Shown here: in pieces, positions 1 to 64,000 of the stretch
Layout of the letters: every line of letters starts with the position of its first letter
Numbering within the stretch: position 1 is the first letter of the stretch
NCBI GenBank assembly: GCA_964637885.1
Contig: CAZWXO010000001.1
Location: 111 to 64,110 of the forward strand
Length of the DNA: 64,000 nucleotides
Source: an uncultured bacterium
GTDB taxonomy: Bacteria > Bacillota > CAZWXO01
Direction: 5' to 3'
Made by a program: the position numbers and the translations under genes
Notes under the pieces: model-generated
Seen by the model: the letters and a program-made list of their open reading frames with translations, nothing else
Told to the model about the DNA's origin: nothing
Databases searched by the model: none

Positions 1-42
1 GGGCCTATTTTAATTAAATTTTCATTTTTTTATCAATTTTAA

Positions 43-127
43 AGGACAAGCTCAAGCGTTAGTCGTATAATGTGGGTAAAAGTGGTAGTAAGTGTATGTT
101 TGTGGTGAAAAGTGGTGATAATGTGCT
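43..127 (+). promoter_or_regulatory. mraZ/dcw promoter with MraZ-operator-like direct repeats. The -35 is aGGACA at 43-48 and the -10 is TATAAT at 66-71. Repeats are GTGGG 72-76, GTGGT 82-86, GTGTA 92-96, GTGGT 102-106, GTGGT 112-116 and GTGCT 123-127, on a 10-bp period.
   Basis: I read the hexamers and the phased GTGG[GT] repeats directly from the sequence. Their position in front of the mraZ ORF fits the known MraZ autoregulatory operators in Firmicutes. Confidence 0.6.
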
Positions 128-554
128 GCTAGGTGAATACCGCCATTCGCTAGATAGTAAAGGAAGACTGATTATTCCCGCTCGTTTTCGTGATGAGTTA
201 GGCGATCGATTTGTTATTACAAAAGGATTGGATAACTGCCTTTTCGTTTATCCTGAAAAAGAATGGGTGTTGATATCGTCACGGTTACAAGAATTACCTT
301 TTACCCGCGCTGATGCTAGGGCGTTTGTTCGATTATTTCTAGCAGGTGCAAGTGAAGTAGAACCGGATGGTCAGGGGCGGATACTTATCCCGCTTAATCT
401 GCGTCTTTATGCTGAAATTCTCAAAGACGCTTGTTTGATAGGTGTCGGAAGTCGTGTGGAAATCTGGGAAACAGAAAAATGGGAAATTTATTCAGAACAG
501 TCTGCAGCAGATTTCGGGGCAATTGCCGACAAGATGGCTGATCTGGGGATCTAA
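96..554 (+). CDS. mraZ: Transcriptional regulator MraZ
   Basis: First gene of the dcw cluster with a duplicated MraZ/SpoVT-AbrB fold (LLGEYRHSLDSKGRLIIPARFRDELG ... DGQGRILIP). The track ORF starts at 72, but the N-terminus overlaps the operator repeats. By homology the real start is probably ATG 96 or GTG 123 (MLLGEY). Confidence 0.85.
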   Translation: MFVVKSGDNVLLGEYRHSLDSKGRLIIPARFRDELGDRFVITKGLDNCLFVYPEKEWVLISSRLQELPFTRADARAFVRLFLAGASEVEPDGQGRILIPLNLRLYAEILKDACLIGVGSRVEIWETEKWEIYSEQSAADFGAIADKMADLGI

Positions 555-1504
555 TGAAGGAGACGTTCACTGAGATGCATACTACAGTTTTGCTAGAAGA
601 AACCATAGCAGCCTTAAAGTTGCAGCCGGGCATGGTGGTGGGGGATTTTACTTTGGGTGGCGGCGGGCATGCTCGAGCCGCTCTGAACAAAATTACACCT
701 GGCGGCCATTTATATGGGCTTGACCGCGACTTGATAGCAATCGAAAGAGCCTCCGAGGCACTAGTAGATTATAAAGAAGCTTATTCGTTGCGACAGGGCA
801 ATTTTTCCCAGTGTTTAGAATTATTAGATTACGATGGTGAGCCAATTTTAGATGGCGTTGTCATGGACCTTGGCGTCTCCTCTTTTCAGCTTGATTGTTT
901 AAACAGAGGCTTTTCCTACAGAAATAATGACGCTTTAGATATGCGGATGGACCAAAGTAGCGGGTTCTCTGCCTGCGATGTAGTGAATAACTATTCACAA
1001 GAAAAGCTTGCTCAGGTCATTAGAGAATACGGTGAAGAACGATACGCTAGACGAATTGCCGGAAGAATATGCACTGAACGTGCAAAGAAACGAATCGAAA
1101 ATACTGATGTGCTCGCTGCAATAATCAGAGCTGCCATACCAGCGCAAGCGGCTCGCAAAGAGAAGCAACATCCAGCGCGGAGAACATTTCAAGCAATTCG
1201 CATCGAGGTTAATAATGAATTGGATTCAATTAGGCAAGCATTAGATGGGATAGTACTATTGCTGAAACCGGGAGGGCGCGCCGCTATTATTTCTTTTCAT
1301 TCCCTGGAAGATAGAATAGTTAAAGAATTTTTTGTTGAAAAAGCCAAGGGGTGCGTTTGTCCACCTCGACAACTAAACTGCACTTGCCTGTTAGAGTCAC
1401 AATTGAAAATAATTACGCGTAAAGCGGTATTGCCTACAGCAGAAGAAATTGCAGATAATCCCCGAGCACGTAGTGCGAAGCTTCGAGTAGCTGAAAAAAT
1501 ATAG
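554..1504 (+). CDS. rsmH: 16S rRNA m4C1402 methyltransferase RsmH (MraW)
   Basis: SAM-MTase motifs (DFTLGGGGH, LKPGGRAAIISFHSLEDRIVK); position after mraZ. Confidence 0.93.
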   Translation: MKETFTEMHTTVLLEETIAALKLQPGMVVGDFTLGGGGHARAALNKITPGGHLYGLDRDLIAIERASEALVDYKEAYSLRQGNFSQCLELLDYDGEPILDGVVMDLGVSSFQLDCLNRGFSYRNNDALDMRMDQSSGFSACDVVNNYSQEKLAQVIREYGEERYARRIAGRICTERAKKRIENTDVLAAIIRAAIPAQAARKEKQHPARRTFQAIRIEVNNELDSIRQALDGIVLLLKPGGRAAIISFHSLEDRIVKEFFVEKAKGCVCPPRQLNCTCLLESQLKIITRKAVLPTAEEIADNPRARSAKLRVAEKI

Positions 1505-1522
1505 CATGAGGTTGTTTGAGAG

Positions 1523-1897
1523 ATGAGCCGATATTATGAGGGCAATCTAGCAAAAAAAATTAACTTGCCGAACTCTTTTTCTGTACAAACCGAGCCAACG
1601 GTTAAGCGCTATAGAAAACGTAAGGTGAGTCTGTGTCGTCTAAGTGTTATGTTAATTATCTTGCCGATTCTTGTTGCATGTCTTGGTGTGTGCTATACTG
1701 CTAAGCGTACTGAAATTGCCGCAACAAGTTATCAATTAGACAAGGCAAAACGTGAGCTTGAAATGATAAAGGACGATAAAAGCCGTTTAGAAGTTAGTAT
1801 TTTGACGCGGAAAGCAGAAATTGATTTTAACGCTGCCCTTGCTAATGGCATTGCTATGCGAACGCCCACCGTCGATGATGTCAGCGTAGTGCAGTAG
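1523..1897 (+). CDS. ftsL: Cell division protein FtsL-like: small bitopic membrane protein with a coiled coil
   Basis: One TM segment followed by a coiled coil; canonical position between rsmH and the PBP gene. Confidence 0.7.
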   Translation: MSRYYEGNLAKKINLPNSFSVQTEPTVKRYRKRKVSLCRLSVMLIILPILVACLGVCYTAKRTEIAATSYQLDKAKRELEMIKDDKSRLEVSILTRKAEIDFNAALANGIAMRTPTVDDVSVVQ

Positions 1898-1909
1898 ATT
1901 ATACCGAGG

Positions 1910-4057
1910 ATGAGTTTAGTGACGAAAAAACGAAAATCAGGCAGTAGCTTTAATGGCCGTATTTTTTTTCTGTACGTGCTGTTTTTTTTGTTTTTTCTGA
2001 CAGTTATTGGACGAGTCTTTTACATACAAATCTATCGGGGAGATTTTTTTAGCGATTTGGCTTATGAGAATCGCAACAGTACAATTGAAATATCGACTCG
2101 ACGCGGCGCAATTCGCGATGTCAATGGGGACGTCCTGGCAGTGAGCGCTGCGGTTGATACGCTGTATGCCGAACCAAGTCGCATTAAGAATCCAGAAATA
2201 GTTGCGGATATCTTGGCGCCGGTTTTAGAAATGAACCGTCAAGATTTACTGGAAAAACTTACGAAAAAAACTTCTTTTATTTTTATCGAAAGAAAAATGG
2301 ATTCGGACAGAGTCAAGGAGCTTAAGAAGATAAGAATCGATGGGAAGCCGATTCAAGAGTTGGGACTAGGCTTTATCATCGAACAAAAAAGGTATTATCC
2401 GCTGAAAGAGGTAGCTGCTAACGTCATTGGTTTTTCTGGGTTAGATGGTAATGGCCTCGAGGGTCTTGAATTCTCATATGAGGAAACTCTAAGTGGGAAA
2501 GAAGGCGTAATCAGAGGTGAAAAGGATCCTCGAGGTATCGTTATCCCAGGTACAGTTACCCTTGATGAGGGAAAAGAAGATGGCAATGATGTGTATTTGA
2601 CGATTGACGAGCGGGTGCAGAGTTACGCACAGGAGGCCTTGCGCGAAGCTTCTGGCACTTACAAAATTAAATCAGGAACAATAATTGTCCTGCAACCAGA
2701 GTCTGGGAAAATATTGGCGATGGCCAGTTACCCTGAATTTGATGCGAATAGATATGTCGATGCCACAGCTGAGGATCGAAAAAACTTGGCTGTATCAATG
2801 ATTTACGAGCCTGGATCAACCTTTAAAATTGTTACTGCTGCCGCGGCACTTGAAGAAAAAGTAGTGAACAATGGGGAAGAGTTCAATTGTCCCGGCTACA
2901 TCAATGTTAAAGGTGGGCGAATTCGTTGCCATGATAATCGAGCGCACGGGAAACAAAGTTTCGCTGAAATAGTTGTCAATTCTTGCAATGTGGGTTTTGT
3001 TGAACTGGGATTGAATCGCTTGGGGAAGGATAATTTTTTTCGATATATCAGGATGTTTGGCTTTGGACAAAAAAGTGGGATCGATTTGCCTGGTGAAGAA
3101 AAGGGGATTATGCGTGCCGAAAAAGATACTATCCCTCTTGAGCTAGCAACAATTTCGATTGGTCAAGGAATCGCCGTCACGCCGATTCAAATCGCTATGG
3201 CCGCCGGAGCTATTGCCAACGGTGGGAATTTAATGAAGCCGCAGATTATTGATAAAATTGTTGATGCGGCGACGGGAAAACTTGTTAAGGAAATAAAACC
3301 TGAGGTGCGGCAGCAGGTGATGTCGCCAGAAAATGCACGTCAGCTAAGAAATATATTGCAGCAGGTTGTGGAAGAAGGCACAGGAAAGCAAGCTTTCGCT
3401 AAAAATTATTCTGTCGGGGGAAAAACTGGGACTGCGCAAAAAGTAAGTGCCACAGGAGGCTATCTGAAGGGGAACTACGTGGCCTCTTTTGTTGGATTTG
3501 CTCCGGTGGATAAGCCGCGGCTTGTGATTCTAGTTGTAATTGATGAACCTCAAGGAGCATACTATGGCGGCGAGGTGGCTGCTCCTATTTTTTTAAAAGT
3601 TATGACCCGGTCCCTTGAAATTATAGACTATCAACCTGGTATCGATTTAAGTCTGCTTGCGCCGATCAAGAATAGTGATGCTCTTGACATTCAGAAATTA
3701 ACGATGCCTGATTTAGTTGGCATCGCAACTTCGCAAGCTATGGAAGTATTAGCAGGCGTTGGGGCTGATTATCAGTTGCATGGTGGTGGAGAGCTAATTA
3801 CTCAGACTTTGCCGCAACCGGGCGGAATAATTAATGCGGGGGAAAAAGTGACTTTAATTGCCGGAAAAACCAGCAAGAACCGAGTAATGATGCCTTACTT
3901 AGAAGGCTATTCAAAGCGAAAAGCTTTGATTATTTTAAGTGAGCTGGGATTAAAACCAATGGCTAGCGGCACAGGTATTTGCGTGTCTCAAGACCCGCCC
4001 GGGGGCAGTGGAATCGATCCGGGCTCAGCGGTTTGGTTAACTTTTTCGACTGAATGA
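1910..4057 (+). CDS. ftsI: Class B penicillin-binding protein (FtsI/SpoVD-like transpeptidase) with two C-terminal PASTA domains
   Basis: N-terminal TM segment, PBP dimerisation domain, SxxK (STFK), SCN and KTG(T) motifs, then two PASTA repeats. Confidence 0.92.
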   Translation: MSLVTKKRKSGSSFNGRIFFLYVLFFLFFLTVIGRVFYIQIYRGDFFSDLAYENRNSTIEISTRRGAIRDVNGDVLAVSAAVDTLYAEPSRIKNPEIVADILAPVLEMNRQDLLEKLTKKTSFIFIERKMDSDRVKELKKIRIDGKPIQELGLGFIIEQKRYYPLKEVAANVIGFSGLDGNGLEGLEFSYEETLSGKEGVIRGEKDPRGIVIPGTVTLDEGKEDGNDVYLTIDERVQSYAQEALREASGTYKIKSGTIIVLQPESGKILAMASYPEFDANRYVDATAEDRKNLAVSMIYEPGSTFKIVTAAAALEEKVVNNGEEFNCPGYINVKGGRIRCHDNRAHGKQSFAEIVVNSCNVGFVELGLNRLGKDNFFRYIRMFGFGQKSGIDLPGEEKGIMRAEKDTIPLELATISIGQGIAVTPIQIAMAAGAIANGGNLMKPQIIDKIVDAATGKLVKEIKPEVRQQVMSPENARQLRNILQQVVEEGTGKQAFAKNYSVGGKTGTAQKVSATGGYLKGNYVASFVGFAPVDKPRLVILVVIDEPQGAYYGGEVAAPIFLKVMTRSLEIIDYQPGIDLSLLAPIKNSDALDIQKLTMPDLVGIATSQAMEVLAGVGADYQLHGGGELITQTLPQPGGIINAGEKVTLIAGKTSKNRVMMPYLEGYSKRKALIILSELGLKPMASGTGICVSQDPPGGSGIDPGSAVWLTFSTE

Positions 4058-4079
4058 TTGTAGATTGAGGGTGATTGGG

Positions 4080-5555
4080 ATGCTTTTCTCGGAGCTTATC
4101 GCAGATATGCATGTTCATGGTTTTAATAGCAACATCGAAGTAAAAGGGCTGGCTGATGATTCGCGCAAAGTTATGCCGGGAGATGTTTTTATTGCTGTTA
4201 AGGGCCATCAACGAGATGGGAATCAATATATCCAAGATGCGATTAATCGCGGTGCTGTTCTGATTGTTTCCGACGACTTAAGTGCTAAAAATATTTTTTC
4301 TCCAAGCGTTCCTTTCCATTTGGTTAAAAATGGGAATCATTTTTTGGCAGAAAGTGCAATAAATTTTTATGGCAATCCTGCTTCTAAAATCAAATTAGTC
4401 GGAATAACGGGGACTAATGGGAAAACTTCAACGTCGATAATTCTGCGGCATCTAATTGGAAAGATCAATGGCGGCGCCGGGTTGATCGGTACCATTGAAA
4501 ACATTGTTGGAGATCAACACCTGCCAGTCACTAACACGACGCCAGGGATTCTTGAAGTGCAACGGCTATTGTACGAAATGGAAAAAGCTGGCCATGGCTT
4601 TGCAATCATGGAAGTGTCGTCTCATGCGCTGGACCAAGGTCGTGTCAATGGATGCAGCTTTGCCGCCGCAGTTTTTACAAATTTAACCCAAGATCATTTG
4701 GATTATCACGGTGATATGGAAGCTTATTCAAGAGCCAAGCAAAGATTGTTTTCTGAATATCTTTTGCCAGAGGGCTGTGCGGTTATAAATGCCGATTGTC
4801 CCTATAGCAAAACCATGCTTTCGGAGAGAAATACACACGTTAAATCGTATGGGATTTTTGCTGAAGCAGATTATCGGGCGCTTGGCATCACTTCGTCGCT
4901 GGATGGTTTATCATTTTCGATAAGTCATGAAGGGAAAAGCTATGCGATTATGAGCAAATTTTCCGGTAAATTTGGGGTCTATAATATTTTAGCTGCCTTT
5001 TCCACAGCTATCAGTTTGGGAATCGACCCTGATCTTTTAGCGGAGAGGATTAATGAGATGCGTGGCGTGCCAGGTCGCTTTGAACGAGTGCCGGGAAGTC
5101 GCGATTTTGCTGTTTTCGTGGACTATGCGCATACACCGGATGGCTTGGAAAACATCTTGCAAACCGCAAAAGAGTTTACCAAGAGAAGCATTATCGTAGT
5201 TTTTGGTTGTGGTGGGGATCGGGATAAAACCAAGAGGCCGATTATGGGAGCTATCGCCGCTAATTATGCTGACCGTATCATCGTTACATCGGATAATCCG
5301 CGGTCAGAAGATCCACAGACTATCATCGATGAAGTAGTGGCAGGTATCGATTCTGAAGGCAGGAAAAAAACAACAATAACTGTCAATCGCCAACTGGCTA
5401 TTATGGAAGCCATTGCATGTGCGAGAGAAGGCGATACTGTTTTAATTGCAGGTAAGGGTCATGAGAATTATCAGATTATTGGAGGGCAAAAGAGTCATTT
5501 TGATGATCGAGAAGAGGCGATCCAAGCATTGCAGCAATATGGTGCTAGCCGATGA
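4080..5555 (+). CDS. murE: UDP-MurNAc-L-Ala-D-Glu:meso-DAP ligase MurE
   Basis: Mur ligase P-loop (GITGTNGKTST) and DNPR motif; ATG at 4080 is preceded by GAGGGTGA. The track begins at TTG 4065. Confidence 0.92.
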   Translation: MLFSELIADMHVHGFNSNIEVKGLADDSRKVMPGDVFIAVKGHQRDGNQYIQDAINRGAVLIVSDDLSAKNIFSPSVPFHLVKNGNHFLAESAINFYGNPASKIKLVGITGTNGKTSTSIILRHLIGKINGGAGLIGTIENIVGDQHLPVTNTTPGILEVQRLLYEMEKAGHGFAIMEVSSHALDQGRVNGCSFAAAVFTNLTQDHLDYHGDMEAYSRAKQRLFSEYLLPEGCAVINADCPYSKTMLSERNTHVKSYGIFAEADYRALGITSSLDGLSFSISHEGKSYAIMSKFSGKFGVYNILAAFSTAISLGIDPDLLAERINEMRGVPGRFERVPGSRDFAVFVDYAHTPDGLENILQTAKEFTKRSIIVVFGCGGDRDKTKRPIMGAIAANYADRIIVTSDNPRSEDPQTIIDEVVAGIDSEGRKKTTITVNRQLAIMEAIACAREGDTVLIAGKGHENYQIIGGQKSHFDDREEAIQALQQYGASR

Positions 5556-6943
5556 TTGCCTTAAGTAGTAAAGCTGTCGCCGATTTTGCGGTGGGACAGC
5601 ACTATGGATGTGAAGTACAATGCCACAACATCAAAATAGATAGCCGGTTAGTAGTTCCGGGTGATATTTTTTTTGCTTTGCGTTCAGGTATTAATGACGG
5701 TCATTTATATATAGGGGATGCGATAGCGAAAGGGGCAAAATGTGTTGTCTATGACGACCCGGAGCGAGCATCCGGCTTTTTAAAAACAGTTGATATCGCT
5801 CACATTCGCGTCGGCGATGTTTTGGTGGCCTTGCAAAATTTTGCTCGCTCGTATCGCCGGATGTTTTCGGTAAAGATGGTGGGCATTACGGGTAGTGCAG
5901 GGAAAACGAGCACGCGGGACATGGTTTCATTGGTGTTGGGTAGCGCTGGCTCAGTAATCAAAAATGACAAAAATTTTAATAATGAACTTGGGGTTCCCCT
6001 AACTTTAGCGAAAATTGGCACAGAAACAAATTATGCAGTCATTGAAATGGGAATGAGAGGTCGAGGGCAAATCGCCGATTTGTCACGGCTGGTGGAGCCT
6101 GATATTGGAGTAATAACAAATATTGGGTTCTCCCACATCGAATTGCTGAAAAATCAAAGAAACATAATGCTTGCCAAGCGAGAACTTATTGATGCGATGT
6201 CACCCGAGGGGACGGCAGTGTTGCCTTTTGACGATCCTTGGTTTGAAAACTTGAGGGAAGATTTTGCAGGTCGTATTGTCACTTTTGGTGCAAAAGAAGG
6301 CAGCGACATCCGCTTTAGCCTTTTGGAAAGTGAAGTCGATCGAACGCTTGGTAAAATTTCTATGAATAATGGTGAGACTGCGCTTTTGGAGCTAAGAACG
6401 GGGGGAGTTCAGCATTTACAAAATGCTGCGGCTGCTATTGCGTGTGGATGGAGTTTAGGATTTCCTTTACCTGGGATGGTTGAGTCGTTGAAAAGTTTCC
6501 AGCCCGAGGCGATGCGCTTTAAACTCACGAAATTAGCGCGAGGCAACAGTATCGTCAACGATACCTATAACGCCAGCCCTGCTGCTGTGGAAATGGCATT
6601 GTCGACGATTGCATCAGCTAAAGCGAAAAAAAAGATGTTTGTATTCGGTGACATGCTCGAACTAGGTGATTACGCTGAAGAGCTGCACCGCACGGTGGCG
6701 CAATGGATCATTGCAAGCAAAATTGATTTGCTCATTACCGTCGGATCGCTTAGTCGTTTCACGCATGAAGAAATTTTAGCAACGGGAACCATCGTTGCCT
6801 ATCATTTCGATAGTGTTGACCAAGGGGTGACAGAGGTGCCACCCTTAATCGACAGCGATTGGCTAATATTGGCAAAAGCATCACGGAGTATTGGCCTAGA
6901 TAGAATTGCCAATGCGATTATAGAGGAGAATTGTGGAGAATGA
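5552..6943 (+). CDS. murF: UDP-MurNAc-tripeptide:D-Ala-D-Ala ligase MurF
   Basis: Mur ligase family (GITGSAGKTST); placed between murE and mraY. Confidence 0.92.
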   Translation: MIALSSKAVADFAVGQHYGCEVQCHNIKIDSRLVVPGDIFFALRSGINDGHLYIGDAIAKGAKCVVYDDPERASGFLKTVDIAHIRVGDVLVALQNFARSYRRMFSVKMVGITGSAGKTSTRDMVSLVLGSAGSVIKNDKNFNNELGVPLTLAKIGTETNYAVIEMGMRGRGQIADLSRLVEPDIGVITNIGFSHIELLKNQRNIMLAKRELIDAMSPEGTAVLPFDDPWFENLREDFAGRIVTFGAKEGSDIRFSLLESEVDRTLGKISMNNGETALLELRTGGVQHLQNAAAAIACGWSLGFPLPGMVESLKSFQPEAMRFKLTKLARGNSIVNDTYNASPAAVEMALSTIASAKAKKKMFVFGDMLELGDYAEELHRTVAQWIIASKIDLLITVGSLSRFTHEEILATGTIVAYHFDSVDQGVTEVPPLIDSDWLILAKASRSIGLDRIANAIIEENCGE

Positions 6944-7908
6944 ATATTCCTATCAGTCTAATGTACGCAGTGATTATAGCGATGTTCCTCAGTTTGGCCT
7001 TGGGCCCATTTTTGATTCGATTGCTACAGAGAATCAAGCTAGGGCAGAATATCAGAGAGGAAGGTCCTGAAAGTCATCAAATTAAGGCTGGCACCCCGAC
7101 GATGGGTGGAGTCTTGATTATTTTTTCAGTTTTGGTAGGCACAATTCCATTGGCGTGGAAGGATCAAGATGTTCTCTTCCTAATGGTTATCTTTGTTTGC
7201 TATGGCGGAATAGGATTCTTAGACGATTTAATGAAAACTTGGCGCCGGCATTCTTTAGGATTGCGGGCTTGGCAAAAGCTCGTGCTGCAAATTATTGTCG
7301 CCACTTTTTTTTCCTTCTATGTTTTTTTTGTTGCGGAGACCGGTCGCGGAATTTTCCTGCCTTTTGTTGACGGTTCTTTTGATTTGGGATTTTGGATTAT
7401 TCCCTTAATTATTTTGACGATGCTGGCGACGACCAATGCTGTTAATCTTACAGATGGCCTTGATGGTTTGGCAGCTGGGTTGAGTGGAATAGCTTTTATT
7501 GCAATGGTTCCGATCTTGTTAGCTTTATGGATGCCGTATTTTGCTCTGACGGCAGTGGCTGCAGTGGCTGCTTGTGTCGGCTTCATTTGGTACAACTTCT
7601 ACCCAGCTCAAATATTTATGGGGGATACAGGTTCACTTGCACTAGGAGGTTTGCTTGCAGGGATCGCATGCTTATCTGGTACCGAGTTTTTTCTGTTTTT
7701 CACTGGAGGGGTGTTTGTCCTCGAAGCTCTATCGGTTATTTTACAAGTGTCGTACTTTAAGTATAGTAACGGCAAGCGTATTTTTAAAATGAGCCCTTTA
7801 CACCACCACTTTGAATTGATCGGTTGGCCAGAAACCAAGGTAGTCATCCGATTTTGGATATTGTCAGTAGGTCTTAGCGCTGCAGGTGTATTCGTTTATT
7901 TTTTATGA
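6940..7908 (+). CDS. mraY: Phospho-MurNAc-pentapeptide translocase MraY
   Basis: Polytopic membrane protein with DD, NAVNLTDGLDGLA, MGDTGSLALG and HHHFE motifs. Confidence 0.93.
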   Translation: MNIPISLMYAVIIAMFLSLALGPFLIRLLQRIKLGQNIREEGPESHQIKAGTPTMGGVLIIFSVLVGTIPLAWKDQDVLFLMVIFVCYGGIGFLDDLMKTWRRHSLGLRAWQKLVLQIIVATFFSFYVFFVAETGRGIFLPFVDGSFDLGFWIIPLIILTMLATTNAVNLTDGLDGLAAGLSGIAFIAMVPILLALWMPYFALTAVAAVAACVGFIWYNFYPAQIFMGDTGSLALGGLLAGIACLSGTEFFLFFTGGVFVLEALSVILQVSYFKYSNGKRIFKMSPLHHHFELIGWPETKVVIRFWILSVGLSAAGVFVYFL

Positions 7909-7920
7909 GGAGAGGACTAA

Positions 7921-9309
7921 ATGGATTTTGCAAAAACTTTGATTAATAAGAAAGTATGGATTGTGGGCCTGGGTAAATCTGGCCTGGCTTGTGCTCGTGT
8001 GCTGGATAATTTAAGCTGCCAGTTAGTGCTTAGTGATTCTCGCGGCCTAGAATCTTTCACTGAAGGCAGCTTATCGGAGTACCATGTACGCGGTCATGAG
8101 TTTCGCTTTAACGATAATCTTGACAATTCACCGGATGCGCTTGATTACGTAATCTTGAGTCCGGGAATTTCTCCACACCTGCCTGTTTTTAACAGACTCC
8201 GAACTGCGAATATTCCGATAATAGGTGAGATTGAACTGGCTTATCGATTGGGTGGTGAGTTGAACATTGTAGGAATAACTGGCACAAATGGCAAAACAAC
8301 TACGACAGCCTTAGTAAAGGATATATTCGTGCAAGCCGGCTATGAAGCCTATGCTGTGGGAAATATTGGGCTTCCGCTCATCTCGGTTATTGAAAAAGCC
8401 GGCAACGATGCTGTTTTTGTTACTGAACTTTCTAGCTTTCAGTTAGAAACCACAGAATTGTTACGAGTTAAAGTTGCAGCAATTATTAACATTACCCCAG
8501 ACCATCTCGATCGACACGGTGATATGAAGAGCTATATTGAGGCCAAGGCCCGGATTTTGCGTAATCAAGGGCAGGACGATTTTGCGATTATCAATGAGGA
8601 TGATGAGTTTGTAGCTCCTTTACGGGAACAGTGTCGAGGGAAAGTTATTGGAATCAGCAGAAAAAATCTCGAAAATAGCGGTGTTTTTTTGAAAGATGGG
8701 GCGATCTATGTCAACTTCGATAATGTCGGGCAGTTTGTCATCAATCTCTCCGAGATAAAAATTCCGGGAATGCATAATGTGGAAAATTCTTTAATCGCGA
8801 TTGGATGCTGCTTAGCCTATGGCATCGATATAACTACGATGGCAAAGGTTCTAAAGAAATTCCCAGGTGTGCCACATCGACTCGAAGAAGTCGGGGTCGT
8901 GCGGAATATACGTTTTGTTAACGATTCCAAGGGGACCAATGTCGATGCTTCTTGCAAGGCATTGGATGCTTTTCATTGTCCAATTGTGTTAATAGCTGGC
9001 GGCCGAGGCAAGGGAGCTTCATATGGAGAATTTGCTGAAAAAATCAGCAAAAGCGTGGAATTTGTAATTTTAATTGGGGAAGATGCGGATCTTATCAGTC
9101 AAGCATTGAAAAGAGTTGCTTTTTTCGATTTTGCGTTTGCATCAAATATGTCTGATGCTGTCTCTAGTGCTTATCAGCATGCGAGAGAGGGCGGAATTGT
9201 CCTACTTTCTCCGGCCTGTGCAAGTTTTGATATGTATAAAAATTTTGAAGAAAGAGGAGAAGCTTTTACTTTTTGCGCCCGGAAATTGATTAGTGATGAA
9301 AATATATAG
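7921..9309 (+). CDS. murD: UDP-MurNAc-L-Ala:D-Glu ligase MurD
   Basis: GLGKSG Rossmann N-terminus and Mur ligase P-loop (GITGTNGKTTT); RBS GAGGAGAGG. Confidence 0.93.
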   Translation: MDFAKTLINKKVWIVGLGKSGLACARVLDNLSCQLVLSDSRGLESFTEGSLSEYHVRGHEFRFNDNLDNSPDALDYVILSPGISPHLPVFNRLRTANIPIIGEIELAYRLGGELNIVGITGTNGKTTTTALVKDIFVQAGYEAYAVGNIGLPLISVIEKAGNDAVFVTELSSFQLETTELLRVKVAAIINITPDHLDRHGDMKSYIEAKARILRNQGQDDFAIINEDDEFVAPLREQCRGKVIGISRKNLENSGVFLKDGAIYVNFDNVGQFVINLSEIKIPGMHNVENSLIAIGCCLAYGIDITTMAKVLKKFPGVPHRLEEVGVVRNIRFVNDSKGTNVDASCKALDAFHCPIVLIAGGRGKGASYGEFAEKISKSVEFVILIGEDADLISQALKRVAFFDFAFASNMSDAVSSAYQHAREGGIVLLSPACASFDMYKNFEERGEAFTFCARKLISDENI

Positions 9310-10411
9310 ACGGCGGCATAGTGATATTTATATTGTGTTAGCGACAGTCATGCTAGCAATAATTGGCTTGGTAATGGTGTATAGTGCAAGTTCGGTTACT
9401 TCGACAATTGAACATGACGGAGTAAGTACCTTTTACTTGTTTAAGCAGTTACGGTGGGCTGGGCTGGGCGCCGGTATTTTTTTAGCGTGTTATTTTATGG
9501 ATTATCATTTGTTCACTAAATTATCCTTCGTTGCGATTGTAGTTGTTATTATTTTATTAATTCTTGTTTTGATCCCTGGAATCGGGATTAAGGTTTCTGG
9601 TTCAATGAGGTGGCTAAGCTTGGGGGGGTTCAGGTTTCAGCCTTCGGAGCTGGCTAAACTGGCGATGATTTTTTGGATAGCTGATTATTTTAGCAGAACA
9701 AAGGATGTTTTTTTAGACTTTACCGGCAAAGTGTTACCGGGTCTTTTCCCGTGCGGCATTATTTTATTACTGGTAATTCTTGAGCCAGACCTAGGAACAA
9801 CGGTTCTTTTATCAGCTATTGCCATGATTTTATTTTTCACAGCTGGTATGCATGTAATTCAGCTTCTGGGATTGTCCTGTGTTGGTCTGACAGGGGTGAT
9901 TTTTAAGATTATGAGTACCGATTATCAATTAGACCGGATTCTCTCTTTTGTCAATCCTTGGGACGACCCGTTAGGGAAAGGTTATCAAATTATTCAATCT
10001 TACTACGCCATCGGATCGGGAGGATGGTTTGGGGCTGGTTTAGGGGCAAGTAAACAAAAATTTTTCTGGCTACCGGAGCAACATACAGATTTTATTTTTG
10101 CAGTAATTGGGGAAGAATTGGGTTTCATAGGAATAATAGTTGTCGTAATTCTATTTATAACGATAATTAGTCGGGGATTCATTATTGCGAATAACGCAGA
10201 CGATATTGCAGGCAGATTGGTTGCGACAGGAATGACCTCGATGCTAGGGTTGCAAGCCTTTTTAAATATGGGCATGGTGGTAGGTATTTTGCCGATTACT
10301 GGAGTTACTTTGCCTTTTATTTCATACGGAGGTTCGTCTTTTCTCGTCTCATCAGTCTGTATCGGGATGCTGGCGAGTGTTTCAAGACCGAGAAAAAAGG
10401 GGATGGAATAA
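9293..10411 (+). CDS. ftsW: SEDS-family peptidoglycan glycosyltransferase FtsW/SpoVE
   Basis: 10-TM SEDS protein with the conserved LPFISYGGSS C-terminal motif. Confidence 0.9.
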   Translation: MMKIYRRRHSDIYIVLATVMLAIIGLVMVYSASSVTSTIEHDGVSTFYLFKQLRWAGLGAGIFLACYFMDYHLFTKLSFVAIVVVIILLILVLIPGIGIKVSGSMRWLSLGGFRFQPSELAKLAMIFWIADYFSRTKDVFLDFTGKVLPGLFPCGIILLLVILEPDLGTTVLLSAIAMILFFTAGMHVIQLLGLSCVGLTGVIFKIMSTDYQLDRILSFVNPWDDPLGKGYQIIQSYYAIGSGGWFGAGLGASKQKFFWLPEQHTDFIFAVIGEELGFIGIIVVVILFITIISRGFIIANNADDIAGRLVATGMTSMLGLQAFLNMGMVVGILPITGVTLPFISYGGSSFLVSSVCIGMLASVSRPRKKGME

Positions 10412-10412
10412 G

Positions 10413-11534
10413 ATGCGGTTAATTTTGACTGGCGGCGGGACAGGCGGACATATTTATCCTTTAATAGCGGTCTATAACGAGTTAAAAAAGAACGAACGTA
10501 TCGAGGTGACTTATTTCGGGAAAAAAAACGGTATGGAAGAGGATGTCGCGCGAAAAAATGATTTGGATTTTTTTGGATTAACAATTTTGGGGATGGCACG
10601 CGGAAAGCCATGGCAACTTTTTAGCTTAGCCATCTTATATGCCAGAGCAATTTTTGTGAGTGTTATTAAAATTCGCAGCTTAAAGCCAGATGTTATTTTT
10701 GCCAGTGGCGGGTATGCTTGCTTTCCGGCTTGTATAGCAGCCACGATATTGCGGGTGCCGTTTTGCCTGCACGAACAGAATGCACTTCCAGGGAAAGCAA
10801 ATCTTTTTCTTGCGAAGTTTGCTTCGAAAACATTTGTCTCTTTCTCTTCTTCGATGAAAAAATTTAAAACTAATCGGCCTATTATTTTAACTGGCCTGCC
10901 CATTAGAGATTCTTTTTTTAGCAGTTTAAAAAAGCAAGCCCGAGAAAATCTGGCTTTTTCTCCCGCTGATTCTATCATTCTCATCACTGGAGGGAGCCGG
11001 GGGGCGAGTTTTCTTAATACCCTAGGTCAGTTTTTAGGCCACTGGGCAAGGGGAAATAATAAAATTATCTTGATTACAGGAAAAAACAATTACGCTGGTG
11101 TATTAGAAGAAATGAAAGCTCACAATATTCACCACGGCATAGATGCAAATGTAAAGGTAATCGCGTATGCTGATAACGTTGATCAATACATGAGTGCCGC
11201 TGATCTAGTAATATGTCGGGCAGGGGCGACAACTATAGGCGAATTATGCGCTTTGGGTAAACCATCAATTTTAATTCCTTTTCCGGGGGCAGCGGAAAAC
11301 CATCAATTAATCAACGCACAGTCGGCGGCCGATGCTGGGGCTGCAGTAGTTTTTGAGGAGCAGTGTTTTGTTGGTGGAGCTGAGTTTGTTAGCTATGTTG
11401 AGAAATTAATATCGGACGCAGCCGAACTCGAAAGAATGGCTGAGCAGGCAAAAAAATTGGCAAACTGCCACTCTGCCGCAATTATTGCTGCAGAGTTAAT
11501 TAAAATTCACAAAGTGGGTGGAAGATTTGAGTGA
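10413..11534 (+). CDS. murG: UDP-GlcNAc:lipid I GlcNAc transferase MurG
   Basis: MRLILTGGGTGGHIYP N-terminus (G-loop); GT28 family. The track ORF starts upstream at 10377. Confidence 0.92.
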   Translation: MRLILTGGGTGGHIYPLIAVYNELKKNERIEVTYFGKKNGMEEDVARKNDLDFFGLTILGMARGKPWQLFSLAILYARAIFVSVIKIRSLKPDVIFASGGYACFPACIAATILRVPFCLHEQNALPGKANLFLAKFASKTFVSFSSSMKKFKTNRPIILTGLPIRDSFFSSLKKQARENLAFSPADSIILITGGSRGASFLNTLGQFLGHWARGNNKIILITGKNNYAGVLEEMKAHNIHHGIDANVKVIAYADNVDQYMSAADLVICRAGATTIGELCALGKPSILIPFPGAAENHQLINAQSAADAGAAVVFEEQCFVGGAEFVSYVEKLISDAAELERMAEQAKKLANCHSAAIIAAELIKIHKVGGRFE

Positions 11535-12888
11535 AAGACTGCATTTTATTGGCGTCAACGGAATTGGCATGAGTGGAATAGCGACTGTTATGGTCCAGCG
11601 AGGTTATCAGGTGAGCGGCTCTGATCCTTCAGGGTCATCGAGGACAAAAAAGCTTTCCAGCCTTGGAGCAGTGATTAGTGATCAACATCAGGCGGATAAC
11701 CTGCCCGACGATACTGACTATGTAATATATTCATCGGCGATAAAAGCCGACAATGTTGAGTTACAAAAGGCTAAGCTTTTAGGCATCCCTGTTTTGCACC
11801 GCTCTGAAATGCTGGCAAAGATAGTTTCCTCTGGCAAAGGCATTGCTATCGCGGGTGCTCATGGAAAGACAACTACGACCTCGATGCTGGCGCATGTAAT
11901 GCTCGGCATGCATTTAGATCCCACTGTCGTGATTGGCGGGGAGATTGACGAGCTTAAGGGCAACGCAGCGCACGGCCGAGGAGAATATGTTGTCGTCGAA
12001 GCGGATGAAAGCGACGGATCTTTAGTTAACCTGAGGCCATTTGGTGTCATTGTCACTAATATTGACGAGGACCATTTGGATTATTTTGGAAGCCTGCAAA
12101 ATATTCTTGACACGTTTACCTCTTTTGTCAACTGGATTCCTGAAAATGGCGTTGCAGTTTTTTGTGGTGACGACGCAAATAATCTAAAAGTGATCGATTC
12201 AGTGAAAAAAAATGTCGTGAAATACGGCACAGGTCCGGAAAACGACTATGTCCTAAAAGACTACCTTCCCATGGGCTGTGGTTCGTCTTTTTCAATCTGG
12301 AGGAATGGAGAAAAACTAATTGCATGTCAGCTAACTGTTCCAGGTATTCATAATGCTTTGAATGCTGTCGGTGTCATGGCCTTGTTACATGAGCTAGGAA
12401 TTGACCAGGGGCCGGCAGCCAAAGTACTGGCAACGTTTAAAGGGGCGAAAAGACGGTTTCATAAAATGGGGTACTACCGTGGAATCGAGTTGATTGATGA
12501 TTATGCTCACCACCCAAAGGAAATTGAGATGACCTTACAAGCGGCTAGAAATTATTCCCAAGGAAGGATAATTGCTGTTTTTCAGCCGCATCGGTATAGC
12601 AGGACGCAATTTCTTTTCAAAGATTTTGCTGAATCCTTTGGACACGCCGATTATGTTATTATCATGGATATCTATGCGGCTGGTGAAACTCCTATTGCTG
12701 GAGTGAGTGGTAGGATGATTTTGGATGCCATGGGAGTAAATCAACGAGCGAAGGCTGACTTCGTTGAAAGCTTCAACGTTGCAGTCGACAAAATCAAAGA
12801 TTTTGTTTGTGATGGAGATCTTGTCGTCACAATGGGCGCAGGAGATGTGTGGAAAATTTGTGAACAATTACAAGAATCATCAATGTAA
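11518..12888 (+). CDS. murC: UDP-MurNAc:L-Ala ligase MurC
   Basis: HFIGVNGIGMSGIA and AGAHGKTTTTSM motifs. Start is GTG 11518 or TTG 11527. Confidence 0.92.
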   Translation: MEDLSERLHFIGVNGIGMSGIATVMVQRGYQVSGSDPSGSSRTKKLSSLGAVISDQHQADNLPDDTDYVIYSSAIKADNVELQKAKLLGIPVLHRSEMLAKIVSSGKGIAIAGAHGKTTTTSMLAHVMLGMHLDPTVVIGGEIDELKGNAAHGRGEYVVVEADESDGSLVNLRPFGVIVTNIDEDHLDYFGSLQNILDTFTSFVNWIPENGVAVFCGDDANNLKVIDSVKKNVVKYGTGPENDYVLKDYLPMGCGSSFSIWRNGEKLIACQLTVPGIHNALNAVGVMALLHELGIDQGPAAKVLATFKGAKRRFHKMGYYRGIELIDDYAHHPKEIEMTLQAARNYSQGRIIAVFQPHRYSRTQFLFKDFAESFGHADYVIIMDIYAAGETPIAGVSGRMILDAMGVNQRAKADFVESFNVAVDKIKDFVCDGDLVVTMGAGDVWKICEQLQESSM

Positions 12889-12897
12889 TTAGTTGCT

Positions 12898-13647
12898 ATG
12901 AAAAAGAAAAAAAACAAATATCTTAAAATTCGGTTCAAATTCATATTTTTTCTCTTCATCGCAGTAAGTATAGTTTTTATTGCTTGGTATTTCGTTGTTG
13001 AGCGTGAAGTTTTTAATTTGCGTTCAATTACTGTTGAAGGGCTTCATAGCTATGATGAAGAGTATTTCCTTAAGGAAGTCGAAATTGAATTGGGCATGAA
13101 TATCTTTTTTATCAACGAAAAGCGGATCAATCGGGATGTTGAGGAAATGCTGCGGATTCGCGAGGTTGAAGTGCAGCGAAATTTACCTGATCGCGTCTCA
13201 ATCCGTGTCGAAGAGCGAGCAGGCCAATTTTTGCTAAATTATGGAGGAAATTTTTTTCTTATCGATACAGATGGTATAATATTCGACAAGGCACAGGATG
13301 CAAAAGAATATGATCTGCCATGCCTTGTTGACGAAATGTATGGCGAAGTTGAATTGGGTAAGGGTATCAGTGAGGGGGATGCATTCTTTTTATTTTCTTT
13401 ATTGAAAAAAATGCCAGCTACTACACTGAAAAACATATCAGAAGTCTCATACATAAATGGTGATGTTGTAATGTATACTGTGAATGGAGTAAAAGTACTT
13501 TGGGGTGACGATGCCGAGAATTTTCAGGTTAAACTGAAAGTTTTTGAAAAACTCCCTGCCATTGCCGAGGATTACGGAAATGTCGAGTACATTGATATCA
13601 GATACGGAGATAATCCGATAATTAAAACATTGGAGAGTGGGGATTAA
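12898..13647 (+). CDS. ftsQ: Cell division protein FtsQ/DivIB with a POTRA domain
   Basis: N-terminal basic region, one TM segment, POTRA-like (ITVEGLHSYDEEYFLKE), beta-domain. Confidence 0.85.
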   Translation: MKKKKNKYLKIRFKFIFFLFIAVSIVFIAWYFVVEREVFNLRSITVEGLHSYDEEYFLKEVEIELGMNIFFINEKRINRDVEEMLRIREVEVQRNLPDRVSIRVEERAGQFLLNYGGNFFLIDTDGIIFDKAQDAKEYDLPCLVDEMYGEVELGKGISEGDAFFLFSLLKKMPATTLKNISEVSYINGDVVMYTVNGVKVLWGDDAENFQVKLKVFEKLPAIAEDYGNVEYIDIRYGDNPIIKTLESGD

Positions 13648-13649
13648 GA

Positions 13650-14360
13650 TTGCAGCATAGCCGACGTTGGCAGTTGTCCATTGCATTTGTGTGTATGTTT
13701 TTGGGAGTAGTATTGGCTGTGCAATTTAGAACACAAGTCTTATTTGAGAACCAGGTTGTCAACCAAAGAGAAGAAGATTTAGTAACTTCGCTCAAGCAGT
13801 CGGAGGAATCCCGAAAATCTCTGGAAGACGAGTTAGCAAAGCTTAAAAAACTAGTGGAAGACGAGACGACTGGCGCGGACGTGATTTTGCAAGAGGAGAT
13901 GGTTGTCACAAGGATTGCTGCTGGGATTATACCGGCAGAGGGGGAAGGAATTATTATCACTATGCGTGATAGTAACCGCCCAGTCCAAAGTGGCGATGAC
14001 CCAAACGCATATTTAATTCACGACACGGATCTGCTAAAAGTAGTGAATGAGTTAAAGGCTTCTGGCGCAGAGTGCATTAGCGTGAATGAGCAGCGCATCA
14101 CGGCCATGAGCGAGATAAGATGCGCCGGTCCGACGATTCTTGTAAACCGGGTGCGACTAGCACCTCCCTACATTATTAAAGCAACTGGAGATGGGGAAAC
14201 GTTAACAAACGGATTAAAGATGCCTGGCGGCATTGTTGAAACTTTGCAGTATTGGGGTATAATGGTCGAAATAAAAAAGAGTCAAAAGATTCTTATTCCT
14301 GCCTTTAAGGGTAGCTTTGAGTACAAGCATACTACTGCTCCGAAGGGGGATGTTAATTAA
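13650..14360 (+). CDS. DUF881 (YlxW/YlxX-like) division-associated membrane protein
   Basis: N-terminal TM segment, coiled coil, conserved DUF881 C-terminal region; TTG start; same position as B. subtilis ylxW/ylxX between divIB and sbp. Confidence 0.7.
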   Translation: MQHSRRWQLSIAFVCMFLGVVLAVQFRTQVLFENQVVNQREEDLVTSLKQSEESRKSLEDELAKLKKLVEDETTGADVILQEEMVVTRIAAGIIPAEGEGIIITMRDSNRPVQSGDDPNAYLIHDTDLLKVVNELKASGAECISVNEQRITAMSEIRCAGPTILVNRVRLAPPYIIKATGDGETLTNGLKMPGGIVETLQYWGIMVEIKKSQKILIPAFKGSFEYKHTTAPKGDVN

Positions 14361-14728
14361 TGTGGATTCCTTTAGCAGGACTAGTTCTAGGTGTCGTCAT
14401 CGGCTTGCTTTCCGGGATCACGGTTCCTTTTTTCTACGCTAAGTATCTATCGATAGCGATACTTGCTGCTTTGGATTCTGTCTTTGGTGGATGGCGGTCA
14501 GCGTATGAGAATAATTTTGACACTAAGATTTTTATTTCCGGGTTTTTCGGAAATGCGCTTCTAGCTGCATTGTTGGCATTTATGGGGGATCGGCTCGGGG
14601 TTGATTTGTATTTAGCAGCAGTGGTCGCATTTGGAGTGCGCTTGTTTCAGAATGCAGCAATAATCAGAAGGTATGTGTTGGGCAAGAAAATTAGGGTTTT
14701 TAATTCCGAATCACATAAAAATATATAA
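14360..14728 (+). CDS. sbp: Small basic protein Sbp (DUF1290)
   Basis: 122-aa hydrophobic protein immediately upstream of ftsZ, as in Bacillus. Confidence 0.7.
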
Positions 14729-14739
14729 GGGGGTGCACT

Positions 14740-15807
14740 ATGCCCATAACGTTTGATGAAAATGGGATTGCCCAGCCAGCAATAATAAGAGTAATTGGTG
14801 TTGGCGGTGGTGGAAATAATGCTATTGAGCGGATGATAGGTGCCAATTTAAAGGGAGCGGATTTTATTTCTGTCAACACGGATGCGCAAGTTTTGTCGCG
14901 CTCTTCCGCAGAGCATCGCATCCAAATAGGCGAGAAATTGACTAAGGGGAGAGGAGCCGGTGCAGATCCAGAAATAGGGCGTCGCGCTGCCGACGAGAGC
15001 AAGGACCATATTGAGACGGTGATTAATGGATGCGACATGATTTTTGTGACTGCAGGGATGGGGGGCGGAACGGGAACAGGTGCAGCCCCAGTCATCGCGC
15101 AAATGGCAAAAAATGCAGGTATTTTGACTGTTGGTGTTGTGACAAAACCCTTTTCAGCGCTAGAGGGACCAAAGCGGATGCGGCAAGCTGAAGAGGGGAT
15201 TAAACTGCTTAAAGCTAATGTCGATGCTTTGGTTGTGATCCCTAACGATCGTTTGTTGCAGGTGCTTGAGCGGGGAACAACTCTCTTAGAAGCCTTTCGC
15301 GTGGCTGACGATGTCCTGCGTCAGTGTGTGCAAGGTATTTTGGATACCATTCTGAAGCCAGGATTAATAAACCTGGATTTCGCTGATGTGAAACGAATCA
15401 TGGAAAATTCTGGTTCGGCCTTGATGGGAATTGGCATCGGGCGTGGTGAAAACAGAGTGGTTGATGCTGCCAAAGCTGCCGTTGAAAGTCCCTTATTAGA
15501 AGTCTCCATCGAAGGAGCTAAGGGTGTACTATTCAATGTCACTGGCGGACCGGATTTAGTCTTAGAACAGATAATGGAAGCATCGCGTTATATAACTGAA
15601 GTTGCTTCTGAAGGGGCAGAGATTATTTTTGGTGCGACGATAGAAGACTCCTTGGAAAATGAGACACGAATAACAATCATTGCGACTGGATTTGACCGAC
15701 CTTCGCGCAAAGTAAGAGAAATTGACGAACCTGTGAAACCAGATACACTACCAAATCAAAATACTGGCGAATTTGAGATACCTCCTTGGCTTCGATCCCG
15801 TGGTTGA
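14740..15807 (+). CDS. ftsZ: Tubulin-like GTPase FtsZ
   Basis: GVGGGGNNA and [13 protein letters not shown] signature motifs; RBS AAGGGGGTG. Confidence 0.97.
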
Positions 15808-15824
15808 TAACCGAAAGGGGTAAT

Positions 15825-16556
15825 GTGTTGGGCGATCATAAACGTCTTATTTTAGTGGACGGGAACATTGCTTTTTGCAAGATGTTTCAGGAATACGTGG
15901 CATTTTATTCCGAGTTTAAGCTAGTGGGCGTTTTTCACAACGGGCTCGAGGCTGCACGGGAATGCCCTAACCTTTCTCCGGACATTATTGTGCTGGACAA
16001 TGCTGTGCCTTTCTTGGACGGTTTAAATTTATTGAAAGTGTTCCAAAAAAGTTTGTCATCAAAAAAACCAGTAATTATAATGTTAACCGCTTTTAGTCAG
16101 GAGAATGTCGCTCGACGAGCACTTGAATTGGGAGCGGATTGTTTTATGGCCAAACCTTTGGGTATGAATAATCTTGTCCATCGGATGCAACAACTGATTA
16201 AAGGCGACGTTTTCGTTGCGGACAGGAAAACAGAAACGATTGAAGCATATCTAATTTCTCTCGGATTAGATTCACATTTGCAGGGTTTTCGCTATTGTGT
16301 TGATGGGGTAAAAATATTGCTGGATTTTTCGCCACGATCGGCTAGCGGACTTGGAAAATATATCTATCATGAATTGTCGAGAGCTAACTCAAAATCAGTG
16401 GCGAGTATCGAGCGCTCGATGCGCTATGCAATTACAAACCGAATTGGCAGCACTCCAATTGTGGACAACGGTCAGACTAATGTCGCTTTTATTTATTCTA
16501 TTTATCGTGCGATGTCGGAGAAAGAGGTTTTCTCGGCATTGTACAGTGAAAGGTGA
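15825..16556 (+). CDS. Spo0A-family response regulator: REC domain plus Spo0A_C DNA-binding domain. The acidic pocket reads VDGN where Spo0A has ADDN.
   Basis: Colinear similarity to B. subtilis Spo0A. REC blocks: DIIVLDNAVPFLDGL and VIIMLTAFSQENVARRALELGADCFMAKP. C-terminal recognition helix: VASIERSMRYAITNRIG versus Spo0A ASRVERAIRHAIEVAWSRG. Likely start is GTG 15825, preceded by AAAGGGG; the track ATG 15786 overlaps ftsZ. Confidence 0.8.
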   Translation: MLGDHKRLILVDGNIAFCKMFQEYVAFYSEFKLVGVFHNGLEAARECPNLSPDIIVLDNAVPFLDGLNLLKVFQKSLSSKKPVIIMLTAFSQENVARRALELGADCFMAKPLGMNNLVHRMQQLIKGDVFVADRKTETIEAYLISLGLDSHLQGFRYCVDGVKILLDFSPRSASGLGKYIYHELSRANSKSVASIERSMRYAITNRIGSTPIVDNGQTNVAFIYSIYRAMSEKEVFSALYSER

Positions 16557-17685
16557 TATTTTGATTAACGGGATTGCCCGAATTAACAAGCGTACCAAAG
16601 AGTTAACAAAGATAATCAAGCCATCTGAAATCGCAGTTATCGATCACGATGACATTGATGAGGTATCAGCCAAGGCTTTAGTTTCCTGTCGAATTAAATG
16701 TGTTTTAAACGCAGCGCCATCGATTAGTGGCAAATATCCGAATCATGGCCCTTTGCACATGGTGGAGAATGGCATTTTTTTAATCGATAATTGTGGTGCG
16801 GAGCTTTTTGACAAGCTTGTTGAAGGCGCGGTTATTTCGATCAATGAAACAACTGGGGAAATATTGCAGAACGATAAAGTTTTGGTCAATGGACAACCCC
16901 AAAATGCGGAGTCGTTGAAGCTTCAAATGCTACAAGCAAAAGACAACGTCGCAGAGGAATTGGATCGATTTGTCGTAAATACACTGGAATTTGCGCGAAA
17001 TGAAATCGGTTTAATTACTGATGATTTATTGATGCCGGAGATGGAGACTGTTTTTAATGACAAGCACGCGTTAATTGTTGTTCGAGGGAAGTACTATAAA
17101 GAAGATCTGCAGGCCATCAGTTCCTATATCAAAGAACAACGGCCAGTACTTATCGGTGTCGATGGTGGAGCCGACGCTTTGCTGGAGATGGGTTTTGTTC
17201 CTGATGTTATTATTGGGGATATGGATAGCGTCTCAGATGCCGCATTGTGTTGCGGGGCCGAGCTGGTCGTTCATGCTTACCGCAATGGAATAGCACCTGG
17301 ACTGGAAAGGGTTCAGCAACAGGGGCTAAGTGCAAAAATTTTTGCTTCTGCTGGAACGAGCGAAGATATAGCGATGTTGATGGCATATGAATATCAGGCG
17401 AAATTAATTGTCGCCGTTGGAACACACTCAAACATGATTGATTTTTTGGAGAAGGGCCGGAAAGGGATGGCGAGTACATTTTTAGTTCGCCTTAAAGTCG
17501 GATCTATTCTTGTCGATGCCAGAGGGGTAGCCGAATTACAAAAAATGCGTTTTAAAAAACGTTATTTCGTCGCATTATTTTTTGCCGCTTTTATACCTTT
17601 GGCCTTGGTTATCGCGTTGTCCCCTGTTTTTATGCCAATGCTAAGCTTATTATTGATTAAGATACAGGTTATTTTAGGAATTTAG
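16546..17685 (+). CDS. steA: SteA-like putative cytokinetic-ring protein with a thiamine-pyrophosphokinase-like fold and a C-terminal TM anchor
   Basis: TPK-like motif (VLIGVDGGADALLEMGFVPDVIIGDMDSVSD) and a C-terminal hydrophobic helix; about 380 aa like actinobacterial SteA. Start is GTG 16546 or TTG 16561, overlapping the end of the regulator gene. The track ATG 16351 lies inside the upstream gene. Confidence 0.7.
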   Translation: MKGDILINGIARINKRTKELTKIIKPSEIAVIDHDDIDEVSAKALVSCRIKCVLNAAPSISGKYPNHGPLHMVENGIFLIDNCGAELFDKLVEGAVISINETTGEILQNDKVLVNGQPQNAESLKLQMLQAKDNVAEELDRFVVNTLEFARNEIGLITDDLLMPEMETVFNDKHALIVVRGKYYKEDLQAISSYIKEQRPVLIGVDGGADALLEMGFVPDVIIGDMDSVSDAALCCGAELVVHAYRNGIAPGLERVQQQGLSAKIFASAGTSEDIAMLMAYEYQAKLIVAVGTHSNMIDFLEKGRKGMASTFLVRLKVGSILVDARGVAELQKMRFKKRYFVALFFAAFIPLALVIALSPVFMPMLSLLLIKIQVILGI

Positions 17686-17691
17686 GAGATT

Positions 17692-18597
17692 TTGAGAATG
17701 ATCATCGATGTTAGATATCATGTTGCTTCTTTAGTAGCTGTGTTTTTAGCCCTTGCTTTAGGAATATTGATGGGCATGTCTTTGCTTAACGGGCAGAGCG
17801 TTTTGGAGAAGCAGCAGGAACTAGTAGAAAGCCTCCGCAGCGATTTTGAAAAATTAAAAGATGATAACGACGCCTTGCAGGCACATTTATCCCAGCTTGA
17901 CAGCAAAAATATCTCGGATGAAAAATTTATGCGCACGCTGCTTCCAGGCATTATAAAGGAGAAACTCGTCGACAAGAATTATCTTATAATTCGAACAAAT
18001 ACCGATGTCGATCTCAATGAACTCGCTTCAACGATTGTGTTAGCTGGGGGCAGCTCGGAGATGGTGATAACCTTTAAAGAAAATTTTCTGCAAATCCTAC
18101 AGAATCAATCAGACAAATATATTGATGCGTTTAATATCGACTGGAAAGAGGATCCAGAAGAGGACGCTGCTCAAATTATTGAGATAGTTTTCTCAATGCT
18201 TGGTGAAGCTGAAAACTCACGGGGCCTGGCTTTGTTGGAACAGTTACAAGCTGATGGAGCGGTCTCGTATAGTGGAAGATTGCAGACGCCTCCCAAGGGG
18301 GTTATTTTAGTTGGGGGTGCCAGCGCCGATGTCAATAATCTGGCAGGTGTAGACATACCAATAATTGAAATTTTGCGCTTGCGAGGGATTAGTGTAGTAG
18401 GTGTTGAAGAGTACCTAGTGCCATTGTCATACATCAAAGATTATCGAAAAAAGGGGATTTCGACTGTCGACAACATTGATTCAGTAGTTGGATTAATCTC
18501 GATGGTTGCAATCTTGAGTGGCGAGGAGGGCAACTATGGGCTCAAGGGAGGCTCCTCAGCCTTGATGCCTGTGATGGATAGTTGGATTACTGAATGA
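17692..18597 (+). CDS. steB: SteB/MctB-family ('copper transporter' DUF3186) membrane protein
   Basis: N-terminal TM segment then a long coiled coil; about 300 aa; follows steA by 7 nt, matching the steA-steB pairing described in Corynebacterium/Mycobacterium. Confidence 0.6.
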   Translation: MRMIIDVRYHVASLVAVFLALALGILMGMSLLNGQSVLEKQQELVESLRSDFEKLKDDNDALQAHLSQLDSKNISDEKFMRTLLPGIIKEKLVDKNYLIIRTNTDVDLNELASTIVLAGGSSEMVITFKENFLQILQNQSDKYIDAFNIDWKEDPEEDAAQIIEIVFSMLGEAENSRGLALLEQLQADGAVSYSGRLQTPPKGVILVGGASADVNNLAGVDIPIIEILRLRGISVVGVEEYLVPLSYIKDYRKKGISTVDNIDSVVGLISMVAILSGEEGNYGLKGGSSALMPVMDSWITE

Positions 18598-19259
18598 GTG
18601 AAATAATTGTATTAATGCCGGCTTACAATGAGTCGGATTTAATAGCGTCTACAGTTCAAGCTGTCGTAAAAGCTTGTCCTTTTGTCGATGTTTATGTTAT
18701 CGATGATGGATCGACAGACGATACAGCCCGTTGCGCGCAGGAAGCTGGTGCAAAAGTGATGCAAACACCATCAAATTTAGGAAAAGGTGGAGCACTAAAT
18801 TATGGTCTCGGAAAAATTGATGGTTTCAAGATAGTAGCTTTTCTAGACGCAGATCTGGGGGAATGTGCTGGTCAGGTGGCAGAGCTAATCGACTCTGTTC
18901 GGAGCGGCAATGCTGATATGGCGATTGCGGGCTTTCCCCCTGCCAAAATTAAAGGCGGCTTTGGTTTTGTCAAGCGTTTAGCACGGGACGGAATTTTGGA
19001 TAGGACGGGTGTATCGTTTAACTCTCCAATTTCAGGGCAAAGAGTCTTGCGCCAAGAAGTGATTGAAAAAATTGGTCCCATCGAAGAGGGATACGGAGCT
19101 GAAGTGGCCATGACTATCGATGCTTTGCGGGAAGGATTTAGTGTTGTTGAAATACCTCTGCAAATGAAACATCGGGAGTCGGGTAGGAATTTAAAGGGGT
19201 TTTTGCATCGCTGGCGTCAATACGTTCATATTCGAAGGGCATTGGCCAAAAGGCGGTGA
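18594..19259 (+). CDS. Small family-2 glycosyltransferase (polyprenyl-phosphate sugar synthase-like, DPM1/GtrB-like)
   Basis: MPAYNES ... DDGSTDDT ... DADL (DXD) motifs of GT-A fold GT2 enzymes; start overlaps the steB stop. Confidence 0.75.
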   Translation: MSEIIVLMPAYNESDLIASTVQAVVKACPFVDVYVIDDGSTDDTARCAQEAGAKVMQTPSNLGKGGALNYGLGKIDGFKIVAFLDADLGECAGQVAELIDSVRSGNADMAIAGFPPAKIKGGFGFVKRLARDGILDRTGVSFNSPISGQRVLRQEVIEKIGPIEEGYGAEVAMTIDALREGFSVVEIPLQMKHRESGRNLKGFLHRWRQYVHIRRALAKRR

Positions 19260-19268
19260 GAAGATACG

Positions 19269-20105
19269 ATGGATAGCAATCCTTATTTATTGTTTTTTTT
19301 GGGAAGTGGAGCTGCAATTTTCTGTGCCATTTTGGCCAGATATTTTTTATATCCGATGCTGTCAGCATGCCCTTATTTGCAACGACCCAATTACCGTCAG
19401 GAAATTGTTCCGATATCGGCCGGAATAATTTTTGTTTTTGCTGCGCTGCCGGTTCAAGCAGTTCTCTCAATCTATCAAATGCAAAACCGAACAATGTGGC
19501 TAACGTGGATGGCCTGTGTTTTGCTTTGTACTTTATTAGGTTTATTAGATGATATTGCTGGCAATCGTCATGACTCAGGTTTAAAAGGGCATTTGCGGGC
19601 TTTATTAAAAGAAGGTCGGCTCACGACTGGTGGGCTCAAAGCTGCAGGAGGTTTAATCATTGCTGTCTATGTTGCAGCACTTTTCACCCATAGTATTCTT
19701 GATTTCATGCTAGGTTCAGTTGCCGTTGCTCTATCAATTAATGTTATCAATATTTTTGACTTAAGACCCGGACGCGCTGGCAAGTCCTTTTTCTTTTTTT
19801 TGGCGCTAATTTTTCTTTTAGCGTCCTTCTCATGGGAGGTATTGAGCTATATTTTCCCGATTACAATTGCTCTACTGGTTTATTATCCCCTCGATGTGAA
19901 GGCACGTGCAATGATGGGGGATGCGGGGGCTAATGCCTTAGGGCTGTGCTTAGGTTTGACATCATTATGGTGCCTTTCTACTCTTTCTTTGTCGATTTAT
20001 GTACTTGTTTTATTCGTCATTCACGTAATTGCTGAAAAAAGTTCGATTACGGTAATCATCGAAAAAAATGCTTTGTTAAGAAAAATTGATCAGTTAGGAC
20101 GGTGA
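19269..20105 (+). CDS. Truncated MraY/WecA-family polyprenyl-phosphate sugar-1-phosphate transferase (PNPT, GT4 family), 278 aa
   Basis: Polytopic membrane protein with LLDDIAG (DD motif), NVINIFD and MGDAGANALGL, parallel to the MraY MGDTGSLALG. It is shorter than MraY/WecA and lacks the HHH loop. Confidence 0.65.
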   Translation: MDSNPYLLFFLGSGAAIFCAILARYFLYPMLSACPYLQRPNYRQEIVPISAGIIFVFAALPVQAVLSIYQMQNRTMWLTWMACVLLCTLLGLLDDIAGNRHDSGLKGHLRALLKEGRLTTGGLKAAGGLIIAVYVAALFTHSILDFMLGSVAVALSINVINIFDLRPGRAGKSFFFFLALIFLLASFSWEVLSYIFPITIALLVYYPLDVKARAMMGDAGANALGLCLGLTSLWCLSTLSLSIYVLVLFVIHVIAEKSSITVIIEKNALLRKIDQLGR

Positions 20106-20125
20106 GGAGTTTGGGAGTAAGGACG

Positions 20126-21235
20126 ATGGAAATAGTCGATACTTTTATGGAATTAGTGGCCATTGACTCGGAATCCTTTGCGGAAAGAGCTATGGCGGAT
20201 TATATTATCCAACGTCTGCGCGCTGCAGGTTGGCAGTGTGACGAAGATGACACGGGAAGCAAAATTGGAGGAAATGCAGGAAATATCTACGCTCGTTCAC
20301 CCGGCAATCTGCTGGCTGATAGCATAGTTATGATTGCACACATGGATCGAGTCAAACCTGGCAACAATGTCAAGGCTTGCATTTGCGATGGTCTGATTAG
20401 ATCTGATGGGTCAACGGTCCTCGGGGCGGATGATGCAGTGGGCATTGCTGTAATGTTGGGAATTGCCGATTACATCAGGGAGAATGATATTCAGGTGGCC
20501 CTGGAGTTTGTGTTTACAGTTGCAGAGGAGGTCGGCATTAAAGGCGCCAAATATTTTGATATGAACAAGGTCCAAGCTAGTTATGGATATACCTTTGATG
20601 CTGACGGTCCTGTAGGTACGGCAATTGTCGCTGCCCCGACTCATGTGCAATTTGTTGCCAATGTTGTCGGCAAGGCCGCTCATGCGGGGATTGCTCCGGA
20701 GAAAGGGATTAACGCGATCAAGATTGTCAGTCACGCTATCGCAGATATGAATATTGGAAGAATTTCTGAATATACTACAAGTAACGTAGGCACTGTGGCC
20801 GGTGGAGTCGCTACAAATATTATTCCTGCCGGGGTTGAAATACGAGGAGAGGTTCGGTCGCACCGCAAGCAGGAGCTAGAGGACAATCTAGCACACATCG
20901 AGGAGCAATTAAACAAAGCATGCCAGAAATTTAATGGTAGTTTTTCAATGGATATGGAAACAGCTTATTTTTCATTCAGAATGGATGAAGACTCAGAGGT
21001 TATTAAATTATTCCAGGAAGCTTGCGGCAGGGAAAATATCGAGTTTTGCACTGCTTGGAGTGGCGGAGGTAGTGACGCGAATATTTTTAATGCCAAAGGC
21101 AAAGAAATTCTGAATTTAGGCTCCGCTTTCCAGAAAATTCACAGCGTTGAAGAGTGTATAGCAATTAGCGATCTCGAAAATCTCTATCGCGTTGCGCTGC
21201 GTCTTGTCCTCCTACACATGGTAACGAATAAATGA
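20126..21235 (+). CDS. M20-family metallopeptidase (peptidase T-like)
   Basis: HMDRV, GADDAVG and AEEVG metal-binding motifs typical of M20/PepT; ATG 20126 is preceded by GGGAGTAAGGA. The track GTG 20102 overlaps the upstream stop. Confidence 0.7.
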   Translation: MEIVDTFMELVAIDSESFAERAMADYIIQRLRAAGWQCDEDDTGSKIGGNAGNIYARSPGNLLADSIVMIAHMDRVKPGNNVKACICDGLIRSDGSTVLGADDAVGIAVMLGIADYIRENDIQVALEFVFTVAEEVGIKGAKYFDMNKVQASYGYTFDADGPVGTAIVAAPTHVQFVANVVGKAAHAGIAPEKGINAIKIVSHAIADMNIGRISEYTTSNVGTVAGGVATNIIPAGVEIRGEVRSHRKQELEDNLAHIEEQLNKACQKFNGSFSMDMETAYFSFRMDEDSEVIKLFQEACGRENIEFCTAWSGGGSDANIFNAKGKEILNLGSAFQKIHSVEECIAISDLENLYRVALRLVLLHMVTNK

Positions 21236-22314
21236 ATTTATCATTGCGGGTCGGTGCAGTTTTAAGCATCGTTGAGGAAAGCGCAGACAAAATTGAATGT
21301 ACCGTGGAAATCGATGGTAAATCTTGCAAAGCCATCGCTTACCCTGGCATGGTACAAGAAGTTTCACCTGGTGATCAAGTTTTATTGAATACTACTGCGG
21401 TTGAAATGGGGCTGGGTACCGGGGGATTTCATTATGTTGTTAGCAATCTCGGTGCACCGGAATTAAAGGTTTCTGGACCTGGTCACATCATGAAATTGCG
21501 CTATACTCCAATGCAGATAAAAACATGTTGCGGTGAAGAAATGCTTGAATATCAAGAGCTTTTTAATCAGCAGGAAGGCATTGCCGGGTTACCGGTCGTC
21601 GCCCTAAATTTGCACAGTCAGCTTCCTTATGCTGTAGCTGGAATAAAATCCTTGCGCCCTCAGGCTCGAGTAGTATATATCCAAACGGACGGAGCTGCGC
21701 TACCTGTTGGCTTTAGCAAAATTGTTGCGGCCATGAAGGAAAATAGCATGCTTAACGGTGTTATTTCGTGTGGACATGCCTTTGGAGGCGACGTTGAAGC
21801 TGTCAACGTGTATTCGGCTTTGATTTTAGCTAAGGTTTCTTTGCAGGCAGATGTTGTGGTTGTGGGAATGGGACCGGGCATCGTAGGAACAGGCACATGG
21901 CTAGGTTTTACGGGTGTTGAGCAGGCAGATATTATGCACGCGGTGCAGGCTTTGGAAGGTATTCCGATTGCGGTCTGTCGGATTGGTTTTTCGGATAGTC
22001 GTCCCAGACATAATGGACTTAGTCATCATTCCCAAACTGTTTTAGGCAAACTGTTGCTGTGCGAGGTAAATCTTGTTTTGCCACCGATGGAGAGAGATAA
22101 ATATCAACAGGTTTATGCGGATCTAGAAAAGTGTGGTGCCGTTGCTAAGCATAGATTGCATCTACGGCAGGTGGATTTTGCTTTGGCATTATTAAAGGAT
22201 TTCCCCATAAAGATAACTACAATGGGCAGGGACTACTCTAAAGAGCCCGATTTCTTCAATGCAGCTGTAGCGGCGGGAATTTTTGCCGGAGAGAAGGTAA
22301 ACCCAAATGGATGA
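21232..22314 (+). CDS. Conserved hypothetical protein (possibly DUF3866-like): N-terminal small beta-barrel-like region plus a Gly-rich Rossmann-like region
   Basis: Long ORF translationally coupled to its flanks (ATGA overlaps). I recognised no catalytic motif; the family assignment is from memory only. Confidence 0.4.
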   Translation: MNLSLRVGAVLSIVEESADKIECTVEIDGKSCKAIAYPGMVQEVSPGDQVLLNTTAVEMGLGTGGFHYVVSNLGAPELKVSGPGHIMKLRYTPMQIKTCCGEEMLEYQELFNQQEGIAGLPVVALNLHSQLPYAVAGIKSLRPQARVVYIQTDGAALPVGFSKIVAAMKENSMLNGVISCGHAFGGDVEAVNVYSALILAKVSLQADVVVVGMGPGIVGTGTWLGFTGVEQADIMHAVQALEGIPIAVCRIGFSDSRPRHNGLSHHSQTVLGKLLLCEVNLVLPPMERDKYQQVYADLEKCGAVAKHRLHLRQVDFALALLKDFPIKITTMGRDYSKEPDFFNAAVAAGIFAGEKVNPNG

Positions 22315-22849
22315 GCGCACCATCGAACGTGAAGTGATATATTCAGGGAAAATAATTAGCTTGCATCGGGACAAAGTAATGCTTGATAATGGGCATGTAA
22401 CTTATCGTGAAGTCGTAACTCATCCGGGGGCAACGTGCGTTTTGCCGTGGAGTGCGGGACGGATTACTTTGGTGCAACAATACCGCAAGCCTGTTGAAGA
22501 AAATCTGTGGGAGATTCCAGCCGGCAAGTTAGAGCCAGGCGAGGATCCCCTGGAAAGTGCACAGAGGGAGCTATTGGAGGAAACAGGCCTACAGGCTCTA
22601 CAGATGCGATATTTAGGTAAATTTTATACTTCACCCGGTTTTTCGAGTGAGGTAATGCATGCATATATCGCCACTGATTTAAAACAGGCCTTGTCGAATC
22701 CGGATGATGATGAATTGCTGAGTATTAGATCTTTTTCTGTGGAGGAATTTGAGGAAATGATAAATGGCCAGAAAATATTAGATGGAAAAACTCTTCTGAC
22801 TTATTATCTGGCCAAGGTCGCTTTGGGTGAGGAGTTTGACTGGAAATGA
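22307..22849 (+). CDS. nudF: NUDIX hydrolase (ADP-ribose pyrophosphatase NudF-like)
   Basis: Nudix box GKLEPGEDPLESAQRELLEETG. Confidence 0.85.
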   Translation: MDERTIEREVIYSGKIISLHRDKVMLDNGHVTYREVVTHPGATCVLPWSAGRITLVQQYRKPVEENLWEIPAGKLEPGEDPLESAQRELLEETGLQALQMRYLGKFYTSPGFSSEVMHAYIATDLKQALSNPDDDELLSIRSFSVEEFEEMINGQKILDGKTLLTYYLAKVALGEEFDWK

Positions 22850-23553
22850 AAGCTCACAATATAAAAAACTGTCAACTTCATGAGCCGGCGATAATGATGG
22901 ACATGAATGCTAGCGGTGCGATGCGAGCCGCACTACGCGGTGATGTCGTCCTTATTGTGGATGTTATCGACATGTCGACATCGGCGGAGGCATTGTTGGA
23001 GCAAGGGCCTCTGGCCTTGTTTGGCGCAGCACTGGATTCAAGCTGTCCACCGGTTGCTGTTAACCCTTGGGGCATTGGCAAGTTGGCTAGTGAGCTCGCC
23101 AATGCAAATGGCGTTAACGTAGTTGTTGTTGCTGAGCCCCGTACAGACGAGATCAAAAGAATAGCAAGTATTTCGCAGCTATTGGCGGGTATAAAGTATG
23201 GCGGAGCGAAATACAGTGGGCCTTTCCCGAATATGGGATCTGAATTGGGGCAACTTGTTGATGCAGCAGGGCAAGTTGTCGTCATCGCTTCAGCTACTGG
23301 GGGAGTCGCCTGGGATGCGGCTCATTTGCACGGAGCTGCCTCTGTATTAACGGGGACTATTGCGCGGACAGTTGGCAAAAAAGGAGCGACCCCTGCGGAA
23401 ACCGCAGCTAGGCGTATTCTTGATGCGGCCCTGGCGCATCGCGTTGACATTTCTGTCATCGCTGCCAGTGGTAATTCTCTGGAGGATATTCTTGCATCCC
23501 AATATATTTACACGATTGTCAGGCAAAAATTAGCTGCTATGTCCAATGAATAA
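22846..23553 (+). CDS. Putative 2-phosphosulfolactate phosphatase family protein (ComB/YitC-like)
   Basis: VLIVDVIDMSTSAEALL resembles the ComB-family DVLRA(S/T)T N-terminal motif; length is about 235 aa. The assignment is tentative. Confidence 0.4.
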   Translation: MKAHNIKNCQLHEPAIMMDMNASGAMRAALRGDVVLIVDVIDMSTSAEALLEQGPLALFGAALDSSCPPVAVNPWGIGKLASELANANGVNVVVVAEPRTDEIKRIASISQLLAGIKYGGAKYSGPFPNMGSELGQLVDAAGQVVVIASATGGVAWDAAHLHGAASVLTGTIARTVGKKGATPAETAARRILDAALAHRVDISVIAASGNSLEDILASQYIYTIVRQKLAAMSNE

Positions 23554-24484
23554 AACTGAGGATTACAGTTATATTCAGGAATTTATCGACTACCTCATCG
23601 CCGAGCGAGGATTAAGTCTTAATACGACGGATGCTTATGCCCGAGATTTGCGACGATTAAACAAATATCGCAGCGAGCTTGACCAGAAATCTTTACTGGA
23701 GCTTGAGGGGCGCGATATTAGTCGCTATATTTGGTATTTAAATGCGGCAGGATACTCATCAACTTCGGTAGCGCGGGCATTAGCTGCTATCAAATCTTTT
23801 TATAATTATTTGTATCGCAATCGCGTTATTACCCAGCTGCCGACCTCATCTCTTCAATCTCCGAAGCTACCTCAAAAACTACCATCGGTGCTTTCAGTTG
23901 GGGAAGCTTCGCTTTTGCTCGAAAGCATACACGCCCTAGATGCTGTGACCTGCCGCGATCGTGCCATGCTGGAAGTATTGTACGGCACCGGGTTGCGTGT
24001 CAGTGAATTAGTCGGGCTAAGGGTCGAGGATTTGTGTCTGGAGTTGTCTTACTTACGGTGCCATGGGAAAGGCAACAAGGAAAGAATTGTGCCCTTGGGA
24101 AAACAAGCGGTTGTGTATCTTAAAAAATATCTGGATTATTTCAGACCGATTCTGTTGGAGGGGTTTGATAGCGAAATTTTGTTTGTCGGAGCAAAGGGTA
24201 AAAATATCACTAGGCAATTTTTCTGGCATCAGCTAAAAAAATACGCTGTCGAAGCCGGACTTGAAAAAAATATAAGTCCGCACACATTGCGCCACTCGTT
24301 TGCAACACATTTGGTCGAGGGTGGAGCAGATTTACGCTCAGTCCAAGAGATGTTAGGCCATGCTGATATTTCAACGACGCAAGTGTATACCCATGTTTCC
24401 GGAGCTAGACTAAAAGCGGTCTATAATAATAGTCACCCGAGGGCTAAGTTTAATCATAAGGAGGAGCGGAAAGATGACAATTGA
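23546..24484 (+). CDS. xerD: Tyrosine site-specific recombinase XerD/XerC
   Basis: N-terminal SAM-like domain and the catalytic RHSFATHLVEGGADLRSVQEMLGHADISTTQVYTHV box (R-H-R-Y). Confidence 0.9.
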   Translation: MNKTEDYSYIQEFIDYLIAERGLSLNTTDAYARDLRRLNKYRSELDQKSLLELEGRDISRYIWYLNAAGYSSTSVARALAAIKSFYNYLYRNRVITQLPTSSLQSPKLPQKLPSVLSVGEASLLLESIHALDAVTCRDRAMLEVLYGTGLRVSELVGLRVEDLCLELSYLRCHGKGNKERIVPLGKQAVVYLKKYLDYFRPILLEGFDSEILFVGAKGKNITRQFFWHQLKKYAVEAGLEKNISPHTLRHSFATHLVEGGADLRSVQEMLGHADISTTQVYTHVSGARLKAVYNNSHPRAKFNHKEERKDDN

Positions 24485-25325
24485 GAAATGGGAAGATCAA
24501 AACCGCAAAATTGATCAGGCAGCGAGTTATATCAATGAAGCTACTGGGGGATTGTCGGTAAAAATGGCTTTAGTCGCGGGTTCAGGGCTTGAGGGATTGA
24601 GCGAAGAATTAGAGCTAGTCAGGAATATACCTTTTGCGGAGATACCGCACATGAAAAAATCAGGTGTCCAGGGGCATGCCGGCGAGCTGAAGATAGGTTA
24701 TTTTTCGGGTATTCCAGTCATCATAGCTTCAGGAAGGTTGCACTATTATGAAGGACATTCGATGCAGGAAGTTACATTTTTAACACGGGTCATGGCGCGA
24801 TTAGGAGTAGAGACGTTGGTGCTGACCAATGCTTCGGGAGGCATAAACTCAAAATTTTCGGCTGGAAGTATGATGTTGATCTCAGATCATCTGAATTTGA
24901 TGCATGATAATCCGCTGCGCGGTCCCTTGCAGGAACAAGACGGTCCGAGGTTTCCTGACATGCACAATGCCTACGACAAAGATTTGCGCGAAAAAATGCA
25001 GGCCATTGCTTTACAAAAAGGAATCACCTTGCATGAAGGGGTCTACGTCGCACTCTCAGGCCCAAATTATGAAACGCCGGCGGAAATACGCATGCTAAAA
25101 ACCATGGGGGCAGACGCGGTTGGCATGTCGACAGTTCCTGAAGTCATTGTCGCTCGTCAGTGCGGCATCAGGATTCTGGCTATCTCACACATTGCTAATC
25201 CTGCGGCTGGTATGGGGGAAGGGGTCATTAGTCACGCCGAAGTACTGCAAGCTGGTCGTGCAGCAGCGGCTAAGACGATGATTTTGCTGCGGGAATTAAT
25301 CAAAGATTTAGGTCAGTTAGAGTAA
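24474..25325 (+). CDS. punA: Purine nucleoside phosphorylase I (PunA/PNP, trimeric type)
   Basis: PNP family 2 motifs (GSGLEGL, VGMSTVPE); length 283 aa. Confidence 0.88.
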   Translation: MTIEKWEDQNRKIDQAASYINEATGGLSVKMALVAGSGLEGLSEELELVRNIPFAEIPHMKKSGVQGHAGELKIGYFSGIPVIIASGRLHYYEGHSMQEVTFLTRVMARLGVETLVLTNASGGINSKFSAGSMMLISDHLNLMHDNPLRGPLQEQDGPRFPDMHNAYDKDLREKMQAIALQKGITLHEGVYVALSGPNYETPAEIRMLKTMGADAVGMSTVPEVIVARQCGIRILAISHIANPAAGMGEGVISHAEVLQAGRAAAAKTMILLRELIKDLGQLE

Positions 25326-27043
25326 GCTATTTCTAACTCCTTAATTATTGATGCTTCCGGGGTGACAAAAAATGTTTGTTGCCCACTATATATTACTTTG
25401 CCGGGCTTAGCTTTAGCGGGTTTTTTGACATTTTTGCGTTTAGTATAGTCGACAGGAACGTTACTGCCGCTTTTCCCTTTGCTGTTGTAGGCGGCGATCA
25501 TGGCGGCGTATTTGACATTTTCCTCGGAAAGTTTATTCTCCTTGACAAACAAAATGACGTGGGAGCCTGGGAAATCCTTGGCATGAAACCACCAATGCTC
25601 TTTGTCTGCCAAGCGCAAAGTCAACAAATCGTTCTCAATATTATTTCTCCCGGCAAAAGCCTCGGAGCCGTTTGGGAGTTTGTATCGTCGGTAGAGACTT
25701 TGGCTTGGTTTGGCTTCCTTTGATAGAGTTGGGCTTGATTTACCACCAAATATTTCTTCATACAGTAGCTCTAGCTCGTGAAGGTCGCTAGCGTTTTCTA
25801 ACACATACTCTACTTCAGACAGATATGCTAATTCAGCATTAATTTCTTCAATTATTTTTACGGAAGCTTCTTTGGTTCGTTTTTCCTTACTGTATTGCTT
25901 ATAATATTTTTGTGCATTTTGGGGTAGGGAGATTTCCGGGTTGACGTCGATTGTATAGAACTGTGGTGATTCTTCATACAGGTTAGGGATTTCGACAGAT
26001 TGATCTTGAACGGCTTGATGAGGAAAGGCCAGCAAATGTTCGGCCAAGATGCGTTTCAATTCGATTTCGCTGTCTTTTTTAACTCCTGCACTAACTTTTA
26101 TTAGCTTCTCTTTTAGATTGGATTTATTTTTTTGGATGAAACGCAATATGTCGCTTTGCAGCCTGTTGATGCGCCGCTGCTCCATTTGCAGTTTGTAAAA
26201 TGTTTGCAGGGCAAAGAGACATTCCGATGATTGGATAATGCACAGCGGTGTTGGTGGCATAGCGCTCAAAGTGAGGGTAATATTGTCTTTCTCGATGCAA
26301 ATGCATTGAGCATTGCTCAAGTTGGTAAAGTACCATAGGATTGCATTGATGATTTTTTGCAGCTTATCTGGATCCGAGGAAAAATTAAATTTCGAGTCTT
26401 CTCCTGCGCTTGATAGGAATCGTCTTGCCATGTATCGATTAATACCACTAACACTACCTTGGATAGCTTGAATCATATTTAAATCGTCGGCATTCTTTGT
26501 AAAGTAATCGAGGTAATAATTAAAATCGGCATCGAAAGGGTTTTGCTTTTTTGTGTCTGGTGGTGGCGCGTAAATTGCAGTTGGTAAAATTGTACGAAAA
26601 GAGTTTACTGATGGCGGAATTCTGCGCAAGCAATCCAGAATAACGTTAGTATCTGTCAACAGAATAATATTGCTGTTTTTTCCAGTTAGCTCGATGATGA
26701 GTCGGAAATCCTCTCGTGTGCCGTACTCTGTCTGCTTGCTGGCTTCAAAACATACTATCTTATCCATGTTAAGCTGTGAAATGCGATTAATGAAACCACC
26801 TTGCAACTTTTTGCGCATTAGCAAAAGAAAGGCATTGGCAGATTCATTAATTTTTTGTGGTTTGTCGATGGGAAAAATGCCGGCTAAGTCCGGCTGGGTG
26901 CTGATTGCTAAAAAAACTGTCTCTTTCTTTAACCGACATTCGAAAACAATCGTGTTATTCTCGCCCTGAGTGATTCGATTTATACGAAACGGCGCAAATT
27001 TTTGTAACTGGCAGGCGAGAAGAAATATAATTCCATTTTCCAT
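25313..27043 (-). CDS. rqcH: Ribosome quality control protein RqcH (Rqc2/NEMF homologue; FbpA N-terminal, NFACT-R C-terminal)
   Basis: NFACT-N region, coiled coil, and a C-terminal DUF814/NFACT-R motif (HWWFHAKDFPGSHVIL); RBS GAGGAG before the ATG. Its 3' end overlaps punA convergently by 13 nt. Confidence 0.85.
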   Translation of the reverse strand: MENGIIFLLACQLQKFAPFRINRITQGENNTIVFECRLKKETVFLAISTQPDLAGIFPIDKPQKINESANAFLLLMRKKLQGGFINRISQLNMDKIVCFEASKQTEYGTREDFRLIIELTGKNSNIILLTDTNVILDCLRRIPPSVNSFRTILPTAIYAPPPDTKKQNPFDADFNYYLDYFTKNADDLNMIQAIQGSVSGINRYMARRFLSSAGEDSKFNFSSDPDKLQKIINAILWYFTNLSNAQCICIEKDNITLTLSAMPPTPLCIIQSSECLFALQTFYKLQMEQRRINRLQSDILRFIQKNKSNLKEKLIKVSAGVKKDSEIELKRILAEHLLAFPHQAVQDQSVEIPNLYEESPQFYTIDVNPEISLPQNAQKYYKQYSKEKRTKEASVKIIEEINAELAYLSEVEYVLENASDLHELELLYEEIFGGKSSPTLSKEAKPSQSLYRRYKLPNGSEAFAGRNNIENDLLTLRLADKEHWWFHAKDFPGSHVILFVKENKLSEENVKYAAMIAAYNSKGKSGSNVPVDYTKRKNVKKPAKAKPGKVIYSGQQTFFVTPEASIIKELEIAYSN

Positions 27044-27197
27044 TTGTAACGCTCCTCTGCTTATTCAATCAACATGATGGAGTTTAATAATTAAAAAGTC
27101 AATTCATAAAAAAAAGAATGTCGGCACTATACTTTTGTTGCGGTAAAAATCCCCCAGTGTTAGAATTAAAGTTAATCTTAAAACAGGAGAAAAAATA

Positions 27198-28031
27198 ATG
27201 CATTTTTATAAGTATCATGGAATCGGCAATGATTTTATCATTTACGATGCTGTCAATACACGGATTGATCCTGTTTTCTTTAGCAAAGAAAATGTTCAGA
27301 GGATATGTCATCGCCATTTTGGTATTGGTGGGGATGGAATTCTTTTGGTTTCAAAGGGCCAATCAGAAGGAGCCTTTGCGATGCGATTGTTTAATAGCGA
27401 TGGTTCTGAGGGAGAGATGTGCGGCAATGGTATTCGTTGTGTTGCTGCTTTTATTTTTGATCGCATCGAGAAGGCAAAATCCTATCGAATAGAAACTCTA
27501 GCCGGCGTTAAAGTAATTGACATGCGTGAATACAGAGATGGATTAATCAGTGTTAATATGGGTAAGCCTATTTTTGACGCGGAAAATATACCGACGATAG
27601 CTACTTTAAGCAAAGCCAATCAAGGGTTTTTTGAAGAGCAAGATTATGCTTTCGAATTCTTTATTCTTTCAACTGGTGTACCACACTGCGTCATTTTTCT
27701 TCCCGAACTTGATCGAGATTTGATTGCAAAAATTGCCCCAATGATTGAGCGGCATCGGTTTTTCCCGGAAGGGGCAAATGTAAATTTTGCTAAACTTGTG
27801 GATCGGAGCAGAGCCCAAATAATCGTCTGGGAGAGGGGTGCTGGCTTTACCTTGGCCTGCGGAACTGGTGCGTGTGCCGTCGCCGTTGCAGGGGTGCTTT
27901 CTGGCAAGATGGAGCGGGCAATGACTGCAGTGTTGCCTGGTGGCGAGCTGTCAATTTTGTGGCAAGATGATGGAGATGCTATTATGAGGGGAAAGGCCTC
28001 GTATGTTTTTGAGGCTGACTTGGCGCTGTAG
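27198..28031 (+). CDS. dapF: Diaminopimelate epimerase DapF
   Basis: HGIGNDF and CGNGIRC active-site cysteine motifs. Confidence 0.92.
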   Translation: MHFYKYHGIGNDFIIYDAVNTRIDPVFFSKENVQRICHRHFGIGGDGILLVSKGQSEGAFAMRLFNSDGSEGEMCGNGIRCVAAFIFDRIEKAKSYRIETLAGVKVIDMREYRDGLISVNMGKPIFDAENIPTIATLSKANQGFFEEQDYAFEFFILSTGVPHCVIFLPELDRDLIAKIAPMIERHRFFPEGANVNFAKLVDRSRAQIIVWERGAGFTLACGTGACAVAVAGVLSGKMERAMTAVLPGGELSILWQDDGDAIMRGKASYVFEADLAL

Positions 28032-28063
28032 GATAAATAAATAAAAATAGAAGGGTGCAAAGA

Positions 28064-28948
28064 ATGGCTTATAGCATGACTGGTTTTGGGCGCGGGATGA
28101 TTGAAAGTGACTCGAGAAAAATTACGGTAGAAATTAAAGCAGTAAATCATCGTTATTTAGAATTATTTATTCGCATGCCAAGGGAATATGCGGAATTTGA
28201 AGATGTGGCCCGCCGACTTGTTGCGATGCTGGTTAATCGCGGTAAGCTGGAATTAAGTGTTGTTGTGGAAAACGTAGTCGAGGGGGAAAAGATAGTCCAC
28301 ATCAATGAATCTTTACTGAGCGATTACGTTTCTAGTTGCGACAAAATTGCTGAAAAATTTGCGCTACAAAAAAATAATCTGGATTTAGTCCGCTTGTTAA
28401 CCTTGCCAGAGGTTGTTAAAGTTAAAAATTGCGAAGCAGATAAGAGTAGTTTTGAAGAAGAACTTAGTGCGGCAATTACCGCCGCGACCTCTGAGTTGCA
28501 GAAAATGCGACACAAAGAAGGCATCAAACTCATCGAGGATATCGCTTCTAGGGTCAAGAGCATTAATGATTTGGTTGTTTTAGCAAAGGAATCTAGTACG
28601 GAAATGATTGAGGAGTACCGGCTGCGCTTGCAAAACAAGTTGAAAAAGCTACTCCCGGATGGTTTGGCTGTCGACGAGAATCGGTTAGCTATGGAGTTGG
28701 TTCTTTTCGCAGACAAATGTGACATCACGGAGGAAGCTGTGCGGCTTGAGAGCCATTCTTCACAATTGATTAATCTTTTGCAAGAAAGTGGACCGATTGG
28801 TCGCAAGCTGGATTTTATCTTGCAGGAAATGAATCGCGAGGTGAACACGATTGGTTCGAAAGCTAACAATACCTCGGTAGCAAAGGTTATGGTGGAGGCC
28901 AAGACAGAACTTGAGAAAATGCGTGAGCAGGCTCAAAATATTGAATAA
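28064..28948 (+). CDS. YicC/YloC-family stress-induced protein
   Basis: MTGFGRG N-terminal signature and a conserved C-terminal DUF1732 region. ATG 28064 has an RBS; the track starts at GTG 28055. Confidence 0.85.
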
Positions 28949-28965
28949 ACGATGGAGGTAGGACC

Positions 28966-29226
28966 GTGAGCAATATCAAATTAATCAACATCGGCTTTGG
29001 CAATATTGTTTCCGCTAATCGGATTATTGCGATTGTCAGCCCTGAATCGGCTCCAATTAAACGAGTGATTCAAAGCGCCCGTAATAAGGGCACAGTTGTC
29101 GATGCGACCTATGGTCGCCGTACCCGGGCTGTAATCGTTATGGATAGCGGGCATGTTGTATTATCTGCAGTGCAGCCGGAAACCGTTGCTCATCGTCTTG
29201 GCACCAGAGATGCTTCCGATGAATAG
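28966..29226 (+). CDS. remA: Extracellular-matrix/biofilm regulator RemA (DUF370, YlzA)
   Basis: 86-aa protein with the LINIGFGN ... [18 protein letters not shown] signature; sits between yicC and gmk as in Bacillus. Confidence 0.88.
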
Positions 29227-29806
29227 GAATAGGGGTATTTTATTTGTTTTATCGGGGCCTTCCGGTGTAGGCAAAGGAACCGTTTGCAAAGAACTACTTA
29301 AAAGGACAGGGAATGTCGTCTATTCAATTTCTGCTACGACCCGACCTGCTCGTTCGAATGAAAAAGAGGGGGTTAACTACTTTTTTCTGACACGGCATGA
29401 TTTTGAGGAGAGGATCCGCGAGCACGCTTTTCTCGAATACGCAGATGTTTATGGTAATTATTATGGCACTCCCAAGAATTTTGTTGAAAATAAATTACAA
29501 GCAGGTTATCATGTAATCCTTGAAATTGACATTCAGGGTGCGAAACAGGTTAAAATAAATGTCGACGATGCAGTTTACATTTTTTTAAATCCGCCTGATT
29601 TGGGGGAATTGGAAAAGCGCATAAAAATGCGTGGCTCCGAGACTGACGAGAGTATGGCGATTAGGCTTGCATCGGCCGTATCAGAAATTGACGCCGGCCG
29701 GAATTACGACTATGTCGTTGTCAATCAAGAGGTAGATGTCTCAGTGACTAAAATATTAGCAATTATCGAGGCCGAAGAGTGTCGTGTGTCTAGGTATTAT
29801 GACTAG
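29219..29806 (+). CDS. gmk: Guanylate kinase
   Basis: P-loop GPSGVGKGT and a GMP-binding region. ATG 29219 overlaps the remA stop; the track ORF extends upstream to 29153. Confidence 0.92.
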
Positions 29807-29838
29807 GTGTTGTGAAGGTATTAAGGAGAGTGAGATTC

Positions 29839-30147
29839 TTGAAGTATAAAATTTTTGATGGAGAAAATTTTGTTGGAACAAGTAAATACGCTTTGGTCGT
29901 TGGAGTTTCAAAGCGTGCAAGACAGTTGATGTCAGGCGAGGTGCCGTTAGTTAGCTCCCACGGCCACAAAGCAGTGGTAGTTGCGTTGCAGGAGATTGTC
30001 GAAGATAAAGTTTTTCTAACGACACAAAAGAGGATTGTAAAAAAAGAAGCTCGCAGTGAGACGGACTCTAGCGGCGATGGTGTCGTGGAAAATCCTGCTG
30101 TCGACCAAATTCCTGACGTTGATGCTGAGGAAGTACCTGTTGGATAA
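29839..30147 (+). CDS. rpoZ: DNA-directed RNA polymerase omega subunit RpoZ (extended acidic C-terminus)
   Basis: SKYALVVGVSKRARQL matches the RpoZ core; TTG 29839 is preceded by AAGGAGAG. The track starts at GTG 29812. Confidence 0.8.
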   Translation: MKYKIFDGENFVGTSKYALVVGVSKRARQLMSGEVPLVSSHGHKAVVVALQEIVEDKVFLTTQKRIVKKEARSETDSSGDGVVENPAVDQIPDVDAEEVPVG

Positions 30148-31354
30148 CAATATTTCTGGCAAAAGAATATTATTGGGTGTTACCGGAGGGATCGCCGCAT
30201 ATAAGGTAGTGGACCTTGCAAGTCAGCTGACAAAAGCAGGGGCGGATGTCCAGGTAATCATGACAGAAAATGCTTGCAAATTTGTCGCTCCTCTTACTTT
30301 CAAGACCATCACAAAACGTCCTGTGCTAACGCAGATGTTTCGTGAAGCCTCAATATCATCGGGAGTGGAGCATATCGAACTTGCAGAATTTCCGGACTTG
30401 ATTATTTTAGCACCGGCGACGGGGAACTTTATCGGTAAGATAGCACTGGGCTTAGCGGATGACTTGCTTTCCACAGTATTAATGGCATCGAGAAGCAAGG
30501 TAATTTTAGCGCCGGCAATGAATACTAATATGCTTAACAGCCCTGCTGTACAGCAAAACATTCGTCTACTTGCCGAGCGGGGACATGTCATTGTCGGTTC
30601 GGAAAGTGGTTTTTTAGCTTGCGGTGCGTATGGGGAGGGTCGATTGCCTTCGACAGAGCAGCTTTTACAGGTTGTTTCTAGAGAATTGGGTGGATCAAGC
30701 ACACCACTTGCGGGGAAAAAAATAATTGTAACAGCTGGTCCGACGAGGGCTTATCTTGATCCAGTGCGCTATTTGACTAATCGCTCTTCTGGTAAGATGG
30801 GCTATGCGCTTGCCCGTGCAGCTGCAAGAGCAGGGGCAGAAGTGACTCTGATTTCGGGCCCGGTATCGATTAAATCTCCAGATAGTGTAGATTTAATCCA
30901 AGTTGAAACTGCGGATGAGATGTATCAGGCTTTAATTCAAAGATTTGATGAAGTGGACGCTGTCGTGATGGCTGCGGCAGTATTAGATTTTTCTCCGGCC
31001 AAATATTCTATCGATAAAATAAAAAAAGCTGGTTCAGAGGAACTTTCAATTCTTTTGAAAAAGAATGTCGATATTTTAAATTGTCTAGGCGAAAAAAAAG
31101 TTGGTCAGTTTTTAGTTGGTTTTGCCGCTGAGACCAATGATTTTGAAAAAAACGCCCAGAATAAATTACGCGAGAAAAACCTCGACATGATAGTCCTCAA
31201 TGACGTCAGTCGACGTGATGCTGGCTTTGATGTCGACAATAATGAAGTTAAAATCATCATGCAGGATGGAGAGATGATCGCCACATCTTTAATGGCTAAA
31301 GATGATATCGCAGATATCATCTTGCGGACAATGGCTATTAAGATTGTTGATTAA
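30122..31354 (+). CDS. coaBC: Bifunctional phosphopantothenoylcysteine decarboxylase / phosphopantothenate-cysteine ligase CoaBC
   Basis: Flavoprotein N-domain (ILLGVTGGIAAYK) plus DFP C-domain. The ATG 30122 start gives the canonical N-terminus; the track ORF starts at 30056 inside rpoZ. Confidence 0.9.
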   Translation: MLRKYLLDNNISGKRILLGVTGGIAAYKVVDLASQLTKAGADVQVIMTENACKFVAPLTFKTITKRPVLTQMFREASISSGVEHIELAEFPDLIILAPATGNFIGKIALGLADDLLSTVLMASRSKVILAPAMNTNMLNSPAVQQNIRLLAERGHVIVGSESGFLACGAYGEGRLPSTEQLLQVVSRELGGSSTPLAGKKIIVTAGPTRAYLDPVRYLTNRSSGKMGYALARAAARAGAEVTLISGPVSIKSPDSVDLIQVETADEMYQALIQRFDEVDAVVMAAAVLDFSPAKYSIDKIKKAGSEELSILLKKNVDILNCLGEKKVGQFLVGFAAETNDFEKNAQNKLREKNLDMIVLNDVSRRDAGFDVDNNEVKIIMQDGEMIATSLMAKDDIADIILRTMAIKIVD

Positions 31355-31428
31355 CCAAATTTTTAGTGGTTTAAATGCTCACTTTTTTAGCGCAGTGGCG
31401 TACAATTAAATTATAGGGAGAGGATTAA

Positions 31429-32628
31429 ATGAGTAAAAAAGACTTTCTTTTCACTTCTGAATCGGTGACAGAGGGGCATCCGGACAAGCTGGCTGATCAA
31501 ATTTCAGATGCGGTTTTGGATTCGATTATGGAGCAGGATCCGATGGGGCGCGTGGCATGCGAGACTTCGGTCACGACGGGTATGGTGCTTTGCTTTGGTG
31601 AGATAACAACCAATTGCTATGTGGATATCCCGCGGATCGTGCGGGAGACGGTGGAGGGAATTGGTTATATTAGGGCAAAATATGGTTTTGATCATGAATC
31701 CTGTGCAGTTTTAACTTCGATTGACCGTCAGTCCTGTGATATCGCCATGGGAGTCGATCAGGCTTTGGAGTCAAAGACCGGGGAACAAGCTGAAAATGCG
31801 ATTGATGAAATCGGGGCAGGTGACCAAGGCATGATGTTCGGGTATGCGACAGATGCTACTCCCGAAATGATGCCTCTCCCGATAACATTGGCCCACAAAA
31901 TGTCTAAACGTTTGGCAGAAGAAAGAAAAAATTGCAATATAGATTATTTGCGTCCTGATGGAAAAACTCAGGTGACGGTTCATTACGAAAATGGAATCGC
32001 AAAAGCGATTAAGACCGTTGTCATCTCGGCACAACATCACCCTGAAGTCCTTTGGGATCAGATTCGCCACGATTTGATTGAAAAGGTTGCCAAACCAGTT
32101 ATTCCTCCTGATCTAATGAGTGATGACATTGAGTACTTTATCAATCCAACGGGCCGCTTCGTTATTGGTGGACCACACGGAGATGCAGGATTAACAGGAC
32201 GAAAGATTATTGTGGATACTTATGGCGGGTGGGCACGACACGGTGGCGGCGCCTTTTCAGGCAAGGATCCGACGAAAGTAGACAGATCTGCCAGCTACGC
32301 GGCGCGTCACGTAGCTAAAAATATTGTCGCGGCTGGGATTGCTAAACATTGTGAAGTTCAGCTCGCTTATGCGATTGGCGTGGCGCATCCAGTTTCGATC
32401 ATGGTCGATACATTCGAATCTGGCGTCATTTCCGATGAGGCTATTGTGAAGCTTGTTAGAGAAAGCTTTGATTTGCGCCCGGCGGGGATAATCCGGGATT
32501 TGGATTTGCGGCGTCCAATTTATAAACAAACTGCCGCATACGGTCACTTTGGTCGCTTGGATCTGGATCTTCCTTGGGAACGGATTGATCGGGTAGATAT
32601 TTTGCGCAAGAGTGCAGGTCTGGCTTAA
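31429..32628 (+). CDS. metK: S-adenosylmethionine synthetase MetK
   Basis: GHPDK, GAGDQG and GGGAFSGKD signature motifs; RBS GGGAGAGGA. Confidence 0.96.
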
Positions 32629-32641
32629 AGGATTATTTGAT

Positions 32642-32670
32642 AAAGGGAGCCATTTGGCTCCCTTTATTTA
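32642..32670 (+). terminator. Rho-independent terminator after metK: AAAGGGAGCC-ATTT-GGCTCCCTTT followed by a T-rich tail
   Basis: Perfect 10-bp GC-rich stem with a U-rich tail, read directly from the sequence. Confidence 0.8.
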
Positions 32671-32682
32671 ATTGGAGTAATA

Positions 32683-34944
32683 ATGTTTGCAAAAATTGGG
32701 TTTATAAAACCTGGAATAGATTCACGCTTATATACTTACGCTATCCCTGATTTTTTATTAACCAGCTGCCAGATTGGTCTTCGTGTTAAAGTTAACTTTG
32801 CTGGTAAATTAATCTCGGGCTTCATCATGGAAATAAGTGCAGAGTGTGATGTCGCTGCGAGTAAACTGAAAGAAATATCTAGCATTGAACAATCTGACTT
32901 TGTTCTGTCCTCAGAAGGGGTTGCTTTGGCTTGTTGGCTTGTAGAGCGCTATCATTGTGGATGGGGAGCTGCCCTGAAAACCATGATGCCACCGGGGATT
33001 AATTCACTGACTGTACTATCAAAAACTGCTGCAAAGAAAAAATTGCTGGGTATAGAATTGGCGGTTTCTTCTGATCAAACAAGGCAATTAATCGACTCGA
33101 CCCGGTCCGCAGGACAAAAAGCTGTACTTAGTCATTTACTCAAAATTGAGAGGATGGCAACGGTGGACGAGCTTTCTGATGTTTGCGTTGATTATTCGAT
33201 GCACATGAATAATTTGCTTCGCAAGGGAGCTGTCAAAAAGGTGCTGGATGATCATATACGCATGCCAGCAATCAAGGAATGGTCGGAAAATAGCTGTATC
33301 AAGTCTTTAAATTTTGAGCAAGAGCTGGCACTCAACACCATTCTGGAGGATGTCGAGGAAAATGCGCGTCCGTTCTTCTTGTACGGTGTCACGGGGTCGG
33401 GAAAAACTGAAGTATATCTGCGGCTCATCGAAGCCTGCATTAATGTAGGGAAGCAAGCCGTTCTGCTCATACCCGAAATTGCATTGACTCCGCAAAACAT
33501 TGGTCGCGTCTATGCTAAATTTAAGACGGGAATCGCCATTTTACACAGCGGACTTTCGGAAGGTGAGCGAATTGATCAGTGGAGGATCATTAAGCAAGGC
33601 AAGGCTCGTATTGTAATCGGTGCCCGATCCGCCATTTTTGCTCCATTTGTAAATCTAGGGCTAATCATAGTTGATGAAGAACACGAGAGTAGCTATAAGC
33701 AAGACAATAATCCGCATTATCGCGTCGCTGAAGTAGCAGTCAAGCTGCACGAATTGACGGGTGCTAAATTGCTTTTCGCGTCGGCGACGCCTTCCTACGA
33801 TGCCCTTTTTAAAGTTGAGCGTGGCGAGTATCGCTTTATCGCAATTAAACGCAGATATGACGGTTCGATGCCGCCTGTTGCTGAAATTGTCGATATGCGT
33901 CAAGAACTTCAGGAGGGGAATAATGGTGTTTTCTCAATTAAATTAGTTAAGGAAATATCAGATTCCTTAACTAATGGGTCGCAAGTTATTATCTTTGTTG
34001 GCCGAAGGGGCTATGCAAATTTCATGCTGTGTCGTTCTTGTGGACATGTTATTCGCTGTGATGATTGCGATGTTAGTATGACACTACATAACAACCCTCC
34101 GCGACTTAGTTGTCACTACTGCGGTAGCACAAGAAGTGTGCCTAATCTTTGTCCGGCATGCTCTTCTGCTTTTATCAGAGCTTTTGGGGTAGGGACAGAA
34201 AAGGTTTGCGACGAATTAGCAAAAATTTTCCCTGAGGCTGGAATTGTCCGGATGGATTACGATACGACGCGAAAAAAAGGAGATTATGATAGGATTTTAG
34301 GTGATTTTGCCCAAGGCAAGGCTAATATCCTTGTGGGAACACAGATGGTGATAAAAGGGCATGACTTTCCCAATGTAACTCTTGCAGCTGTTGTCAATGC
34401 AGATACATTACTGCATTTTCCGGATTATCGAGCTGGAGAAAGATCTTTGCAACAATTAACGCAAGTGGCAGGCCGAGCTGGCAGAGGGAGTTTGGGGGGA
34501 AAGGTTGTCGTCCAGACGTATTTTCCTCAACATGTCGCCTTGCAAGCCTTGCTACGTAATGATTATAATTATGCTTACAATCAAGAGATTAAGAAACGAA
34601 AATTTTTACAATATCCGCCGTATACAAATATAGTTCGTGTGTTGCTATCTTCCCTGCAAGAAGACAAAATATGCACTTTTTCGCGTGATTTTGCGGCGTC
34701 AGTTGGGAAAAAAGTTGCTTTGCTGGAAAATAGCAAGATGATTACCCTGCGTGGCCCAGCCCCTTCACCAATATCAAAGTTGCAGCGCTTTCATCGCTGG
34801 CAATTTTTTGTTAAGGCTCCAGCAACTTATAATTTGAAGGACATATTAGATATAATTGAGGAAGCCTACGCAGAGATTGTTGCTCAACTTGGCAACAAAA
34901 ACGTTTTGATGGTCTGGGAGATTAATCCTGAAAGTGTATTATAA
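32683..34944 (+). CDS. priA: Primosomal protein N' (PriA helicase)
   Basis: Walker A GVTGSGKTEVY, DEAD-like DEEH box, Cys-rich zinc-binding insert (CRSCGHVIRCDDCD...CHYCG...CPAC). Confidence 0.93.
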   Translation: MFAKIGFIKPGIDSRLYTYAIPDFLLTSCQIGLRVKVNFAGKLISGFIMEISAECDVAASKLKEISSIEQSDFVLSSEGVALACWLVERYHCGWGAALKTMMPPGINSLTVLSKTAAKKKLLGIELAVSSDQTRQLIDSTRSAGQKAVLSHLLKIERMATVDELSDVCVDYSMHMNNLLRKGAVKKVLDDHIRMPAIKEWSENSCIKSLNFEQELALNTILEDVEENARPFFLYGVTGSGKTEVYLRLIEACINVGKQAVLLIPEIALTPQNIGRVYAKFKTGIAILHSGLSEGERIDQWRIIKQGKARIVIGARSAIFAPFVNLGLIIVDEEHESSYKQDNNPHYRVAEVAVKLHELTGAKLLFASATPSYDALFKVERGEYRFIAIKRRYDGSMPPVAEIVDMRQELQEGNNGVFSIKLVKEISDSLTNGSQVIIFVGRRGYANFMLCRSCGHVIRCDDCDVSMTLHNNPPRLSCHYCGSTRSVPNLCPACSSAFIRAFGVGTEKVCDELAKIFPEAGIVRMDYDTTRKKGDYDRILGDFAQGKANILVGTQMVIKGHDFPNVTLAAVVNADTLLHFPDYRAGERSLQQLTQVAGRAGRGSLGGKVVVQTYFPQHVALQALLRNDYNYAYNQEIKKRKFLQYPPYTNIVRVLLSSLQEDKICTFSRDFAASVGKKVALLENSKMITLRGPAPSPISKLQRFHRWQFFVKAPATYNLKDILDIIEEAYAEIVAQLGNKNVLMVWEINPESVL

Positions 34945-34970
34945 AATTGTGGGGTGTTAAGGTGAGCGAG

Positions 34971-35417
34971 ATGAAGATTGTTTGTGACGGCGATCCCGTA
35001 TTGCGAAAAAAAGCGCGCGATGTTTCAAAAGTTACCAAGGAAACGACAAAACTCCTAGACCAGATGCTGGAAACGATGCGAGTCGCGCAAGGCGTTGGAT
35101 TAGCGGCTCCTCAGGTGGGTATTGACCGGCGCATAATTATCGTTGATATCGGCGAAGGCGTCTTTGAGTTCATCAATCCACACATATTAGCGTCTGGAGG
35201 ATCTTTGGTGGATGTTGAAGGTTGTTTAAGTGTCCCTGGTATTAATGGGGAAGTAGAACGAAAAGCGTGGGTAGAGTTGGAAGCACTTAATCGTTTTAGC
35301 CAGAAAATATCTTTGAAGGCAGACGGTTTATTTGCGAGAGTCATTCAACATGAAATCGATCACCTTGAGGGCATTTTATTTATCGATCGTGCCAGAAACA
35401 TCGAGTACAATGATTAG
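34971..35417 (+). CDS. def: Peptide deformylase
   Basis: GVGLAAPQVG, EGCLS and QHEIDHLEG metal-binding motifs. ATG 34971 has an RBS; the track starts at 34947. Confidence 0.92.
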   Translation: MKIVCDGDPVLRKKARDVSKVTKETTKLLDQMLETMRVAQGVGLAAPQVGIDRRIIIVDIGEGVFEFINPHILASGGSLVDVEGCLSVPGINGEVERKAWVELEALNRFSQKISLKADGLFARVIQHEIDHLEGILFIDRARNIEYND

Positions 35418-35427
35418 GAGTTGCGAT

Positions 35428-36405
35428 TTGGATAATAAAGTTCTTAAATGTGTCTTTATGGGTACTCCGGAATTTGCTGTTCCCGTTTTGAGGCGATTGC
35501 ATACAGATGGCTATAGGATTGTTGCTGTAATTAGCCAGCCGGATCGCCCGCAGGGGAGAAAACGAGCCGTTGAGCCAACACCAGTTAAAAAAGCCGCATT
35601 AGAGTTTGGCCTTGATGTGTACCAGCCAGCAAGCCTCAGGGAGAAGGCGTGCGTTCAGCTATTGCAAGATTTGACGCCGGACGTGATTGTTGTTGCCGCA
35701 TATGGAAATCTGCTCACAAAAGAGGTGCTTGAAATTCCTCGGCTCGGTTGTATTAATGTGCATGCTTCACTTTTGCCGGACTTACGTGGTGCCGCTCCAA
35801 TACAGTTTGCGCTGCTTCGAGGTTATCCAAAGACAGGGATTTCCATAATGCAGATGGAAGTAGGGCTAGACTCTGGTCCGGTGTATGCGCAAAAGGCGAT
35901 CGAAATAACAGAAGAGGATGATGTTCGAAGCCTCAGTCTCAAACTATCCAACCTAGGGGCAGAGTTGTGTGCAGAAGTTATTTCTAATCTAGTTGAAGGG
36001 AAACTTGAACTGATTCCGCAAGATGAAACTGGGGTATCCTATGCCCCGAAAATTGGAAGAAGCGATGAAATCATTGATTGGACCAGGAGCGCCGAGGAGA
36101 TTCACAATCACATTCGCGCCATGAGTCCAATTCCTGGGGCAATGACTCAGATTGAAACAAAAAATTTAAAAATTTACCGCAGTTCAGTTATTCAATTCGA
36201 CGGAGTCACCGCCGCTTTACCTGGTGAAATTGTAAAAATAAATAAAGATGGCATCACCGTTGCTTGCGGGCTAGGTTTTATAAATATTCTAGATTTGCAG
36301 CTTGCAGGCAAGAAGAGGTTGCCAGTAGCAGCTTTTGTCAGTGGAGATGTTTTGAAAATCGGGCAGCATTTTGAACGGAAAAGCATGGTAGCTGATGAAG
36401 CGTAA
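35428..36405 (+). CDS. fmt: Methionyl-tRNA formyltransferase
   Basis: VFMGTPEFAVP N-terminus, the formyltransferase HASLLP catalytic motif, and a C-terminal beta-barrel. TTG 35428 is preceded by TAGGAG; alternatives are ATG 35410 and ATG 35458. Confidence 0.88.
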   Translation: MDNKVLKCVFMGTPEFAVPVLRRLHTDGYRIVAVISQPDRPQGRKRAVEPTPVKKAALEFGLDVYQPASLREKACVQLLQDLTPDVIVVAAYGNLLTKEVLEIPRLGCINVHASLLPDLRGAAPIQFALLRGYPKTGISIMQMEVGLDSGPVYAQKAIEITEEDDVRSLSLKLSNLGAELCAEVISNLVEGKLELIPQDETGVSYAPKIGRSDEIIDWTRSAEEIHNHIRAMSPIPGAMTQIETKNLKIYRSSVIQFDGVTAALPGEIVKINKDGITVACGLGFINILDLQLAGKKRLPVAAFVSGDVLKIGQHFERKSMVADEA

Positions 36406-36940
36406 GAAAAAGTTGTATCAGCTGGATCATAGTTTTTTTCATTTGCTGATGATAGTTAATTTCGGTAGTCTATTGCCGGCAAAGTATCGTGACTCTTGGC
36501 AGCGCAAAATGATTACCCATAACAATGAACTAGTTTCGCGCAAGTGGGCGATAAAAAAGCCTGAGAATATCCTCATATTGTTACCGCATTGTTTGCAAGT
36601 GGCAGATTGTCCCCATCGTTTGACGGGAGGGATGGACAATTGTCGGCGTTGTGGAAGATGCCAGATGGGTGAATTGCTGGACCTTGCTAATAGCCGGAGG
36701 CAAAATATCCGAGTTGTTGGGGGAGGCTCTCTGGCGAGGTTGGCGATCTCGAAGATTAGGCCAGATATTGTTATTGCCGTCGCTTGTGAAAAGGATCTGT
36801 ATGATGGCATCAGGGATGTCTATCCTTTGCAAGTTTATGGCTTGTTAAATCAGCGTCCGAACGGGCCCTGTTTCAATACTAAACTGGAAATAAAAGATTT
36901 AATAAATACTCTAGACTACTTTATTGGAGGAAAAAAATAA
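36395..36940 (+). CDS. DUF116-domain protein (Cys-rich, CxxC...CxxC)
   Basis: Conserved Cys cluster (CPHRLTGGMDNCRRCGRC); typical position between fmt and rsmB in Clostridia. Confidence 0.65.
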   Translation: MKRKKKLYQLDHSFFHLLMIVNFGSLLPAKYRDSWQRKMITHNNELVSRKWAIKKPENILILLPHCLQVADCPHRLTGGMDNCRRCGRCQMGELLDLANSRRQNIRVVGGGSLARLAISKIRPDIVIAVACEKDLYDGIRDVYPLQVYGLLNQRPNGPCFNTKLEIKDLINTLDYFIGGKK

Positions 36941-37617
36941 TGTTTTATGATGCTACATTTATTTTGCTAATTCCAGCTATATTGTTGACTCTGTATGCGC
37001 AGTTCAAAGTCAAAAATACATATCGGCGTTTTTCTCAAGTCTACTCAGGCTCAGGACGCCAGGCTAGCATTGTCGCTCGGGAAATACTCGATGCCGGAGG
37101 ATTGCAGCACGTACGCATTGAGCGTGTCGCCGGGGAATTGACGGATCACTACGATCCCCGGGATCAGGTTTTGCGTCTTTCGACCGGGGTTTATGATTCT
37201 CCATCAATCGCAGCTTATGGCATTGCGGCACACGAAGCAGGGCATGCGATGCAGCACAAAAATAAATACGTTCCCTTGTCCATAAGATCTATGATCGTGC
37301 CAGTCGCGAGTTTTGGATCTAACGCGGCAATGCCATTGTTTCTAGCGGGACTCATATTTCAGTTTGGTTTGTTAATGGATATCGGGATTATTTTCTTCTC
37401 TTTGGCAGTTGTTTTTCAGGTTGTAACACTACCTGTTGAATTTAATGCTAGCTCTCGTGCAATGGCTTTACTTGGTTCTGGAAATTACGTCAACTCTGTC
37501 GAGTTGGGGATGGTAAAGAAAGTGCTGGGAGCCGCTGCATTGACTTACGTTGCGGCCATGGCTGTCGCACTACTGAATCTGATTAGATTAGTTATTTTAA
37601 GAGGATCGCGCAATTGA
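36940..37617 (+). CDS. Membrane zinc metallopeptidase (Zn_peptidase_2 / YugP-like), HEXXH
   Basis: HEAGHAMQH motif flanked by TM helices. Confidence 0.75.
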   Translation: MFYDATFILLIPAILLTLYAQFKVKNTYRRFSQVYSGSGRQASIVAREILDAGGLQHVRIERVAGELTDHYDPRDQVLRLSTGVYDSPSIAAYGIAAHEAGHAMQHKNKYVPLSIRSMIVPVASFGSNAAMPLFLAGLIFQFGLLMDIGIIFFSLAVVFQVVTLPVEFNASSRAMALLGSGNYVNSVELGMVKKVLGAAALTYVAAMAVALLNLIRLVILRGSRN

Positions 37618-39008
37618 GAGATAATGAGGCAGTTGAAGCATACGAGCGTAATGGCAGGGCACGGTCATACGCTGTTCGAGCATTAACCCGTGTTTTTGAT
37701 GATGGAGCCTATGCTAATCTCGTCATCGCAGCGTTTCAAAAAAAGAATTTAATGAATCCGCGCGAAACCCCACTTTTTTATGAACTAGTGGCCGGAACTA
37801 CTCGCCGCATCAACACAATCGATTATGTGTTGAACCAATTTTTAAAGAGTGGCAATTTGTCGAAATTGCCAGCTGTTGTTCGAGATGCATTGCGGGTTGG
37901 CGCATACCAGTTACTATTTTTGGATGGTATCGAGCCTAGTTGTGCGGTCGATGCTTCTGTTGAGATAGTTAAGAAGGGAAAATATAAGGGTTTTTCGGGT
38001 ATGGTCAATGGTGTATTGCGGAAGATAGCACGAGCTGAAAAATGCAGTATACTTGATTTTTCCGGCTTGAGCCAGATTGCAATGCTGTCTTTGAAGCATT
38101 CGTTTCCAGAATGGTTGGTAGCTAAATGGTTACAATCGTTTTCTGCAGACAGAGTTAATTTAATCTGTGAACATTTTAATAATAAACATGGATTGTTTGC
38201 CTATTGCAATAAAACCAAACAGAACATTGTGATTTTGCTGACGGCCCTCGAAGCGGAGGATTGGAATTGCCGCAGTACAAATAGTTTTAGCGATGTTATC
38301 GATCTCGGTAAAAATTTTAAACCTGAAAAATCAACTGCTTTTCTACAGGGGGGTATGCATATCGTGGATTTGCCTTCTGTTCTTGTAGCTAAAGCGGTTG
38401 GAGCAAATCCAGGGGATAAAGTGATTGATTTGTGCGCTGCTCCTGGGGGCAAAACTTTTTGCATGGCGGCGGACATGGAAGGCAAAGGCAGTATTTACGC
38501 TTGTGACGTCGATAATGGGCGTTTAGATTTAATTCGTGACAACATGGCTCGCTTGGGTTATTCTGATCAATTTCTGCACTTAATTAAGAACGATGCTACG
38601 GAAAAGCCCCGAGAGGATTGGATTGGCTACTTCGATAGAGTACTTGTCGATGCCCCATGTTCTGGAACCGGAGTCATGGGACGAAAGGCAGACGCCAGGT
38701 GGCGGAAATCATCCCATGATATTGCGGTCTTAGCAAGTATCCAAATAAAAATACTTTCACAAGCCGCAATGCTTGTCAAACCTGGGGGGACCCTGGTGTA
38801 CAGTACTTGTTCTATGGAGCAGGAAGAAGGGGAAGATGTCGTTAATCAATTCCTAGCCCAAAATAGTAAATTTTCAGTCGAGCATTTTTGCGCCGATGAC
38901 GGCGTTTTTGCGACTTACTTCAATGAGGATGGTTTTTTGCGCACGTTTCCACACATCCACGATTTAGATGGATTTTTTATAGCTCGCATGCGCTGTGCAG
39001 GGGAGTAG
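37614..39008 (+). CDS. rsmB: 16S rRNA m5C967 methyltransferase RsmB (Sun)
   Basis: NusB-like N-domain plus a SAM MTase core (DLCAAPGGKT, DAPCSGTGV, the catalytic Cys motif TLVYSTCS). Confidence 0.92.
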   Translation: MRDNEAVEAYERNGRARSYAVRALTRVFDDGAYANLVIAAFQKKNLMNPRETPLFYELVAGTTRRINTIDYVLNQFLKSGNLSKLPAVVRDALRVGAYQLLFLDGIEPSCAVDASVEIVKKGKYKGFSGMVNGVLRKIARAEKCSILDFSGLSQIAMLSLKHSFPEWLVAKWLQSFSADRVNLICEHFNNKHGLFAYCNKTKQNIVILLTALEAEDWNCRSTNSFSDVIDLGKNFKPEKSTAFLQGGMHIVDLPSVLVAKAVGANPGDKVIDLCAAPGGKTFCMAADMEGKGSIYACDVDNGRLDLIRDNMARLGYSDQFLHLIKNDATEKPREDWIGYFDRVLVDAPCSGTGVMGRKADARWRKSSHDIAVLASIQIKILSQAAMLVKPGGTLVYSTCSMEQEEGEDVVNQFLAQNSKFSVEHFCADDGVFATYFNEDGFLRTFPHIHDLDGFFIARMRCAGE

Positions 39009-39011
39009 CAA

Positions 39012-40034
39012 ATGATCAGGTTGCCAGGGATGCAAGTGGAAGAGGTCGAAGAAAAACTAGCAATTTATCAATTGCCCCCTTATCGGCTGAAACAATTATT
39101 GACGGCTATTTATCAACAAGGAATCTCGGATATTAATAATATTTCAGTTTTGCCGATGTCTTTGCGTCAGGAATTAAGTAGAACTTTTGATATTTCGCCA
39201 TTGCCAATTCTAAAAAAACAAATATCTCCTACAGACAAAACAGAAAAACGTCTGTTGTTGCTGGATGATGGCGAATCTGTGGAAACTGTCTATCTGCCGC
39301 AAAGTTACGGTAGCTCCGCATGCATTTCGACTCAGGTTGGTTGCCGTATGGGGTGTCAGATATGCCACTCAGGACAACAGGGGTTAAAGCGCAATCTGAG
39401 CTCACAGGAAATGTTTTTACAGCTATGGTCTTTTATGTGCGAGTTTGGTTGTGATACGATTGACAATGTATTGCTGATGGGGTCGGGTGAACCCCTGGAC
39501 AATATGGAGAACTGTTTAGAATTTTATGAGTTTTTGATTAACCCAAACACTTTGGCGATGTCTAATCGCGATTTTGTGCTATCGACTTGTGGGTTGATTC
39601 CGCAAATTAATCGTTTGGCAGCAATGCGCACAAAAATTACTCTTGCGGTGTCTTTACATTCGGCAATCGATGCGGTTCGTGATCGATTGGTTCCGGTTAA
39701 TCGTCAATTTGGCGTAGCGATGTTGCTGGATGCGAGCCAAAATTATTTTTCATTGACCAAACGCAGGGTTACAATAGAATATGCTTTAATCAGGGGCATC
39801 AATGACGGGGTTAAGGATTTAGAAGCCCTGATTTTGGCGCTACAGGGCAGAAAGGGCCTTCATCTCAATCTAATTCCGGCAAATATATTGCCGAGCGCCG
39901 CAATCTTCCCACCAGATAACAATATTTTGCAATTATTCTTAACGGAAATCGAAAAAGCTGGTTTGGCGGTATCTGTCAGGTATTCGAAAGGGCATGATAT
40001 TTTGGCTGCCTGTGGTCAGTTAAAAGGCAAATAA
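39012..40034 (+). CDS. rlmN: Radical-SAM 23S rRNA/tRNA adenine-C2 methyltransferase RlmN
   Basis: CxxxCxxC radical SAM cluster (CRMGCQIC) and overall RlmN architecture. Confidence 0.9.
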   Translation: MIRLPGMQVEEVEEKLAIYQLPPYRLKQLLTAIYQQGISDINNISVLPMSLRQELSRTFDISPLPILKKQISPTDKTEKRLLLLDDGESVETVYLPQSYGSSACISTQVGCRMGCQICHSGQQGLKRNLSSQEMFLQLWSFMCEFGCDTIDNVLLMGSGEPLDNMENCLEFYEFLINPNTLAMSNRDFVLSTCGLIPQINRLAAMRTKITLAVSLHSAIDAVRDRLVPVNRQFGVAMLLDASQNYFSLTKRRVTIEYALIRGINDGVKDLEALILALQGRKGLHLNLIPANILPSAAIFPPDNNILQLFLTEIEKAGLAVSVRYSKGHDILAACGQLKGK

Positions 40035-40052
40035 AACTTGGGGGGCGTAGTT

Positions 40053-40826
40053 TTGTACACTCACGCAATAAAGACATCCGTCGGAAATGTCCGAAAAATT
40101 AACGAAGACAGTTTGGCTGTGTTAGGGATGCGTCTTGGGGCAGTCGGTGAGGAGGTTGATATCCTCGGGATGGTTGTCGCTGATGGAATGGGTGGCTATC
40201 AGGCCGGAGAGGTGGCTAGTACGCTAGCCAAGCAGTGCTTTCTAGATTGCCTACCAGAGCTTTTTTCCCGGGGTAGGGATGACAAGGCAATTTTAGAATT
40301 TCTGGAAAACATATTTCGCCAATCAAACCAGCAAATTAATGAAAAATCTACAAAGGATCAAGAGTGCCGTGGCATGGGGACGACGCTGACTTTAGCTGTT
40401 TGTGTCGGCTCAAAGCTTTACATTGCTCATGCAGGGGATAGCAGAGGATATGTTCTTTCTGATGGCGAAATAAAACAAATAACCCGGGATGATTCTTTGG
40501 TCAATGAGTTATTGGAGGCTGGTACGATAACGCCTGAGGAAGCAGCAGTGCACCCACAAAAAAACATTATTACTAAGGCCCTCGGGACCGAAGACTACAT
40601 TGAGCCGCAATTATTGGTTTATCCCCTTAAAAACCTAGATATTATTGTTTTGACCAGCGATGGGTTAACTAATTTTGTTTCTGATGAGAGTATTCAAAGT
40701 GCGTTGCAAGATAGTTTGGATTTGGAGAATAGCCTCGCCAATTTGGTTGCACTTGCGGAGAATGCCGGAGGCTTTGATAACATATCTATAGCGTGCTGTA
40801 AATATAGTGATGAGGAGGTGCAATGA
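40053..40826 (+). CDS. stp: PP2C-family Ser/Thr phosphatase (Stp/PrpC)
   Basis: PP2C motifs (DGMGG, GTTLT, HAGDSR, TSDGL). TTG 40053 is preceded by a GGGGGG Shine-Dalgarno sequence; the track starts at TTG 40038. Confidence 0.88.
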   Translation: MYTHAIKTSVGNVRKINEDSLAVLGMRLGAVGEEVDILGMVVADGMGGYQAGEVASTLAKQCFLDCLPELFSRGRDDKAILEFLENIFRQSNQQINEKSTKDQECRGMGTTLTLAVCVGSKLYIAHAGDSRGYVLSDGEIKQITRDDSLVNELLEAGTITPEEAAVHPQKNIITKALGTEDYIEPQLLVYPLKNLDIIVLTSDGLTNFVSDESIQSALQDSLDLENSLANLVALAENAGGFDNISIACCKYSDEEVQ

Positions 40827-42694
40827 TGTTAGATAAGATAATTGCTCAACGATACCACCTTTTATCTGTTATCGGCGAAGGCGGAACAGCCATCGTATAC
40901 AAGGCACAATGCACTGTTTTAAATCGGACCGTCGCGCTAAAAATGCTCAAACCTGAGTTTTGCAAGGATGAATCCTTTATCCAAAGATTTAATCATGAGG
41001 CACGCGCGGCAGCAGCCTTGTCACACCAAAATATCGTCGGAATATTTGATGTCGGACTTGCAGACAATGTGCCTTTTATTGTCATGGAGTATGTCGATGG
41101 AACAGATTTAAAAACATTAATCCAACAAAAAGGCAAAATGTCAGAGACGAAAGTCCGGCAAATTGCCATCCAGTTGCTCTCAGCTTTGGACTACGCCCAT
41201 CGTAAAGGCATTATTCATCGAGATATTAAGCCGCACAACATTCTCTTGACTGGAGACGGGATCGTAAAAGTTGCCGATTTCGGCATCGCTAAAGCGGTCA
41301 GTGACGCCACATTGGTACATACAGGTGTTGTCATCGGGACGGTGCACTATCTTTCTCCAGAGCAGGCTCGGGGTGGATTAATCGATGCTCGCTCCGATAT
41401 TTATTCCACAGGGGTGCTTCTTTATGAGTTGTTAAGCGGTAAAGTGCCTTTTGATGGAGAAAACCCCATTTCTATTGCACTGATGCATATCCGGGAGGAG
41501 GCAGTCCCGTTAAAGAGAATCGCACCTGAAGTATCGGAAAAATGGGACCATGTCATAATGAAGGCGATGGAAAAAGAGGCAGGAGCGCGGTTTATTTCTG
41601 CTGATGAAATGCGTCTTGCGATCAGTAGCGATGCTTTTTTCCACAGTCCCGTCGCACAAGTTAATAATAAAACAATTTCTAATTATGACAAAACTGTAGA
41701 GATTGATAGAAATAAAGTTAGCGATGAACTGGCGCGGACAGAGCGTGGGAGCAGAAGCAAGACTATTTTTTCACCTAAATTTTTTCTCATCGCGGGACTT
41801 GCTTTGGTGTTGTTGATGGGTTTTTTGTTGTTGAGGCTTTACCTCAATGTGCCAGAAGTCAAGGTGCCTTTAGTTGAAGGAATGGCTGTTTCCGCCGCAG
41901 AGGAAACACTTTTAGAACAAGGTTTGCAAATGAATGTTGAGCGGGAGATTAACGATGAAAAGGTCTTGCCAGGAACAATAATTTTTCAAGACATCCCGGC
42001 AGGAACGAATGTCAAGAAAAATACGACAGTGAATGTAGTTATAAGTGCGCGAGATGGTAAAATGACAATGCCCGATTTGTCTGGGATGACAAAGGAGGTT
42101 GCTCTGAAGGCAGTGGCGGATGCGGAGCTAAGAGAGGGCACAATTTCTGAGGCATTCAGCGATACCGTCGAAAAGGGTAAGGTTATTGAGCAGTCGCCCT
42201 TGGCTGGCTCTGTCGTTTATGCTGGAGATAAAATTGACATCGTTGTCAGCAAAGGAGTTTCGCCAGCAGAAATGGTAATGCCTGAGTTGGTTGGTCTGAA
42301 TGTTAATAATGCGAAAAGTATTTTATCTCAGTACAATTTGAGCATCGCCCAGGTTGAGGACGACTACAATCCATCTTTTCAGAAAGGGCAGATTGTGCGG
42401 CAACAACCCTTAGCAGGCGATTTAATCAATGAAGGATCTGGCATCAATGTTTGGGTTCATAACGACAATGCTGGTGGCAGTAAAGGCATTCGTATTAATG
42501 TTCCGACCGACCTGCAAGGTCCACAAATAGTGCGTGCAGTGCTGAATGATTCAAGGGGGAGTAGCGAAGTTTATCGGATGGAGCACTTAGGTGGAGACAG
42601 CATTTCATTTACAGTTAATTGGTTTGGGGACAATGCCAGCGTTTCTGTTTATGCAGGTAGTAATTTGCTGGAGACAATAAATTTAGGGGACTAA
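40823..42694 (+). CDS. prkC: Eukaryotic-like Ser/Thr kinase PrkC with a TM segment and three PASTA repeats
   Basis: Hanks kinase subdomains (VALK, HRDIKPHN, DFGIA, SPEQ), then a TM segment, then PASTA repeats. Confidence 0.93.
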   Translation: MMLDKIIAQRYHLLSVIGEGGTAIVYKAQCTVLNRTVALKMLKPEFCKDESFIQRFNHEARAAAALSHQNIVGIFDVGLADNVPFIVMEYVDGTDLKTLIQQKGKMSETKVRQIAIQLLSALDYAHRKGIIHRDIKPHNILLTGDGIVKVADFGIAKAVSDATLVHTGVVIGTVHYLSPEQARGGLIDARSDIYSTGVLLYELLSGKVPFDGENPISIALMHIREEAVPLKRIAPEVSEKWDHVIMKAMEKEAGARFISADEMRLAISSDAFFHSPVAQVNNKTISNYDKTVEIDRNKVSDELARTERGSRSKTIFSPKFFLIAGLALVLLMGFLLLRLYLNVPEVKVPLVEGMAVSAAEETLLEQGLQMNVEREINDEKVLPGTIIFQDIPAGTNVKKNTTVNVVISARDGKMTMPDLSGMTKEVALKAVADAELREGTISEAFSDTVEKGKVIEQSPLAGSVVYAGDKIDIVVSKGVSPAEMVMPELVGLNVNNAKSILSQYNLSIAQVEDDYNPSFQKGQIVRQQPLAGDLINEGSGINVWVHNDNAGGSKGIRINVPTDLQGPQIVRAVLNDSRGSSEVYRMEHLGGDSISFTVNWFGDNASVSVYAGSNLLETINLGD

Positions 42695-42704
42695 AGGAGA
42701 AAAG

Positions 42705-43361
42705 ATGCAGAAATTAATTGCACCTTCAATTTTGAGTGCGGATTTTAGCAAACTGGGGGAGGAGCTGAGCCTCTTAGAGCAGGCAAAGGCAGATTGGCTC
42801 CATTTGGATATAATGGATGGGCATTTCGTCCCTAATTTGACCTTCGGCCCTCCTGTTGTTCGCTCATTGCGGAAGATTTCGAATTTATTCTTTGATGTGC
42901 ACCTGATGGTGGATAACCCAGAGTCGATGATTGATGAATTTATCGACGCCGGTGCTGATGCTGTTACTTTGCATGCTGAAACCTGTCTTCACTTGGATCG
43001 GTATGTGCAGAAAATAAAATTAGCGGGTAAAAAAGCAGGCGTGGCTCTCAATCCCGCTACGACAAACTTGTCGCTGGAATGGGTTCTCGATGATCTTGAT
43101 TTTATTTTAATTATGAGCGTCAATCCTGGGTTTGGGGGGCAGGCATTTCTGCCTTTTGCATTGGAGAAAATCCGTCAGTTAAAGGAAATGACGATTAAAA
43201 GACATTCTCAGGCTTTAATCGCTGTTGATGGTGGCATCAATGAGACTAACATTCGCGAAGTTGGCTTAGCTGGCGCGGATATTCTGGTTATTGGCTCGGC
43301 ATTATTTAAGGAAGACTCATATGCCGAAGCAATTAAAAAATATCGGACTCTACTTGCTTGA
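42705..43361 (+). CDS. rpe: Ribulose-phosphate 3-epimerase
   Basis: TIM-barrel Rpe motifs (PSILSADF, HLDIMDGHFVPN, MSVNPGFGGQ). Confidence 0.93.
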   Translation: MQKLIAPSILSADFSKLGEELSLLEQAKADWLHLDIMDGHFVPNLTFGPPVVRSLRKISNLFFDVHLMVDNPESMIDEFIDAGADAVTLHAETCLHLDRYVQKIKLAGKKAGVALNPATTNLSLEWVLDDLDFILIMSVNPGFGGQAFLPFALEKIRQLKEMTIKRHSQALIAVDGGINETNIREVGLAGADILVIGSALFKEDSYAEAIKKYRTLLA

Positions 43362-43386
43362 TATTTCAATCGGCTTAGTCTAAAAT
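43358..43386 (+). promoter_or_regulatory. Sigma-A-type promoter of the rib operon: TTGATA, 17 nt, TAAAAT
   Basis: Read directly from the sequence just upstream of the FMN riboswitch. Confidence 0.55.
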
Positions 43387-43407
43387 AGTATAAATTAATA
43401 AAGTGTG

Positions 43408-43608
43408 AATTCTTCAGGGCAGGGTGAGGGTCGTAGACCCGATTCCCGACCGGCGGTAGCGCGAAAGCGGAGCCCGCGAGCCGAAAGGCAGATCTGGTGA
43501 CAGTCTTCTAAGCTGAATCCCAGAGCCGACAGTATAGTCTGGATGGAAGAAGAGATTCTGGTGCTGTGTCTATGTGCCCTCTTGAATTCATTTTCGGGAG
43601 GGTTTTTT
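43408..43608 (+). promoter_or_regulatory. FMN riboswitch (RFN element). The aptamer runs about 43408-43553; the expression platform has a CCCTC...GAGGG hairpin followed by a T6 run that sequesters the GGGAGGG Shine-Dalgarno sequence.
   Basis: Matches the conserved RFN core (GGGCAGGGTGA...CCCGACCGGCGGTAG...GAGCCCGCGAGC...CCGACAGTATAGTCTGGATGGAAGAAG) and sits upstream of ribD. Confidence 0.9.
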
Positions 43609-44733
43609 GTGCACAAATATTTTATGAAACAAGCCATAGCACTAGCCAAGCACGGAGATTTTTTAGTCAGTCCTAATCCACGGGTGGGGTGTGTTATTGT
43701 CAAAGATGGCAAAATTGTCGGAAAAGGTTGGCATCGCAAATGCGGCGAGGCGCATGCTGAAGTAATCGCTCTTAAGGATGCTGGTAGCGCCGCCAGGGAC
43801 GCAACTCTGTATGTCAACCTGGAGCCTTGCTGTCATTTTGGTCGTACGCCACCGTGTTCAGAAGCAATTGTGCGCGCCGGTATCAGGCAAGTAATTTATG
43901 CGATGGATGATCCTAACCCTTTAATGAGAGGTAAAGGTGCGGCTAGTATAGCAAGAGCAGGAGTATTTATTCAGAAAAATGTCTGCAAGAAAGAATCTAT
44001 CTGGCTTAATCGGGCTTATATCAAGCATTCTCTGACAGGCATACCTTATGTTACTTACAAGATGGCAATGACGATGGATGGCAAGAGTGCCACTGGCACA
44101 TTTGATTCCCAGTGGATTAGTTGTGCCGAGTCCAGGGAAAAAGTCCACCGCATGAGGCGCCAGATTGGCAATATTATGATTGGTGGTGCTACCGTAACAA
44201 AAGATGACCCACGGCTGACGGCTCGCATTGCAGGGGGAGAAAAAATCAATTTGCGCATTATTGTCGCTGGAGCAGAGAAATTAAAGCGTGATTCTAATAT
44301 ATTTTCTAATTCTGCCTTCGCCACACTAGTATTTGCATCAAAAAAAATGAAGATTTTTTATCGTGAGCTTCCAGATAACGTTGAGGTTGAGTTTCTTGAC
44401 GATATCGATGGCCGTGTCGACATAAACGAAGTATTGAGGATTCTGGGCACTCGAGGGATCAATCACGTATTGTGTGAGGGAGGGGCCAGCCTCGGTGGCA
44501 GTTTGTTTACGCAATCCCTCATTGATGAAATTGTTATATTCTTGGCACCAAAAATAATGGGTGCCGATGAGGGGAGGGGGATTTTTTGCGGTTTACACAA
44601 TGACAACGCATCTTTAGCAAAAGAGCTGAAGCTTTTAGCAACCAAAAAGTCGGGCAGGGATATTATGCTACGGGGTATCCCAAAGGAGGTGGTGGAATGT
44701 TCACCGGTCTGGTCGAGGCTGTTGGAAGGGTAA
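43609..44733 (+). CDS. ribD: Bifunctional riboflavin biosynthesis deaminase/reductase RibD
   Basis: CMP/dCMP-type deaminase zinc motif (HAEVIAL ... PCCHFGRTPPC) plus a RibD_C reductase domain. Start is GTG 43609 or ATG 43624; the track ORF begins at 43543 inside the riboswitch. Confidence 0.9.
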   Translation: MHKYFMKQAIALAKHGDFLVSPNPRVGCVIVKDGKIVGKGWHRKCGEAHAEVIALKDAGSAARDATLYVNLEPCCHFGRTPPCSEAIVRAGIRQVIYAMDDPNPLMRGKGAASIARAGVFIQKNVCKKESIWLNRAYIKHSLTGIPYVTYKMAMTMDGKSATGTFDSQWISCAESREKVHRMRRQIGNIMIGGATVTKDDPRLTARIAGGEKINLRIIVAGAEKLKRDSNIFSNSAFATLVFASKKMKIFYRELPDNVEVEFLDDIDGRVDINEVLRILGTRGINHVLCEGGASLGGSLFTQSLIDEIVIFLAPKIMGADEGRGIFCGLHNDNASLAKELKLLATKKSGRDIMLRGIPKEVVECSPVWSRLLEG

Positions 44734-45305
44734 ATGAAGTCAGAAAATCTTCTCTTGATGCCCGTTTGACGGTTGAATCAACTGAAATAAAAGGCACAGT
44801 TTCTCTTGGAGACAGCATCAGCGTCAACGGAGTGTGTCTCACGGCATCTGCTTTTGGCAGCGGGGACATGATCATGTTTGACGTGATGGATGCGACGTTA
44901 AAGAGTACGACAATGGGTATTTTAAAACGTGGTGATCAAGTCAATTTAGAGAGGTCCCTAAAAATGAATGGTAGTCTGGATGGTCATTTTGTAACGGGGC
45001 ACGTTGACGGTATCGGGCGTGTTTTGGGCCAAAAAAAATGTGGGCGCTCATACTTGATCACAATAATCATACCTGGCGAATTGGTGGGCTCGGTATTCCC
45101 AAAAGCATCAATTGCTATCAATGGCGTCAGCCTAACAGTCCAATCCATCCACGGAAGGCAAATGTGTGTATCTCTGGTTGAGCATACGGTGAATCAGACA
45201 AATTTAAAGCTGTACCGGTCTGGATCTTGGGTTAATTTGGAAACAGATTATCTGGTAAAGGCAATTGGAAAGACATGGAGGAGTAAAAATGCGCATCACA
45301 GTTGA
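44697..45305 (+). CDS. ribE: Riboflavin synthase alpha subunit
   Basis: MFTGLVE N-terminus and duplicated lumazine-binding repeats. Confidence 0.9.
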   Translation: MFTGLVEAVGRVNEVRKSSLDARLTVESTEIKGTVSLGDSISVNGVCLTASAFGSGDMIMFDVMDATLKSTTMGILKRGDQVNLERSLKMNGSLDGHFVTGHVDGIGRVLGQKKCGRSYLITIIIPGELVGSVFPKASIAINGVSLTVQSIHGRQMCVSLVEHTVNQTNLKLYRSGSWVNLETDYLVKAIGKTWRSKNAHHS

Positions 45306-46512
45306 AGAGAGTCTTCAAAAAATAAAAAGCGGTGAAATGATTATAATAACCGATAGTGACGATCGAGAAAACGAAGGAGACATTTTCCTTCCCGCCATTT
45401 TCGCCAGCCCAGAAAAAATCAATTTTATCTGTAAGTATGCAAGAGGCTTGATATGCGCGCCAATGAAAAAGGAAAGGCTCCAAGACCTACAGATTCCCTT
45501 AATGGTTGAAAACAATCAAGATAAGCATGCAACTGCCTTTACGGTCTCAGTCGATGCACGAGAGAATACTACTACTGGCATATCAGCGTTTGATCGTTCC
45601 ATTACTTTGCAGCTGCTAGCAGGCGAGAAGGCCATGCCAACAGATTTTACGAGGCCTGGCCATATCTTCCCATTAATGGCGCACAAGGATGGCCTAGTGG
45701 CGCGGCAGGGCCACACAGAAGCCGCAATCGACTTGCTTAGGATAGCTGGGCTACCAGAGGTCGGAGTCATTTGTGAAATCATGAATGAGGACGGAACCAT
45801 GGCTCGCCGCTCTGAATTGGAAGCATTTGCCATGAACCACAACATTGGGATTGTCAGCATCGAAAGCATTATTGACTACATTGATATGCACGTTTTATCT
45901 GTTCAAATGGTTTCGAAAACAGTCCTTCCTACAAAATTTGGCGACTACGAACTTTTTGCGTTTGAAGAACGCTTAACACAAAAATGTCATTTAGCGTTGC
46001 GTCCGCTACAATTTGAGAAGACATGCAATTCGCCGAGAGTACGTATTCATTCCGAATGCTTGACGGGAGATGTTTTTGCCTCACTGCGCTGTGATTGCCA
46101 CTTGCAGCTGGAGAATTACCTCCATTCAATGGAGGAAGATAAAAATAGTTTATTGATATATTTGAAGCAGGAGGGGCGGGATATTGGTCTGGCAAATAAA
46201 ATCCGGGCTTATGCATTGCAAGACCAAGGGCTCGATACCGTCGAAGCAAATCTAGCATTGGGCTATCGTGCAGATGAAAGGGATTATAAGGTGGCGGCCG
46301 ACATCTTGCGTGTTTTGGGCTACCAGCGCGTGCAGTTGGTAACAAATAACCCTGAAAAAGTCTCAGCCTTAGAAAAATACAAGATAGATGTCGCTGCGGT
46401 TTTCCCACTGTGGACGGAGGTAAATGAAGAAAATTGGAGATATATAGCTACCAAGATTAATCGGATGGGGCATATCGATAATGAAGAGGGGAATAAAAAA
46501 GATGTTGTTTGA
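45289..46512 (+). CDS. ribBA: Bifunctional DHBP synthase / GTP cyclohydrolase II RibBA
   Basis: RibB N-domain (DRENEGD) plus RibA C-domain (CxCxxC: CLTGDVFASLRCDC); ATG 45289 is preceded by GGAGGAG. Confidence 0.92.
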   Translation: MRITVEESLQKIKSGEMIIITDSDDRENEGDIFLPAIFASPEKINFICKYARGLICAPMKKERLQDLQIPLMVENNQDKHATAFTVSVDARENTTTGISAFDRSITLQLLAGEKAMPTDFTRPGHIFPLMAHKDGLVARQGHTEAAIDLLRIAGLPEVGVICEIMNEDGTMARRSELEAFAMNHNIGIVSIESIIDYIDMHVLSVQMVSKTVLPTKFGDYELFAFEERLTQKCHLALRPLQFEKTCNSPRVRIHSECLTGDVFASLRCDCHLQLENYLHSMEEDKNSLLIYLKQEGRDIGLANKIRAYALQDQGLDTVEANLALGYRADERDYKVAADILRVLGYQRVQLVTNNPEKVSALEKYKIDVAAVFPLWTEVNEENWRYIATKINRMGHIDNEEGNKKDVV

Positions 46513-46960
46513 AGGTACACTTAATAGTGGTGGAAAAAAATACATGATCATTGCGGGCAGGTTTAACTCAAGCATCGTCGACAGACTTGTCGATGGAGCG
46601 CTTGATTGCCTTTGCCGGCACAACGTTCCCAAAGAGAGCATTGATTTGTGCAAGGTGCCGGGCGCGTTTGAAATGCCGTTAGTAGCTAAAAAAATAGCGG
46701 AACAATCCAAATACGACGTTATTATTTGTTTAGGCGCCGTAATCAGGGGCGAAACTCCTCATTTTGAATATGTTGCCAGCGAGGTCAGCAAAGGCATTGC
46801 CGCAGTTTCATTGGAAAAAGGCCTCCCAATAATTTTTGGTGTATTGACTACTGATTCCTACGATCAGGCTGTGGACAGGGCTGGGGGGAAAGCAGGTAAC
46901 AAGGGCTGGGATGCTGCGATGGTAGCCCTCGAAATGGCAAGTTTGTTCGATAGTATATAA
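46502..46960 (+). CDS. ribH: 6,7-dimethyl-8-ribityllumazine synthase RibH
   Basis: Lumazine synthase fold (IAGRFN ... VPGAFE); ATG 46502 is preceded by GAGGGGA. Confidence 0.92.
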   Translation: MLFEGTLNSGGKKYMIIAGRFNSSIVDRLVDGALDCLCRHNVPKESIDLCKVPGAFEMPLVAKKIAEQSKYDVIICLGAVIRGETPHFEYVASEVSKGIAAVSLEKGLPIIFGVLTTDSYDQAVDRAGGKAGNKGWDAAMVALEMASLFDSI

Positions 46961-46990
46961 TAAATTGAATAAGTTTTTGGTGGTGATTTT

Positions 46991-47641
46991 TTGATTTTGA
47001 TTGTAGGTGGAGGAGAAGTCAATCTAAAGCGATTGAGAAAGCATTGTCAGCACGCTAACACAATAATCGCAGCAGATAAAGGAGCCGATTATTTGCTGGG
47101 TATAGGGATCTTGCCTGATTATTTAATTGGCGATATGGATTCAGCTTCCGTAGCGACTATAAATAGTTGTTGTGAAGCAGCTAAATGTGAGATAATCAGG
47201 CATCTTCCAGAGAAAGATCAAACCGATGGCGAGCTGGCCATGATGCAGGCTATGACACTAAGTCCAGAAAAGATAGTATTTTGTGGGTCGCTTGGGGATC
47301 GGATAGATCACTCTTTAGCAAATATATTTTGTGCATCTTCTTTCGTTTTGAGTGGGGTTCAGATTTCTCTTGAAAGCAATTCTCAGGAAATGGTTTTACT
47401 TGCTGGTAAAATGCATTGCAGTGATTGGGGTATTGGGGAAACTGTATCCTTGCTTGCGTTAGGATCGAGTTGTTATGTTGAGAAAATAAAGGGTTTCAAA
47501 TATCCTCTGGTTGATAGGGAGTTACAGTCATCATCCTCATTGGGAATTAGCAATGAGATTGTAGATGCGAGCGTTGATGTTAATATTAAGTCGGGGATGG
47601 CGATGGTAATACGAGAGTTTGGTAAAGGAGAGTTTGAATGA
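46991..47641 (+). CDS. thiN: Thiamine pyrophosphokinase ThiN
   Basis: TPK catalytic motif (IGDMDS) and a C-terminal TPK_B1-binding domain; TTG start; matches the rpe-thiN synteny of Bacillus. Confidence 0.8.
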   Translation: MILIVGGGEVNLKRLRKHCQHANTIIAADKGADYLLGIGILPDYLIGDMDSASVATINSCCEAAKCEIIRHLPEKDQTDGELAMMQAMTLSPEKIVFCGSLGDRIDHSLANIFCASSFVLSGVQISLESNSQEMVLLAGKMHCSDWGIGETVSLLALGSSCYVEKIKGFKYPLVDRELQSSSSLGISNEIVDASVDVNIKSGMAMVIREFGKGEFE

Positions 47642-47973
47642 TGTATGACACTTGGGTATGGCGGATGGTTGTCAATTTTTCTTACGTTTTTGCCGCAATC
47701 TTTGCGGTCTTGGTCCTGGCAAAATCGATGGGTAGCCTTGAGAAGGCATTGCAAGGTGGAAATGCTAAAGGAGCAAGGTTAGCAATGTTAGTAATGGGCA
47801 TTTGTTCGCTGGGAGTGGGGTATGCAGTCGCCTCTTTTTTTGGAACATTCTTGAACTTCCCTAACTTAATTATTAAAATTCTAATTATTGCGTCAATGGG
47901 TGGGATAATATTTAATAGTTCCAAGCGCTATATCGAAAAAATCGTTAGACAACAAAATTTACCTGCAAAATAA
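47638..47973 (+). CDS. Small hypothetical membrane protein (3 predicted TM helices)
   Basis: ORF coupled to the thiN stop and followed directly by a strong terminator; I recognised no family. Confidence 0.45.
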   Translation: MMYDTWVWRMVVNFSYVFAAIFAVLVLAKSMGSLEKALQGGNAKGARLAMLVMGICSLGVGYAVASFFGTFLNFPNLIIKILIIASMGGIIFNSSKRYIEKIVRQQNLPAK

Positions 47974-47974
47974 G

Positions 47975-47998
47975 AAAAGGACCTAACGGTCCTTTTTT
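47975..47998. terminator. Bidirectional Rho-independent terminator: AAAAGGACC-TAAC-GGTCCTTTTTT
   Basis: Perfect stem with an A-tract on one side and a T-tract on the other, lying between convergent genes (the + strand hypothetical and rpmB on the minus strand). Confidence 0.85.
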
Positions 47999-48039
47999 CA
48001 CGAAATTTTTAATTTATCGGAATTGATAACCATAGGTAG

Positions 48040-48231
48040 TTAACGACCACGCTGAACGACTCCGGAACGCAAGCAACGAGTGCAGACATAAATACGCACA
48101 GCTTCTCCCTTGACAACGGCTCTAATTTTCTGTAAGTTGGGTTTCCATTTTCTCTTACTGCGAATATGAGAATGGCTATACTTAAAACCACTAACCTTAT
48201 TTTTACCGCAGATTTCACAACTTCCGGCCAT
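48040..48231 (-). CDS. rpmB: 50S ribosomal protein L28
   Basis: 63-aa protein with MAGSCEICGKN...C..C zinc-ribbon L28 signature. Confidence 0.93.
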   Translation of the reverse strand: MAGSCEICGKNKVSGFKYSHSHIRSKRKWKPNLQKIRAVVKGEAVRIYVCTRCLRSGVVQRGR

Positions 48232-48385
48232 TAAATCTCAGCTCCTTATATAAATTACTTAAAAATGATTAACTTTGCCAAGCAATGTTAACATAATCGC
48301 AGATTAATGGCAAGACGTATGATTCGATGTTTTAATTTTGGTTTATTTTCGCTATAATCAGATTTGTTGAAAGGTGGGGGTTGAA

Positions 48386-48604
48386 TTGGATATCAAAGCA
48401 GATACAAAAATTATCGATCTTTTAACGGCATTGCCTGGAGCAATCGGTGTTTTCAGTGAACATGGGATGCATTGTATGGGATGTTTAGGAGCCGGAGTTG
48501 AAACAATCGCAGACAGCTGCAAAATGCATAGTATCGAAATTGAAGTATTGCTTGGGGAGCTAATCGACATGCAGATGGATGAAGAAAAAAATAAGGAGTG
48601 CTAA
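48386..48604 (+). CDS. DUF1858 small redox-disulfide domain protein (hybrid-cluster-protein-associated type)
   Basis: FSEHGMHCMGC ... SCKMHSIEIEVLL matches the DUF1858 pattern. TTG 48386 is preceded by AAAGGTGGGGG; the track starts at GTG 48374. Confidence 0.65.
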   Translation: MDIKADTKIIDLLTALPGAIGVFSEHGMHCMGCLGAGVETIADSCKMHSIEIEVLLGELIDMQMDEEKNKEC

Positions 48605-48607
48605 GAG

Positions 48608-48991
48608 ATGGAAACACAACCGGAAATGTCTAAAAGCAAATTAAATATATCGGAAGATGTTGTTTCGACAATTGCGGGAGTTGCCGCCATGGAGTGTTTC
48701 GGAGTTGTAGGAATGTCGACGCGTAACCTTAAAGAAGGCATCACAGAGTTACTACGCAAAGATAATGTGCACAAAGGTATTGATATTTCGATTCTTGAAA
48801 ACAAGGTGATTGTTACACTTTTTATAGTTGTTGCATACGGTGTCAAGATTTCAGAAGTTGCACAAAATATTCAGGAAAAGGTCAAATTCAGCATCGAAAA
48901 CATGACTGGAATGGAAGTGGAAAGTGTTAACGTGAACGTTACCGGAGTACGCCCCGACAGTGAAGAGCAAGGAGGAAACCGCAATCAATGA
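48608..48991 (+). CDS. Asp23/Gls24-family alkaline shock/envelope stress protein (YloU-like)
   Basis: DVVSTIAGVAAMECFGVVGM Asp23 signature; precedes yloV as in Bacillus. Confidence 0.85.
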   Translation: METQPEMSKSKLNISEDVVSTIAGVAAMECFGVVGMSTRNLKEGITELLRKDNVHKGIDISILENKVIVTLFIVVAYGVKISEVAQNIQEKVKFSIENMTGMEVESVNVNVTGVRPDSEEQGGNRNQ

Positions 48992-50622
48992 CGCATGATT
49001 ACGGAGCAAACGAACTTGCAGGAATGATGCTTGCTGCAAAAAAATTACTTGATGAGCACCGCAGCGAAATAGACGCGCTCAATGTATTTCCTGTTCCTGA
49101 CGGGGACACAGGTTTAAACATGTCGTTGACGATGCAATCTGCCTGCGACGAAATAAGCAAAATTTCAAACAAAGACGATCTTTTAATGGTTTGTCAGGCG
49201 ATAGCAAAGGGTTCGCTTATGGGCGCCAGGGGGAATTCAGGGGTTATTTTGTCACAAATATTTCGCGGCTTTACGAAGAGTATCAGCACATCTAATTCAT
49301 TTGATGCGCAGAGCTTTGCTTTGGCATTGCGTGATGGAGTTTCAGTGGCCTATAAATCAGTTATGAAGCCTGTAGAGGGTACTATTTTGACAGTCTCTCG
49401 AGAAGCTTCCACTGCTGCTTGTCAAAGAGCTGAGGCTGGCGATGACTTTGTCACGGTAATCGCTGAAGCAGTGCAACAGGCAGATGTTGCACTGCGCAAG
49501 ACGCCTGAGTTGCTACCGGTACTTCAGGAAGCAGGAGTAGTGGATGCTGGAGGAATGGGTTTTTTGCAAATACTCCGCGGTTTTTACCATTTTATCGCTG
49601 GAGAAGATGGTAGCTTAGAAAATTACGACAGCGATTTTTTATCAAGAATTGATAATCATAGTTCCAATGATTACATGAGATATTTTTCCCTCGAGGAAAT
49701 CGTTCATCGATATTGCTCCGAGGTGATGATTTACGACGTCAAGCAAGACCTTTCACATAATATTGAAGAAAGATTGGCTGCTCTAGGAGATTCGTTGGTC
49801 ATTGTCCCAGATGAGAATACTCTTAAGATCCACGTGCATACCAATTATCCCGACCAATTATTATCTCTGTGCATGGGCATTGGTGGAATTGGCAATGTCA
49901 AAATTGAGAATATGCATTTACAATTTTTACATAGGCAAAAGAAGTCTTCAAGAGAGATCGTGGAAGGTGTTGGAATAATTGCGATATGTGCCGGCGAAGG
50001 AATAGCCGATTTTTTTCGTGGTCTTGGCGCTGCATATATTCTTAATGGCGGCCAAACAATGAATCCAAGTACGGAACAGATTGTAGCGGCTATCAAGGAT
50101 TCTAACTACAGCGATGTTGTGGTTTTGCCAAACAACAGTAATATCATTATGGCCGCCCAGCAGGCCATCGATTTGTGTCCGGACCAAAGAGTCAAGGTGT
50201 TACCGACAAAAACCATTCCACAGGGAATAAGCGCAATGCTTGAATATGCTGATGATAAAGCTTTGGAAGACAACTACATACGGATGGAAACAGCTTTGCA
50301 CAATGTGCAGACCGTGGAAATAACATTTGCTGTTAGGGATACTGTCAATAATGGAATTGAGATCAAAAAAGGTGATGTAATTGGACTGTTGGATGGAAAA
50401 ATTGTAAAGACGGGTCACGATAAAGACGATATCATCGTAGAGATGCTGTGCGAGATACTAAAAGCGGGAAAGGAAATTGTCACCGTGATTGCTGGCGAGG
50501 GTGTGGCAGAAAGTGAAACTGCGGCGCTGATGAAAAGGCTGCAAGAGGTGGACGAAACAGTCGAGTTTGAGTTGTATTATGGTGGACAGCCACTGTACCA
50601 TTATATTATTTCAATAGAATGA
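48988..50622 (+). CDS. yloV: DAK2-domain fusion protein YloV (DegV/fatty-acid-kinase-related)
   Basis: N-terminal Dak2 domain (DGDTGLNM) plus a C-terminal DegV-like domain; conserved asp23-yloV pairing. Confidence 0.85.
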   Translation: MTHDYGANELAGMMLAAKKLLDEHRSEIDALNVFPVPDGDTGLNMSLTMQSACDEISKISNKDDLLMVCQAIAKGSLMGARGNSGVILSQIFRGFTKSISTSNSFDAQSFALALRDGVSVAYKSVMKPVEGTILTVSREASTAACQRAEAGDDFVTVIAEAVQQADVALRKTPELLPVLQEAGVVDAGGMGFLQILRGFYHFIAGEDGSLENYDSDFLSRIDNHSSNDYMRYFSLEEIVHRYCSEVMIYDVKQDLSHNIEERLAALGDSLVIVPDENTLKIHVHTNYPDQLLSLCMGIGGIGNVKIENMHLQFLHRQKKSSREIVEGVGIIAICAGEGIADFFRGLGAAYILNGGQTMNPSTEQIVAAIKDSNYSDVVVLPNNSNIIMAAQQAIDLCPDQRVKVLPTKTIPQGISAMLEYADDKALEDNYIRMETALHNVQTVEITFAVRDTVNNGIEIKKGDVIGLLDGKIVKTGHDKDDIIVEMLCEILKAGKEIVTVIAGEGVAESETAALMKRLQEVDETVEFELYYGGQPLYHYIISIE

Positions 50623-50650
50623 TTGCTGGACGAGAGAAAAGGTGGGAATA

Positions 50651-52288
50651 ATGCCGGAAATATCTGACCAATTATTACGCGCGACTATAGCAAAGAATTT
50701 TAGTGAAATAAAGGCGGATTTACCTGCTAATGTTTCGCAAAAGGCTTACGTTGAGGCGGTTGTCGTCGCCTTGCAGCAGGGCCGAATGTCGGTTAAATTC
50801 GGCGATTTGCTGGTAGAGTTGGCGTCACTTGCTGGTGTTCGCCCTGGTGATAGTTTTCCCGCTCTAATGATTGAACAGAATGGTGATTTGTCTCTTATGA
50901 CAAAAACACCTCGTTTTGCAAATATAAATGGCTTACCTCTGGAAGTAACGGGTAAAATCGCAGCGTTTAAAGAAAACGACAATGGGCCGACAATTCTGTT
51001 AAGATGTCCAATTGAAGGGAAGGATATAACTAATGCTTTGCGCGGAGTAAATTGGGGTAATTTTGAAATCCAATCTATCGATGGGCAAGGAAAAATGCAA
51101 CTCGTCTCTGGAGATGCCGTTTTTGAGGGCCATTCAGATGATTACTTACTAGTTCCGGGCACGAAAGGTCGAATTGAGCTCCAAAGCATCGATAAGCAGG
51201 AAGTCATTTTTAAACTTAGTCCTAGGGTAACCGACGACGCAATAGTTAGAGAAATCTCACAAAAAACCGGGCTAAAAGCAGATCTCGTTTTAAAAGAGGT
51301 AGTTAGCGCGTTGATTGCCAAGGGAGTTCCGCTACATTCAGAAACCATAGTAGGAATGGTAGAGAAGCTGAGTCTCTTAATGGAAACCAAGGTGGACATC
51401 GGGAATGCTGCTGAGGTGCGACATTTAGCTGCTGCCATGGCTACAATGCAAAAGGCTAATTTGCCGATAGATGACGCTTTTGTAAGGGATCTAGGTGCGT
51501 TCTTAAAGGATCCGATGCTGTTGGGGCAGAGGTTGTCCGAGCTTGGCATGGAAGTAGCTAAGAATGCGAGTGCTCTTTTTTTTGCTGGCAATGTTGATCA
51601 AAAGCTTGCAAATCTGCAGGAACTTTTTCTACTACATGGCGGTACTATTACGCCAACAGCCAGCAAAGAAGGTGCTCTGGAAATAGAGTCCTTTGTGAAG
51701 GATTTTTTTATGTCCGGGGAAAATAAAAACTCTGCTGATAATGCGGCAATTTTAAAGCAGTTGCTCTTAAAATTACCGCAATCAGACGCTATGAGCTTGC
51801 AAATAATTACGCCTGATGAAGAGAAAATTCGAGAGTTGTTACCTCTAGCCACCTCATTAATCGGAGCGAGTCATGCGCAAATGGCTGGCGTTGATGAGAA
51901 TGGTGTCAATTTCCTTAGTTTCTCTTTGCCGATGGCATCGAGGGAACAAGGATTGCCGAATTCCATCAGAATAGAATATAAAGATGAAAATGGCAAAAAT
52001 AAGATAGATTGGCAAAACTGTAAGATCATATTAAAAATGAAAACACGTAACTTGTCGGAATTGCAAATCGATTTAGAATTCCGCAAAGGTGTGCTTTCCT
52101 GCCAAGTAGCAGCCATTGAAGAATACGGCATGCGTCGGATATCTGCTACTAAAGAGGAGCTTCGGGATAGCCTTGAATCTGCTGGGTTTACAGTTGGTAT
52201 GATTTTAACACGGTTGTTGCGAAAATTGCCGGAGGAGAATGGATCGCAGTTAAATAATCGGTCTTTCGGCTTCGATTTTAAGGTGTAG
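50651..52288 (+). CDS. YlqG-like hypothetical protein with a FliK-like (Flg_hook) C-terminal domain
   Basis: The C-terminal segment (NLSELQIDLEFRKGVLSCQVAAIEEYGMRRISATKEELRDSLESAGFTVG) parallels the FliK C-domain pattern (L.I.L. ... ARF...SH..R..LE..LP.LR..L...GL). ATG 50651 is preceded by AAAGGTGGG. Confidence 0.55.
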   Translation: MPEISDQLLRATIAKNFSEIKADLPANVSQKAYVEAVVVALQQGRMSVKFGDLLVELASLAGVRPGDSFPALMIEQNGDLSLMTKTPRFANINGLPLEVTGKIAAFKENDNGPTILLRCPIEGKDITNALRGVNWGNFEIQSIDGQGKMQLVSGDAVFEGHSDDYLLVPGTKGRIELQSIDKQEVIFKLSPRVTDDAIVREISQKTGLKADLVLKEVVSALIAKGVPLHSETIVGMVEKLSLLMETKVDIGNAAEVRHLAAAMATMQKANLPIDDAFVRDLGAFLKDPMLLGQRLSELGMEVAKNASALFFAGNVDQKLANLQELFLLHGGTITPTASKEGALEIESFVKDFFMSGENKNSADNAAILKQLLLKLPQSDAMSLQIITPDEEKIRELLPLATSLIGASHAQMAGVDENGVNFLSFSLPMASREQGLPNSIRIEYKDENGKNKIDWQNCKIILKMKTRNLSELQIDLEFRKGVLSCQVAAIEEYGMRRISATKEELRDSLESAGFTVGMILTRLLRKLPEENGSQLNNRSFGFDFKV

Positions 52289-52290
52289 GT

Positions 52291-52599
52291 GTGATGACAG
52301 ATAATAAAAGCGGTAGTAAAAAAATGGAAAAAGCTGTTGCTTTAGGCTACATTCCAGGAAAAGACGGGGCGCCGCGGGTGCTTGCTTCAGGAAAAGGGAC
52401 TATCGCTGAAGCAATTGCTGAAATTGCGCGAGAACACGGAGTGCCTTTTTATCAGGATGCGGCGTTAGTGGATTCATTAATTAACTTACAGATAAATGCT
52501 GAGATTCCCATCGAGTTATATGAAGCGATCGCGCACGTGCTCGCTTACGTATATTCTTTGGATATTCGAGAAGAAAAAAACAAGGGGGCATTGAACTAG
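52291..52599 (+). CDS. FlhB C-terminal-domain homologue (YlqH-like; EscU/YscU/FlhB-C family)
   Basis: About 100-aa protein with a conserved AVALGY...APRVLASGKG..AE.I...A.EHGVP core like the FlhB-C autocleavage domain. I do not see the canonical NPTH tetrad. Confidence 0.65.
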   Translation: MMTDNKSGSKKMEKAVALGYIPGKDGAPRVLASGKGTIAEAIAEIAREHGVPFYQDAALVDSLINLQINAEIPIELYEAIAHVLAYVYSLDIREEKNKGALN

Positions 52600-52605
52600 A
52601 TTATT

Positions 52606-53184
52606 GTGCAAATTATAGCTGGTATTCACAAGGGAAGAAAAATTATTGCACCTCATGGGATGAAAACGCGGCCAACAGGAGCTCGAGTGCGGGAATCGTT
52701 GTTTTCTATTCTTGGGCAGAGAAATGAAGGGGCAGAGGTTTTAGATTTATTTGCCGGAAGTGGTGCGCTAGGTATCGAATCGATGAGTCGAGGGGCTGCG
52801 AAAGTTGTATTTGTCGATAACTCTAGCGGGGCAGCAGACGCAATCAGAAATAATTGTCAGACTTTGAAGATTGAATTTGCCAAGATCGTCAAGAAAGATG
52901 TCCTTGCCTTTCTCAAAGGAAATAAGACGAAGAATCAATTTGACCTAATTTTTGCTGATCCTCCGTATAATAAAAATTTTCCAAAAGAGATATTAGAGTT
53001 AGTTGACGAGTATGGATGGTTAAGGGAGAATGGCATCTTAGTGGTGGAGGAAAGTGCCAAAGCCATAATTGAAGAAAAAATCGGGAATATTTTATTACAA
53101 GACCGAAGAAACTATGGTGATACTTGCTTGTTTTTTTTCGGTTTGCAAAAGGAGAATAAACATGAGAGCGGTTTATCCGGGTAG
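52606..53184 (+). CDS. rsmD: 16S rRNA m2G966 methyltransferase RsmD
   Basis: IIAG..KGRKI N-terminus, DLFAGSGALGIE SAM motif, DPPY catalytic motif. Confidence 0.88.
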   Translation: MQIIAGIHKGRKIIAPHGMKTRPTGARVRESLFSILGQRNEGAEVLDLFAGSGALGIESMSRGAAKVVFVDNSSGAADAIRNNCQTLKIEFAKIVKKDVLAFLKGNKTKNQFDLIFADPPYNKNFPKEILELVDEYGWLRENGILVVEESAKAIIEEKIGNILLQDRRNYGDTCLFFFGLQKENKHESGLSG

Positions 53185-53638
53185 CTTTGATCCAGTTACA
53201 AATGGGCATCTCGATATTTTGGAGAGGGCTTCGCAGTTATTTGAGCATGTGACGGTAGCCGTGGTTAACAACGTCAACAAACACCCACTTTTTTCAACCG
53301 ACGAAAGAGTTGCGATGCTGAAAAAATGCACGAGAGAGATGCCCTCCGTCACGGTTGGAAGCTTTGACGGGTTGTTAATTGATTATGTGCGGTCTCAGCA
53401 AGCTGGTGCGATTATTCGCGGATTGCGCGCGATTTCAGATTTTGAATATGAATTTCAGATTAATGCGGTAAATAAAAAACTTGCCCCGGACATCGAAACG
53501 GTTTTTTTAATGACTGCCAATGAATACGCATATTTGAGCTCCAGCATTGTCAAAGAGGTTGCCTCTTTTAGGGGTTGTATTGATGGCTTGGTTCCCGATT
53601 TTGTTAAAAAGATGATCCAATCCAAATTGGTTGGTTAA
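53162..53638 (+). CDS. coaD: Phosphopantetheine adenylyltransferase
   Basis: YPGSFDPVTNGHLDI (HxGH) motif; ATG 53162 has an AGGAGA RBS. The track ORF extends to 53069. Confidence 0.93.
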   Translation: MRAVYPGSFDPVTNGHLDILERASQLFEHVTVAVVNNVNKHPLFSTDERVAMLKKCTREMPSVTVGSFDGLLIDYVRSQQAGAIIRGLRAISDFEYEFQINAVNKKLAPDIETVFLMTANEYAYLSSSIVKEVASFRGCIDGLVPDFVKKMIQSKLVG

Positions 53639-53652
53639 GGAGGTGGTGGATC

Positions 53653-54114
53653 GTGGATTTTTTACAGGTAATAAATGATTTAATAACCAATCTAGAGGAG
53701 AGTCCGAAAGTACCTGTCTTCGGAAGACGATTACTCGACGAAGAAACTGTGCTGGAAATGTTGGATCGCATTAAAGCAAATCTTCCCGATGAATTTATTC
53801 AGGCTCAAAGGATTATTGAACAGCGAGAACAAATAATCTCTGAAGCTAAGTTGGAAGGCGAAGGAATAATCAAAGAAAATGAAGCCTTAGGTAATCGCCT
53901 GGCAGGAGAGAATGAGATAACAAAAAAAGCGCAAGCGCTGGCCGATCAATTGATAATGGAGGCTAAGAAGGTAGCCGGAGAGACTGTCAATGGCGCGAAT
54001 GCTTACGCTGATAGCGTCCTCGAGAAACTTGAAGAATCAATGCTCAACAATTTGCAGATGATTAAGAAGAGCCGAGGAAAACTTAATGCGATGCGTCGGG
54101 AAGCTCACTCGTGA
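53653..54114 (+). CDS. Hypothetical coiled-coil protein, 153 aa
   Basis: Highly charged and heptad-rich with no TM segment; converges on and overlaps the tmcAL 3' end by 10 nt. I recognised no family. Confidence 0.4.
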   Translation: MDFLQVINDLITNLEESPKVPVFGRRLLDEETVLEMLDRIKANLPDEFIQAQRIIEQREQIISEAKLEGEGIIKENEALGNRLAGENEITKKAQALADQLIMEAKKVAGETVNGANAYADSVLEKLEESMLNNLQMIKKSRGKLNAMRREAHS

Positions 54115-55373
54115 CCTGAGATGATCGGACGGAAGCGCTCAAAATCCATGCATCCGGCGGCGCATTTATTTTTATACCCTAGGGAGAAAACGTTGCTAGC
54201 CCGGATATCGGCTTGAAGTGATTTAATGCCAAATTCACTTAAATTAGCTTTATTAATGTGTTTCTGCGATGCTTTGACGATGATTGGAAGTGCATCTTTT
54301 TTTGCAAATATTAATTCTTTGAGAAGCTTAGTGCGACTATTTTTTATCGCGAGTAATCTTCCATAAGGCGTTCCATATTCACGTGCGCTTTTTAGAAAAT
54401 TGTTGTCGAGTTGGAGTAGAATTCTAATGAGTAATCTTTGGATGCGGGCTTTCGGATAGCGCCCGCATTGGGTTTTTTCAACTAATTCGCTCCAAGATGA
54501 ACTTGTTAGTGAGTACTTTATTATGCGGTGATAAAGACCTTCGAAATCGTCGGCAAACTCTGCAAGGTTGTCTGCTTGCAGTGCACGTATCAGGTAGAGG
54601 ATTATTTGAGAAAAACGATCATTAGACATCAAACCACTATTTGTCTCTGCTTCGATACATAGAGCTTCGTAGACATCCCCGGGGAGATATTTTAATACAC
54701 TTGGACACCCTAGGCTAAAAATGTCATGACGGATTCTGCTGGCAGATGTTATTTCGCCGTCACTTTTTCCAGGGATAAACTGGACGCGAGGCAGGGGGAG
54801 AGGAATAATAGAAGAGCCTAATTTCTTTAAGGATGAAATATAGTCAATGGCAAGAATATTGTTCGGCTGGCCAATAATAGTGGAAGGTGCGAGAGTTTCT
54901 CCATGACTCTTAACAGTGCCAAGAATATGATCTATTGCAATTCCCCGAGCAATGGGAAAGGGAATCCCCTTTTTCATCTCTGTTCTGATTGTGGTTCCGA
55001 ACTCAGCCGGTTCCTCCGCGATAATTCCAGCAATTAAATCTAAGCATTCGATGTCGTCATTTTCCGCACCAAAGGTTATTGTATCAATGCATCCAAGCCG
55101 ATGAAACAGAGAAGCAGCCCCCCAGGCAAATAGAGAAGAACTGGCGGTCGCAAAAACAACTGGCAATTCAAAAACGATGTCAGCTCCATGACGGAGAGCT
55201 ATGGAGGCACGCTGGTATTTGTTTAAAACCGCAACTTCGCCTCGTTGCACGAAATTTCCACTCATTGCCAAAACTATCAGGCAGTCCGGGTAACGCTTCT
55301 TTAGCATTTGTATCTGGCATTGATGCCCAAAGTGGAATGGATTGTATTCGGTTGTTATCCCAATTATTTTCAT
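54105..55373 (-). CDS. tmcAL: tRNA(Met) cytidine acetate ligase TmcAL (UPF0348/YlbM family nucleotidyltransferase)
   Basis: GIITEYNPFHFGH HxGH-type N-terminus. ATG 55373 is preceded by AAGGAG on the minus strand; the track starts at GTG 55379. Confidence 0.8.
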   Translation of the reverse strand: MKIIGITTEYNPFHFGHQCQIQMLKKRYPDCLIVLAMSGNFVQRGEVAVLNKYQRASIALRHGADIVFELPVVFATASSSLFAWGAASLFHRLGCIDTITFGAENDDIECLDLIAGIIAEEPAEFGTTIRTEMKKGIPFPIARGIAIDHILGTVKSHGETLAPSTIIGQPNNILAIDYISSLKKLGSSIIPLPLPRVQFIPGKSDGEITSASRIRHDIFSLGCPSVLKYLPGDVYEALCIEAETNSGLMSNDRFSQIILYLIRALQADNLAEFADDFEGLYHRIIKYSLTSSSWSELVEKTQCGRYPKARIQRLLIRILLQLDNNFLKSAREYGTPYGRLLAIKNSRTKLLKELIFAKKDALPIIVKASQKHINKANLSEFGIKSLQADIRASNVFSLGYKNKCAAGCMDFERFRPIISGHE

Positions 55374-55483
55374 TTTCACTCCTTATTTTTAAAAATTATA
55401 ACAGAAATTTTTAATTTTTGTTGAAATGAGTGGGCTGGGGTATTAGAATGGACAAGTAAATTTTCGTAAAGGGGAAATTGTTG

Positions 55484-56674
55484 ATGAAAGTATTAGTTGT
55501 TAACTGTGGAAGTTCGTCGCTCAAATATCAATTGATTGACATGTCCAATGAAAGTCTCTTGTGTAAGGGTCTAGTTGAAAGAATCGGGCTGTCAGGGGCA
55601 TTGCTGGTGCATGAAGTGCCAGAGCGAGACAAATTTAAAAAAGAATACGATATTCCAGATCACAAGCAAGCGATTAAGATTGTTCTCGATACTTTGGTAG
55701 ATACTCAGGTCGGTGTCTTAAAAGCTATTGAAGAGATCAGTGCTATCGGACATCGAGTGGTTCACGGCGGTGAAAAATTCATTTCTTCAGTCATCATTGA
55801 TGAAGATGTTATGAAGACCTTAGAAGAGACTATTGAACTTGCACCTCTTCATAATCCGCCAAATATTGCGGGCATATTAGCTTGTGAGGCAATTATGCCA
55901 AATGTACCGCAGGTTGCAGTTTTTGATACCGCGTTTCACCAAACGATGCCTGCTAAAGCTTATCTCTACGGTCTTCCTTATGAAGATTATCAGGATAACG
56001 GGATTAGGCGATATGGGTTTCATGGTACTTCGCATAAGTATGTGGCAAACCGAGCTGCTGAAATACTTGGTAAAGATATCAAAGATCTTAAAATTATTTC
56101 CTGCCATTTGGGCAACGGCGCAAGTATCACCGCGATAAAAAGCGGAGAATCCGTTGATACGAGCATGGGTTTTACACCGCTTGAAGGATTGGTCATGGGG
56201 ACTCGTTGTGGTGATCTTGACCCGGCAATTATTCCTTATCTGATGAAGTTGCACAACATGAATATGGATCAGCTGAACGATTATCTCAACAAAAAAAGCG
56301 GGGTTCTCGGCATTTCTGGGATTTCAAGTGACTTTAGAGATATTGAAGAAGCAGCTGCCAAAAATAATCACCGGGCTCAGGTTGCGATTGATTTGTTTGT
56401 TTACATTGTTCAGAAATATATTGGTGAATATGTCGCAGCGATGAACGGTGTTGATGTATTGATTTTTACAGCCGGGTTAGGAGAGAACGGAATCGATTTC
56501 CGCCAAATGATTTGCAATAACATGGATTATCTGGGAATCAGCGTCGACGCTTCACTTAATGATTTCCGCGGCAAGGAGAAGGTTATCAGCCCCTCGGATG
56601 GAAAGGTTACTGTTATGGTTGTTCCGACTAACGAGGAATTGATGATCGCCAGGGAGACAAAATCTTTAATTTAG
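55484..56674 (+). CDS. ackA: Acetate kinase
   Basis: [16 protein letters not shown]-terminus, ASKHA fold motifs ([14 protein letters not shown]). Confidence 0.93.
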
Positions 56675-56730
56675 AGGGCTATTCCTTGACTTTGTCACAA
56701 TTAATCTATAGTATTATGAGGTGATTTTGT

Positions 56731-57246
56731 TTGGCTGTCTGCATTGATTTTAACGTTCTAAGAGAGCAGCGTCACCTGGAGCTTGAAGTGGTCTTTACTG
56801 AAGATTACGCAAAGGCCTGTGAGATTGTACTACCCTTTGTCCTAAGGAATTCGCCTATATATAAGTTGGTTTTTGATTTGGCAGGCGATGTTTTGGTGCT
56901 AAAAGTGTCGATTGAGGCTAACTTATCGAAGGGTTGCGATCTTTGTTTAGAAGATGCCGATGTTAAGATGTTAGCCGATTCGGAGTATGTTTTTTCCCTC
57001 GGCAATATTATGGATGACGAAGATATTATTTTTGTCCCGGCAAATGTCGTCAATTATGATTTTGCACCTCTATTATTGGAATGCTTACTTTACAATTTGC
57101 CGATTAGGGTTGTATGTCGGCCGGATTGTAAAGGGTTGTGCTCAGGCTGTGGTGTCAACTTGAACCGTACTGAATGCGATTGTCTCCCATTGGGTGATCT
57201 GCGGTGGAGTAAATTGCATGAATACAAAGTAAAATTGGATAAGTAA
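56731..57246 (+). CDS. YceD/DUF177 family protein (large-subunit rRNA accumulation protein, YlbN-like)
   Basis: C-terminal CxxC..CxxC motif (CKGLCSGCGVNLN...CDC) and the conserved position directly upstream of rpmF. Confidence 0.85.
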   Translation: MAVCIDFNVLREQRHLELEVVFTEDYAKACEIVLPFVLRNSPIYKLVFDLAGDVLVLKVSIEANLSKGCDLCLEDADVKMLADSEYVFSLGNIMDDEDIIFVPANVVNYDFAPLLLECLLYNLPIRVVCRPDCKGLCSGCGVNLNRTECDCLPLGDLRWSKLHEYKVKLDK

Positions 57247-57264
57247 ACGAAGGAGGTGGCTTAA

Positions 57265-57456
57265 ATGGGTGTGCCAAAAAGAAAAGTTTCAAAAGCGCGC
57301 AAATCAAAAGGGAGAACGGCTTGGATGTCTAGGCTCAAGGCTCCTAATCTTGTCGAGTGTCCGCACTGCCATAATTTAAGGGTTTCGCATAGAGTTTGTC
57401 CCGAATGTGGATATTATGATGGCAAGGAAATTATTGCAGTAATAAAAAAAGGATAA
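57265..57456 (+). CDS. rpmF: 50S ribosomal protein L32
   Basis: MGVPKRKVSKARK signature plus a CxxC...CxxC zinc ribbon; RBS AAGGAGG. Confidence 0.93.
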   Translation: MGVPKRKVSKARKSKGRTAWMSRLKAPNLVECPHCHNLRVSHRVCPECGYYDGKEIIAVIKKG

Positions 57457-57461
57457 AGAAT

Positions 57462-57488
57462 AGCCCGCTGAGCGGGCTGTTTTTTTTG
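57462..57488 (+). terminator. Rho-independent terminator after rpmF: AGCCCGC-TGA-GCGGGCT followed by T8
   Basis: Read directly from the sequence. Confidence 0.85.
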
Positions 57489-57540
57489 TTGCATCTTTTT
57501 TATTAAAACGATATACTTTTTTATTATCTGGTGCTAATAT
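57489..57540 (+). promoter_or_regulatory. fapR promoter (TTGCAT, 17 nt, TATACT at 57489-57517) with a FapR-box-like 17-bp operator ATTATCTGGTGCTAATA at 57523-57539
   Basis: The reverse complement TATTAGCACCAGATAAT resembles the B. subtilis FapR operator (TTAGTACCAGATACTAA-like inverted repeat). It lies just downstream of the -10, consistent with autoregulation. Confidence 0.5.
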
Positions 57541-57558
57541 GTTTTGGGTGATGATGAA

Positions 57559-58134
57559 ATGAGCCAAGAAAAAGCTCAAAAAAAGAAAAAAATGATGGAT
57601 TTGCTGGAAGGTGATCCATTTATGACGGATGATGCCTTAGCACTTTGCCTGTGCATTAGCGTTCAATCGGTAAGGCTTTATCGTGCCGAGCTACGCATTC
57701 CGGAACTGCGCAAACGAATCCGTGGAATGGCTCAAAGGGCGCATGGACGCGTCAAAACAATCAGTGGTAAAGAAATTTTAGGCGAGTTAGTATTGTTGGA
57801 GCTAAACTGTCGTGGGGTTTCGGTGCTAGTACCTAATGATGAAATGATTCACAGTAAGCCCGGCATAGTGCGGGCGCAGTATATCTTTGAGCAAGCTAAT
57901 ACCCTGGCAATTGCAATTATCGACGCTGAAATGGCTGTGACTGGAGTAGCTAAAATACGTTTTAAGCGTCCTGTTCAGACTGAGAGTAGTGTTATTGCCA
58001 CTGCCGAAGTAGTGCGAAGGCGTGGAAACAAATTTTTTGTTACAGTCATCAGCAAGCAGTCAGGGGAGGAAGTTTTTCGCGGCAAATTTATTATTGTTTC
58101 GTTTGACGATTTTCAGAGGGGGGAAATTGAATGA
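57559..58134 (+). CDS. fapR: Fatty acid/phospholipid synthesis regulator FapR: HTH domain plus a hotdog thioesterase-like malonyl-CoA sensor
   Basis: Colinear with B. subtilis FapR (...PFMTDDALA...RLYRAELRIPELRKRI...hotdog domain). ATG 57559 is preceded by GGGTGA; the track starts at TTG 57544. Confidence 0.85.
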   Translation: MSQEKAQKKKKMMDLLEGDPFMTDDALALCLCISVQSVRLYRAELRIPELRKRIRGMAQRAHGRVKTISGKEILGELVLLELNCRGVSVLVPNDEMIHSKPGIVRAQYIFEQANTLAIAIIDAEMAVTGVAKIRFKRPVQTESSVIATAEVVRRRGNKFFVTVISKQSGEEVFRGKFIIVSFDDFQRGEIE

Positions 58135-59141
58135 GAATTGCTTTAGATGCTATGGGTGGCGATTTTGCCCCTAAGGAAACAGTTCAAGGCGCATTAGATG
58201 CCATCGCTGTCAACCCAGGCTATCACATCATCCTCGTGGGCGATGAGACTATAATCCGAAGCGAACTGCAAGGGAAAAAATACGACGAGAATCAAATCAG
58301 TATTTTGCATACGGATGAAAACATTGAGATGAGCGAACACGCAGCGACTGCATTCCGCAAGAAAAAGAATGCATCGATTGTTTTGTGTAATGATTTGGTT
58401 AAAAAAGGTGAAGCTGATGCTGTTGTGGCAGCTGGAAATACTGGAGCCGCTATGACAGCGTCCTTGTTGAGGATGGGGCGTCTAGGAGGGGTAGACAGGC
58501 CCGCAATTGCAACAATTTTGCCCACGGCAAAGCAGAGAACTATCCTTTTGGACTCGGGGGCCAACACAGATTGTTCGGCCAAGCAACTGGCTCAGTTCGC
58601 CATTATGGGCGATATTTTTGCCCGCAGAGTTCATGGCTACGAGAAACCCCGCGTTGGACTTTTAAATATCGGCGAAGAGGCCAGCAAGGGCAACCTAGTA
58701 GCTCAAAAAGCCTATGAATTGCTAAGCGAAATGCCGCTGAATTTCATTGGAAATATTGAGGGCAGGGATATTCCAGAAGGAACTGCTGATGTTGTTGTAT
58801 GCGACGGTTTTGTCGGCAACATTGTTTTAAAGCTTTACGAAGGACTTGGAAAATTGATTATGCGCGAGATCAAGGGCGCATTCATGAAAAATGCCATTAC
58901 GAAGCTGGGGGCAATTTGTGTCAAGAGTGGTCTGAAGGCAATAAAAAACAAAATGGATTATCAAGAGGTCGGTGGTGCGATATTGCTTGGCGTTCAAGGC
59001 ATTTCAATAATTTCTCATGGCAGTTCAAAGGCCGTCGCAATAAAAAATGCGATTCTAAAAGCTGGTTTTTATGTTGAAAAGGACTTAGTAGCTGCGATTA
59101 GTCATGAAATGGAACAGAGCACGGAATGGTGGAAGGTATGA
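58131..59141 (+). CDS. plsX: Phosphate:acyl-ACP acyltransferase PlsX
   Basis: MRIALDAMGGDFAP N-terminus typical of PlsX. Confidence 0.93.
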   Translation: MRIALDAMGGDFAPKETVQGALDAIAVNPGYHIILVGDETIIRSELQGKKYDENQISILHTDENIEMSEHAATAFRKKKNASIVLCNDLVKKGEADAVVAAGNTGAAMTASLLRMGRLGGVDRPAIATILPTAKQRTILLDSGANTDCSAKQLAQFAIMGDIFARRVHGYEKPRVGLLNIGEEASKGNLVAQKAYELLSEMPLNFIGNIEGRDIPEGTADVVVCDGFVGNIVLKLYEGLGKLIMREIKGAFMKNAITKLGAICVKSGLKAIKNKMDYQEVGGAILLGVQGISIISHGSSKAVAIKNAILKAGFYVEKDLVAAISHEMEQSTEWWKV

Positions 59142-60130
59142 TAACGCTTCCATTCGGAGCTGCAATAGCTGGCGTCGGGGCATATCTGCCACCAGACATT
59201 GTCACTAACGATCATCTTGAACAGTTGTTGGACACGGATAATGACTGGATTGAATCCAGGACGGGAATTAGTCAACGGCATATTGCGCATCGAGATACCG
59301 CCACGTCAGACCTTGCTACTGGCGCTGCCGTGAGTGCGCTCCAATCGGCCGGGCTCAGGGCCGATGAATTGGGTATGATCATTGTGGCAACTTCGACTCC
59401 AGATATGATATTTCCTTCAACTGCGTGCATTGTCCAAAAAAATATCGGCGCAATTCATTGTCCAGCATTTGATATGGAAGCAGCGTGCACAGGATTTAAC
59501 TATGCATTATCAATCGCAACTCAGTTTGTTGCCAGCGGTTGCTATAATAATGTTATGATTATAGGGGCTGAAACCTTTTCTCGAATTGTTGATTGGCGTG
59601 ACCGTAATACATGTGTGCTTTTTGGGGATGGCGCCGGTGCTGCGATTGTTCAACAATGCGATGTCGGAACCGGAGTGCTGAACAGTACATTGAAGGCAGA
59701 TGGGAATGGAGGCAATTTGTTGTTCGTGCCCGGTGGCGGATCTAAAAAACCAGCCGATATGGACATGATAGATCAGCGCTTGCAGTTTATTAAAATGAAT
59801 GGACAAGATGTATATAAATTTGCAGTGCGTGTCATAGGAGAGGTTGTCGGCGAGGCATTGGATGCCGTGGGCATGACGGTGGATGATATTGATGTTTTTA
59901 TTCCACATCAAGCGAATATCCGCATTATCGAAGCTGCGAGAAAAAAATTAAACATCAGCAAGGAAAAAATCATTATTACTCTTAATAAGTACGGTAATAT
60001 GTCGGCTGCTTCAATTCCAGTTGCCTTGCATGAGGCACACCTGAGTGGTCGTATTAAAAAAGGGGATATTGTTGTTTTGGTGGGTTTTGGCGCTGGATTG
60101 ACGTGGGGCGCGAATATTATAAAATGGTAA
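59138..60130 (+). CDS. fabH: 3-oxoacyl-ACP synthase III FabH
   Basis: Active-site Cys motif (AFDMEAACTGF), His/Asn motifs (IPHQANIRI, GNMSAASIP). ATG 59138 overlaps the plsX stop. Confidence 0.93.
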   Translation: MITLPFGAAIAGVGAYLPPDIVTNDHLEQLLDTDNDWIESRTGISQRHIAHRDTATSDLATGAAVSALQSAGLRADELGMIIVATSTPDMIFPSTACIVQKNIGAIHCPAFDMEAACTGFNYALSIATQFVASGCYNNVMIIGAETFSRIVDWRDRNTCVLFGDGAGAAIVQQCDVGTGVLNSTLKADGNGGNLLFVPGGGSKKPADMDMIDQRLQFIKMNGQDVYKFAVRVIGEVVGEALDAVGMTVDDIDVFIPHQANIRIIEAARKKLNISKEKIIITLNKYGNMSAASIPVALHEAHLSGRIKKGDIVVLVGFGAGLTWGANIIKW

Positions 60131-60142
60131 GGTGATGATGGA

Positions 60143-61090
60143 ATGTTAGGAGCTAGACTTAAAGAACTTTTAAAAATTGATTATCCGATAATACAGGGGG
60201 CCATGGCGTGGATCGCGGATGCACGCCTTGCTGCAGCGGTTTCTAATGCGGGTGGTTTGGGAATTATCGCTTCGGCAACCATGAACAAAGATCAGTTGGA
60301 TGCTGAAATAACAAAAATAAGAGCATTGACTGACAAGCCTTGGGGGATTAATATCTATTATCTTTCGGAGCATCTGGACGATGTTATTGACTTGGTTGTT
60401 GAAAGAAAGATTCCTGTCGTAACCACTGGCGCGGGCAATCCTGGGAAACATATCTCTGCCTTAAAAAATGCCGGCACAAAAGTTATTCCTGTTGTGTCCT
60501 CTGTGGCACTCGCCAGACGCCTGGAGAGGGTAGGCGTCGATGCGATCATTGCCGAGGGGATGGAAGGTGGAGGACATATCGGAGATTTGACAACAATGTC
60601 GCTGGTTCCACAAATCGCAGACGCTATAAAAATTCCAGTTATTGCTGCAGGTGGCGTCGTTGAAGGACGCACATTGCTAGCTGCCTTTGTTCTTGGCGCT
60701 GAAGGCGTTCAGATTGGGACTCGTTTTTTATGTTCGACTGAATGTCCGATTCATGAAAATTACAAAAATGCGATTATTAAAGCTAGCGACCGTTCGACAG
60801 TAATTACTGGTGCAAGATATGGTCATCCCGTACGTATTTTGCAAAATAAGCTGGCAAAGAGCATTCTTCGTCTCGAAGAGGCTGGTGCGGCGATTGAAGA
60901 TGTTCAACATGTTACTGTCGGCACTTTAAAGCTTGCTGTCGAGTCCGGCGATGTGGAAAACGGTTCGCTTATGGCGGGACAGTCTAGTGCGATGGTCACA
61001 AAAATTCAGCCTGTTCAAGAAATTGTGCAGGAAATGTATAATGAGGCGAATGAAGCCTACAAGCGACTTAAGGATGCTATGGAGGGGTAA
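60143..61090 (+). CDS. fabK: Enoyl-ACP reductase II FabK (FMN-dependent, NMO/2-nitropropane dioxygenase fold)
   Basis: IIQGAMAWIADARLAAAVSNAGGLGII N-terminus and the GGH motif of the FabK/NMO family; located between fabH and fabD. Confidence 0.8.
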   Translation: MLGARLKELLKIDYPIIQGAMAWIADARLAAAVSNAGGLGIIASATMNKDQLDAEITKIRALTDKPWGINIYYLSEHLDDVIDLVVERKIPVVTTGAGNPGKHISALKNAGTKVIPVVSSVALARRLERVGVDAIIAEGMEGGGHIGDLTTMSLVPQIADAIKIPVIAAGGVVEGRTLLAAFVLGAEGVQIGTRFLCSTECPIHENYKNAIIKASDRSTVITGARYGHPVRILQNKLAKSILRLEEAGAAIEDVQHVTVGTLKLAVESGDVENGSLMAGQSSAMVTKIQPVQEIVQEMYNEANEAYKRLKDAMEG

Positions 61091-61092
61091 TC

Positions 61093-62031
61093 ATGGTCAA
61101 AATTGCAGCCATTTTCCCTGGACAAGGCTCCCAAGCTGTTGGGATGGGTAAGGAACTATATAATCAATCTCAGACGGTTCGCAATCTTTTTGAAGAGGCC
61201 GACGACACACTTGGTTTCTCGATAAAAAATCTGTGTTTTGATGGCCCAGAAGATGAGCTCAGAAAAACAAAATACACGCAACCGGCGATTTTAACTGTGA
61301 GCTGTGCGGCTTATTATCTTGCCCTGGAATCTAACATTCAGTTTCAAATGGCAGGTGGGCATAGCCTAGGCGAGTATTCGGCTCTTGTGGCTGCAAATGT
61401 TTTTGATTTTTCCCAGGCATTGCGTATGGTCCATCAACGAGGTCAGTTGATGCAGGAGGCTGTCCCAGTTGGAATAGGTGGGATGATGGCAGTTGTAGGA
61501 TTAGAGCGGGACAAAATAATAGCTCTTTGCATGAAAGCAAGCGAGGATGGCGTTGTTGAAGCTGTCAATTTTAATTGCCCTGGGCAGACAGTCGTAGCAG
61601 GCGGGAAAGAAGCGCTAGCCGTTTTTGCCGATTTGGCTAAAGAAGAAGGCGCCAAAAAAATTATTGAGTTACCAGTCAGCGCCCCGTTCCATTCAAGCTT
61701 ACTTAAGCCGGTCGCTGATGCTTTTACGCAGATAATTGATGATGTAAATTTTCGCGATGCTAGTTTTCCGGTGACGAGCAATGTCCATGGGAAATTATTA
61801 TCTAGTGGTGCAGAGATAAAAGCCTGTCTGAAACAACAACTTTGCTCAAGTGTTAAGTGGGAGGACTGCGTCAGTAGTATGGAAATTCATGGAGCCGAAT
61901 ACTTTATTGAGCTCGGCCCAGGAAAAGTCTTGTGCGGTTTTTCCAAGCGGATAGTTAAAGATATCCCTTGTGGAAATATCGAGGATGTTGCTTCATTGGC
62001 CAAGACTTTATGTGCATTGGAGGGGAAATAG
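61093..62031 (+). CDS. fabD: Malonyl-CoA:ACP transacylase FabD
   Basis: GQGSQ and GHSLGE active-site motifs. Confidence 0.93.
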   Translation: MVKIAAIFPGQGSQAVGMGKELYNQSQTVRNLFEEADDTLGFSIKNLCFDGPEDELRKTKYTQPAILTVSCAAYYLALESNIQFQMAGGHSLGEYSALVAANVFDFSQALRMVHQRGQLMQEAVPVGIGGMMAVVGLERDKIIALCMKASEDGVVEAVNFNCPGQTVVAGGKEALAVFADLAKEEGAKKIIELPVSAPFHSSLLKPVADAFTQIIDDVNFRDASFPVTSNVHGKLLSSGAEIKACLKQQLCSSVKWEDCVSSMEIHGAEYFIELGPGKVLCGFSKRIVKDIPCGNIEDVASLAKTLCALEGK

Positions 62032-62032
62032 T

Positions 62033-62773
62033 GTGCAGGAAATAGCATTGGTGACTGGATCAAACAGCGGGATAGGTAAAGCGGTTGCGATTAAGCTTGC
62101 GCTAGACGGATATTATGTGTTTGTTAATTATCCCGACGATTCTCGTCGCGGGGAGGCTGAAGGTGTCGCCCATCATATTTTAGAGATGGGCAAGAATGCA
62201 GAGGTCATCTGCTTTGACGTTTCTGAATCCGAGCAAGTTGAGACAGCATTTAAGGCAATTCAGCAAAGAGAGGGTAGCTTGAAGGTTTTAGTGAATAACG
62301 CTGGCATTACCAAAGACACTTTGGTAATGCGCATGAAGGATTCGGACTGGGACAGCGTTTTGAAAATTAATCTGCAGGGGACATTTAATTGCTGCCGTAG
62401 CGCAATTAAATTGATGGTCAAGAATAATGGAGCTAGCATTGTCAATATCGCATCAGTTGTTGGTTTGCATGGCAACGCCGGTCAAGCAAATTATGCAGCC
62501 TCAAAAGCTGGTATAATCGGTTTGACATACTCTCTTGCAAAAGAGTATGCTTCCCGTAGTATTAGAGTTAATGCAGTGGCACCGGGCTTGATTGACACGG
62601 CAATGACAGCGGTTATAAATGAAGATTACTACGAAAAAATGAAAGCTTCCATTCCTCTGGGTCGCCCAGGCACTTCGGAAGAAGTGGCCCAAGCTGTCTC
62701 TTTTTTAGCAGGGGCAAACTCTAGCTACATAACGGGGCAAGTATTAGTTATTGACGGAGGAATGAGCATATAA
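62033..62773 (+). CDS. fabG: 3-oxoacyl-ACP reductase FabG
   Basis: SDR motifs ([15 protein letters not shown]...YAASKAG). GTG 62033 has a GGAGGGG RBS; the track ORF starts at 61970 inside fabD. Confidence 0.92.
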
Positions 62774-62823
62774 TTATAATGAGTGCTACCATTACTATGA
62801 AAGGGGGTGACGAGTTGGAAACG

Positions 62824-63045
62824 ATGGATAAAATTAAACAGATTGTTGTTGAAAAACTGAGTGTCGAAGAGAGCGATATTACACCTGAGAAATCCTTTAT
62901 CAATGATCTGGGTGCCGATTCTCTCGATATTGTTGAATTGATCATGGCGCTAGAAGAGGAATTTGGTGTGGAAATACCTGATGAAGATGTAGAAAAAATT
63001 GTTACTGTTAATGATGCAATGGATTATATTAAGGCAAAACTATAA
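62824..63045 (+). CDS. acpP: Acyl carrier protein
   Basis: [12 protein letters not shown] phosphopantetheine-attachment motif. Start is ATG 62824 or TTG 62815; the track ORF starts at 62779. Confidence 0.9.
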
Positions 63046-63050
63046 TCATT

Positions 63051-63083
63051 TATCCGGAGGGGCGGATTTGTCCCCTCCGGATA
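63051..63083 (+). terminator. Strong stem-loop after acpP (TATCCGGAGGGG-CGGATTTGT-CCCCTCCGGATA) without a U-tract: a partial terminator, attenuator or processing site
   Basis: Perfect 12-bp GC-rich stem read directly from the sequence. The downstream gene has its own RBS 18 nt later. Confidence 0.5.
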
Positions 63084-63114
63084 AACAATGGATTAAAAGT
63101 AAAGGGTGATTTAA

Positions 63115-64000
63115 TTGATTCTGCCCAAATTGAAAATTGGAAAACATGTTGCTGAACTACCAATAATTCAAGGTGGTATGGCAGTCAGGATATCAACCGC
63201 AAAATTGGCAGCTGCTGTGGCAAATGAGGGTGGAATCGGTATCATTGCTGCCACGGGGATGTCGTTTGATGAATTGCGAGAGGAAATCCGCGAAGCTCGT
63301 TCGTTGACGAAAGGCATTATTGGGATTAACGCTATGGTGGCCGTCAGTATTTTCCCTGATTATATTCGAACAGCTATGGAAGAAGGGATTGATCTTGTCC
63401 TCGCTGGCGCTGGATTTTCTCGGGATATGTTTGCCATGGGACGCGAATTTGGAGTGGCGATAGTTCCGATTGTTTCGAGTGCTAAGCTAGCAATCATTTC
63501 TGAAAAGCTTGGAGCTGATGCGGTTGTTGTCGAAGGTAAAGAGGCGGGCGGGCATCTTGGAACTGATGAGTCGGTGTGGAAGCTGGTTCCAGAAGTTAGG
63601 GCGGCTGTTTCAATCCCCGTTATTGGCGCAGGTGGCATCGTTGACGGCTATGACATTGTAAAAATGCTTCAAGCTGGTGCGGATGGTGTACAGATGGGCA
63701 TCCGATTCGCGATGAGTGAAGAATGCGCCGCAGATGACCGCTGGAAAGCAGTCTGCCTCGAAGCTAAAAACGAAGACATTGTTTTAATCGATAGCCCAGC
63801 TGGTTTTCCAGGTCGGGCCATTAAAACTGAGTTTATAGAAAAAGCCATGGATGGAGGTGCACCTCCCCCTGATGCCTGCATTAATTGCTTGCGGCATTGC
63901 ACGAAGAGCTTCTGCATCTTTAAAGCTTTGCGAAATTCCCAAGAAGGCAATATTGAAGAGGGAGTTGTTTTTTCTGGCGAAAATGTTGGAAAAATCAATG
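63115..64000 (+). CDS. Second FabK/nitronate-monooxygenase-family protein, partial (3' end runs beyond the window)
   Basis: TTG 63115 is preceded by AAAGGGTGA. PIIQGGMAVRISTAKLAAAVANEGGIGII and GGHLG motifs. No ATG-start ORF is listed, but the frame stays open to position 64000. Confidence 0.7.
   Translation, partial: MILPKLKIGKHVAELPIIQGGMAVRISTAKLAAAVANEGGIGIIAATGMSFDELREEIREARSLTKGIIGINAMVAVSIFPDYIRTAMEEGIDLVLAGAGFSRDMFAMGREFGVAIVPIVSSAKLAIISEKLGADAVVVEGKEAGGHLGTDESVWKLVPEVRAAVSIPVIGAGGIVDGYDIVKMLQAGADGVQMGIRFAMSEECAADDRWKAVCLEAKNEDIVLIDSPAGFPGRAIKTEFIEKAMDGGAPPPDACINCLRHCTKSFCIFKALRNSQEGNIEEGVVFSGENVGKIN

Follow-up and report, generated by a model that had tools for sequence, protein, structure and literature searches.

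Which function is served by a Spo0A-like response regulator, SteA, SteB and two glycosyltransferases that are encoded directly behind ftsZ? The question arose in the window, a 64,000-nucleotide stretch of contig CAZWXO010000001.1 from an uncultured member of the Bacillota, where ftsZ (14740-15807; TIGR00065, 414 bits; Tubulin and FtsZ_C domains) closes the dcw cluster. Downstream, on the same + strand, lie genes for a regulator with a receiver domain and a shortened Spo0A_C DNA-binding domain (15825-16556), SteA (16546-17685), SteB of the MctB family (17692-18597), a small soluble GT2 glycosyltransferase (18594-19259) and a short PNPT of the MraY/WecA superfamily (19269-20105). The regulator gene starts with GTG at 15825, 17 nt past ftsZ and downstream of a Shine-Dalgarno sequence (GAAAGGGG), and overlaps steA by 11 nt; steA and steB are separated by 6 nt, steB and the GT2 gene overlap by 4 nt, and the PNPT gene begins after a 9-nt gap and shares 4 nt with a pepT-like gene starting at 20102. 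In the JGI annotation of this contig, some starts are placed slightly differently (TTG at 15804 for the regulator, TTG at 16561 for steA, 17698 for steB and 20126 for the pepT-like gene), and the junctions remain tight with all of these choices. This order and spacing agree with the original prediction, which had read the five genes as one unit, and its five domain assignments are borne out by profile matches (including NF040608 at 467 bits and PF11382 at 145 bits) and by an MraY-like PNPT fold. The genes from ftsZ to the PNPT are separated neither by a terminator nor by space for one. Consensus promoter-like sites may lie within ftsZ and the regulator gene, e.g., at 15722-15749 and 16053-16081; the spacing suggests that ftsZ is co-transcribed with the regulator-steA block. 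Tight packing had been taken as a sign of a single unit, but it holds throughout the 25 kb that run from mraZ to pnp, in which 23 of 24 junctions are at most 20 nt and 14 overlap, and spacing thus does not mark the five genes as a unit.

The 3' limit at 20105 also proved arbitrary, since the block continues on the + strand with a PepT-like M20 peptidase (20102-21235; TIGR01883, 330 bits), a DUF3866 protein (21232-22314; PF12982, 397 bits), a NUDIX hydrolase assigned by Pfam and synteny that is a conserved follower of the block (22307-22849), a 235-aa protein without family assignment (22846-23553), for which the Pfam search gave no match and which follows the NUDIX gene in about 30 loci, and an xerD-type recombinase (23546-24484; Phage_integrase and SAM domains, and synteny) that together with pnp (24474-25325) closes the co-directional run. 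Synteny was counted in 44 Bacillota-type loci, using only those with enough flank, and in four further genomes. The region is a conserved clostridial block, spo0A-steA-steB-GT2-PNPT-(pepT-like)-DUF3866-NUDIX-X-xerD-pnp, X being the 235-aa protein, and its usual order is recN-spoIVB-spo0A followed by steA-steB-GT2-PNPT(-pepT-like)-DUF3866-NUDIX-xerD. Where flank allowed, steA was followed by steB (41/41), GT2 (40/40) and PNPT (38/38) and preceded by a Spo0A-type regulator (35/35); DUF3866 followed in 22 of 26 loci and a pepT-like gene was present downstream in 26 of 26. Syntrophomonas wolfei carries dxs-tlyA-nadK-argR-recN-spoIVB-spo0A upstream, with a Spo0A scoring 403 bits, the recN-spoIVB-spo0A context is the same in D. 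nigrificans, Aceticella and two Clostridia MAGs, and steA-steB-GT2-PNPT is likewise found in Desulfotomaculum, Aceticella and an Irregularibacter-like contig. The pepT-like gene is part of the block in Syntrophomonadaceae-type loci and does not intervene in L087, L088, L089 and L090, where DUF3866 directly follows the PNPT; the DUF3866 protein counts as fifth member of this widely conserved cluster. One of these loci, L088, has the order ftsZ-spoIIGA-sigE-sigG-nrdR-steA-steB-GT2-PNPT-DUF3866-NUDIX-spoIIM-...-xerD, with no regulator beside steA, and confirms that sporulating Clostridia carry spoIIGA-sigE-sigG behind ftsZ. In L089 and L090, steA is directly followed by GT2-PNPT-DUF3866 without steB, which ties SteA to the glycosyltransferases.

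The predicted recurrence therefore stands for steA-steB-GT2-PNPT and falls for the ftsZ junction, as ftsZ lies within 10 kb upstream in none of 27 related loci, the usual upstream neighbours being recN-spoIVB-spo0A. The junction was seen in only one other contig, L084, which belongs to the same lineage and comes from the metagenome of a different sample. L084 shows the identical ftsZ-regulator-steA-steB-GT2-PNPT order including the 11-nt overlap between the regulator gene and steA, with about 71-84% nucleotide identity per gene and 99% amino-acid identity in FtsZ, and repetition in this independent contig rules out an assembly artefact as the source of the junction. In one uncultured Bacillota lineage, the block has come to lie immediately after ftsZ, where the dcw cluster ends. 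All genes compared between the window and L084 are under purifying selection, with dN/dS of 0.05-0.10 for the five cluster genes, values that are rough because dS is saturated.

The original prediction had treated the regulator as a dedicated new partner, but it is a much diverged form of the resident Spo0A gene. In 35 of 35 related loci the slot upstream of steA holds a bona fide spo0A, separated from steA by about 155-2064 nt; in the window, the regulator gene fills the same slot, with ftsZ rather than recN-spoIVB upstream and, unlike at the clostridial spo0A-steA-steB locus, with an overlap in place of the intergenic region. It shares the receiver and Spo0A_C architecture of Spo0A (PF00072, 61.6 bits; PF08769, 32.3 bits against a cut-off of 25, covering just profile positions 1-66 of 104), and retains the phospho-acceptor Asp, the Thr, the Lys and the ERxxRxAI core of the recognition helix. 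On the other hand, it scores 132 bits against the Spo0A equivalog TIGR02875, below the cut-off of 200, whereas the true Spo0As of L019 and L007 reach 403 and 417 bits, and its identity to true Spo0As is 26-29%, compared to 54-77% among the true Spo0As themselves. One Asp of the acidic pocket is lost (DD to DG, ADDN to VDGN), leaving the phospho-acceptor pocket incomplete, a stretch of 12 residues behind the recognition helix is missing from the DNA-binding domain, and the linker is shortened relative to Spo0A. A search of 5.8 billion proteins turned up a single close homolog. The acceleration is specific to the regulator, as the other five genes show none. Between the window and L084, its reading frame is intact in both members, with dN of 0.107, dS of 1.65, dN/dS of about 0.065-0.07, equal to that of neighbouring housekeeping genes, and 81% amino-acid identity. 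The regulator is the orthologous Spo0A gene, now overlapping steA, which evolved unusually fast and later returned under purifying selection. Spo0A was presumably repurposed in the lineage and may now be co-expressed with the division operon, its phosphorylation control probably altered or lost and its promoter contacts altered.

The genes around the regulator also differ from those around Spo0A. Several sporulation genes are missing at their canonical positions, namely spoIIGA-sigE-sigG after ftsZ, spoIVB before spo0A, spoIIM before xerD and dacF-spoIIAA-AB-sigF after pnp. No sporulation-specific family appeared in the Pfam lists for window positions of about 8,600-64,000 and about 10 kb beyond, and none of the dcw genes checked upstream of about 8,600 was sporulation-specific. 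Judged from some 65 kb out of a contig of 249 kb, the lineage is presumably asporogenous.

SteA matches NF040608 over its full length, aligning to profile positions 1-368 of 369 with 467.1 bits (cut-off 150), and the solved structure PDB 9hmy_A with 238 bits. Its PF04263 and PF12555 domains and a hydrophobic tail at residues 338-379 predict a TPK-like, nucleotide-binding protein of the cytoplasm that is anchored in the membrane by its C-terminus; a true thiamine pyrophosphokinase is encoded separately at 46991-47641. SteB covers positions 1-306 of 306 of PF11382 (144.6 bits against a gathering score of 25.6). A phmmer search with the single SteB sequence found nothing, and a profile built from 20 homologs matched the solved MctB/SteB structures 9m9z (7e-19), 9hle and 8au6 of Cg1604. 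A transmembrane-like segment at residues 3-35 is followed by a charged heptad-like stretch, and residues 22-72 give a weak DivIC/HALZ coiled-coil match, features that predict a transmembrane helix at the N-terminus of SteB, together with a coiled coil and a domain outside the cytoplasm. Both proteins resemble the SteA/SteB pairs of Mycobacteriales that act in cell separation (Rv1697/Rv1698-MctB and Cg1603/Cg1604): SteA is about 50% identical to its actinobacterial counterpart and has the TPK-like core and the C-terminal anchor in common with it, the MctB-family architecture is found in SteB as well, and the genes are adjacent. In contrast to Mycobacteriales, the host of the window is a member of the Bacillota without a mycomembrane, the identity of SteB to those actinobacterial SteB proteins that are detectable by similarity, two in number, is only about 21-24%, and GT2, short PNPT and DUF3866 genes are adjacent in none of 25 actinobacterial steAB loci examined. 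In Actinobacteria, SteAB forms a septal transmembrane complex that activates RipA, and the SteA of Corynebacterium glutamicum (CgSteA) gains stability from UDP or GDP, whereas ADP and NTPs have no such effect, with carbohydrate binding predicted for its pocket (PMC12977500). No RipA-like partner hydrolase for SteB was identified in the window.

The GT2 protein (PF00535, 77.4 bits against a cut-off of 23.3) carries DDGS at residue 37 and DAD at residue 85, and no transmembrane segment was found in its sequence. Its best named relatives are AglJ, GpgS and PpgS, all with scores far under the cut-offs, and its nearest PDB matches are DPM synthase and GpgS. The PNPT match is marginal by profile (PF00953, 29.3 bits against a cut-off of 27) and phmmer found no match in the PDB; its AF2 model (pLDDT 92) retrieved only MraY and DPAGT1 with Foldseek (probability 1.0, TM about 0.6). 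The original prediction had called this protein truncated, a misleading term for a protein whose conserved family comprises short homologs throughout (more than 2000, of 245-293 aa) and has the invariant motifs DD, N..N..DLRPGRAxK, MGDxGxN and H...E. The catalytic motif consensus of MraY/WecA is DD, NxxNxxDGxDGL and MGDxGS. Like MraY, WecA and DPAGT1, the window protein has the PNPT fold, the DD and MGDxGxN motifs (here MGDAGAN), a His and a conserved Glu, but it has 278 aa compared to chains of 300-384 residues in the matched structures, is 12-17% identical to them, and reads N..N..DLRPGRAGK in the middle motif in place of the DGxDGL type, so that a non-canonical activity is possible. By its motifs and modelled fold, the PNPT belongs to a distinct clostridial subfamily of putative polyprenyl-phosphate sugar-phosphate transferases.

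The combination is also not as novel as originally supposed. The presence of steAB downstream of Spo0A in Clostridia has been stated, and a possible sporulation role raised, in a recent study (mBio 2026; PMC12977500), and a matching five-gene cluster of C. difficile, CDR20291_1053-1057, is listed among essential genes of unknown function, being essential in two Tn-seq studies, whereas spo0A is absent from the essential-gene list (PMC12157513). This cluster lies directly downstream of spo0A (CDR20291_1052) and likewise encodes a pyrophosphokinase-like SteA, an exported SteB, a GT2, a small membrane protein of a glycosyltransferase family and a DUF3866 protein (CDR20291_1057 bears this domain name); the match was made by annotation, protein sizes (373/291/230/274/355 aa compared to 379/301/221/278/360 aa in the window), the shared DUF3866 name and the location behind spo0A. 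Unlike C. difficile, the window has the pepT-like gene between PNPT and DUF3866. CRISPRi knock-down of the cluster leads to short, swollen, phase-bright and chaining cells (PMC12157513), a phenotype that cannot be assigned to single genes as CRISPRi is polar; the chaining would fit, indirectly, a septal role of SteA in cell separation.

How, then, should the locus be read? We consider it probable that it represents a relocated clostridial block with a repurposed Spo0A, in which SteAB is coupled to glycan synthesis. If instead ftsZ, the regulator, SteA, SteB, GT2 and PNPT formed a dedicated divisome module, wired into the ftsZ transcript and controlled by the regulator, this would fit the tight or overlapping spacing without room for a terminator, the junction kept in the second contig despite saturated synonymous divergence, the L088 steA block just four genes past ftsZ, and the division-associated role of actinobacterial SteAB (PMC12977500). 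As a general module, this reading is largely refuted by the lack of a nearby ftsZ in all 27 related loci, by the true Spo0A that elsewhere occupies the regulator slot at a distance from steA, by equally tight spacing at unrelated genes such as xerD and pnp, and by L088, where no regulator adjoins steA, and we regard it as distinctly unlikely. That the regulator is a functionless, decaying spo0A remnant after loss of sporulation could explain its low identity and sub-threshold NCBIfam score, the missing acidic-pocket Asp and the 12-residue deletion, but it is scarcely credible for a gene with an intact frame in two members, 81% amino-acid identity at dS of about 1.65, dN/dS of about 0.065 as in housekeeping neighbours, and retained phospho-acceptor Asp, Thr, Lys and ERxxRxAI.

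A sporulation function of steA-steB-GT2-PNPT-DUF3866, their presence in the window being incidental, is suggested by the position of the cluster immediately after spo0A and among spoIVB, spoIIM, dacF and the spoIIA operon in many Clostridia, and was raised as possible in PMC12977500. It is very improbable considering that the matching C. difficile cluster is essential in vegetative growth while spo0A is not listed as essential, that the window lineage lost the flanking sporulation genes and keeps the five genes under purifying selection, and that SteAB works in non-sporulating Actinobacteria. Adjacency of SteAB and glycosyltransferases could also be a relic of ancestral gene order, a frozen synteny without a common pathway in which GT2 and PNPT serve an unrelated glycoconjugate. 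The region from tlyA to xerD is indeed an old synteny block, and Actinobacteria, going by the M. tuberculosis map, share tlyA-ppnK-recN-steA-steB...NUDIX-xerD; the unrelated NUDIX, xerD and pnp genes are equally conserved in order, and most actinobacterial steAB loci lack adjacent glycosyltransferases. Against this, the four genes are contiguous although the upstream neighbour varies (spo0A, nrdR, ftsZ) as does the downstream flank (pepT-like, ferredoxin/POR genes, DUF3866), they are by annotation jointly essential in C. difficile with one phenotype, and the UDP or GDP ligand class of SteA fits glycosyltransferase chemistry, making frozen synteny unlikely, though it keeps some weight.

For the preferred reading, a relocated block with coupling of SteAB to glycan synthesis, we propose a core-cluster mechanism that draws on the actinobacterial SteAB work and operon logic. 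Two SteA and two SteB subunits would form a transmembrane signalling complex, in which the cytoplasmic pocket of SteA may sense a UDP- or GDP-containing metabolite, while the extracytoplasmic coiled-coil domain of SteB would position or activate a cell-wall hydrolase for daughter-cell separation. The PNPT and GT2 together could produce an intermediate of an envelope glycopolymer, a sugar linked to polyprenyl-(pyro)phosphate, and their pathway would supply or consume the nucleotide-sugar signal sensed by SteA. In conclusion, most of this picture was already published, and the new elements are the fusion to the dcw cluster, the presumably repurposed Spo0A and the proposed link between SteA and the glycosyltransferases; with its signal tied to the PNPT/GT2 pathway, SteA would couple wall-glycan synthesis to septal hydrolysis during vegetative growth.

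The forward strand carries an unbroken run of 25 genes between 72 and 25325, in which the dcw cluster (mraZ, rsmH, PBP, murE, murF, mraY, murD, ftsW, murG, murC, ftsQ, DUF881, DUF1290 and ftsZ, the last at 14740-15807) is directly followed by genes for a Spo0A-type regulator (15825-16556), SteA (16546-17685), SteB (17692-18597), a GT2 (18594-19259) and a short polyprenyl-phosphate sugar-phosphate transferase of the MraY/WecA superfamily (PNPT; 19269-20105), and then by pepT-like (20102-21235), DUF3866 (21232-22314), NUDIX, a gene encoding a 235-aa protein, xerD and pnp (24474-25325). The spacings described in the original prediction are exact for the start codons chosen, with 17 nt between ftsZ and the regulator, an 11-nt overlap of the regulator with steA, 6 nt between steA and steB, a 4-nt overlap into GT2, 9 nt between GT2 and PNPT, and a 4-nt overlap into the next gene. 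In the JGI annotation of this contig, a 249-kb metagenome contig of which the window is a section, four starts are shifted by a few codons and the junctions are still tight. Since 23 of the 24 junctions across the 25-kb run, including those of xerD and pnp, measure 20 nt or less, co-transcription is not demonstrable from spacing alone. Promoter-like sites were no more common than in shuffled sequences (39 versus 37), and a terminator scan from ftsZ to pnp found none, indicating no obvious break and nothing beyond that. In this lineage, the dcw transcript probably also includes the cluster and the rebuilt Spo0A.

Upstream of the junction, ftsQ, DUF881, DUF1290 and ftsZ follow each other (12898-14728, forward strand) with no ftsA in between, and the Irregularibacter-like contig L088 is arranged alike. 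Midcell localisation has been reported for ylxW and ylxX, located downstream of ftsQ in C. difficile (PMC12157513), and we take these to be the same two families as the DUF881 and DUF1290 genes of the window.

All five protein assignments made from the sequence were upheld by profile, structure and motif evidence, and the preceding gene is ftsZ (TIGR00065, 414 bits). SteA matched NF040608 with 467 bits against a cut-off of 150 and the solved SteA structure 9hmy with 238 bits, and has a hydrophobic C-terminal tail. The possibility that this TPK-like protein is the housekeeping thiamine pyrophosphokinase was ruled out, since a separate and complete enzyme of 216 aa with TPK_catalytic and TPK_B1_binding domains is encoded at 46991-47641 on the forward strand. 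SteB covered the entire PF11382 profile (144.6 bits), and GT2 matched PF00535, carries DDGS and DAD motifs and lacks a membrane segment. Single-sequence PDB searches with SteB and PNPT gave no match; subsequently, a profile built from 20 SteB homologs matched the solved MctB/SteB structures 9m9z, 9hle and Cg1604, and PNPT was matched by a fold search. PNPT passed PF00953 marginally (29.3 bits versus 27) and had been described as truncated. This was not borne out, because its family comprises over 2000 proteins of 245-293 aa that share the invariant motifs DD, N..N..DLRPGRAxK, MGDxGxN and H...E, and its AlphaFold model (pLDDT 92) has MraY and DPAGT1 as its sole PDB matches, thus identifying a distinct short subfamily.

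Elsewhere on the forward strand of the window, an FMN riboswitch (43406-43558; RF00050, 89.9 bits) precedes the riboflavin operon ribD, ribE, ribBA and ribH. In the region 50642-52599, a 548-aa protein with only a sub-threshold FliK-like (Flg_hook) match precedes a small FlhB-like (Bac_export_2) protein, in surroundings that otherwise consist of housekeeping genes.

A SteA scan of species-representative genomes yielded 80 loci, which were annotated by tblastn with the window proteins. The relatives found were at most 57% identical to the window SteA, and the lineage can only be placed as uncultured Bacillota near Syntrophomonadaceae/Peptococcaceae-type MAGs. Forty-four loci were of Bacillota type; S. 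wolfei was one of them, and most came from MAGs of Syntrophomonadaceae and Peptococcaceae-like groups. Where the flank of a Bacillota-type locus was long enough, steA was followed by steB (41/41), GT2 (40/40) and PNPT (38/38), with pepT-like (26/26) and DUF3866 (22/26) downstream and a Spo0A-type regulator upstream (35/35). ftsZ, which had been proposed as part of the module, lay within 10 kb upstream in none of 27 such loci. GT2 was adjacent to steA in none of the 25 actinobacterial loci, where steA is present and steB is too diverged for tblastn.

The upstream order in S. wolfei is dxs-tlyA-nadK-argR-recN-spoIVB-spo0A, its Spo0A scoring 403 bits, and Desulfotomaculum nigrificans (L086), Aceticella autotrophica (L087) and two Clostridia MAG contigs (L089 and L090) share this context. 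In the latter two, steA is directly followed by GT2-PNPT-DUF3866 with steB absent in between (L089 7342-10001; L090 7350-10001). The order in L088 is DUF881-DUF1290-ftsZ-spoIIGA-sigE-sigG-nrdR-steA-steB-GT2-PNPT-DUF3866-NUDIX-spoIIM-ald-xerD-drm-pnp-dacF, confirming that spoIIGA-sigE-sigG follow ftsZ in spore-formers and, as nrdR here precedes steA, showing that the steA quartet holds together despite a changed upstream neighbour. From the gene-order counts and the comparison of L086-L090, the conserved core is steA-(steB)-GT2-PNPT-DUF3866. Hence, while the genes and spacings originally described were confirmed, their interpretation as a unit stands only in part: ftsZ is not a member, and the proposed 3' limit at 20105 cuts a core that reaches DUF3866.

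Several further features were observed at these loci. The 235-aa protein (22846-23553, forward strand) has no Pfam match, directly follows NUDIX in about 30 related loci, and overlaps both adjoining genes with its start and stop; an unannotated gene of 225-228 aa sits at the corresponding position in L089 and L090. In L087, a 569-aa gene with an SSO2105_N domain is inserted between steA and steB. Contigs binned as Solirubrobacterales (L004), Methylocystaceae (L011) and Chitinophagales (L016) all showed a Firmicutes-type context with a Spo0A-type regulator and steA, and L004 and L011 also steB-GT2-PNPT; these three are probably mis-binned.

An assembly chimera could have produced the ftsZ junction. 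This was rejected because a second contig (L084), from another metagenome and carrying the closest homolog of the regulator (P0002), has an order from murF to pnp identical to that of the window, with 15 nt between ftsZ and the regulator and an 11-nt overlap with steA. The junction is thus genuine and has remained stable within this small lineage, to which it is specific. The regulator itself consists of a receiver domain and part of the Spo0A-specific domain, and Spo0A is by far its top NCBIfam match (132 bits, under the cut-off of 200). Of 5.8 billion clustered proteins, only P0002 (81% identical) is closely related to it, the remaining matches being canonical Spo0As at about 31% identity. 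Aligned with true Spo0As, it retains the phospho-acceptor Asp together with the Thr and Lys, and both the HTH and, within the recognition helix, the ERxxRxAI core are kept. Its acidic pocket has VDGN in place of ADDN, its inter-domain linker is shortened, and 12 residues (ELAWDRGNxDxI) after the recognition helix are absent. Phosphorylation at the altered DG pocket is predicted to be impaired. In B. subtilis Spo0A, the missing segment presumably lies next to the region that activates sigma-A.

Within the block, Spo0A shows the strongest conservation among four reference lineages (54-77% identity), whereas the window regulator is only 26-29% identical to all four; SteA, SteB, GT2, PNPT and DUF3866 of the window resemble the references about as much as these resemble each other. 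Such divergence might indicate a pseudogene, which was rejected on dN/dS: relative to P0002, dN is 0.107 and dS is saturated at about 1.65, giving a ratio of about 0.065, inside the range of 0.006-0.14 for neighbouring genes in the two lineage members. Since its identity is unlike that of its neighbours, yet its dN/dS is within their range, the sequences point to a gene-specific burst of change in a regulator that is now maintained. In a separate case, a 7.7-kb metagenomic contig (L085 6624-7330) carries after recN-spoIVB a spo0A split into receiver (150 aa) and Spo0A_C (68 aa) ORFs, either a frameshift or a further case of Spo0A decay.

In Pfam-annotated gene lists covering about 8.6 kb to the window end and about 10 kb beyond, neither SpoIIGA nor a sigma factor follows ftsZ, SpoIVB does not precede the regulator, SpoIIM is missing between the 235-aa protein and xerD, which overlap here, and pnp is not followed by dacF-spoIIAA-AB-sigF; none of the dcw genes checked upstream of about 8.6 kb is sporulation-specific. 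As the sporulation genes of relatives are missing at the corresponding positions, we infer from this span that the lineage is probably asporogenous.

SteA and SteB are reported to form a septal transmembrane heterotetramer, in which SteB binds RipA, an endopeptidase, at its coiled coil and SteA has a conserved pocket resembling the thiamine pyrophosphokinase nucleotide site; GDP and UDP each stabilise the SteA of C. glutamicum, an effect not seen with ADP or NTPs, and in part of the Bacillota, chiefly Clostridia, Spo0A is immediately followed by steAB (PMC12977500, mBio 2026). In C. difficile, CDR20291_1053-1057, annotated as pyrophosphokinase (373 aa), exported protein (291 aa), family-2 glycosyltransferase (230 aa), glycosyltransferase family protein (274 aa) and DUF3866 (355 aa), are among the genes essential in two Tn-seq studies, and CRISPRi of this cluster gave short, swollen, phase-bright, chaining cells (PMC12157513, with no mention of SteA or SteB). 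CDR20291_1052 is spo0A (PMC5311115). We equate this cluster with that of the window on the grounds of its annotation, its protein sizes, the name DUF3866 and its location after spo0A. Besides PMC12977500, our search found no literature combining SteA with Spo0A or MctB, and no further discussion of DUF3866. The SteAB system, its position after spo0A and the essential C. difficile five-gene cluster are already published, while the block fused directly to ftsZ and a rapidly evolved but still selected Spo0A that overlaps steA, in a lineage without the neighbouring sporulation genes, are new. Also new is the explicit link of SteA to the conserved GT2/short-PNPT/DUF3866 set, which hints at what SteA may sense.

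Three things are established: what the genes encode, the conserved placement of steA with GT2, PNPT and DUF3866, and purifying selection on all of them. By analogy with Actinobacteria, SteAB would act as a transmembrane relay controlling a septal wall hydrolase, PNPT and GT2 may build a polyprenyl-linked sugar, and the UDP/GDP-type pocket of SteA could read a metabolite of their pathway. Such a SteAB-glycan relay fits two observations, the chaining and swelling seen in C. difficile and the persistence of the cluster in a lineage apparently without sporulation, which together argue against a sporulation-specific role. One reading, which we consider possible though rather unlikely in its entirety, is that steA-steB-GT2-short PNPT-DUF3866 constitutes a single uncharacterised, probably essential clostridial envelope pathway, in which a dedicated lipid-linked glycan made by PNPT and GT2 is read by the UDP/GDP-sugar pocket of SteA, gating SteB-dependent septal wall hydrolysis, and which was here captured by the division operon under a Spo0A rebuilt as a vegetative, possibly phosphorylation-independent division regulator.

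The SteA ligand and the signal triggering SteAB are open questions of mycobacterial cell division. In Clostridia, two enzymes that use nucleotide sugars stay beside steA, in some lineages even where steB is absent, and the candidate ligands are therefore narrowed to the substrates or products of GT2 and PNPT. The window lineage provides a natural experiment in which Spo0A outlasts the adjacent sporulation genes, evolves fast and is then fixed in the dcw operon. Finally, our comparison suggests that four of fifteen C. difficile genes listed as essential and of unknown function are the SteAB system and its glycosyltransferases, and this identification offers a working hypothesis for a potential narrow-spectrum drug target.

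Follow-up and report, generated by a model that had tools for sequence, protein, structure and literature searches.

Few developmental regulators of bacteria are as conserved as Spo0A, whose presence is routinely taken as a marker of sporulation capacity in genomes and MAGs. What, then, has become of this regulator in an uncultured member of the Bacillota in which a Spo0A-like gene lies between ftsZ and steA? We addressed this question in a 64-kb stretch of DNA (64,000 nucleotides, hereafter the window), for which the first-pass annotation had described a Spo0A-family regulator with an altered acidic pocket and an altered recognition helix, placed next to ftsZ instead of spoIVB. The gene and its surroundings are as follows:

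14740..15807, + strand: ftsZ, the end of the dcw cluster mraZ...ftsQ-DUF881-sbp-ftsZ, immediately 5' of the Spo0A-like gene
15813..15820, + strand: Shine-Dalgarno-like GAAAGGGG, read from the sequence, 4 nt 5' of GTG 15825 and 7 nt 5' of TTG 15828
15825..16556 including the stop codon, + strand: divergent Spo0A ortholog (REC + Spo0A_C), 243 aa, identified by its ORF, Pfam and NCBIfam matches, positional orthology and purifying selection
16546..17685, + strand: steA (TPK_catalytic + SteA-like_C), which also lies 3' of spo0A in sporeformer outgroups
17692..22314, + strand: block mctB-GT2-GT4-M20 peptidase-DUF3866, 3' of spo0A-steA, which establishes positional orthology
22846..24484, + strand: conserved hypothetical gene for a 235-aa protein, in direct overlap with xerD, identified by tblastn and outgroup gene order

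The reading frame of the Spo0A-like gene is uninterrupted from its start (GTG 15825 or TTG 15828) to TGA 16554-16556, and its product has two domains:

15840..16202, + strand: receiver (REC) domain, residues ~6-126, from Pfam, PDB matches to Spo0A receivers, the AF2 model and Foldseek
16215..16523, + strand: Spo0A_C-type DNA-binding domain, residues ~131-233, from Pfam Spo0A_C, AF2 and Foldseek

The colinear alignment with B. subtilis Spo0A across REC and Spo0A_C, on which the first-pass annotation had based its assignment, was reproduced. Pfam returned Response_reg (E 9.8e-17, residues 9-121) and Spo0A_C (PF08769), the profile proposed earlier as a check, at 32.3 bits (E 1e-7) against a gathering score of 25. 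Among the NCBIfam models, TIGR02875 spore_0_A was by far the top one (E 2.2e-38, model positions 4-216 of 262), with a score of 132 bits that falls below the curated equivalog cutoff of 200 bits for the whole protein. In sequence searches of the PDB, Spo0A receiver domains were the best matches to the N-terminus, and the Spo0A DNA-binding domains 1LQ1 and 1FC3 were the sole matches to the C-terminus. The AF2 model agrees with this: the REC region has a pLDDT mostly of 79-97 and a TM of 0.88-0.93 (target-normalised) to the Spo0A receivers 5WQ0 and 1QMP in Foldseek. Receiver domains swamped the match list of the full-length search, hence the C-terminus was modelled separately, reaching a pLDDT of 86.8 and a pTM of 0.81 with an input alignment that included canonical Spo0As and so biased the model toward their fold. 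Foldseek matched this model to 1LQ1 and 1FC3 alone in the PDB (E 2e-4 to 6.5e-4, TM 0.66-0.80, probability 1.00), the next match having E > 2. Pfam, TIGR02875 and the C-terminal PDB matches thus agree in placing both domains in the Spo0A lineage, and not in a generic REC family.

The gene also occupies the position of spo0A. In the outgroups L002, L015 and L016 (the latter being Desulfofarcimen acetoxidans DSM 771) the order spo0A-steA-mctB-GT2-GT4-(...)-M20-DUF3866 is colinear with the window, and this shared downstream gene order identifies the Spo0A-like gene as the ortholog of spo0A by position. The change is confined to the upstream side, where ftsZ stands in place of recN-spoIVB; the same junction is found in L001, L004, L005 and L024. 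The earlier description of the gene as following ftsZ and overlapping steA was accurate (17-bp spacer, 11-bp overlap), and its view of this placement as unusual holds for the derived ftsZ junction. It does not hold for steA, because sporulating relatives have the same spo0A-steA-...-DUF3866 order and the linkage is therefore ancestral. The accompanying statement that spo0A sits beside spoIVB in sporeformers is not universal either, since D. acetoxidans has no spoIVB within 9 kb upstream of spo0A.

Sporulation genes are missing around this locus. No match to SpoIIM, SpoIVB, RecN or ArgR was found by tblastn anywhere in the 64-kb window, and neither spoIVB nor spoIIM is where synteny would place it; in the outgroups, spoIIM lies after the conserved hypothetical gene (222-aa proteins, 48-50% identical by tblastn to the 235-aa protein of the window) and, in L016, before xerD. 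Ten window ORFs, six of them previously unidentified by eye, were scanned against Pfam and contained no sporulation families. Inside the 64 kb there is no sigE, sigF, sigG, sigK, spoIIGA, spoIIM, spoIIIA, spoIVA or spoIVB, nor a second match to canonical Spo0A. In the usual layout spoIIGA-sigE-sigG come after ftsZ, and here they do not. Both spoIVB and spoIIM are present in all sporeformers (PMC3533761).

Together with spoIVB, the window gene lacks a promoter region of its own with 0A boxes, and both of the promoter-bearing intergenic regions that flank spo0A are gone. The outgroup spo0A genes lie 134-480 bp from the nearest called upstream gene and 125-201 bp from steA, as against a total of 17 bp between the ftsZ stop (15807) and the gene, and -11 bp between its 3' end and the steA start (GTG 16546), in the window. 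In a scan of 12.5-18 kb, promoter and terminator counts came near the shuffle expectation, and the ftsZ spacer contained no convincing example of either. The 0A-box sequence TGTCGAA occurs 14 times in the 64 kb versus 8.15 expected (2 of 100 shuffles reach at least 14), in no case at a recognisable promoter position and with no enrichment at dcw promoters. Since no promoter region of its own is left, the gene would probably be co-transcribed and expressed constitutively with ftsZ and steA, and not switched on by starvation signals. A foreign origin was considered separately: GC and GC3 are those of the neighbouring genes, and horizontal transfer was rejected on these grounds.

How far, and under what selection, has the protein diverged? 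No gene of the cluster is better conserved than spo0A in sporeformers, and in the window spo0A ranks approximately last. The window protein matches outgroup Spo0As at 32-34% identity, and these match each other at 81-84%, whereas the neighbouring genes show 33-58% identity between window and outgroups and 41-65% between outgroups. The same is seen between sublineages, where the Spo0A-like protein is 41-42%, FtsZ 89-90% and SteA 66-75% identical. In spite of this, the gene is under purifying selection: against the ortholog of 81% identity, pN is 0.099 and pS 0.667, in both domains and much as in the neighbouring genes, with a dN/dS of 0.065 that is approximate as dS is saturated. The first-pass annotation would have abandoned its interpretation had the gene been a degenerate duplicate; the orthologous slot and the purifying selection show that it is not one.

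Four proteins of the window type were found among 5.8 billion, all of them (4/4) in the arrangement ftsZ-X-steA, and the gene is intact in the four sublineages with its synteny unchanged. On TIGR02875 they score 132, 125, 97 and 95 bits, compared with 424-425 for the outgroup Spo0As, and they share the clade-specific invariant motifs SPRSxxGxG, K..S.ER..RYA..N and LQGFRYC/LLGYFYC. Scans with the clade alignment returned unrelated REC proteins alone, both from the GTDB species representatives (23-30% identity, no clade member) and from metagenome contigs, and an exact 44-mer from L001, used for an upstream walk, had no match in the metagenome contigs. The taxonomy is based on SteA, whose best matches (52-59% identity) come from Desulfotomaculia, Thermincolia, Carboxydocella, Carboxydothermus and Syntrophomonas, the nearest relatives being spore-forming Desulfotomaculia. 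Two more distant and less degenerate proteins, P0023 (L024) and P0021 (L017), branch as sisters of the clade in an NJ tree, where the clade is recovered in 60/60 bootstraps and clade + P0021 in 40/60. P0023 too lies in ftsZ-X-steA, the upstream fragment being the FtsZ C-terminus, and P0021 is directly 5' of steA, its own 5' flank lying outside the visible sequence. Both have the motifs F-Y-P/S-E-F and LDN in common with the clade; unlike it, they keep DD, T and K and a full-length segment of 20-24 aa past the recognition helix, and they score higher on TIGR02875 (186 and 211 bits, respectively). Judged by these sequences, they seem to stand partway along the same trend.

The receiver retains most of the phospho-pocket:

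15858..15863, + strand: acidic pair D12-G13, equivalent to D10-D11 of B. subtilis, with Gly in place of the second Mg-site Asp, from alignments
15996..15998, + strand: D58, the conserved phospho-acceptor Asp (B. subtilis D56, VLD), from alignments
16086..16088, + strand: T88 (MLTAF), conserved, from alignments
16152..16154, + strand: K110 (AKP; B. subtilis K108), conserved, from alignments

Alignment bore out the reported change from DD to DG (VDGN, G13 codon 15861-15863) with the Asp of VLD, the Thr of MLTAF and the Lys of AKP kept. D10 of B. subtilis Spo0A persists as D12, and four of the five pocket residues (D10, D11, D56, T/S, K108) are present, D11 being Gly; the loss of at least one of these five conserved residues is one feature of atypical response regulators. 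Across the four clade members the acidic pair reads DG, DG, DG and DS, and in one of them, P0019, the equivalents of T88 and K110 are Leu and Arg. In C. difficile, strains with the Spo0A D11A substitution are severely impaired in sporulation (bioRxiv 10.1101/2022.02.07.479450). Given that the second Mg-coordinating Asp is lost in 4/4 members, and Thr and Lys in one of them, the activity of the protein is probably independent of aspartyl phosphorylation, or weakly dependent on it, as in a pseudo-receiver; with D58, T88 and K110 kept, residual phosphorylation, for instance with weaker Mg binding, may persist in the window protein.

Two features of the DNA-binding domain matter here:

16398..16436, + strand: recognition helix, residues 192-204, with E196-R197-x-x-R200 (B. 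subtilis E213-R214-R217), from alignments and AF2 models
16437..16478, + strand: 14-residue loop, residues 205-218, replacing the end of helix D, the turn and helix E, from alignments and AF2

The helix does read ERSMRYA (16410-16430), as had been reported, and calling it altered was an overstatement: E196, R197 and R200, corresponding to E213, R214 and R217, are invariant in alignments A1, A2 and A3. With this E-R-x-x-R triad, which we take to be the DNA-contact triad of Spo0A, in place, ERSMRYA falls inside the variation of the family, and ERSIR, ERSMR and RYA/RYV variants are indeed present in other Spo0A_C proteins. K190, S194, E196, R197, R200, Y201, A202 and N205 are invariant in a clade whose members are 41% identical overall. 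The departure from Spo0A lies just beyond, where a net deletion of 12-13 residues at helix E leaves 9 aa past the recognition helix in place of the 22 aa of canonical Spo0A; AF2 predicts a loop of lower pLDDT and no helix at residues 205-218, so that the six helices of the domain are incomplete, though the overall fold still matches 1LQ1/1FC3. Helix A carries a 4-aa deletion, and the hinge between REC and Spo0A_C has shrunk to ~4-5 residues. We most likely deal with a protein that still binds DNA, possibly at 0A-box-like sites. Helix E reportedly forms the sigma-A-contacting activation surface of B. subtilis Spo0A; with this helix missing, the window protein would act mainly as a repressor or through another surface. 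The helix E deletion, the collapsed linker, the loss of the intergenic regions and the reversal in evolutionary rate had not been described in the first-pass annotation, whose statements about the sequence itself were otherwise all correct, far beyond chance.

On balance, we consider it reasonably probable that the gene is a vertically inherited positional spo0A ortholog that has diverged fast into a DNA-binding regulator, probably phosphorylation-independent, beside ftsZ-steA. In this rare uncultured lineage of the Bacillota, the end of the dcw cluster would have taken the place of the 5' flank of spo0A (recN-spoIVB and the spo0A promoter region), giving a tightly packed ftsZ-spo0A*-steA unit. 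Once the canonical constraint was lost, the protein would have diverged very fast while still functional: the Spo0A_C fold and the E-R-x-x-R core are kept, and with them most likely DNA binding, the receiver would have become a pseudo-receiver whose activity is little or not tied to aspartyl phosphorylation, and without helix E the regulator would mainly repress, or activate through some other surface. In this account the identity and orthology of the gene, its divergence and selection, the fold and the residue changes come from the data, and the independence from phosphorylation, the binding of DNA, the mode of regulation and the co-transcription are inferences.

A derivative of Spo0A hard-wired between ftsZ and steA might also serve cytokinesis specifically, as its regulator or as a protein partner, much as the first-pass annotation had suggested in speaking of division control. 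The ftsZ-X-steA packing is conserved in 4/4 clade members and in P0023, with tiny or overlapping gaps; SteA is named a 'putative cytokinetic ring protein' by NCBI; and canonical Spo0A~P already moves the division site to a pole of the cell. We nevertheless judge this unlikely. The steA linkage, being found already in ordinary sporeformers, is uninformative about a new function, ftsZ may have become adjacent as a side effect when spoIVB and the promoter region were lost by rearrangement or deletion, and dcw promoters in the window are not enriched in 0A boxes. The conserved packing is the sole evidence for division control, which it leaves neither supported nor refuted. We would give equally little credence to a broader proposal, in which an uncultured group of Bacillota (the clade, P0023 and possibly P0021) turned Spo0A into a constitutively co-expressed component of an ftsZ-steA operon, where, independently of phosphorylation, it would regulate vegetative cytokinesis or be a partner in it. 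Canonical Spo0A, P0023/P0021 and the four-member clade would then form a stepwise conversion series, in which the gene's own promoter, the phospho-pocket and the sigma-A activation helix were lost. If the gene does regulate division, the core cytokinesis operon would be linked to how the sporulation switch arose or to what later became of it.

The other early suggestion, a sporeformer with an unusual gene layout, would make the gene a working master regulator with the sporulation genes sited elsewhere. Its position, the retention of D58, T88, K110 and the DNA-contact triad, the fact that even the sporeformer L016 lacks an adjoining spoIVB and the kinship of SteA with Desulfotomaculia are consistent with this. 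We find it quite unlikely: its identity to sporeformer Spo0As is 32-34% against 81-84% among these, its TIGR02875 score is far under the cutoff, D11, whose mutation cripples sporulation in C. difficile, is lost, helix E and an own promoter region are missing, spoIVB and spoIIM are gone from their syntenic places, spoIIGA-sigE-sigG do not follow ftsZ, and P0019 is also without T and K. Could the gene instead be a paralog, with a canonical spo0A elsewhere in the genome? Divergent Spo0A_C response regulators are numerous in metagenomes, and in several of them the acidic pocket has degenerated (DS, DN, DA, DT, DG). Duplication, however, should leave the original where it was and put the copy somewhere new, and this gene fills the exact ancestral slot upstream of steA-mctB-GT2-GT4-M20-DUF3866; its composition equals that of its neighbours and no second canonical match lies within 64 kb, which makes a paralog very unlikely. 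Finally, the fall from the cluster's most conserved gene to about its least, the low identity between sublineages compared with FtsZ and SteA and the eroding catalytic residues are what a functionless relic, decaying after sporulation was lost, would show. An ORF intact in four sublineages, a pN of 0.10 against a pS of 0.67 in both domains, as in neighbouring housekeeping genes, invariant clade-specific motifs and an ancient, stable synteny render this extremely improbable. The window thus carries a genuine ortholog of spo0A by position, recognised by the Pfam domain profiles and below the equivalog threshold, with a pocket residue and the activation helix missing and the neighbouring sporulation genes stripped from the locus. 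It calls for caution in scoring a MAG as a sporeformer on the presence of spo0A alone, and the locus offers a natural experiment on the fate of a master regulator once its programme is lost or changed.

The Spo0A-like protein can be compared with three kinds of known systems. (i) With Spo0A itself (B. subtilis P06534; TIGR02875; PDB 1QMP, 1LQ1, 1FC3) it shares the REC + Spo0A_C architecture and fold, the chromosomal slot 5' of steA, the phospho-acceptor Asp, Thr and Lys and the E-R-x-x-R core. It differs in its 28-34% identity, its 132 bits against a cutoff of 200, the change of D11 to Gly, the deletion of helix E (12-13 aa), the hinge of ~4-5 residues and the 4-aa deletion in helix A, and its gene has neither its own promoter/0A-box region nor an adjacent spoIVB. 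(ii) Spo0A is kept in non-spore-forming Firmicutes, including Exiguobacterium, Macrococcus caseolyticus and Bacillus selenitireducens (Galperin 2012, PMC3533761), with 15 further cases (Davidson 2018, PMC6136694). These retain the ortholog without sigE, sigF, sigG, spoIIGA, spoIIM and spoIVB, which argues for a function outside sporulation; for the window lineage, the loss of sporulation genes is shown locally, over these 64 kb. (iii) Atypical response regulators with pseudo-receivers include BldM/WhiI of Streptomyces, HP1043 of Helicobacter and ChxR of Chlamydia. Like them, the window protein appears to be an orphan with an incomplete phospho-chemistry set and a retained DNA-binding domain, and no cognate kinase gene lies nearby. 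Unlike them, it has a Spo0A_C output, not one of the OmpR or NarL type, and it still has D, T and K, its independence from phosphorylation being putative.

Gene X, the divergent Spo0A-family gene of the window, occupies an intact reading frame, as follows.

15825-16556, + strand: open reading frame of gene X, 243 codons and a stop, intact
15825, + strand: likely GTG start read from the sequence, alternatively TTG at 15828
15813-15820, + strand: Shine-Dalgarno sequence GAAAGGGG, upstream of the GTG at 15825

ftsZ terminates at 15807 (last base of its stop codon), 17 bp short of gene X, and steA begins with a GTG at 16546 (set by comparison with the ortholog on contig L001), so that the last 11 bp of gene X lie within steA. 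The protein carries a receiver domain (Pfam Response_reg, E 9.8e-17) and matches Spo0A_C (PF08769) above the gathering score (E 1e-7, 32.3 versus 25 bits, profile positions 1-66 of 104); TIGR02875, the Spo0A equivalog model, is by far its best NCBIfam match (E 2.2e-38, 132 bits; runner-up 60.6 bits). When the whole protein is searched against PDB sequences, Spo0A receiver domains take the first four places, and the C-terminal 116 residues match only 1LQ1 and 1FC3 (E 0.019 and 0.044), the two Spo0A DNA-binding-domain entries. In alignment the protein is colinear with Spo0A of B. subtilis and with seven Spo0As from metagenomes. It retains the phospho-acceptor Asp (B. subtilis D56), the MLTAF Thr and the AKP Lys; in the acidic pair, D10 is kept (D12 here) and Gly (G13) replaces D11. 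The recognition helix has the sequence ERSMRYA. On all these points, and in placing the gene after ftsZ and overlapping steA, the first-pass annotation had read the sequence correctly.

It had also named the lack of a Spo0A_C fold as a finding that would overturn its reading, and the models point the other way. The full-length AF2 model (mean pLDDT 84.7) retrieved mostly receiver domains with Foldseek. When residues 128-243 were modelled alone (pLDDT 86.8, pTM 0.81), 1LQ1 and 1FC3 accounted for all seven significant PDB matches (E 2e-4 to 6.5e-4, TM 0.66-0.80), the following match having an E of 2; the input alignment of this model included canonical Spo0As, which tempers the fold match.

Gene order also bears on the identity of the gene. 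We compared loci of canonical Spo0A and SteA proteins in relatives. In L002 (a Bacillota MAG) and L015 (a JGI contig), the order is dxs-tlyA-nadK-methyltransferase-argR-recN-spoIVB-spo0A, continuing as steA-mctB-GT2-GT4-(ferredoxin/oxidoreductase insert)-M20-DUF3866; in L016, the cultured sporeformer Desulfofarcimen acetoxidans DSM 771, it is spo0A-steA-mctB-GT2-GT4-M20-DUF3866-(222-aa gene)-spoIIM-...-xerD. The window reads gene X-steA-mctB-GT2-GT4-M20-DUF3866-NUDIX-(235-aa gene)-xerD-pnp, the 235-aa protein being the ortholog of the 222-aa outgroup protein (48-50% identity). Since the downstream block is colinear with all three outgroups, gene X lies in the exact spo0A slot and is the positional Spo0A ortholog. 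The placement had been called unusual; this holds for the ftsZ junction, which is derived, but not for the adjacency to steA, found in the same order in all three outgroups. The spo0A-steA linkage is thus ancestral, only the 5' junction being new. Likewise, the expectation that spo0A of sporeformers adjoins spoIVB is borne out in L002 and L015 but is not universal, because D. acetoxidans has neither recN nor spoIVB in the 9 kb upstream of spo0A; its upstream region (L016:1-9800, CP001720) codes for an IS605 OrfB-like protein, a recombinase and a glyoxalase.

Queries with outgroup SpoIVB, SpoIIM, RecN and ArgR gave no tblastn match in the 64-kb window; spoIVB and spoIIM are thus missing where synteny would place them. 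For canonical Spo0A, gene X was the sole match. The genes spoIIGA-sigE-sigG commonly come after ftsZ in B. subtilis and clostridia; here gene X is the only gene between ftsZ and steA. In the loci compared for spoIIM (window 22846-24484, L016:16094-19208 and L015:19786-21131, the last ending inside spoIIM), that gene lies 3' of the 222-aa gene in L016 and L015 and 5' of xerD in L016; in the window it is absent, and the 235-aa gene, whose product has no Pfam family, overlaps xerD directly. The NUDIX gene (22307-22849) has no called counterpart in the outgroups.

All genes in the stretch that begins with mraZ (72) and closes with pnp (25325) run on the + strand and either overlap or are separated by very short gaps, and gene X is predicted to be co-transcribed with ftsZ and steA. 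This 25-kb run is terminated by an NFACT/RqcH-type gene (576 aa, 25313-27043, - strand), one of only two long minus-strand genes (the other at 54105-55379). The dcw cluster contains a single PBP (1910-4057, with PASTA domains) and a single FtsW/SpoVE-family gene (9293-10411), and ends as ftsQ-DUF881-sbp(DUF1290)-ftsZ (12898-15807), ftsA being absent between sbp and ftsZ. Elsewhere, rsgA/cpgA, which in B. subtilis separates prkC from rpe, is missing between prkC (40823-42694) and rpe (42705-43361; region 40038-43361), and coaD (53069-53638), followed by ylbJ in B. subtilis, has no such sporulation membrane gene after it (region 53069-55379), only a 153-aa ORF (53653-54114) that matches no Pfam family. 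An ordinary FMN riboswitch (RF00050, 43406-43558, 89.9 bits) precedes ribD-ribE-ribBA-ribH; the ribD start was called at 43543, within the aptamer, and probably belongs further downstream. Where many Firmicutes have recG, after Asp23/DAK2 (yloV-like) genes, there is a 548-aa ORF (50642-52288) whose only match is a sub-threshold one to FliK (Flg_hook, E 0.004).

Position and sequence have parted company. Among the three outgroups Spo0A is the most conserved protein of the block (81-84% identity, versus 41-65% for six neighbouring genes), whereas between window and outgroups it ranks about lowest (32-34% versus 33-58%). Gene X passes the Spo0A_C domain test and falls below the equivalog cutoff; its three clade relatives (P0002, P0019 and P0020) also score below that cutoff.

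TIGR02875 scores (equivalog cutoff 200 bits)
Outgroup Spo0As: 424-425 bits
Window protein: 132 bits
P0002: 125 bits
P0019: 97 bits
P0020: 95 bits

Gene X is thus extremely diverged from canonical Spo0A. Even so, it is not in decay: against the 81%-identical L001 ortholog pN is 0.099 and pS 0.667, the disparity holding in both domains. The nominal dN/dS of 0.065 (REC 0.054, C-terminus 0.072), approximate since dS is saturated, is comparable to that of xerD, GT4 and steA, and the gene does not differ from its neighbours in GC or GC3. Judged by selection, gene X is functional.

The clade is rare. A word-indexed search of 5.8 billion proteins returned only P0001 (99%) and P0002 (81%), the next matches being canonical Spo0As with about 31% identity; P0019 (42%) and P0020 (43%) came from an exhaustive HMMER search of 1.84 billion cluster representatives. 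The profile search yielded no further members, and clade patterns detected none in GTDB species representatives or the metagenome contig collection. The arrangement sbp-ftsZ-X-steA occurs in all four members, and gene X remains the fastest-evolving gene of the ftsZ-X-steA unit, with 41-42% identity between sublineages versus 89-90% for FtsZ and 66-75% for SteA. The best SteA matches (52-59%; Desulfotomaculia, Thermincolia, Carboxydocella, Carboxydothermus, Syntrophomonas) place the host in a deep-branching Bacillota lineage.

Neighbour-joining of 80 Spo0A_C proteins groups the four members in one clade (60/60 bootstraps), with P0021 (40/60) and then P0023 as sisters, though long-branch attraction is possible. 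Both relatives share the clade motifs F-Y-P/S-E-F and LDN and have DD/T/K intact. P0023 (38% identity, 24-aa post-helix segment, 211 bits with TIGR02875) lies on L024:2-1035 between an FtsZ C-terminus (...ITVIATGFD...DIPPFLRR*) and steA-mctB-GT2-GT4-M20; P0021 (L017:44-805; 39%, 186 bits) is encoded 9 bp upstream of steA-mctB-GT2-GT4, on a contig showing the 3' flank only. Since the less degenerate P0023 also follows ftsZ, the ftsZ-spo0A-steA junction predates both the pocket degeneration and the loss of helix E and is more widespread than either, which suggests that the junction came first and erosion later.

The acidic pair is DG, DG, DG and DS across the four clade members; in P0019, Leu also replaces the Thr and Arg the Lys. 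An alignment of 93 sequences, made up of B. subtilis Spo0A, the window protein and 91 relatives gathered by similarity to the query (a few without a Spo0A_C domain), shows DD in 62, ED in 13 and a gap in one, and the rest have DS, DG, DN, EN, DT or DA; degenerate pockets are thus uncommon, yet not unique. In C. difficile, the D11A change in Spo0A severely impairs sporulation and lowers dimerisation (bioRxiv 10.1101/2022.02.07.479450). The recognition helix had been described as altered, but ERSMRYA falls inside the range of the family, because ERSIR, ERSMR and RYA/RYV occur in other Spo0A_C proteins. E196, R197 and R200 (B. subtilis E213, R214 and R217) are invariant in every alignment, and K190, S194, E196, R197, R200, Y201, A202 and N205 are invariant within the clade at 41% overall identity, which argues for DNA binding as the selected function.

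Immediately 3' of this helix lies a 12-13 residue deletion, the segment up to the PTNSEF-like motif measuring 9 aa versus 22 aa in canonical proteins, and the AF2 model has a 14-residue loop at the position of canonical helix E. Work by Kumar, Brannigan and Moran (J Bacteriol 2004) is said to have identified helix E (about residues 227-240) as the sigma-A activating region. The hinge has shrunk to some 4-5 residues (low pLDDT at 129-132), and helix A has a 4-aa deletion. In the outgroups spo0A lies 134-480 bp from the nearest called upstream gene and 125-201 bp from steA; for gene X the distances are 17 and -11 bp. Gene X has thus shed a pocket Asp, helix E and the intergenic DNA on either side. 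The scan for promoters and terminators gave no conspicuous candidate around it. The 0A-box core TGTCGAA occurs 14 times in the whole window (8.15 expected; at least 14 in 2 of 100 shuffles), none of the 14 in a recognisable promoter position; one (16687-16693) lies within steA, shortly downstream of gene X.

Taken together, we infer that the protein would still bind DNA, given the conserved fold and contact triad, that it may act largely without phosphorylation, given the erosion of the pocket across the clade, and that it probably lacks the canonical sigma-A activation surface. Such a regulator could have been repurposed for division control, as the first-pass annotation proposed; the sole support for this is the conserved packing of ftsZ-X-steA, of which half, the steA side, is ancestral. 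It is improbable that gene X instead serves a cryptic sporeformer as its working Spo0A, in view of its extreme divergence (32-34%, 132 bits), the lost pocket Asp, the helix E deletion and the lost intergenic DNA.

Our search of the Spo0A literature found no description of comparable divergence, a pseudo-receiver trend, the helix E deletion or fusion into an ftsZ-steA unit. Retention of Spo0A outside spore-formers, on the other hand, is known. spoIVB and spoIIM occur in all spore-formers, and Galperin et al. found Spo0A kept in 30 non-spore-former genomes, among them those of Exiguobacterium, Macrococcus and B. selenitireducens, which lack sigE, sigF, sigG, sigK, spoIIGA, spoIIM and spoIVB (PMC3533761); Davidson et al. 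added 15 further cases (PMC6136694). Gene X, which passes the Spo0A_C domain test and fails the TIGR02875 equivalog test, matters in practice where MAGs are scored as sporeformers from the presence of spo0A.

Follow-up and report, generated by a model that had tools for sequence, protein, structure and literature searches.

The window, a stretch of 64,000 nucleotides from a contig of an uncultured bacterium, carries at positions 50651-52599 a pair of genes on the plus strand, which are a FliK-like (FliK2/YlqG-type) gene and an flhX gene (Table 1). A sequence-only reading of this DNA had described a ylqG/ylqH-type pair of FliK-C-like and FlhB-C-like genes, and our analysis confirmed both ORFs, their orientation and the domain assignments. 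The pairing itself is not new; it is already known in Bacillus, Pseudomonas and other bacteria, and the locus adds a further member. In B. subtilis such a FliK-paralogue/FlhX pair is named ylqG-ylqH.

Table 1. Genes, ribosome-binding sites and protein regions at the FliK-like/FlhX locus, in positions of the window.
Feature	Position	Strand	Basis
asp23, upstream operon partner	48608-48991	+	Pfam Asp23
fakA/yloV, upstream operon partner	48988-50622	+	Pfam Dak2, FakA-like_M, FakA-like_C
Ribosome-binding site AGGTGG, 5 nt before ATG 50651	50640..50645	+	Read from sequence
FliK-like (FliK2/YlqG-type) protein, 545 aa	50651..52288	+	ORF, Pfam, relatives' alignment, profile matches
N-terminal region, aa 1-192, beta-rich prediction at low confidence	50651..51226	+	AF2 pLDDT 30-59
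Central helical region, aa 193-411, conserved L-P motifs	51227..51883	+	AF2 helices 198-414; alignment
T3S4/Flg_hook core domain, aa 412-525	51884..52225	+	Pfam, profile matches, Foldseek
C-terminal tail, low-confidence model	52226..52285	+	Alignment; AF2 pLDDT < 50 over last ~20 residues
Ribosome-binding site AAGGTG for FlhX	52280..52285	+	Read from sequence, within last FliK-like codons
FlhX, soluble homologue of post-cleavage FlhB_CC, 101 aa	52294..52599	+	Pfam, PDB, AF2
rsmD, downstream operon partner	52606-53184	+	Pfam Cons_hypoth95
coaD, downstream operon partner	about 53162-53638	+	Pfam CTP_transf_like

The large protein had been given a length of 548 aa, which holds for the longest ORF, opening with GTG 50642. 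This GTG falls within the ribosome-binding site AGGTGG, and the start is therefore likely ATG 50651, the start coordinate of the same reading, which gives 545 aa; the JGI gene call also begins at the ATG. The stop codon occupies 52286-52288. For FlhX, translation can start at ATG 52294 (JGI call, 101 aa) or at GTG 52291 (102 aa). From the FliK-like stop to the FlhX ATG the gap is 5 nt, and the FlhX ribosome-binding site lies inside the FliK-like gene, by which the two genes appear to be translationally coupled.

Conservation of the FliK-like protein is highest in its T3S4 region, with 93% identity to the close orthologue and 36-38% to distant ones. The similarity to FliK-C (Flg_hook) noticed earlier was followed up by a profile search, in which the direct match reached 17.3 bits and thus stayed under the Pfam cutoff of 29.8. 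Among the 20 aligned sequences (the query and 19 HMMER relatives), 18 matched Flg_hook with E <= 0.01, several of them above the cutoff. The family profile had Salmonella FliK as its top PDB match (2rrl, E 0.006) and matched residues 261-317 of E. coli FliK with 29 bits, while the best Foldseek match of the AF2 model was the T3S4 domain of PscP (5cuk). The homology to FliK-C, weak when taken directly, is thereby made solid by relatives, family profile and fold. In the alignment, L471 and I473 take the places of V302 and I304, two beta2 residues by which Salmonella FliK contacts FlhB_C (PMC6972891). The protein ends in G-F-D-F-K-V (52268-52285), which corresponds to G-V-D-I-F-A at the end of E. 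coli FliK, and the Asp of this motif is invariant in the alignment of 10 relatives. A role of the tail as a mimic of the FlhB_CN strand before NPTH, completing the FlhX sheet, was also considered and was dropped as unsupported because canonical FliK bears the same tail motif.

The N-terminal region is fast-evolving, with 18-22% identity to the syntenic orthologues, among which an M-x-I-S/N start is conserved. The AF2 model reaches an overall pLDDT of 54, at which its N-terminal half does not permit interpretation. The composition of the protein (P 3.7%, Q 4.4%, T 3.9%) differs from that of E. coli FliK (8.8, 9.6 and 10.7%, respectively); a Pro/Gln-rich flexible ruler linker is missing, and the middle is predicted to be helical at moderate to low confidence. 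This difference from a classical secreted ruler was counted against the flagellar interpretation given below.

FlhX is a soluble copy of FlhB_CC, the piece freed from FlhB by autocleavage at NPTH. An HMM search bore out the proposed FlhB-C homology of the small protein with a match to Pfam Bac_export_2 (E 3.5e-19); the match spans model positions 262-335 of 335 only, in agreement with the earlier remark that the FlhB membrane part is lacking. PDB chains of FlhB_CC were matched with E 1.7e-12, FlhX aligning from residue 15 with chain B of 3b1s and 3b0z, and superposition of the FlhX AF2 model (pLDDT 84.8) on the same chains gave an rmsd of 1.5-1.7 Å and TM scores of 0.83-0.85. The A-P-[KR]-V-x-A-x-G motif of FlhX matches FlhB_CC as well. 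The NPTH position is occupied by KKME, so the reported loss of this site was correct; NPxH or PTH was found in 0 of 65 short homologues, and its absence is a trait of the FlhX family. The 102-aa ORF has neither the four-helix membrane domain nor the NPTH of full-length FlhB/SctU. The best NCBIfam match was TIGR00789 (flhB_rel) with 95.2 bits, compared to 68.3 bits for full-length FlhB. We read this score, which is under the curated cutoff of 117.35, as that of a divergent FlhX member and not of a non-member; it was nevertheless counted against the flagellar interpretation.

The two genes are part of the tight housekeeping run asp23-fakA-pair-rsmD-coaD, and the Pfam assignments of FakA/YloV upstream and RsmD-CoaD downstream agree with the location first noted between yloV and rsmD-coaD. 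The fakA stop lies 28 nt ahead of the FliK-like start, 6 nt separate the FlhX stop from the rsmD start, and no convincing terminator or strong promoter was seen between asp23-fakA and the pair. Given its place in a housekeeping operon, expression of the pair is probably constitutive and not driven by a flagellar promoter. A sigma-28 type motif (TAAA-N13-17-CCGATA) had 0 matches in the 64 kb window, a count that is not informative. Also, the statement that the 64 kb are devoid of flagellar genes held: visual inspection of the gene map and comparison with a small panel of reference proteins detected no flagellar homologues in the window and the next 10.7 kb, and neither a flagellar nor an injectisome cluster, the setting of the FliK/SctP family, was seen in this interval. 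Both the absence of flagellar genes from it and the fakA-rsmD-coaD operon without a sigma-28 motif, unlike the FliA-dependent operon of Pseudomonas, were counted against the flagellar interpretation.

The order fakA-pair-rsmD recurs in four related metagenome contigs (L044, L050, L052 and ERZ22666135), in which the ORFs are intact and FlhX identity ranges from 62 to 90%. The orthologue of the FliK-like protein in L050 has 83% identity and a dN of 0.103, FlhX has 88% identity to its close orthologue and a dN of 0.090, and the neighbouring housekeeping genes have dN values of 0.02-0.185 in the same comparison. Thus, neither the FliK-like protein nor FlhX exceeds the housekeeping neighbours in the rate of amino-acid change. 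These data bear on the idea that the two genes are decaying leftovers of a flagellar system since lost, or ORFs paired by chance, for which the strong divergence of the large protein could be cited: only 19 relatives were found at E <= 0.001 among 1.84 billion representatives. Decay or chance would, however, hardly leave ORFs that are intact and of equal length in two populations (545 aa each) at 83% and 88% identity, a T3S4 region as the most conserved part and an arrangement conserved in four further contigs. With the dN comparison and the regional conservation this explanation is effectively refuted, and we regard it as extremely improbable.

A profile search of a word-indexed database with the FliK-like protein returned the two close copies and nothing else, and DUF6240 was weakly matched by two distant relatives of the FliK-like protein. 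A scan with an alignment of 8 FlhX sequences yielded 77 loci, which were discarded as spurious because none has an FlhB-C-like ORF by HMM. When genome contigs were scanned with the neighbouring FakA, matches of 33-49% were obtained in Leuconostoc, Fructobacillus and Thermotogota, with no close relative among them.

The adjacency of the two genes is kept across distant lineages, and a T3S4 ORF lies directly upstream of FlhX in six of the seven FlhX contexts examined. In one contig (L048), a FliK-like-FlhX pair closes a cluster of fliM, fliN and a sigma factor gene; in another (L046), FlhX without a FliK-like partner is placed between csrA and fliOP, beside flgBC-fliE-fliQR-flhB with a full-length FlhB; in a third (L053), the pair is placed among non-flagellar genes. 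The published Pseudomonas and Nitratiruptor cases indicate that a location away from other flagellar genes is usual for this pair, and such a location says little about function.

The large protein could also be the only FliK of the organism; it would then control hook length itself, would have moved out of the flagellar cluster along with FlhX, and would be a missing core component, not an accessory paralogue. The T3S4 core, the equivalents of V302 and I304 and the FliK terminal motif would fit such a role, as would the FliK-like gene at the end of a flagellar operon in L048 and the flhX-fliK pair named outside the cluster in Nitratiruptor (PMC9321776). We nevertheless judge it unlikely, as composition and predicted helical middle are unlike those of known FliK rulers, and a protein secreted in time with hook assembly would hardly be expected to be co-transcribed constitutively with fakA and rsmD. 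Moreover, the paired protein of P. putida is a second FliK-like protein beside a canonical fliK, and the same is true for B. subtilis.

The sequence-only reading had suggested an orphan pair possibly working outside flagella. This suggestion was not supported by the comparison, as NPTH loss is the norm of the family, the same pairing is linked to flagella elsewhere and the literature treats FlhX as flagellar. A related alternative is that the organism has no flagellum and has kept the pair for another task, such as that of a two-protein regulatory module expressed together with the lipid and RNA housekeeping genes. The placement in the housekeeping operon, conserved over a lineage with FlhX identities down to 62%, would be in line with this, as would dN values no higher than those of the neighbours, the lack of any flagellar gene found in about 75 kb and the L053 pair among non-flagellar genes. 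On the other hand, flagellar genes are often scattered over several loci, the 75 kb cover little of a genome, and the published accounts consulted treat FlhX as flagellar. Members of TIGR00789 are, according to the family note, not known from genomes that lack FlhB, and the B. subtilis pair likewise lies among housekeeping genes, in a flagellated organism. We therefore hold a non-flagellar job to be rather improbable, and the same low probability applies to a self-contained module of a T3S4 protein and a soluble FlhB_CC, outside any type III secretion machine and co-transcribed with fakA, rsmD and coaD in an organism without a flagellum.

We consider it likely that the pair is an accessory module serving a flagellar type III export apparatus whose genes lie elsewhere in the genome. 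The T3S4 domain would bind FlhX as FliK_C binds FlhB_C, and FlhX may stand in for FlhB_CC at the export gate, which has been reported of FlhX in H. pylori. On this view the pair would provide a copy, exchangeable or buffering, of the switch by which export changes from hook-type to filament-type specificity. In this lineage the pair has settled in the asp23-fakA-pair-rsmD-coaD operon.

The FliK-paralogue/FlhX pair, reported from Pseudomonas and Campylobacterota, is now also found in an organism of Firmicutes type and in further lineages known from metagenomes. The locus shows, in addition, a pair fixed within a housekeeping operon of one uncultured lineage, a slowly evolving FlhX whose partner has kept just the T3S4 core and the terminal motif, and, in both proteins, retained residues that align with the FliK_C-FlhB_C contact. 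The fixed operon, the slow evolution of FlhX and the kept contact residues support the predicted model of direct binding. The locus would be important only if the organism were proved to be flagellum-free.

Among the closest described counterparts is the P. putida pair named fliK2-flhX, which depends on FliA; in some pseudomonads the pair has no linkage to the flagellar cluster (bioRxiv 10.1101/2021.08.29.457346). In P. putida, fliK2 lies directly upstream of flhX (PP_4329), so that the order is the same as here: one operon encodes a homologue of FliK-C only and, after it, a short homologue of FlhB-C. The likeness is one of gene order and described domains. The P. putida operon has a FliA-dependent promoter and is usually inside the flagellar cluster, whereas the present pair is part of a fakA-rsmD-coaD operon without a sigma-28 motif. 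In B. subtilis, ylqG-ylqH encodes a protein of ~500 aa followed by an FlhB-C homologue of ~90 aa in housekeeping surroundings outside the fla/che operon, with rnhB and sucC as neighbours instead of fakA and rsmD; here the likeness is one of length, order and surroundings. In Nitratiruptor, an flhX-fliK pair is found outside the main flagellar cluster (PMC9321776), and FlhX is listed among flagellar export proteins (PMC10746217, PMC9321776) and among Salmonella/B. subtilis query proteins (PMC10746217).

For H. pylori, papers citing Wand et al. 2006 report that FlhX (HP1575) serves as a 'spare part' with which export remains possible after deletion of FlhB_CC. It is likewise a free-standing FlhB_CC-like protein. 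The flhX gene of H. pylori is not known to be adjacent to fliK (HP0906).

The FliK-like protein resembles canonical FliK of Salmonella and E. coli in its T3S4 core, in the beta2 residues aligned with those that contact FlhB and in ending with G-x-D-x-x-[AV], and it differs by the lack of a Pro/Gln-rich flexible linker and by its predicted helical middle. FlhX shares with canonical FlhB the FlhB_CC fold and the A-P-[KR]-V-x-A-x-G motif and is without transmembrane domain, FlhB_CN part and NPTH; neither gene of the pair is in a flagellar operon, in contrast to the canonical genes. The same two interacting folds occur in the injectisome proteins SctP/SctU (YscP/YscU, PscP/PscU): the PscP T3S4 domain (5cuk) was the top structural match of the FliK-like protein, and the CC chains of YscU, PscU and EscU match FlhX at TM 0.8-0.87. 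Unlike SctP/SctU, the pair has no injectisome genes nearby, and the sequence identity of FlhX is higher with flagellar FlhB (41-43%) than with SctU (26-28%).

The pair comprises a gene for a large FliK-like protein followed by a gene for the small protein FlhX. ATG 50651 is the probable start of the former, giving 545 aa, because GTG 50642 falls within the ribosome-binding site; the JGI gene call on a near-identical contig begins there as well. The FlhX ATG follows the FliK-like stop after 5 nt, and its ribosome-binding site inside the upstream gene suggests that both genes are translationally coupled. The fakA stop lies 28 nt before the pair, rsmD starts 6 nt after it, and rsmD and coaD overlap. 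Because of this tight spacing, and since sequence inspection revealed no convincing terminator or strong promoter between asp23/fakA, the pair, rsmD and coaD, asp23-fakA-pair-rsmD-coaD reads as one putative operon.

Coordinates of the pair and of further features (window positions unless a contig is named)
Feature	Position	Strand	Remarks
FliK-like ORF	50642/50651-52288	+	GTG 50642 or ATG 50651 start
FlhX ORF	52291/52294-52599	+	two candidate starts; ATG at 52294
Ribosome-binding site AGGTGG	50640-50645	+	5' of FliK-like gene; encloses GTG 50642
Ribosome-binding site AAGGTG	52280-52285	+	for FlhX; within final codons of FliK-like gene
rsmD	52606-53184		start ambiguous: 165 aa, internal start (JGI call); 192 aa, beginning 6 nt past FlhX stop (ENA assemblies, longest ORF)
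153 aa protein	53653-54114	+	no Pfam family; weak ATP-synt_B-like coiled-coil match only
SteA-like protein (TPK_catalytic + SteA-like_C), MctB-family protein, GT2, GT4 glycosyltransferase	16351-20105	+	four genes, ~0.5 kb downstream of ftsZ
235 aa protein	22846-23553	+	before xerD; no Pfam match
FMN riboswitch RF00050	43406-43558	+	89.9 bits; immediately 5' of ribD-ribE-ribBA-ribH operon
111 aa hydrophobic protein	47638-47973	+	after thiamin pyrophosphokinase gene; no Pfam match; probably a membrane protein
NMO-family (FabK-like) enoyl-ACP reductase gene	60143-61090		
NMO-family (FabK-like) enoyl-ACP reductase gene	L132 11083-12027 (about 63115-64000)		L132, contig overlapping the window
104 aa and 306 aa proteins	L048 7459-8735		306 aa: faint DUF6115 match

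Rfam gave no match in the window other than the FMN riboswitch, and tRNA genes were not detected. In many spore-forming Firmicutes, spoIIGA-sigE-sigG follows ftsZ; the four-gene set found downstream of ftsZ here may be a hint at the lineage. In the fapR-plsX-fab cluster, the two FabK-like genes flank fabD-fabG-acpP.

On profile and structure matches, the small protein is FlhX. Pfam Bac_export_2 matched with E 3.5e-19, restricted to model positions 262-335 of 335, which bears out the sequence-only reading of an FlhB-C homologue without membrane part. The top NCBIfam model was TIGR00789 (flhB_rel) with 95.2 bits, below its cutoff of 117.35; the full-length FlhB model scored 68.3 bits. In a PDB sequence search, FlhX aligned from residue 15 with chain B, the polypeptide freed by autocleavage, in the FlhB_C crystal structures from Aquifex and Salmonella. 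Its AF2 model (pLDDT 84.8) superposed on these chains with rmsd 1.5-1.7 Å and TM 0.83-0.85, and also fitted the YscU, PscU and EscU CC chains, with lower sequence identity. The NPTH autocleavage site, suspected to be missing, is replaced by KKME, and all 65 short homologues recovered lacked both NPxH and PTH; therefore its absence is, judged by these sequences, a property of the FlhX family. Across 36 aligned members, the segment A-P-[RK]-V-x-A-x-G is invariant or nearly so.

The large protein is assigned as a FliK-type T3S4 protein. Its direct Flg_hook score (17.3 bits) was under the cutoff of 29.8, and its family is very divergent: a word-indexed search returned two close copies only, while exhaustive HMMER against 1.84 billion representatives yielded 19 proteins with E ≤ 0.001, all matching across the C-terminal ~120 residues. 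Flg_hook was matched at E ≤ 0.01 by 18 of the 20 aligned sequences (query plus relatives), several exceeding the cutoff, among them P0004 (29% identity, the nearest of the distant relatives) with 37.9 bits. The proposed FliK-C similarity was recovered through the family profile, whose top match among PDB sequences was Salmonella FliK (2rrl, E 0.006) and which matched E. coli FliK residues 261-317 with 29 bits. Foldseek placed the PscP T3S4 domain (5cuk) first (rmsd 1.9 Å over 66 columns) and FliK-C at rank 11, with E-values not significant alone and an AF2 model poor outside residues ~440-528. Two finer points also agree with FliK. L471 and I473 correspond in the alignment to V302 and I304 of Salmonella FliK, beta2 residues photo-crosslinking to FlhB_C (PMC6972891), and the C-terminus is GFDFKV, with the Asp invariant in ten of ten aligned relatives, compared with GVDIFA in E. 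coli FliK.

JGI contig Ga0207193_1000018 and the window share 99.95% identity, but several of the window's exact protein sequences (FakA, YceD, FtsZ, FliK-like) are recorded from an NCBI contig of 180,686 bp; the window thus derives from a sister assembly of one and the same population, whose genome was absent from the GTDB species representatives searched. In a second population from another JGI metagenome (L050), gene order is the same over 22 kb, and the FliK-like protein (545 aa) and FlhX are 83% and 88% identical. Here dN was 0.103 for the FliK-like gene and 0.090 for FlhX, with 0.02-0.185 for 22 neighbouring genes; dS was saturated, and ratios are indicative only. The order fakA-T3S4 protein (589-594 aa)-FlhX-rsmD-coaD is retained in three more distant contigs: L044 (FlhX 69% identical to that of the window), and L052 and ERZ22666135, which have FlhX P0028 (62%) in common. 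In alignments between these lineages, identity was 56-60% for FlhX and 21-24% overall for its partner (T3S4 core 36-38%, N-terminal and central regions 14-22%). Amino-acid change in the pair is constrained, and we give practically no credence to a decaying pair. The 153 aa protein, with 95% identity (dN 0.027) when both populations are compared, has a 150-154 aa counterpart in the same place after coaD in every syntenic contig.

The window carries the dcw cluster, ftsZ, xerD, priA, fmt, prkC, the rib operon, fakA, rsmD, coaD, ackA and fapR-plsX-fab, followed within the next 10.7 kb by acpP, fabF, rnc, smc, ftsY, ffh and rpsP. As the sequence-only reading had stated for the 64-kb window, no flagellar homologues were detected near the pair (window plus 10.7 kb; gene map inspected by eye and a small reference panel). 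That the organism has no flagellum and the pair serves a purpose other than flagella is quite improbable. Elsewhere the pairing is tied to flagella. A T3S4 ORF lies directly upstream of FlhX in six of seven contexts. On contig L048, the order is fliM-fliN-sigma factor-...-FliK-like-FlhX; on L046, FlhX lacks the partner and lies between csrA and fliOP, with flgBC-fliE-fliQR and full-length flhB in the neighbourhood; on L053, the pair stands among unrelated genes. In P. putida, the pair is named fliK2-flhX and is transcribed in a FliA-dependent manner, and in some pseudomonads it is unlinked from the flagellar cluster (bioRxiv 10.1101/2021.08.29.457346); in Nitratiruptor, a Campylobacterota study places flhX-fliK outside the main cluster (PMC9321776). 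Two comparative studies count FlhX among flagellar export proteins (PMC10746217, PMC9321776), and H. pylori FlhX is reported, according to citing papers, to be able to stand in for FlhB_CC (Wand et al. 2006).

On L048, the 104 aa and 306 aa proteins, whose genes separate the pair from that of the sigma factor, may be further module partners in that lineage. A metagenome scan by FlhX alignment gave 77 further loci (L055-L131), which were rejected as FlhX contexts, with no FlhB-C-like ORF by HMM.

Beyond what is established for the pair, namely its domains, apparent coupling, conserved adjacency and constrained amino-acid change rate, a flagellar accessory role is probable. The T3S4 domain would bind FlhX as FliK_C binds FlhB_C; FlhX would then sit at the export gate in the place of FlhB_CC, or it would titrate the interaction between FliK and FlhB, and by either route the pair could adjust the specificity switch from hook to filament or serve as its backup. 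The pair is of a known kind, and this locus adds a member in an unusual housekeeping-operon setting.

That the large protein is the organism's only FliK is unlikely. AF2 predicts, with low to moderate confidence, that its N-terminal part is rich in beta structure and its middle helical. Unlike classical FliK, the protein is not Pro/Gln/Thr-rich, and it differs from classical FliK outside the T3S4 core and C-terminal end.
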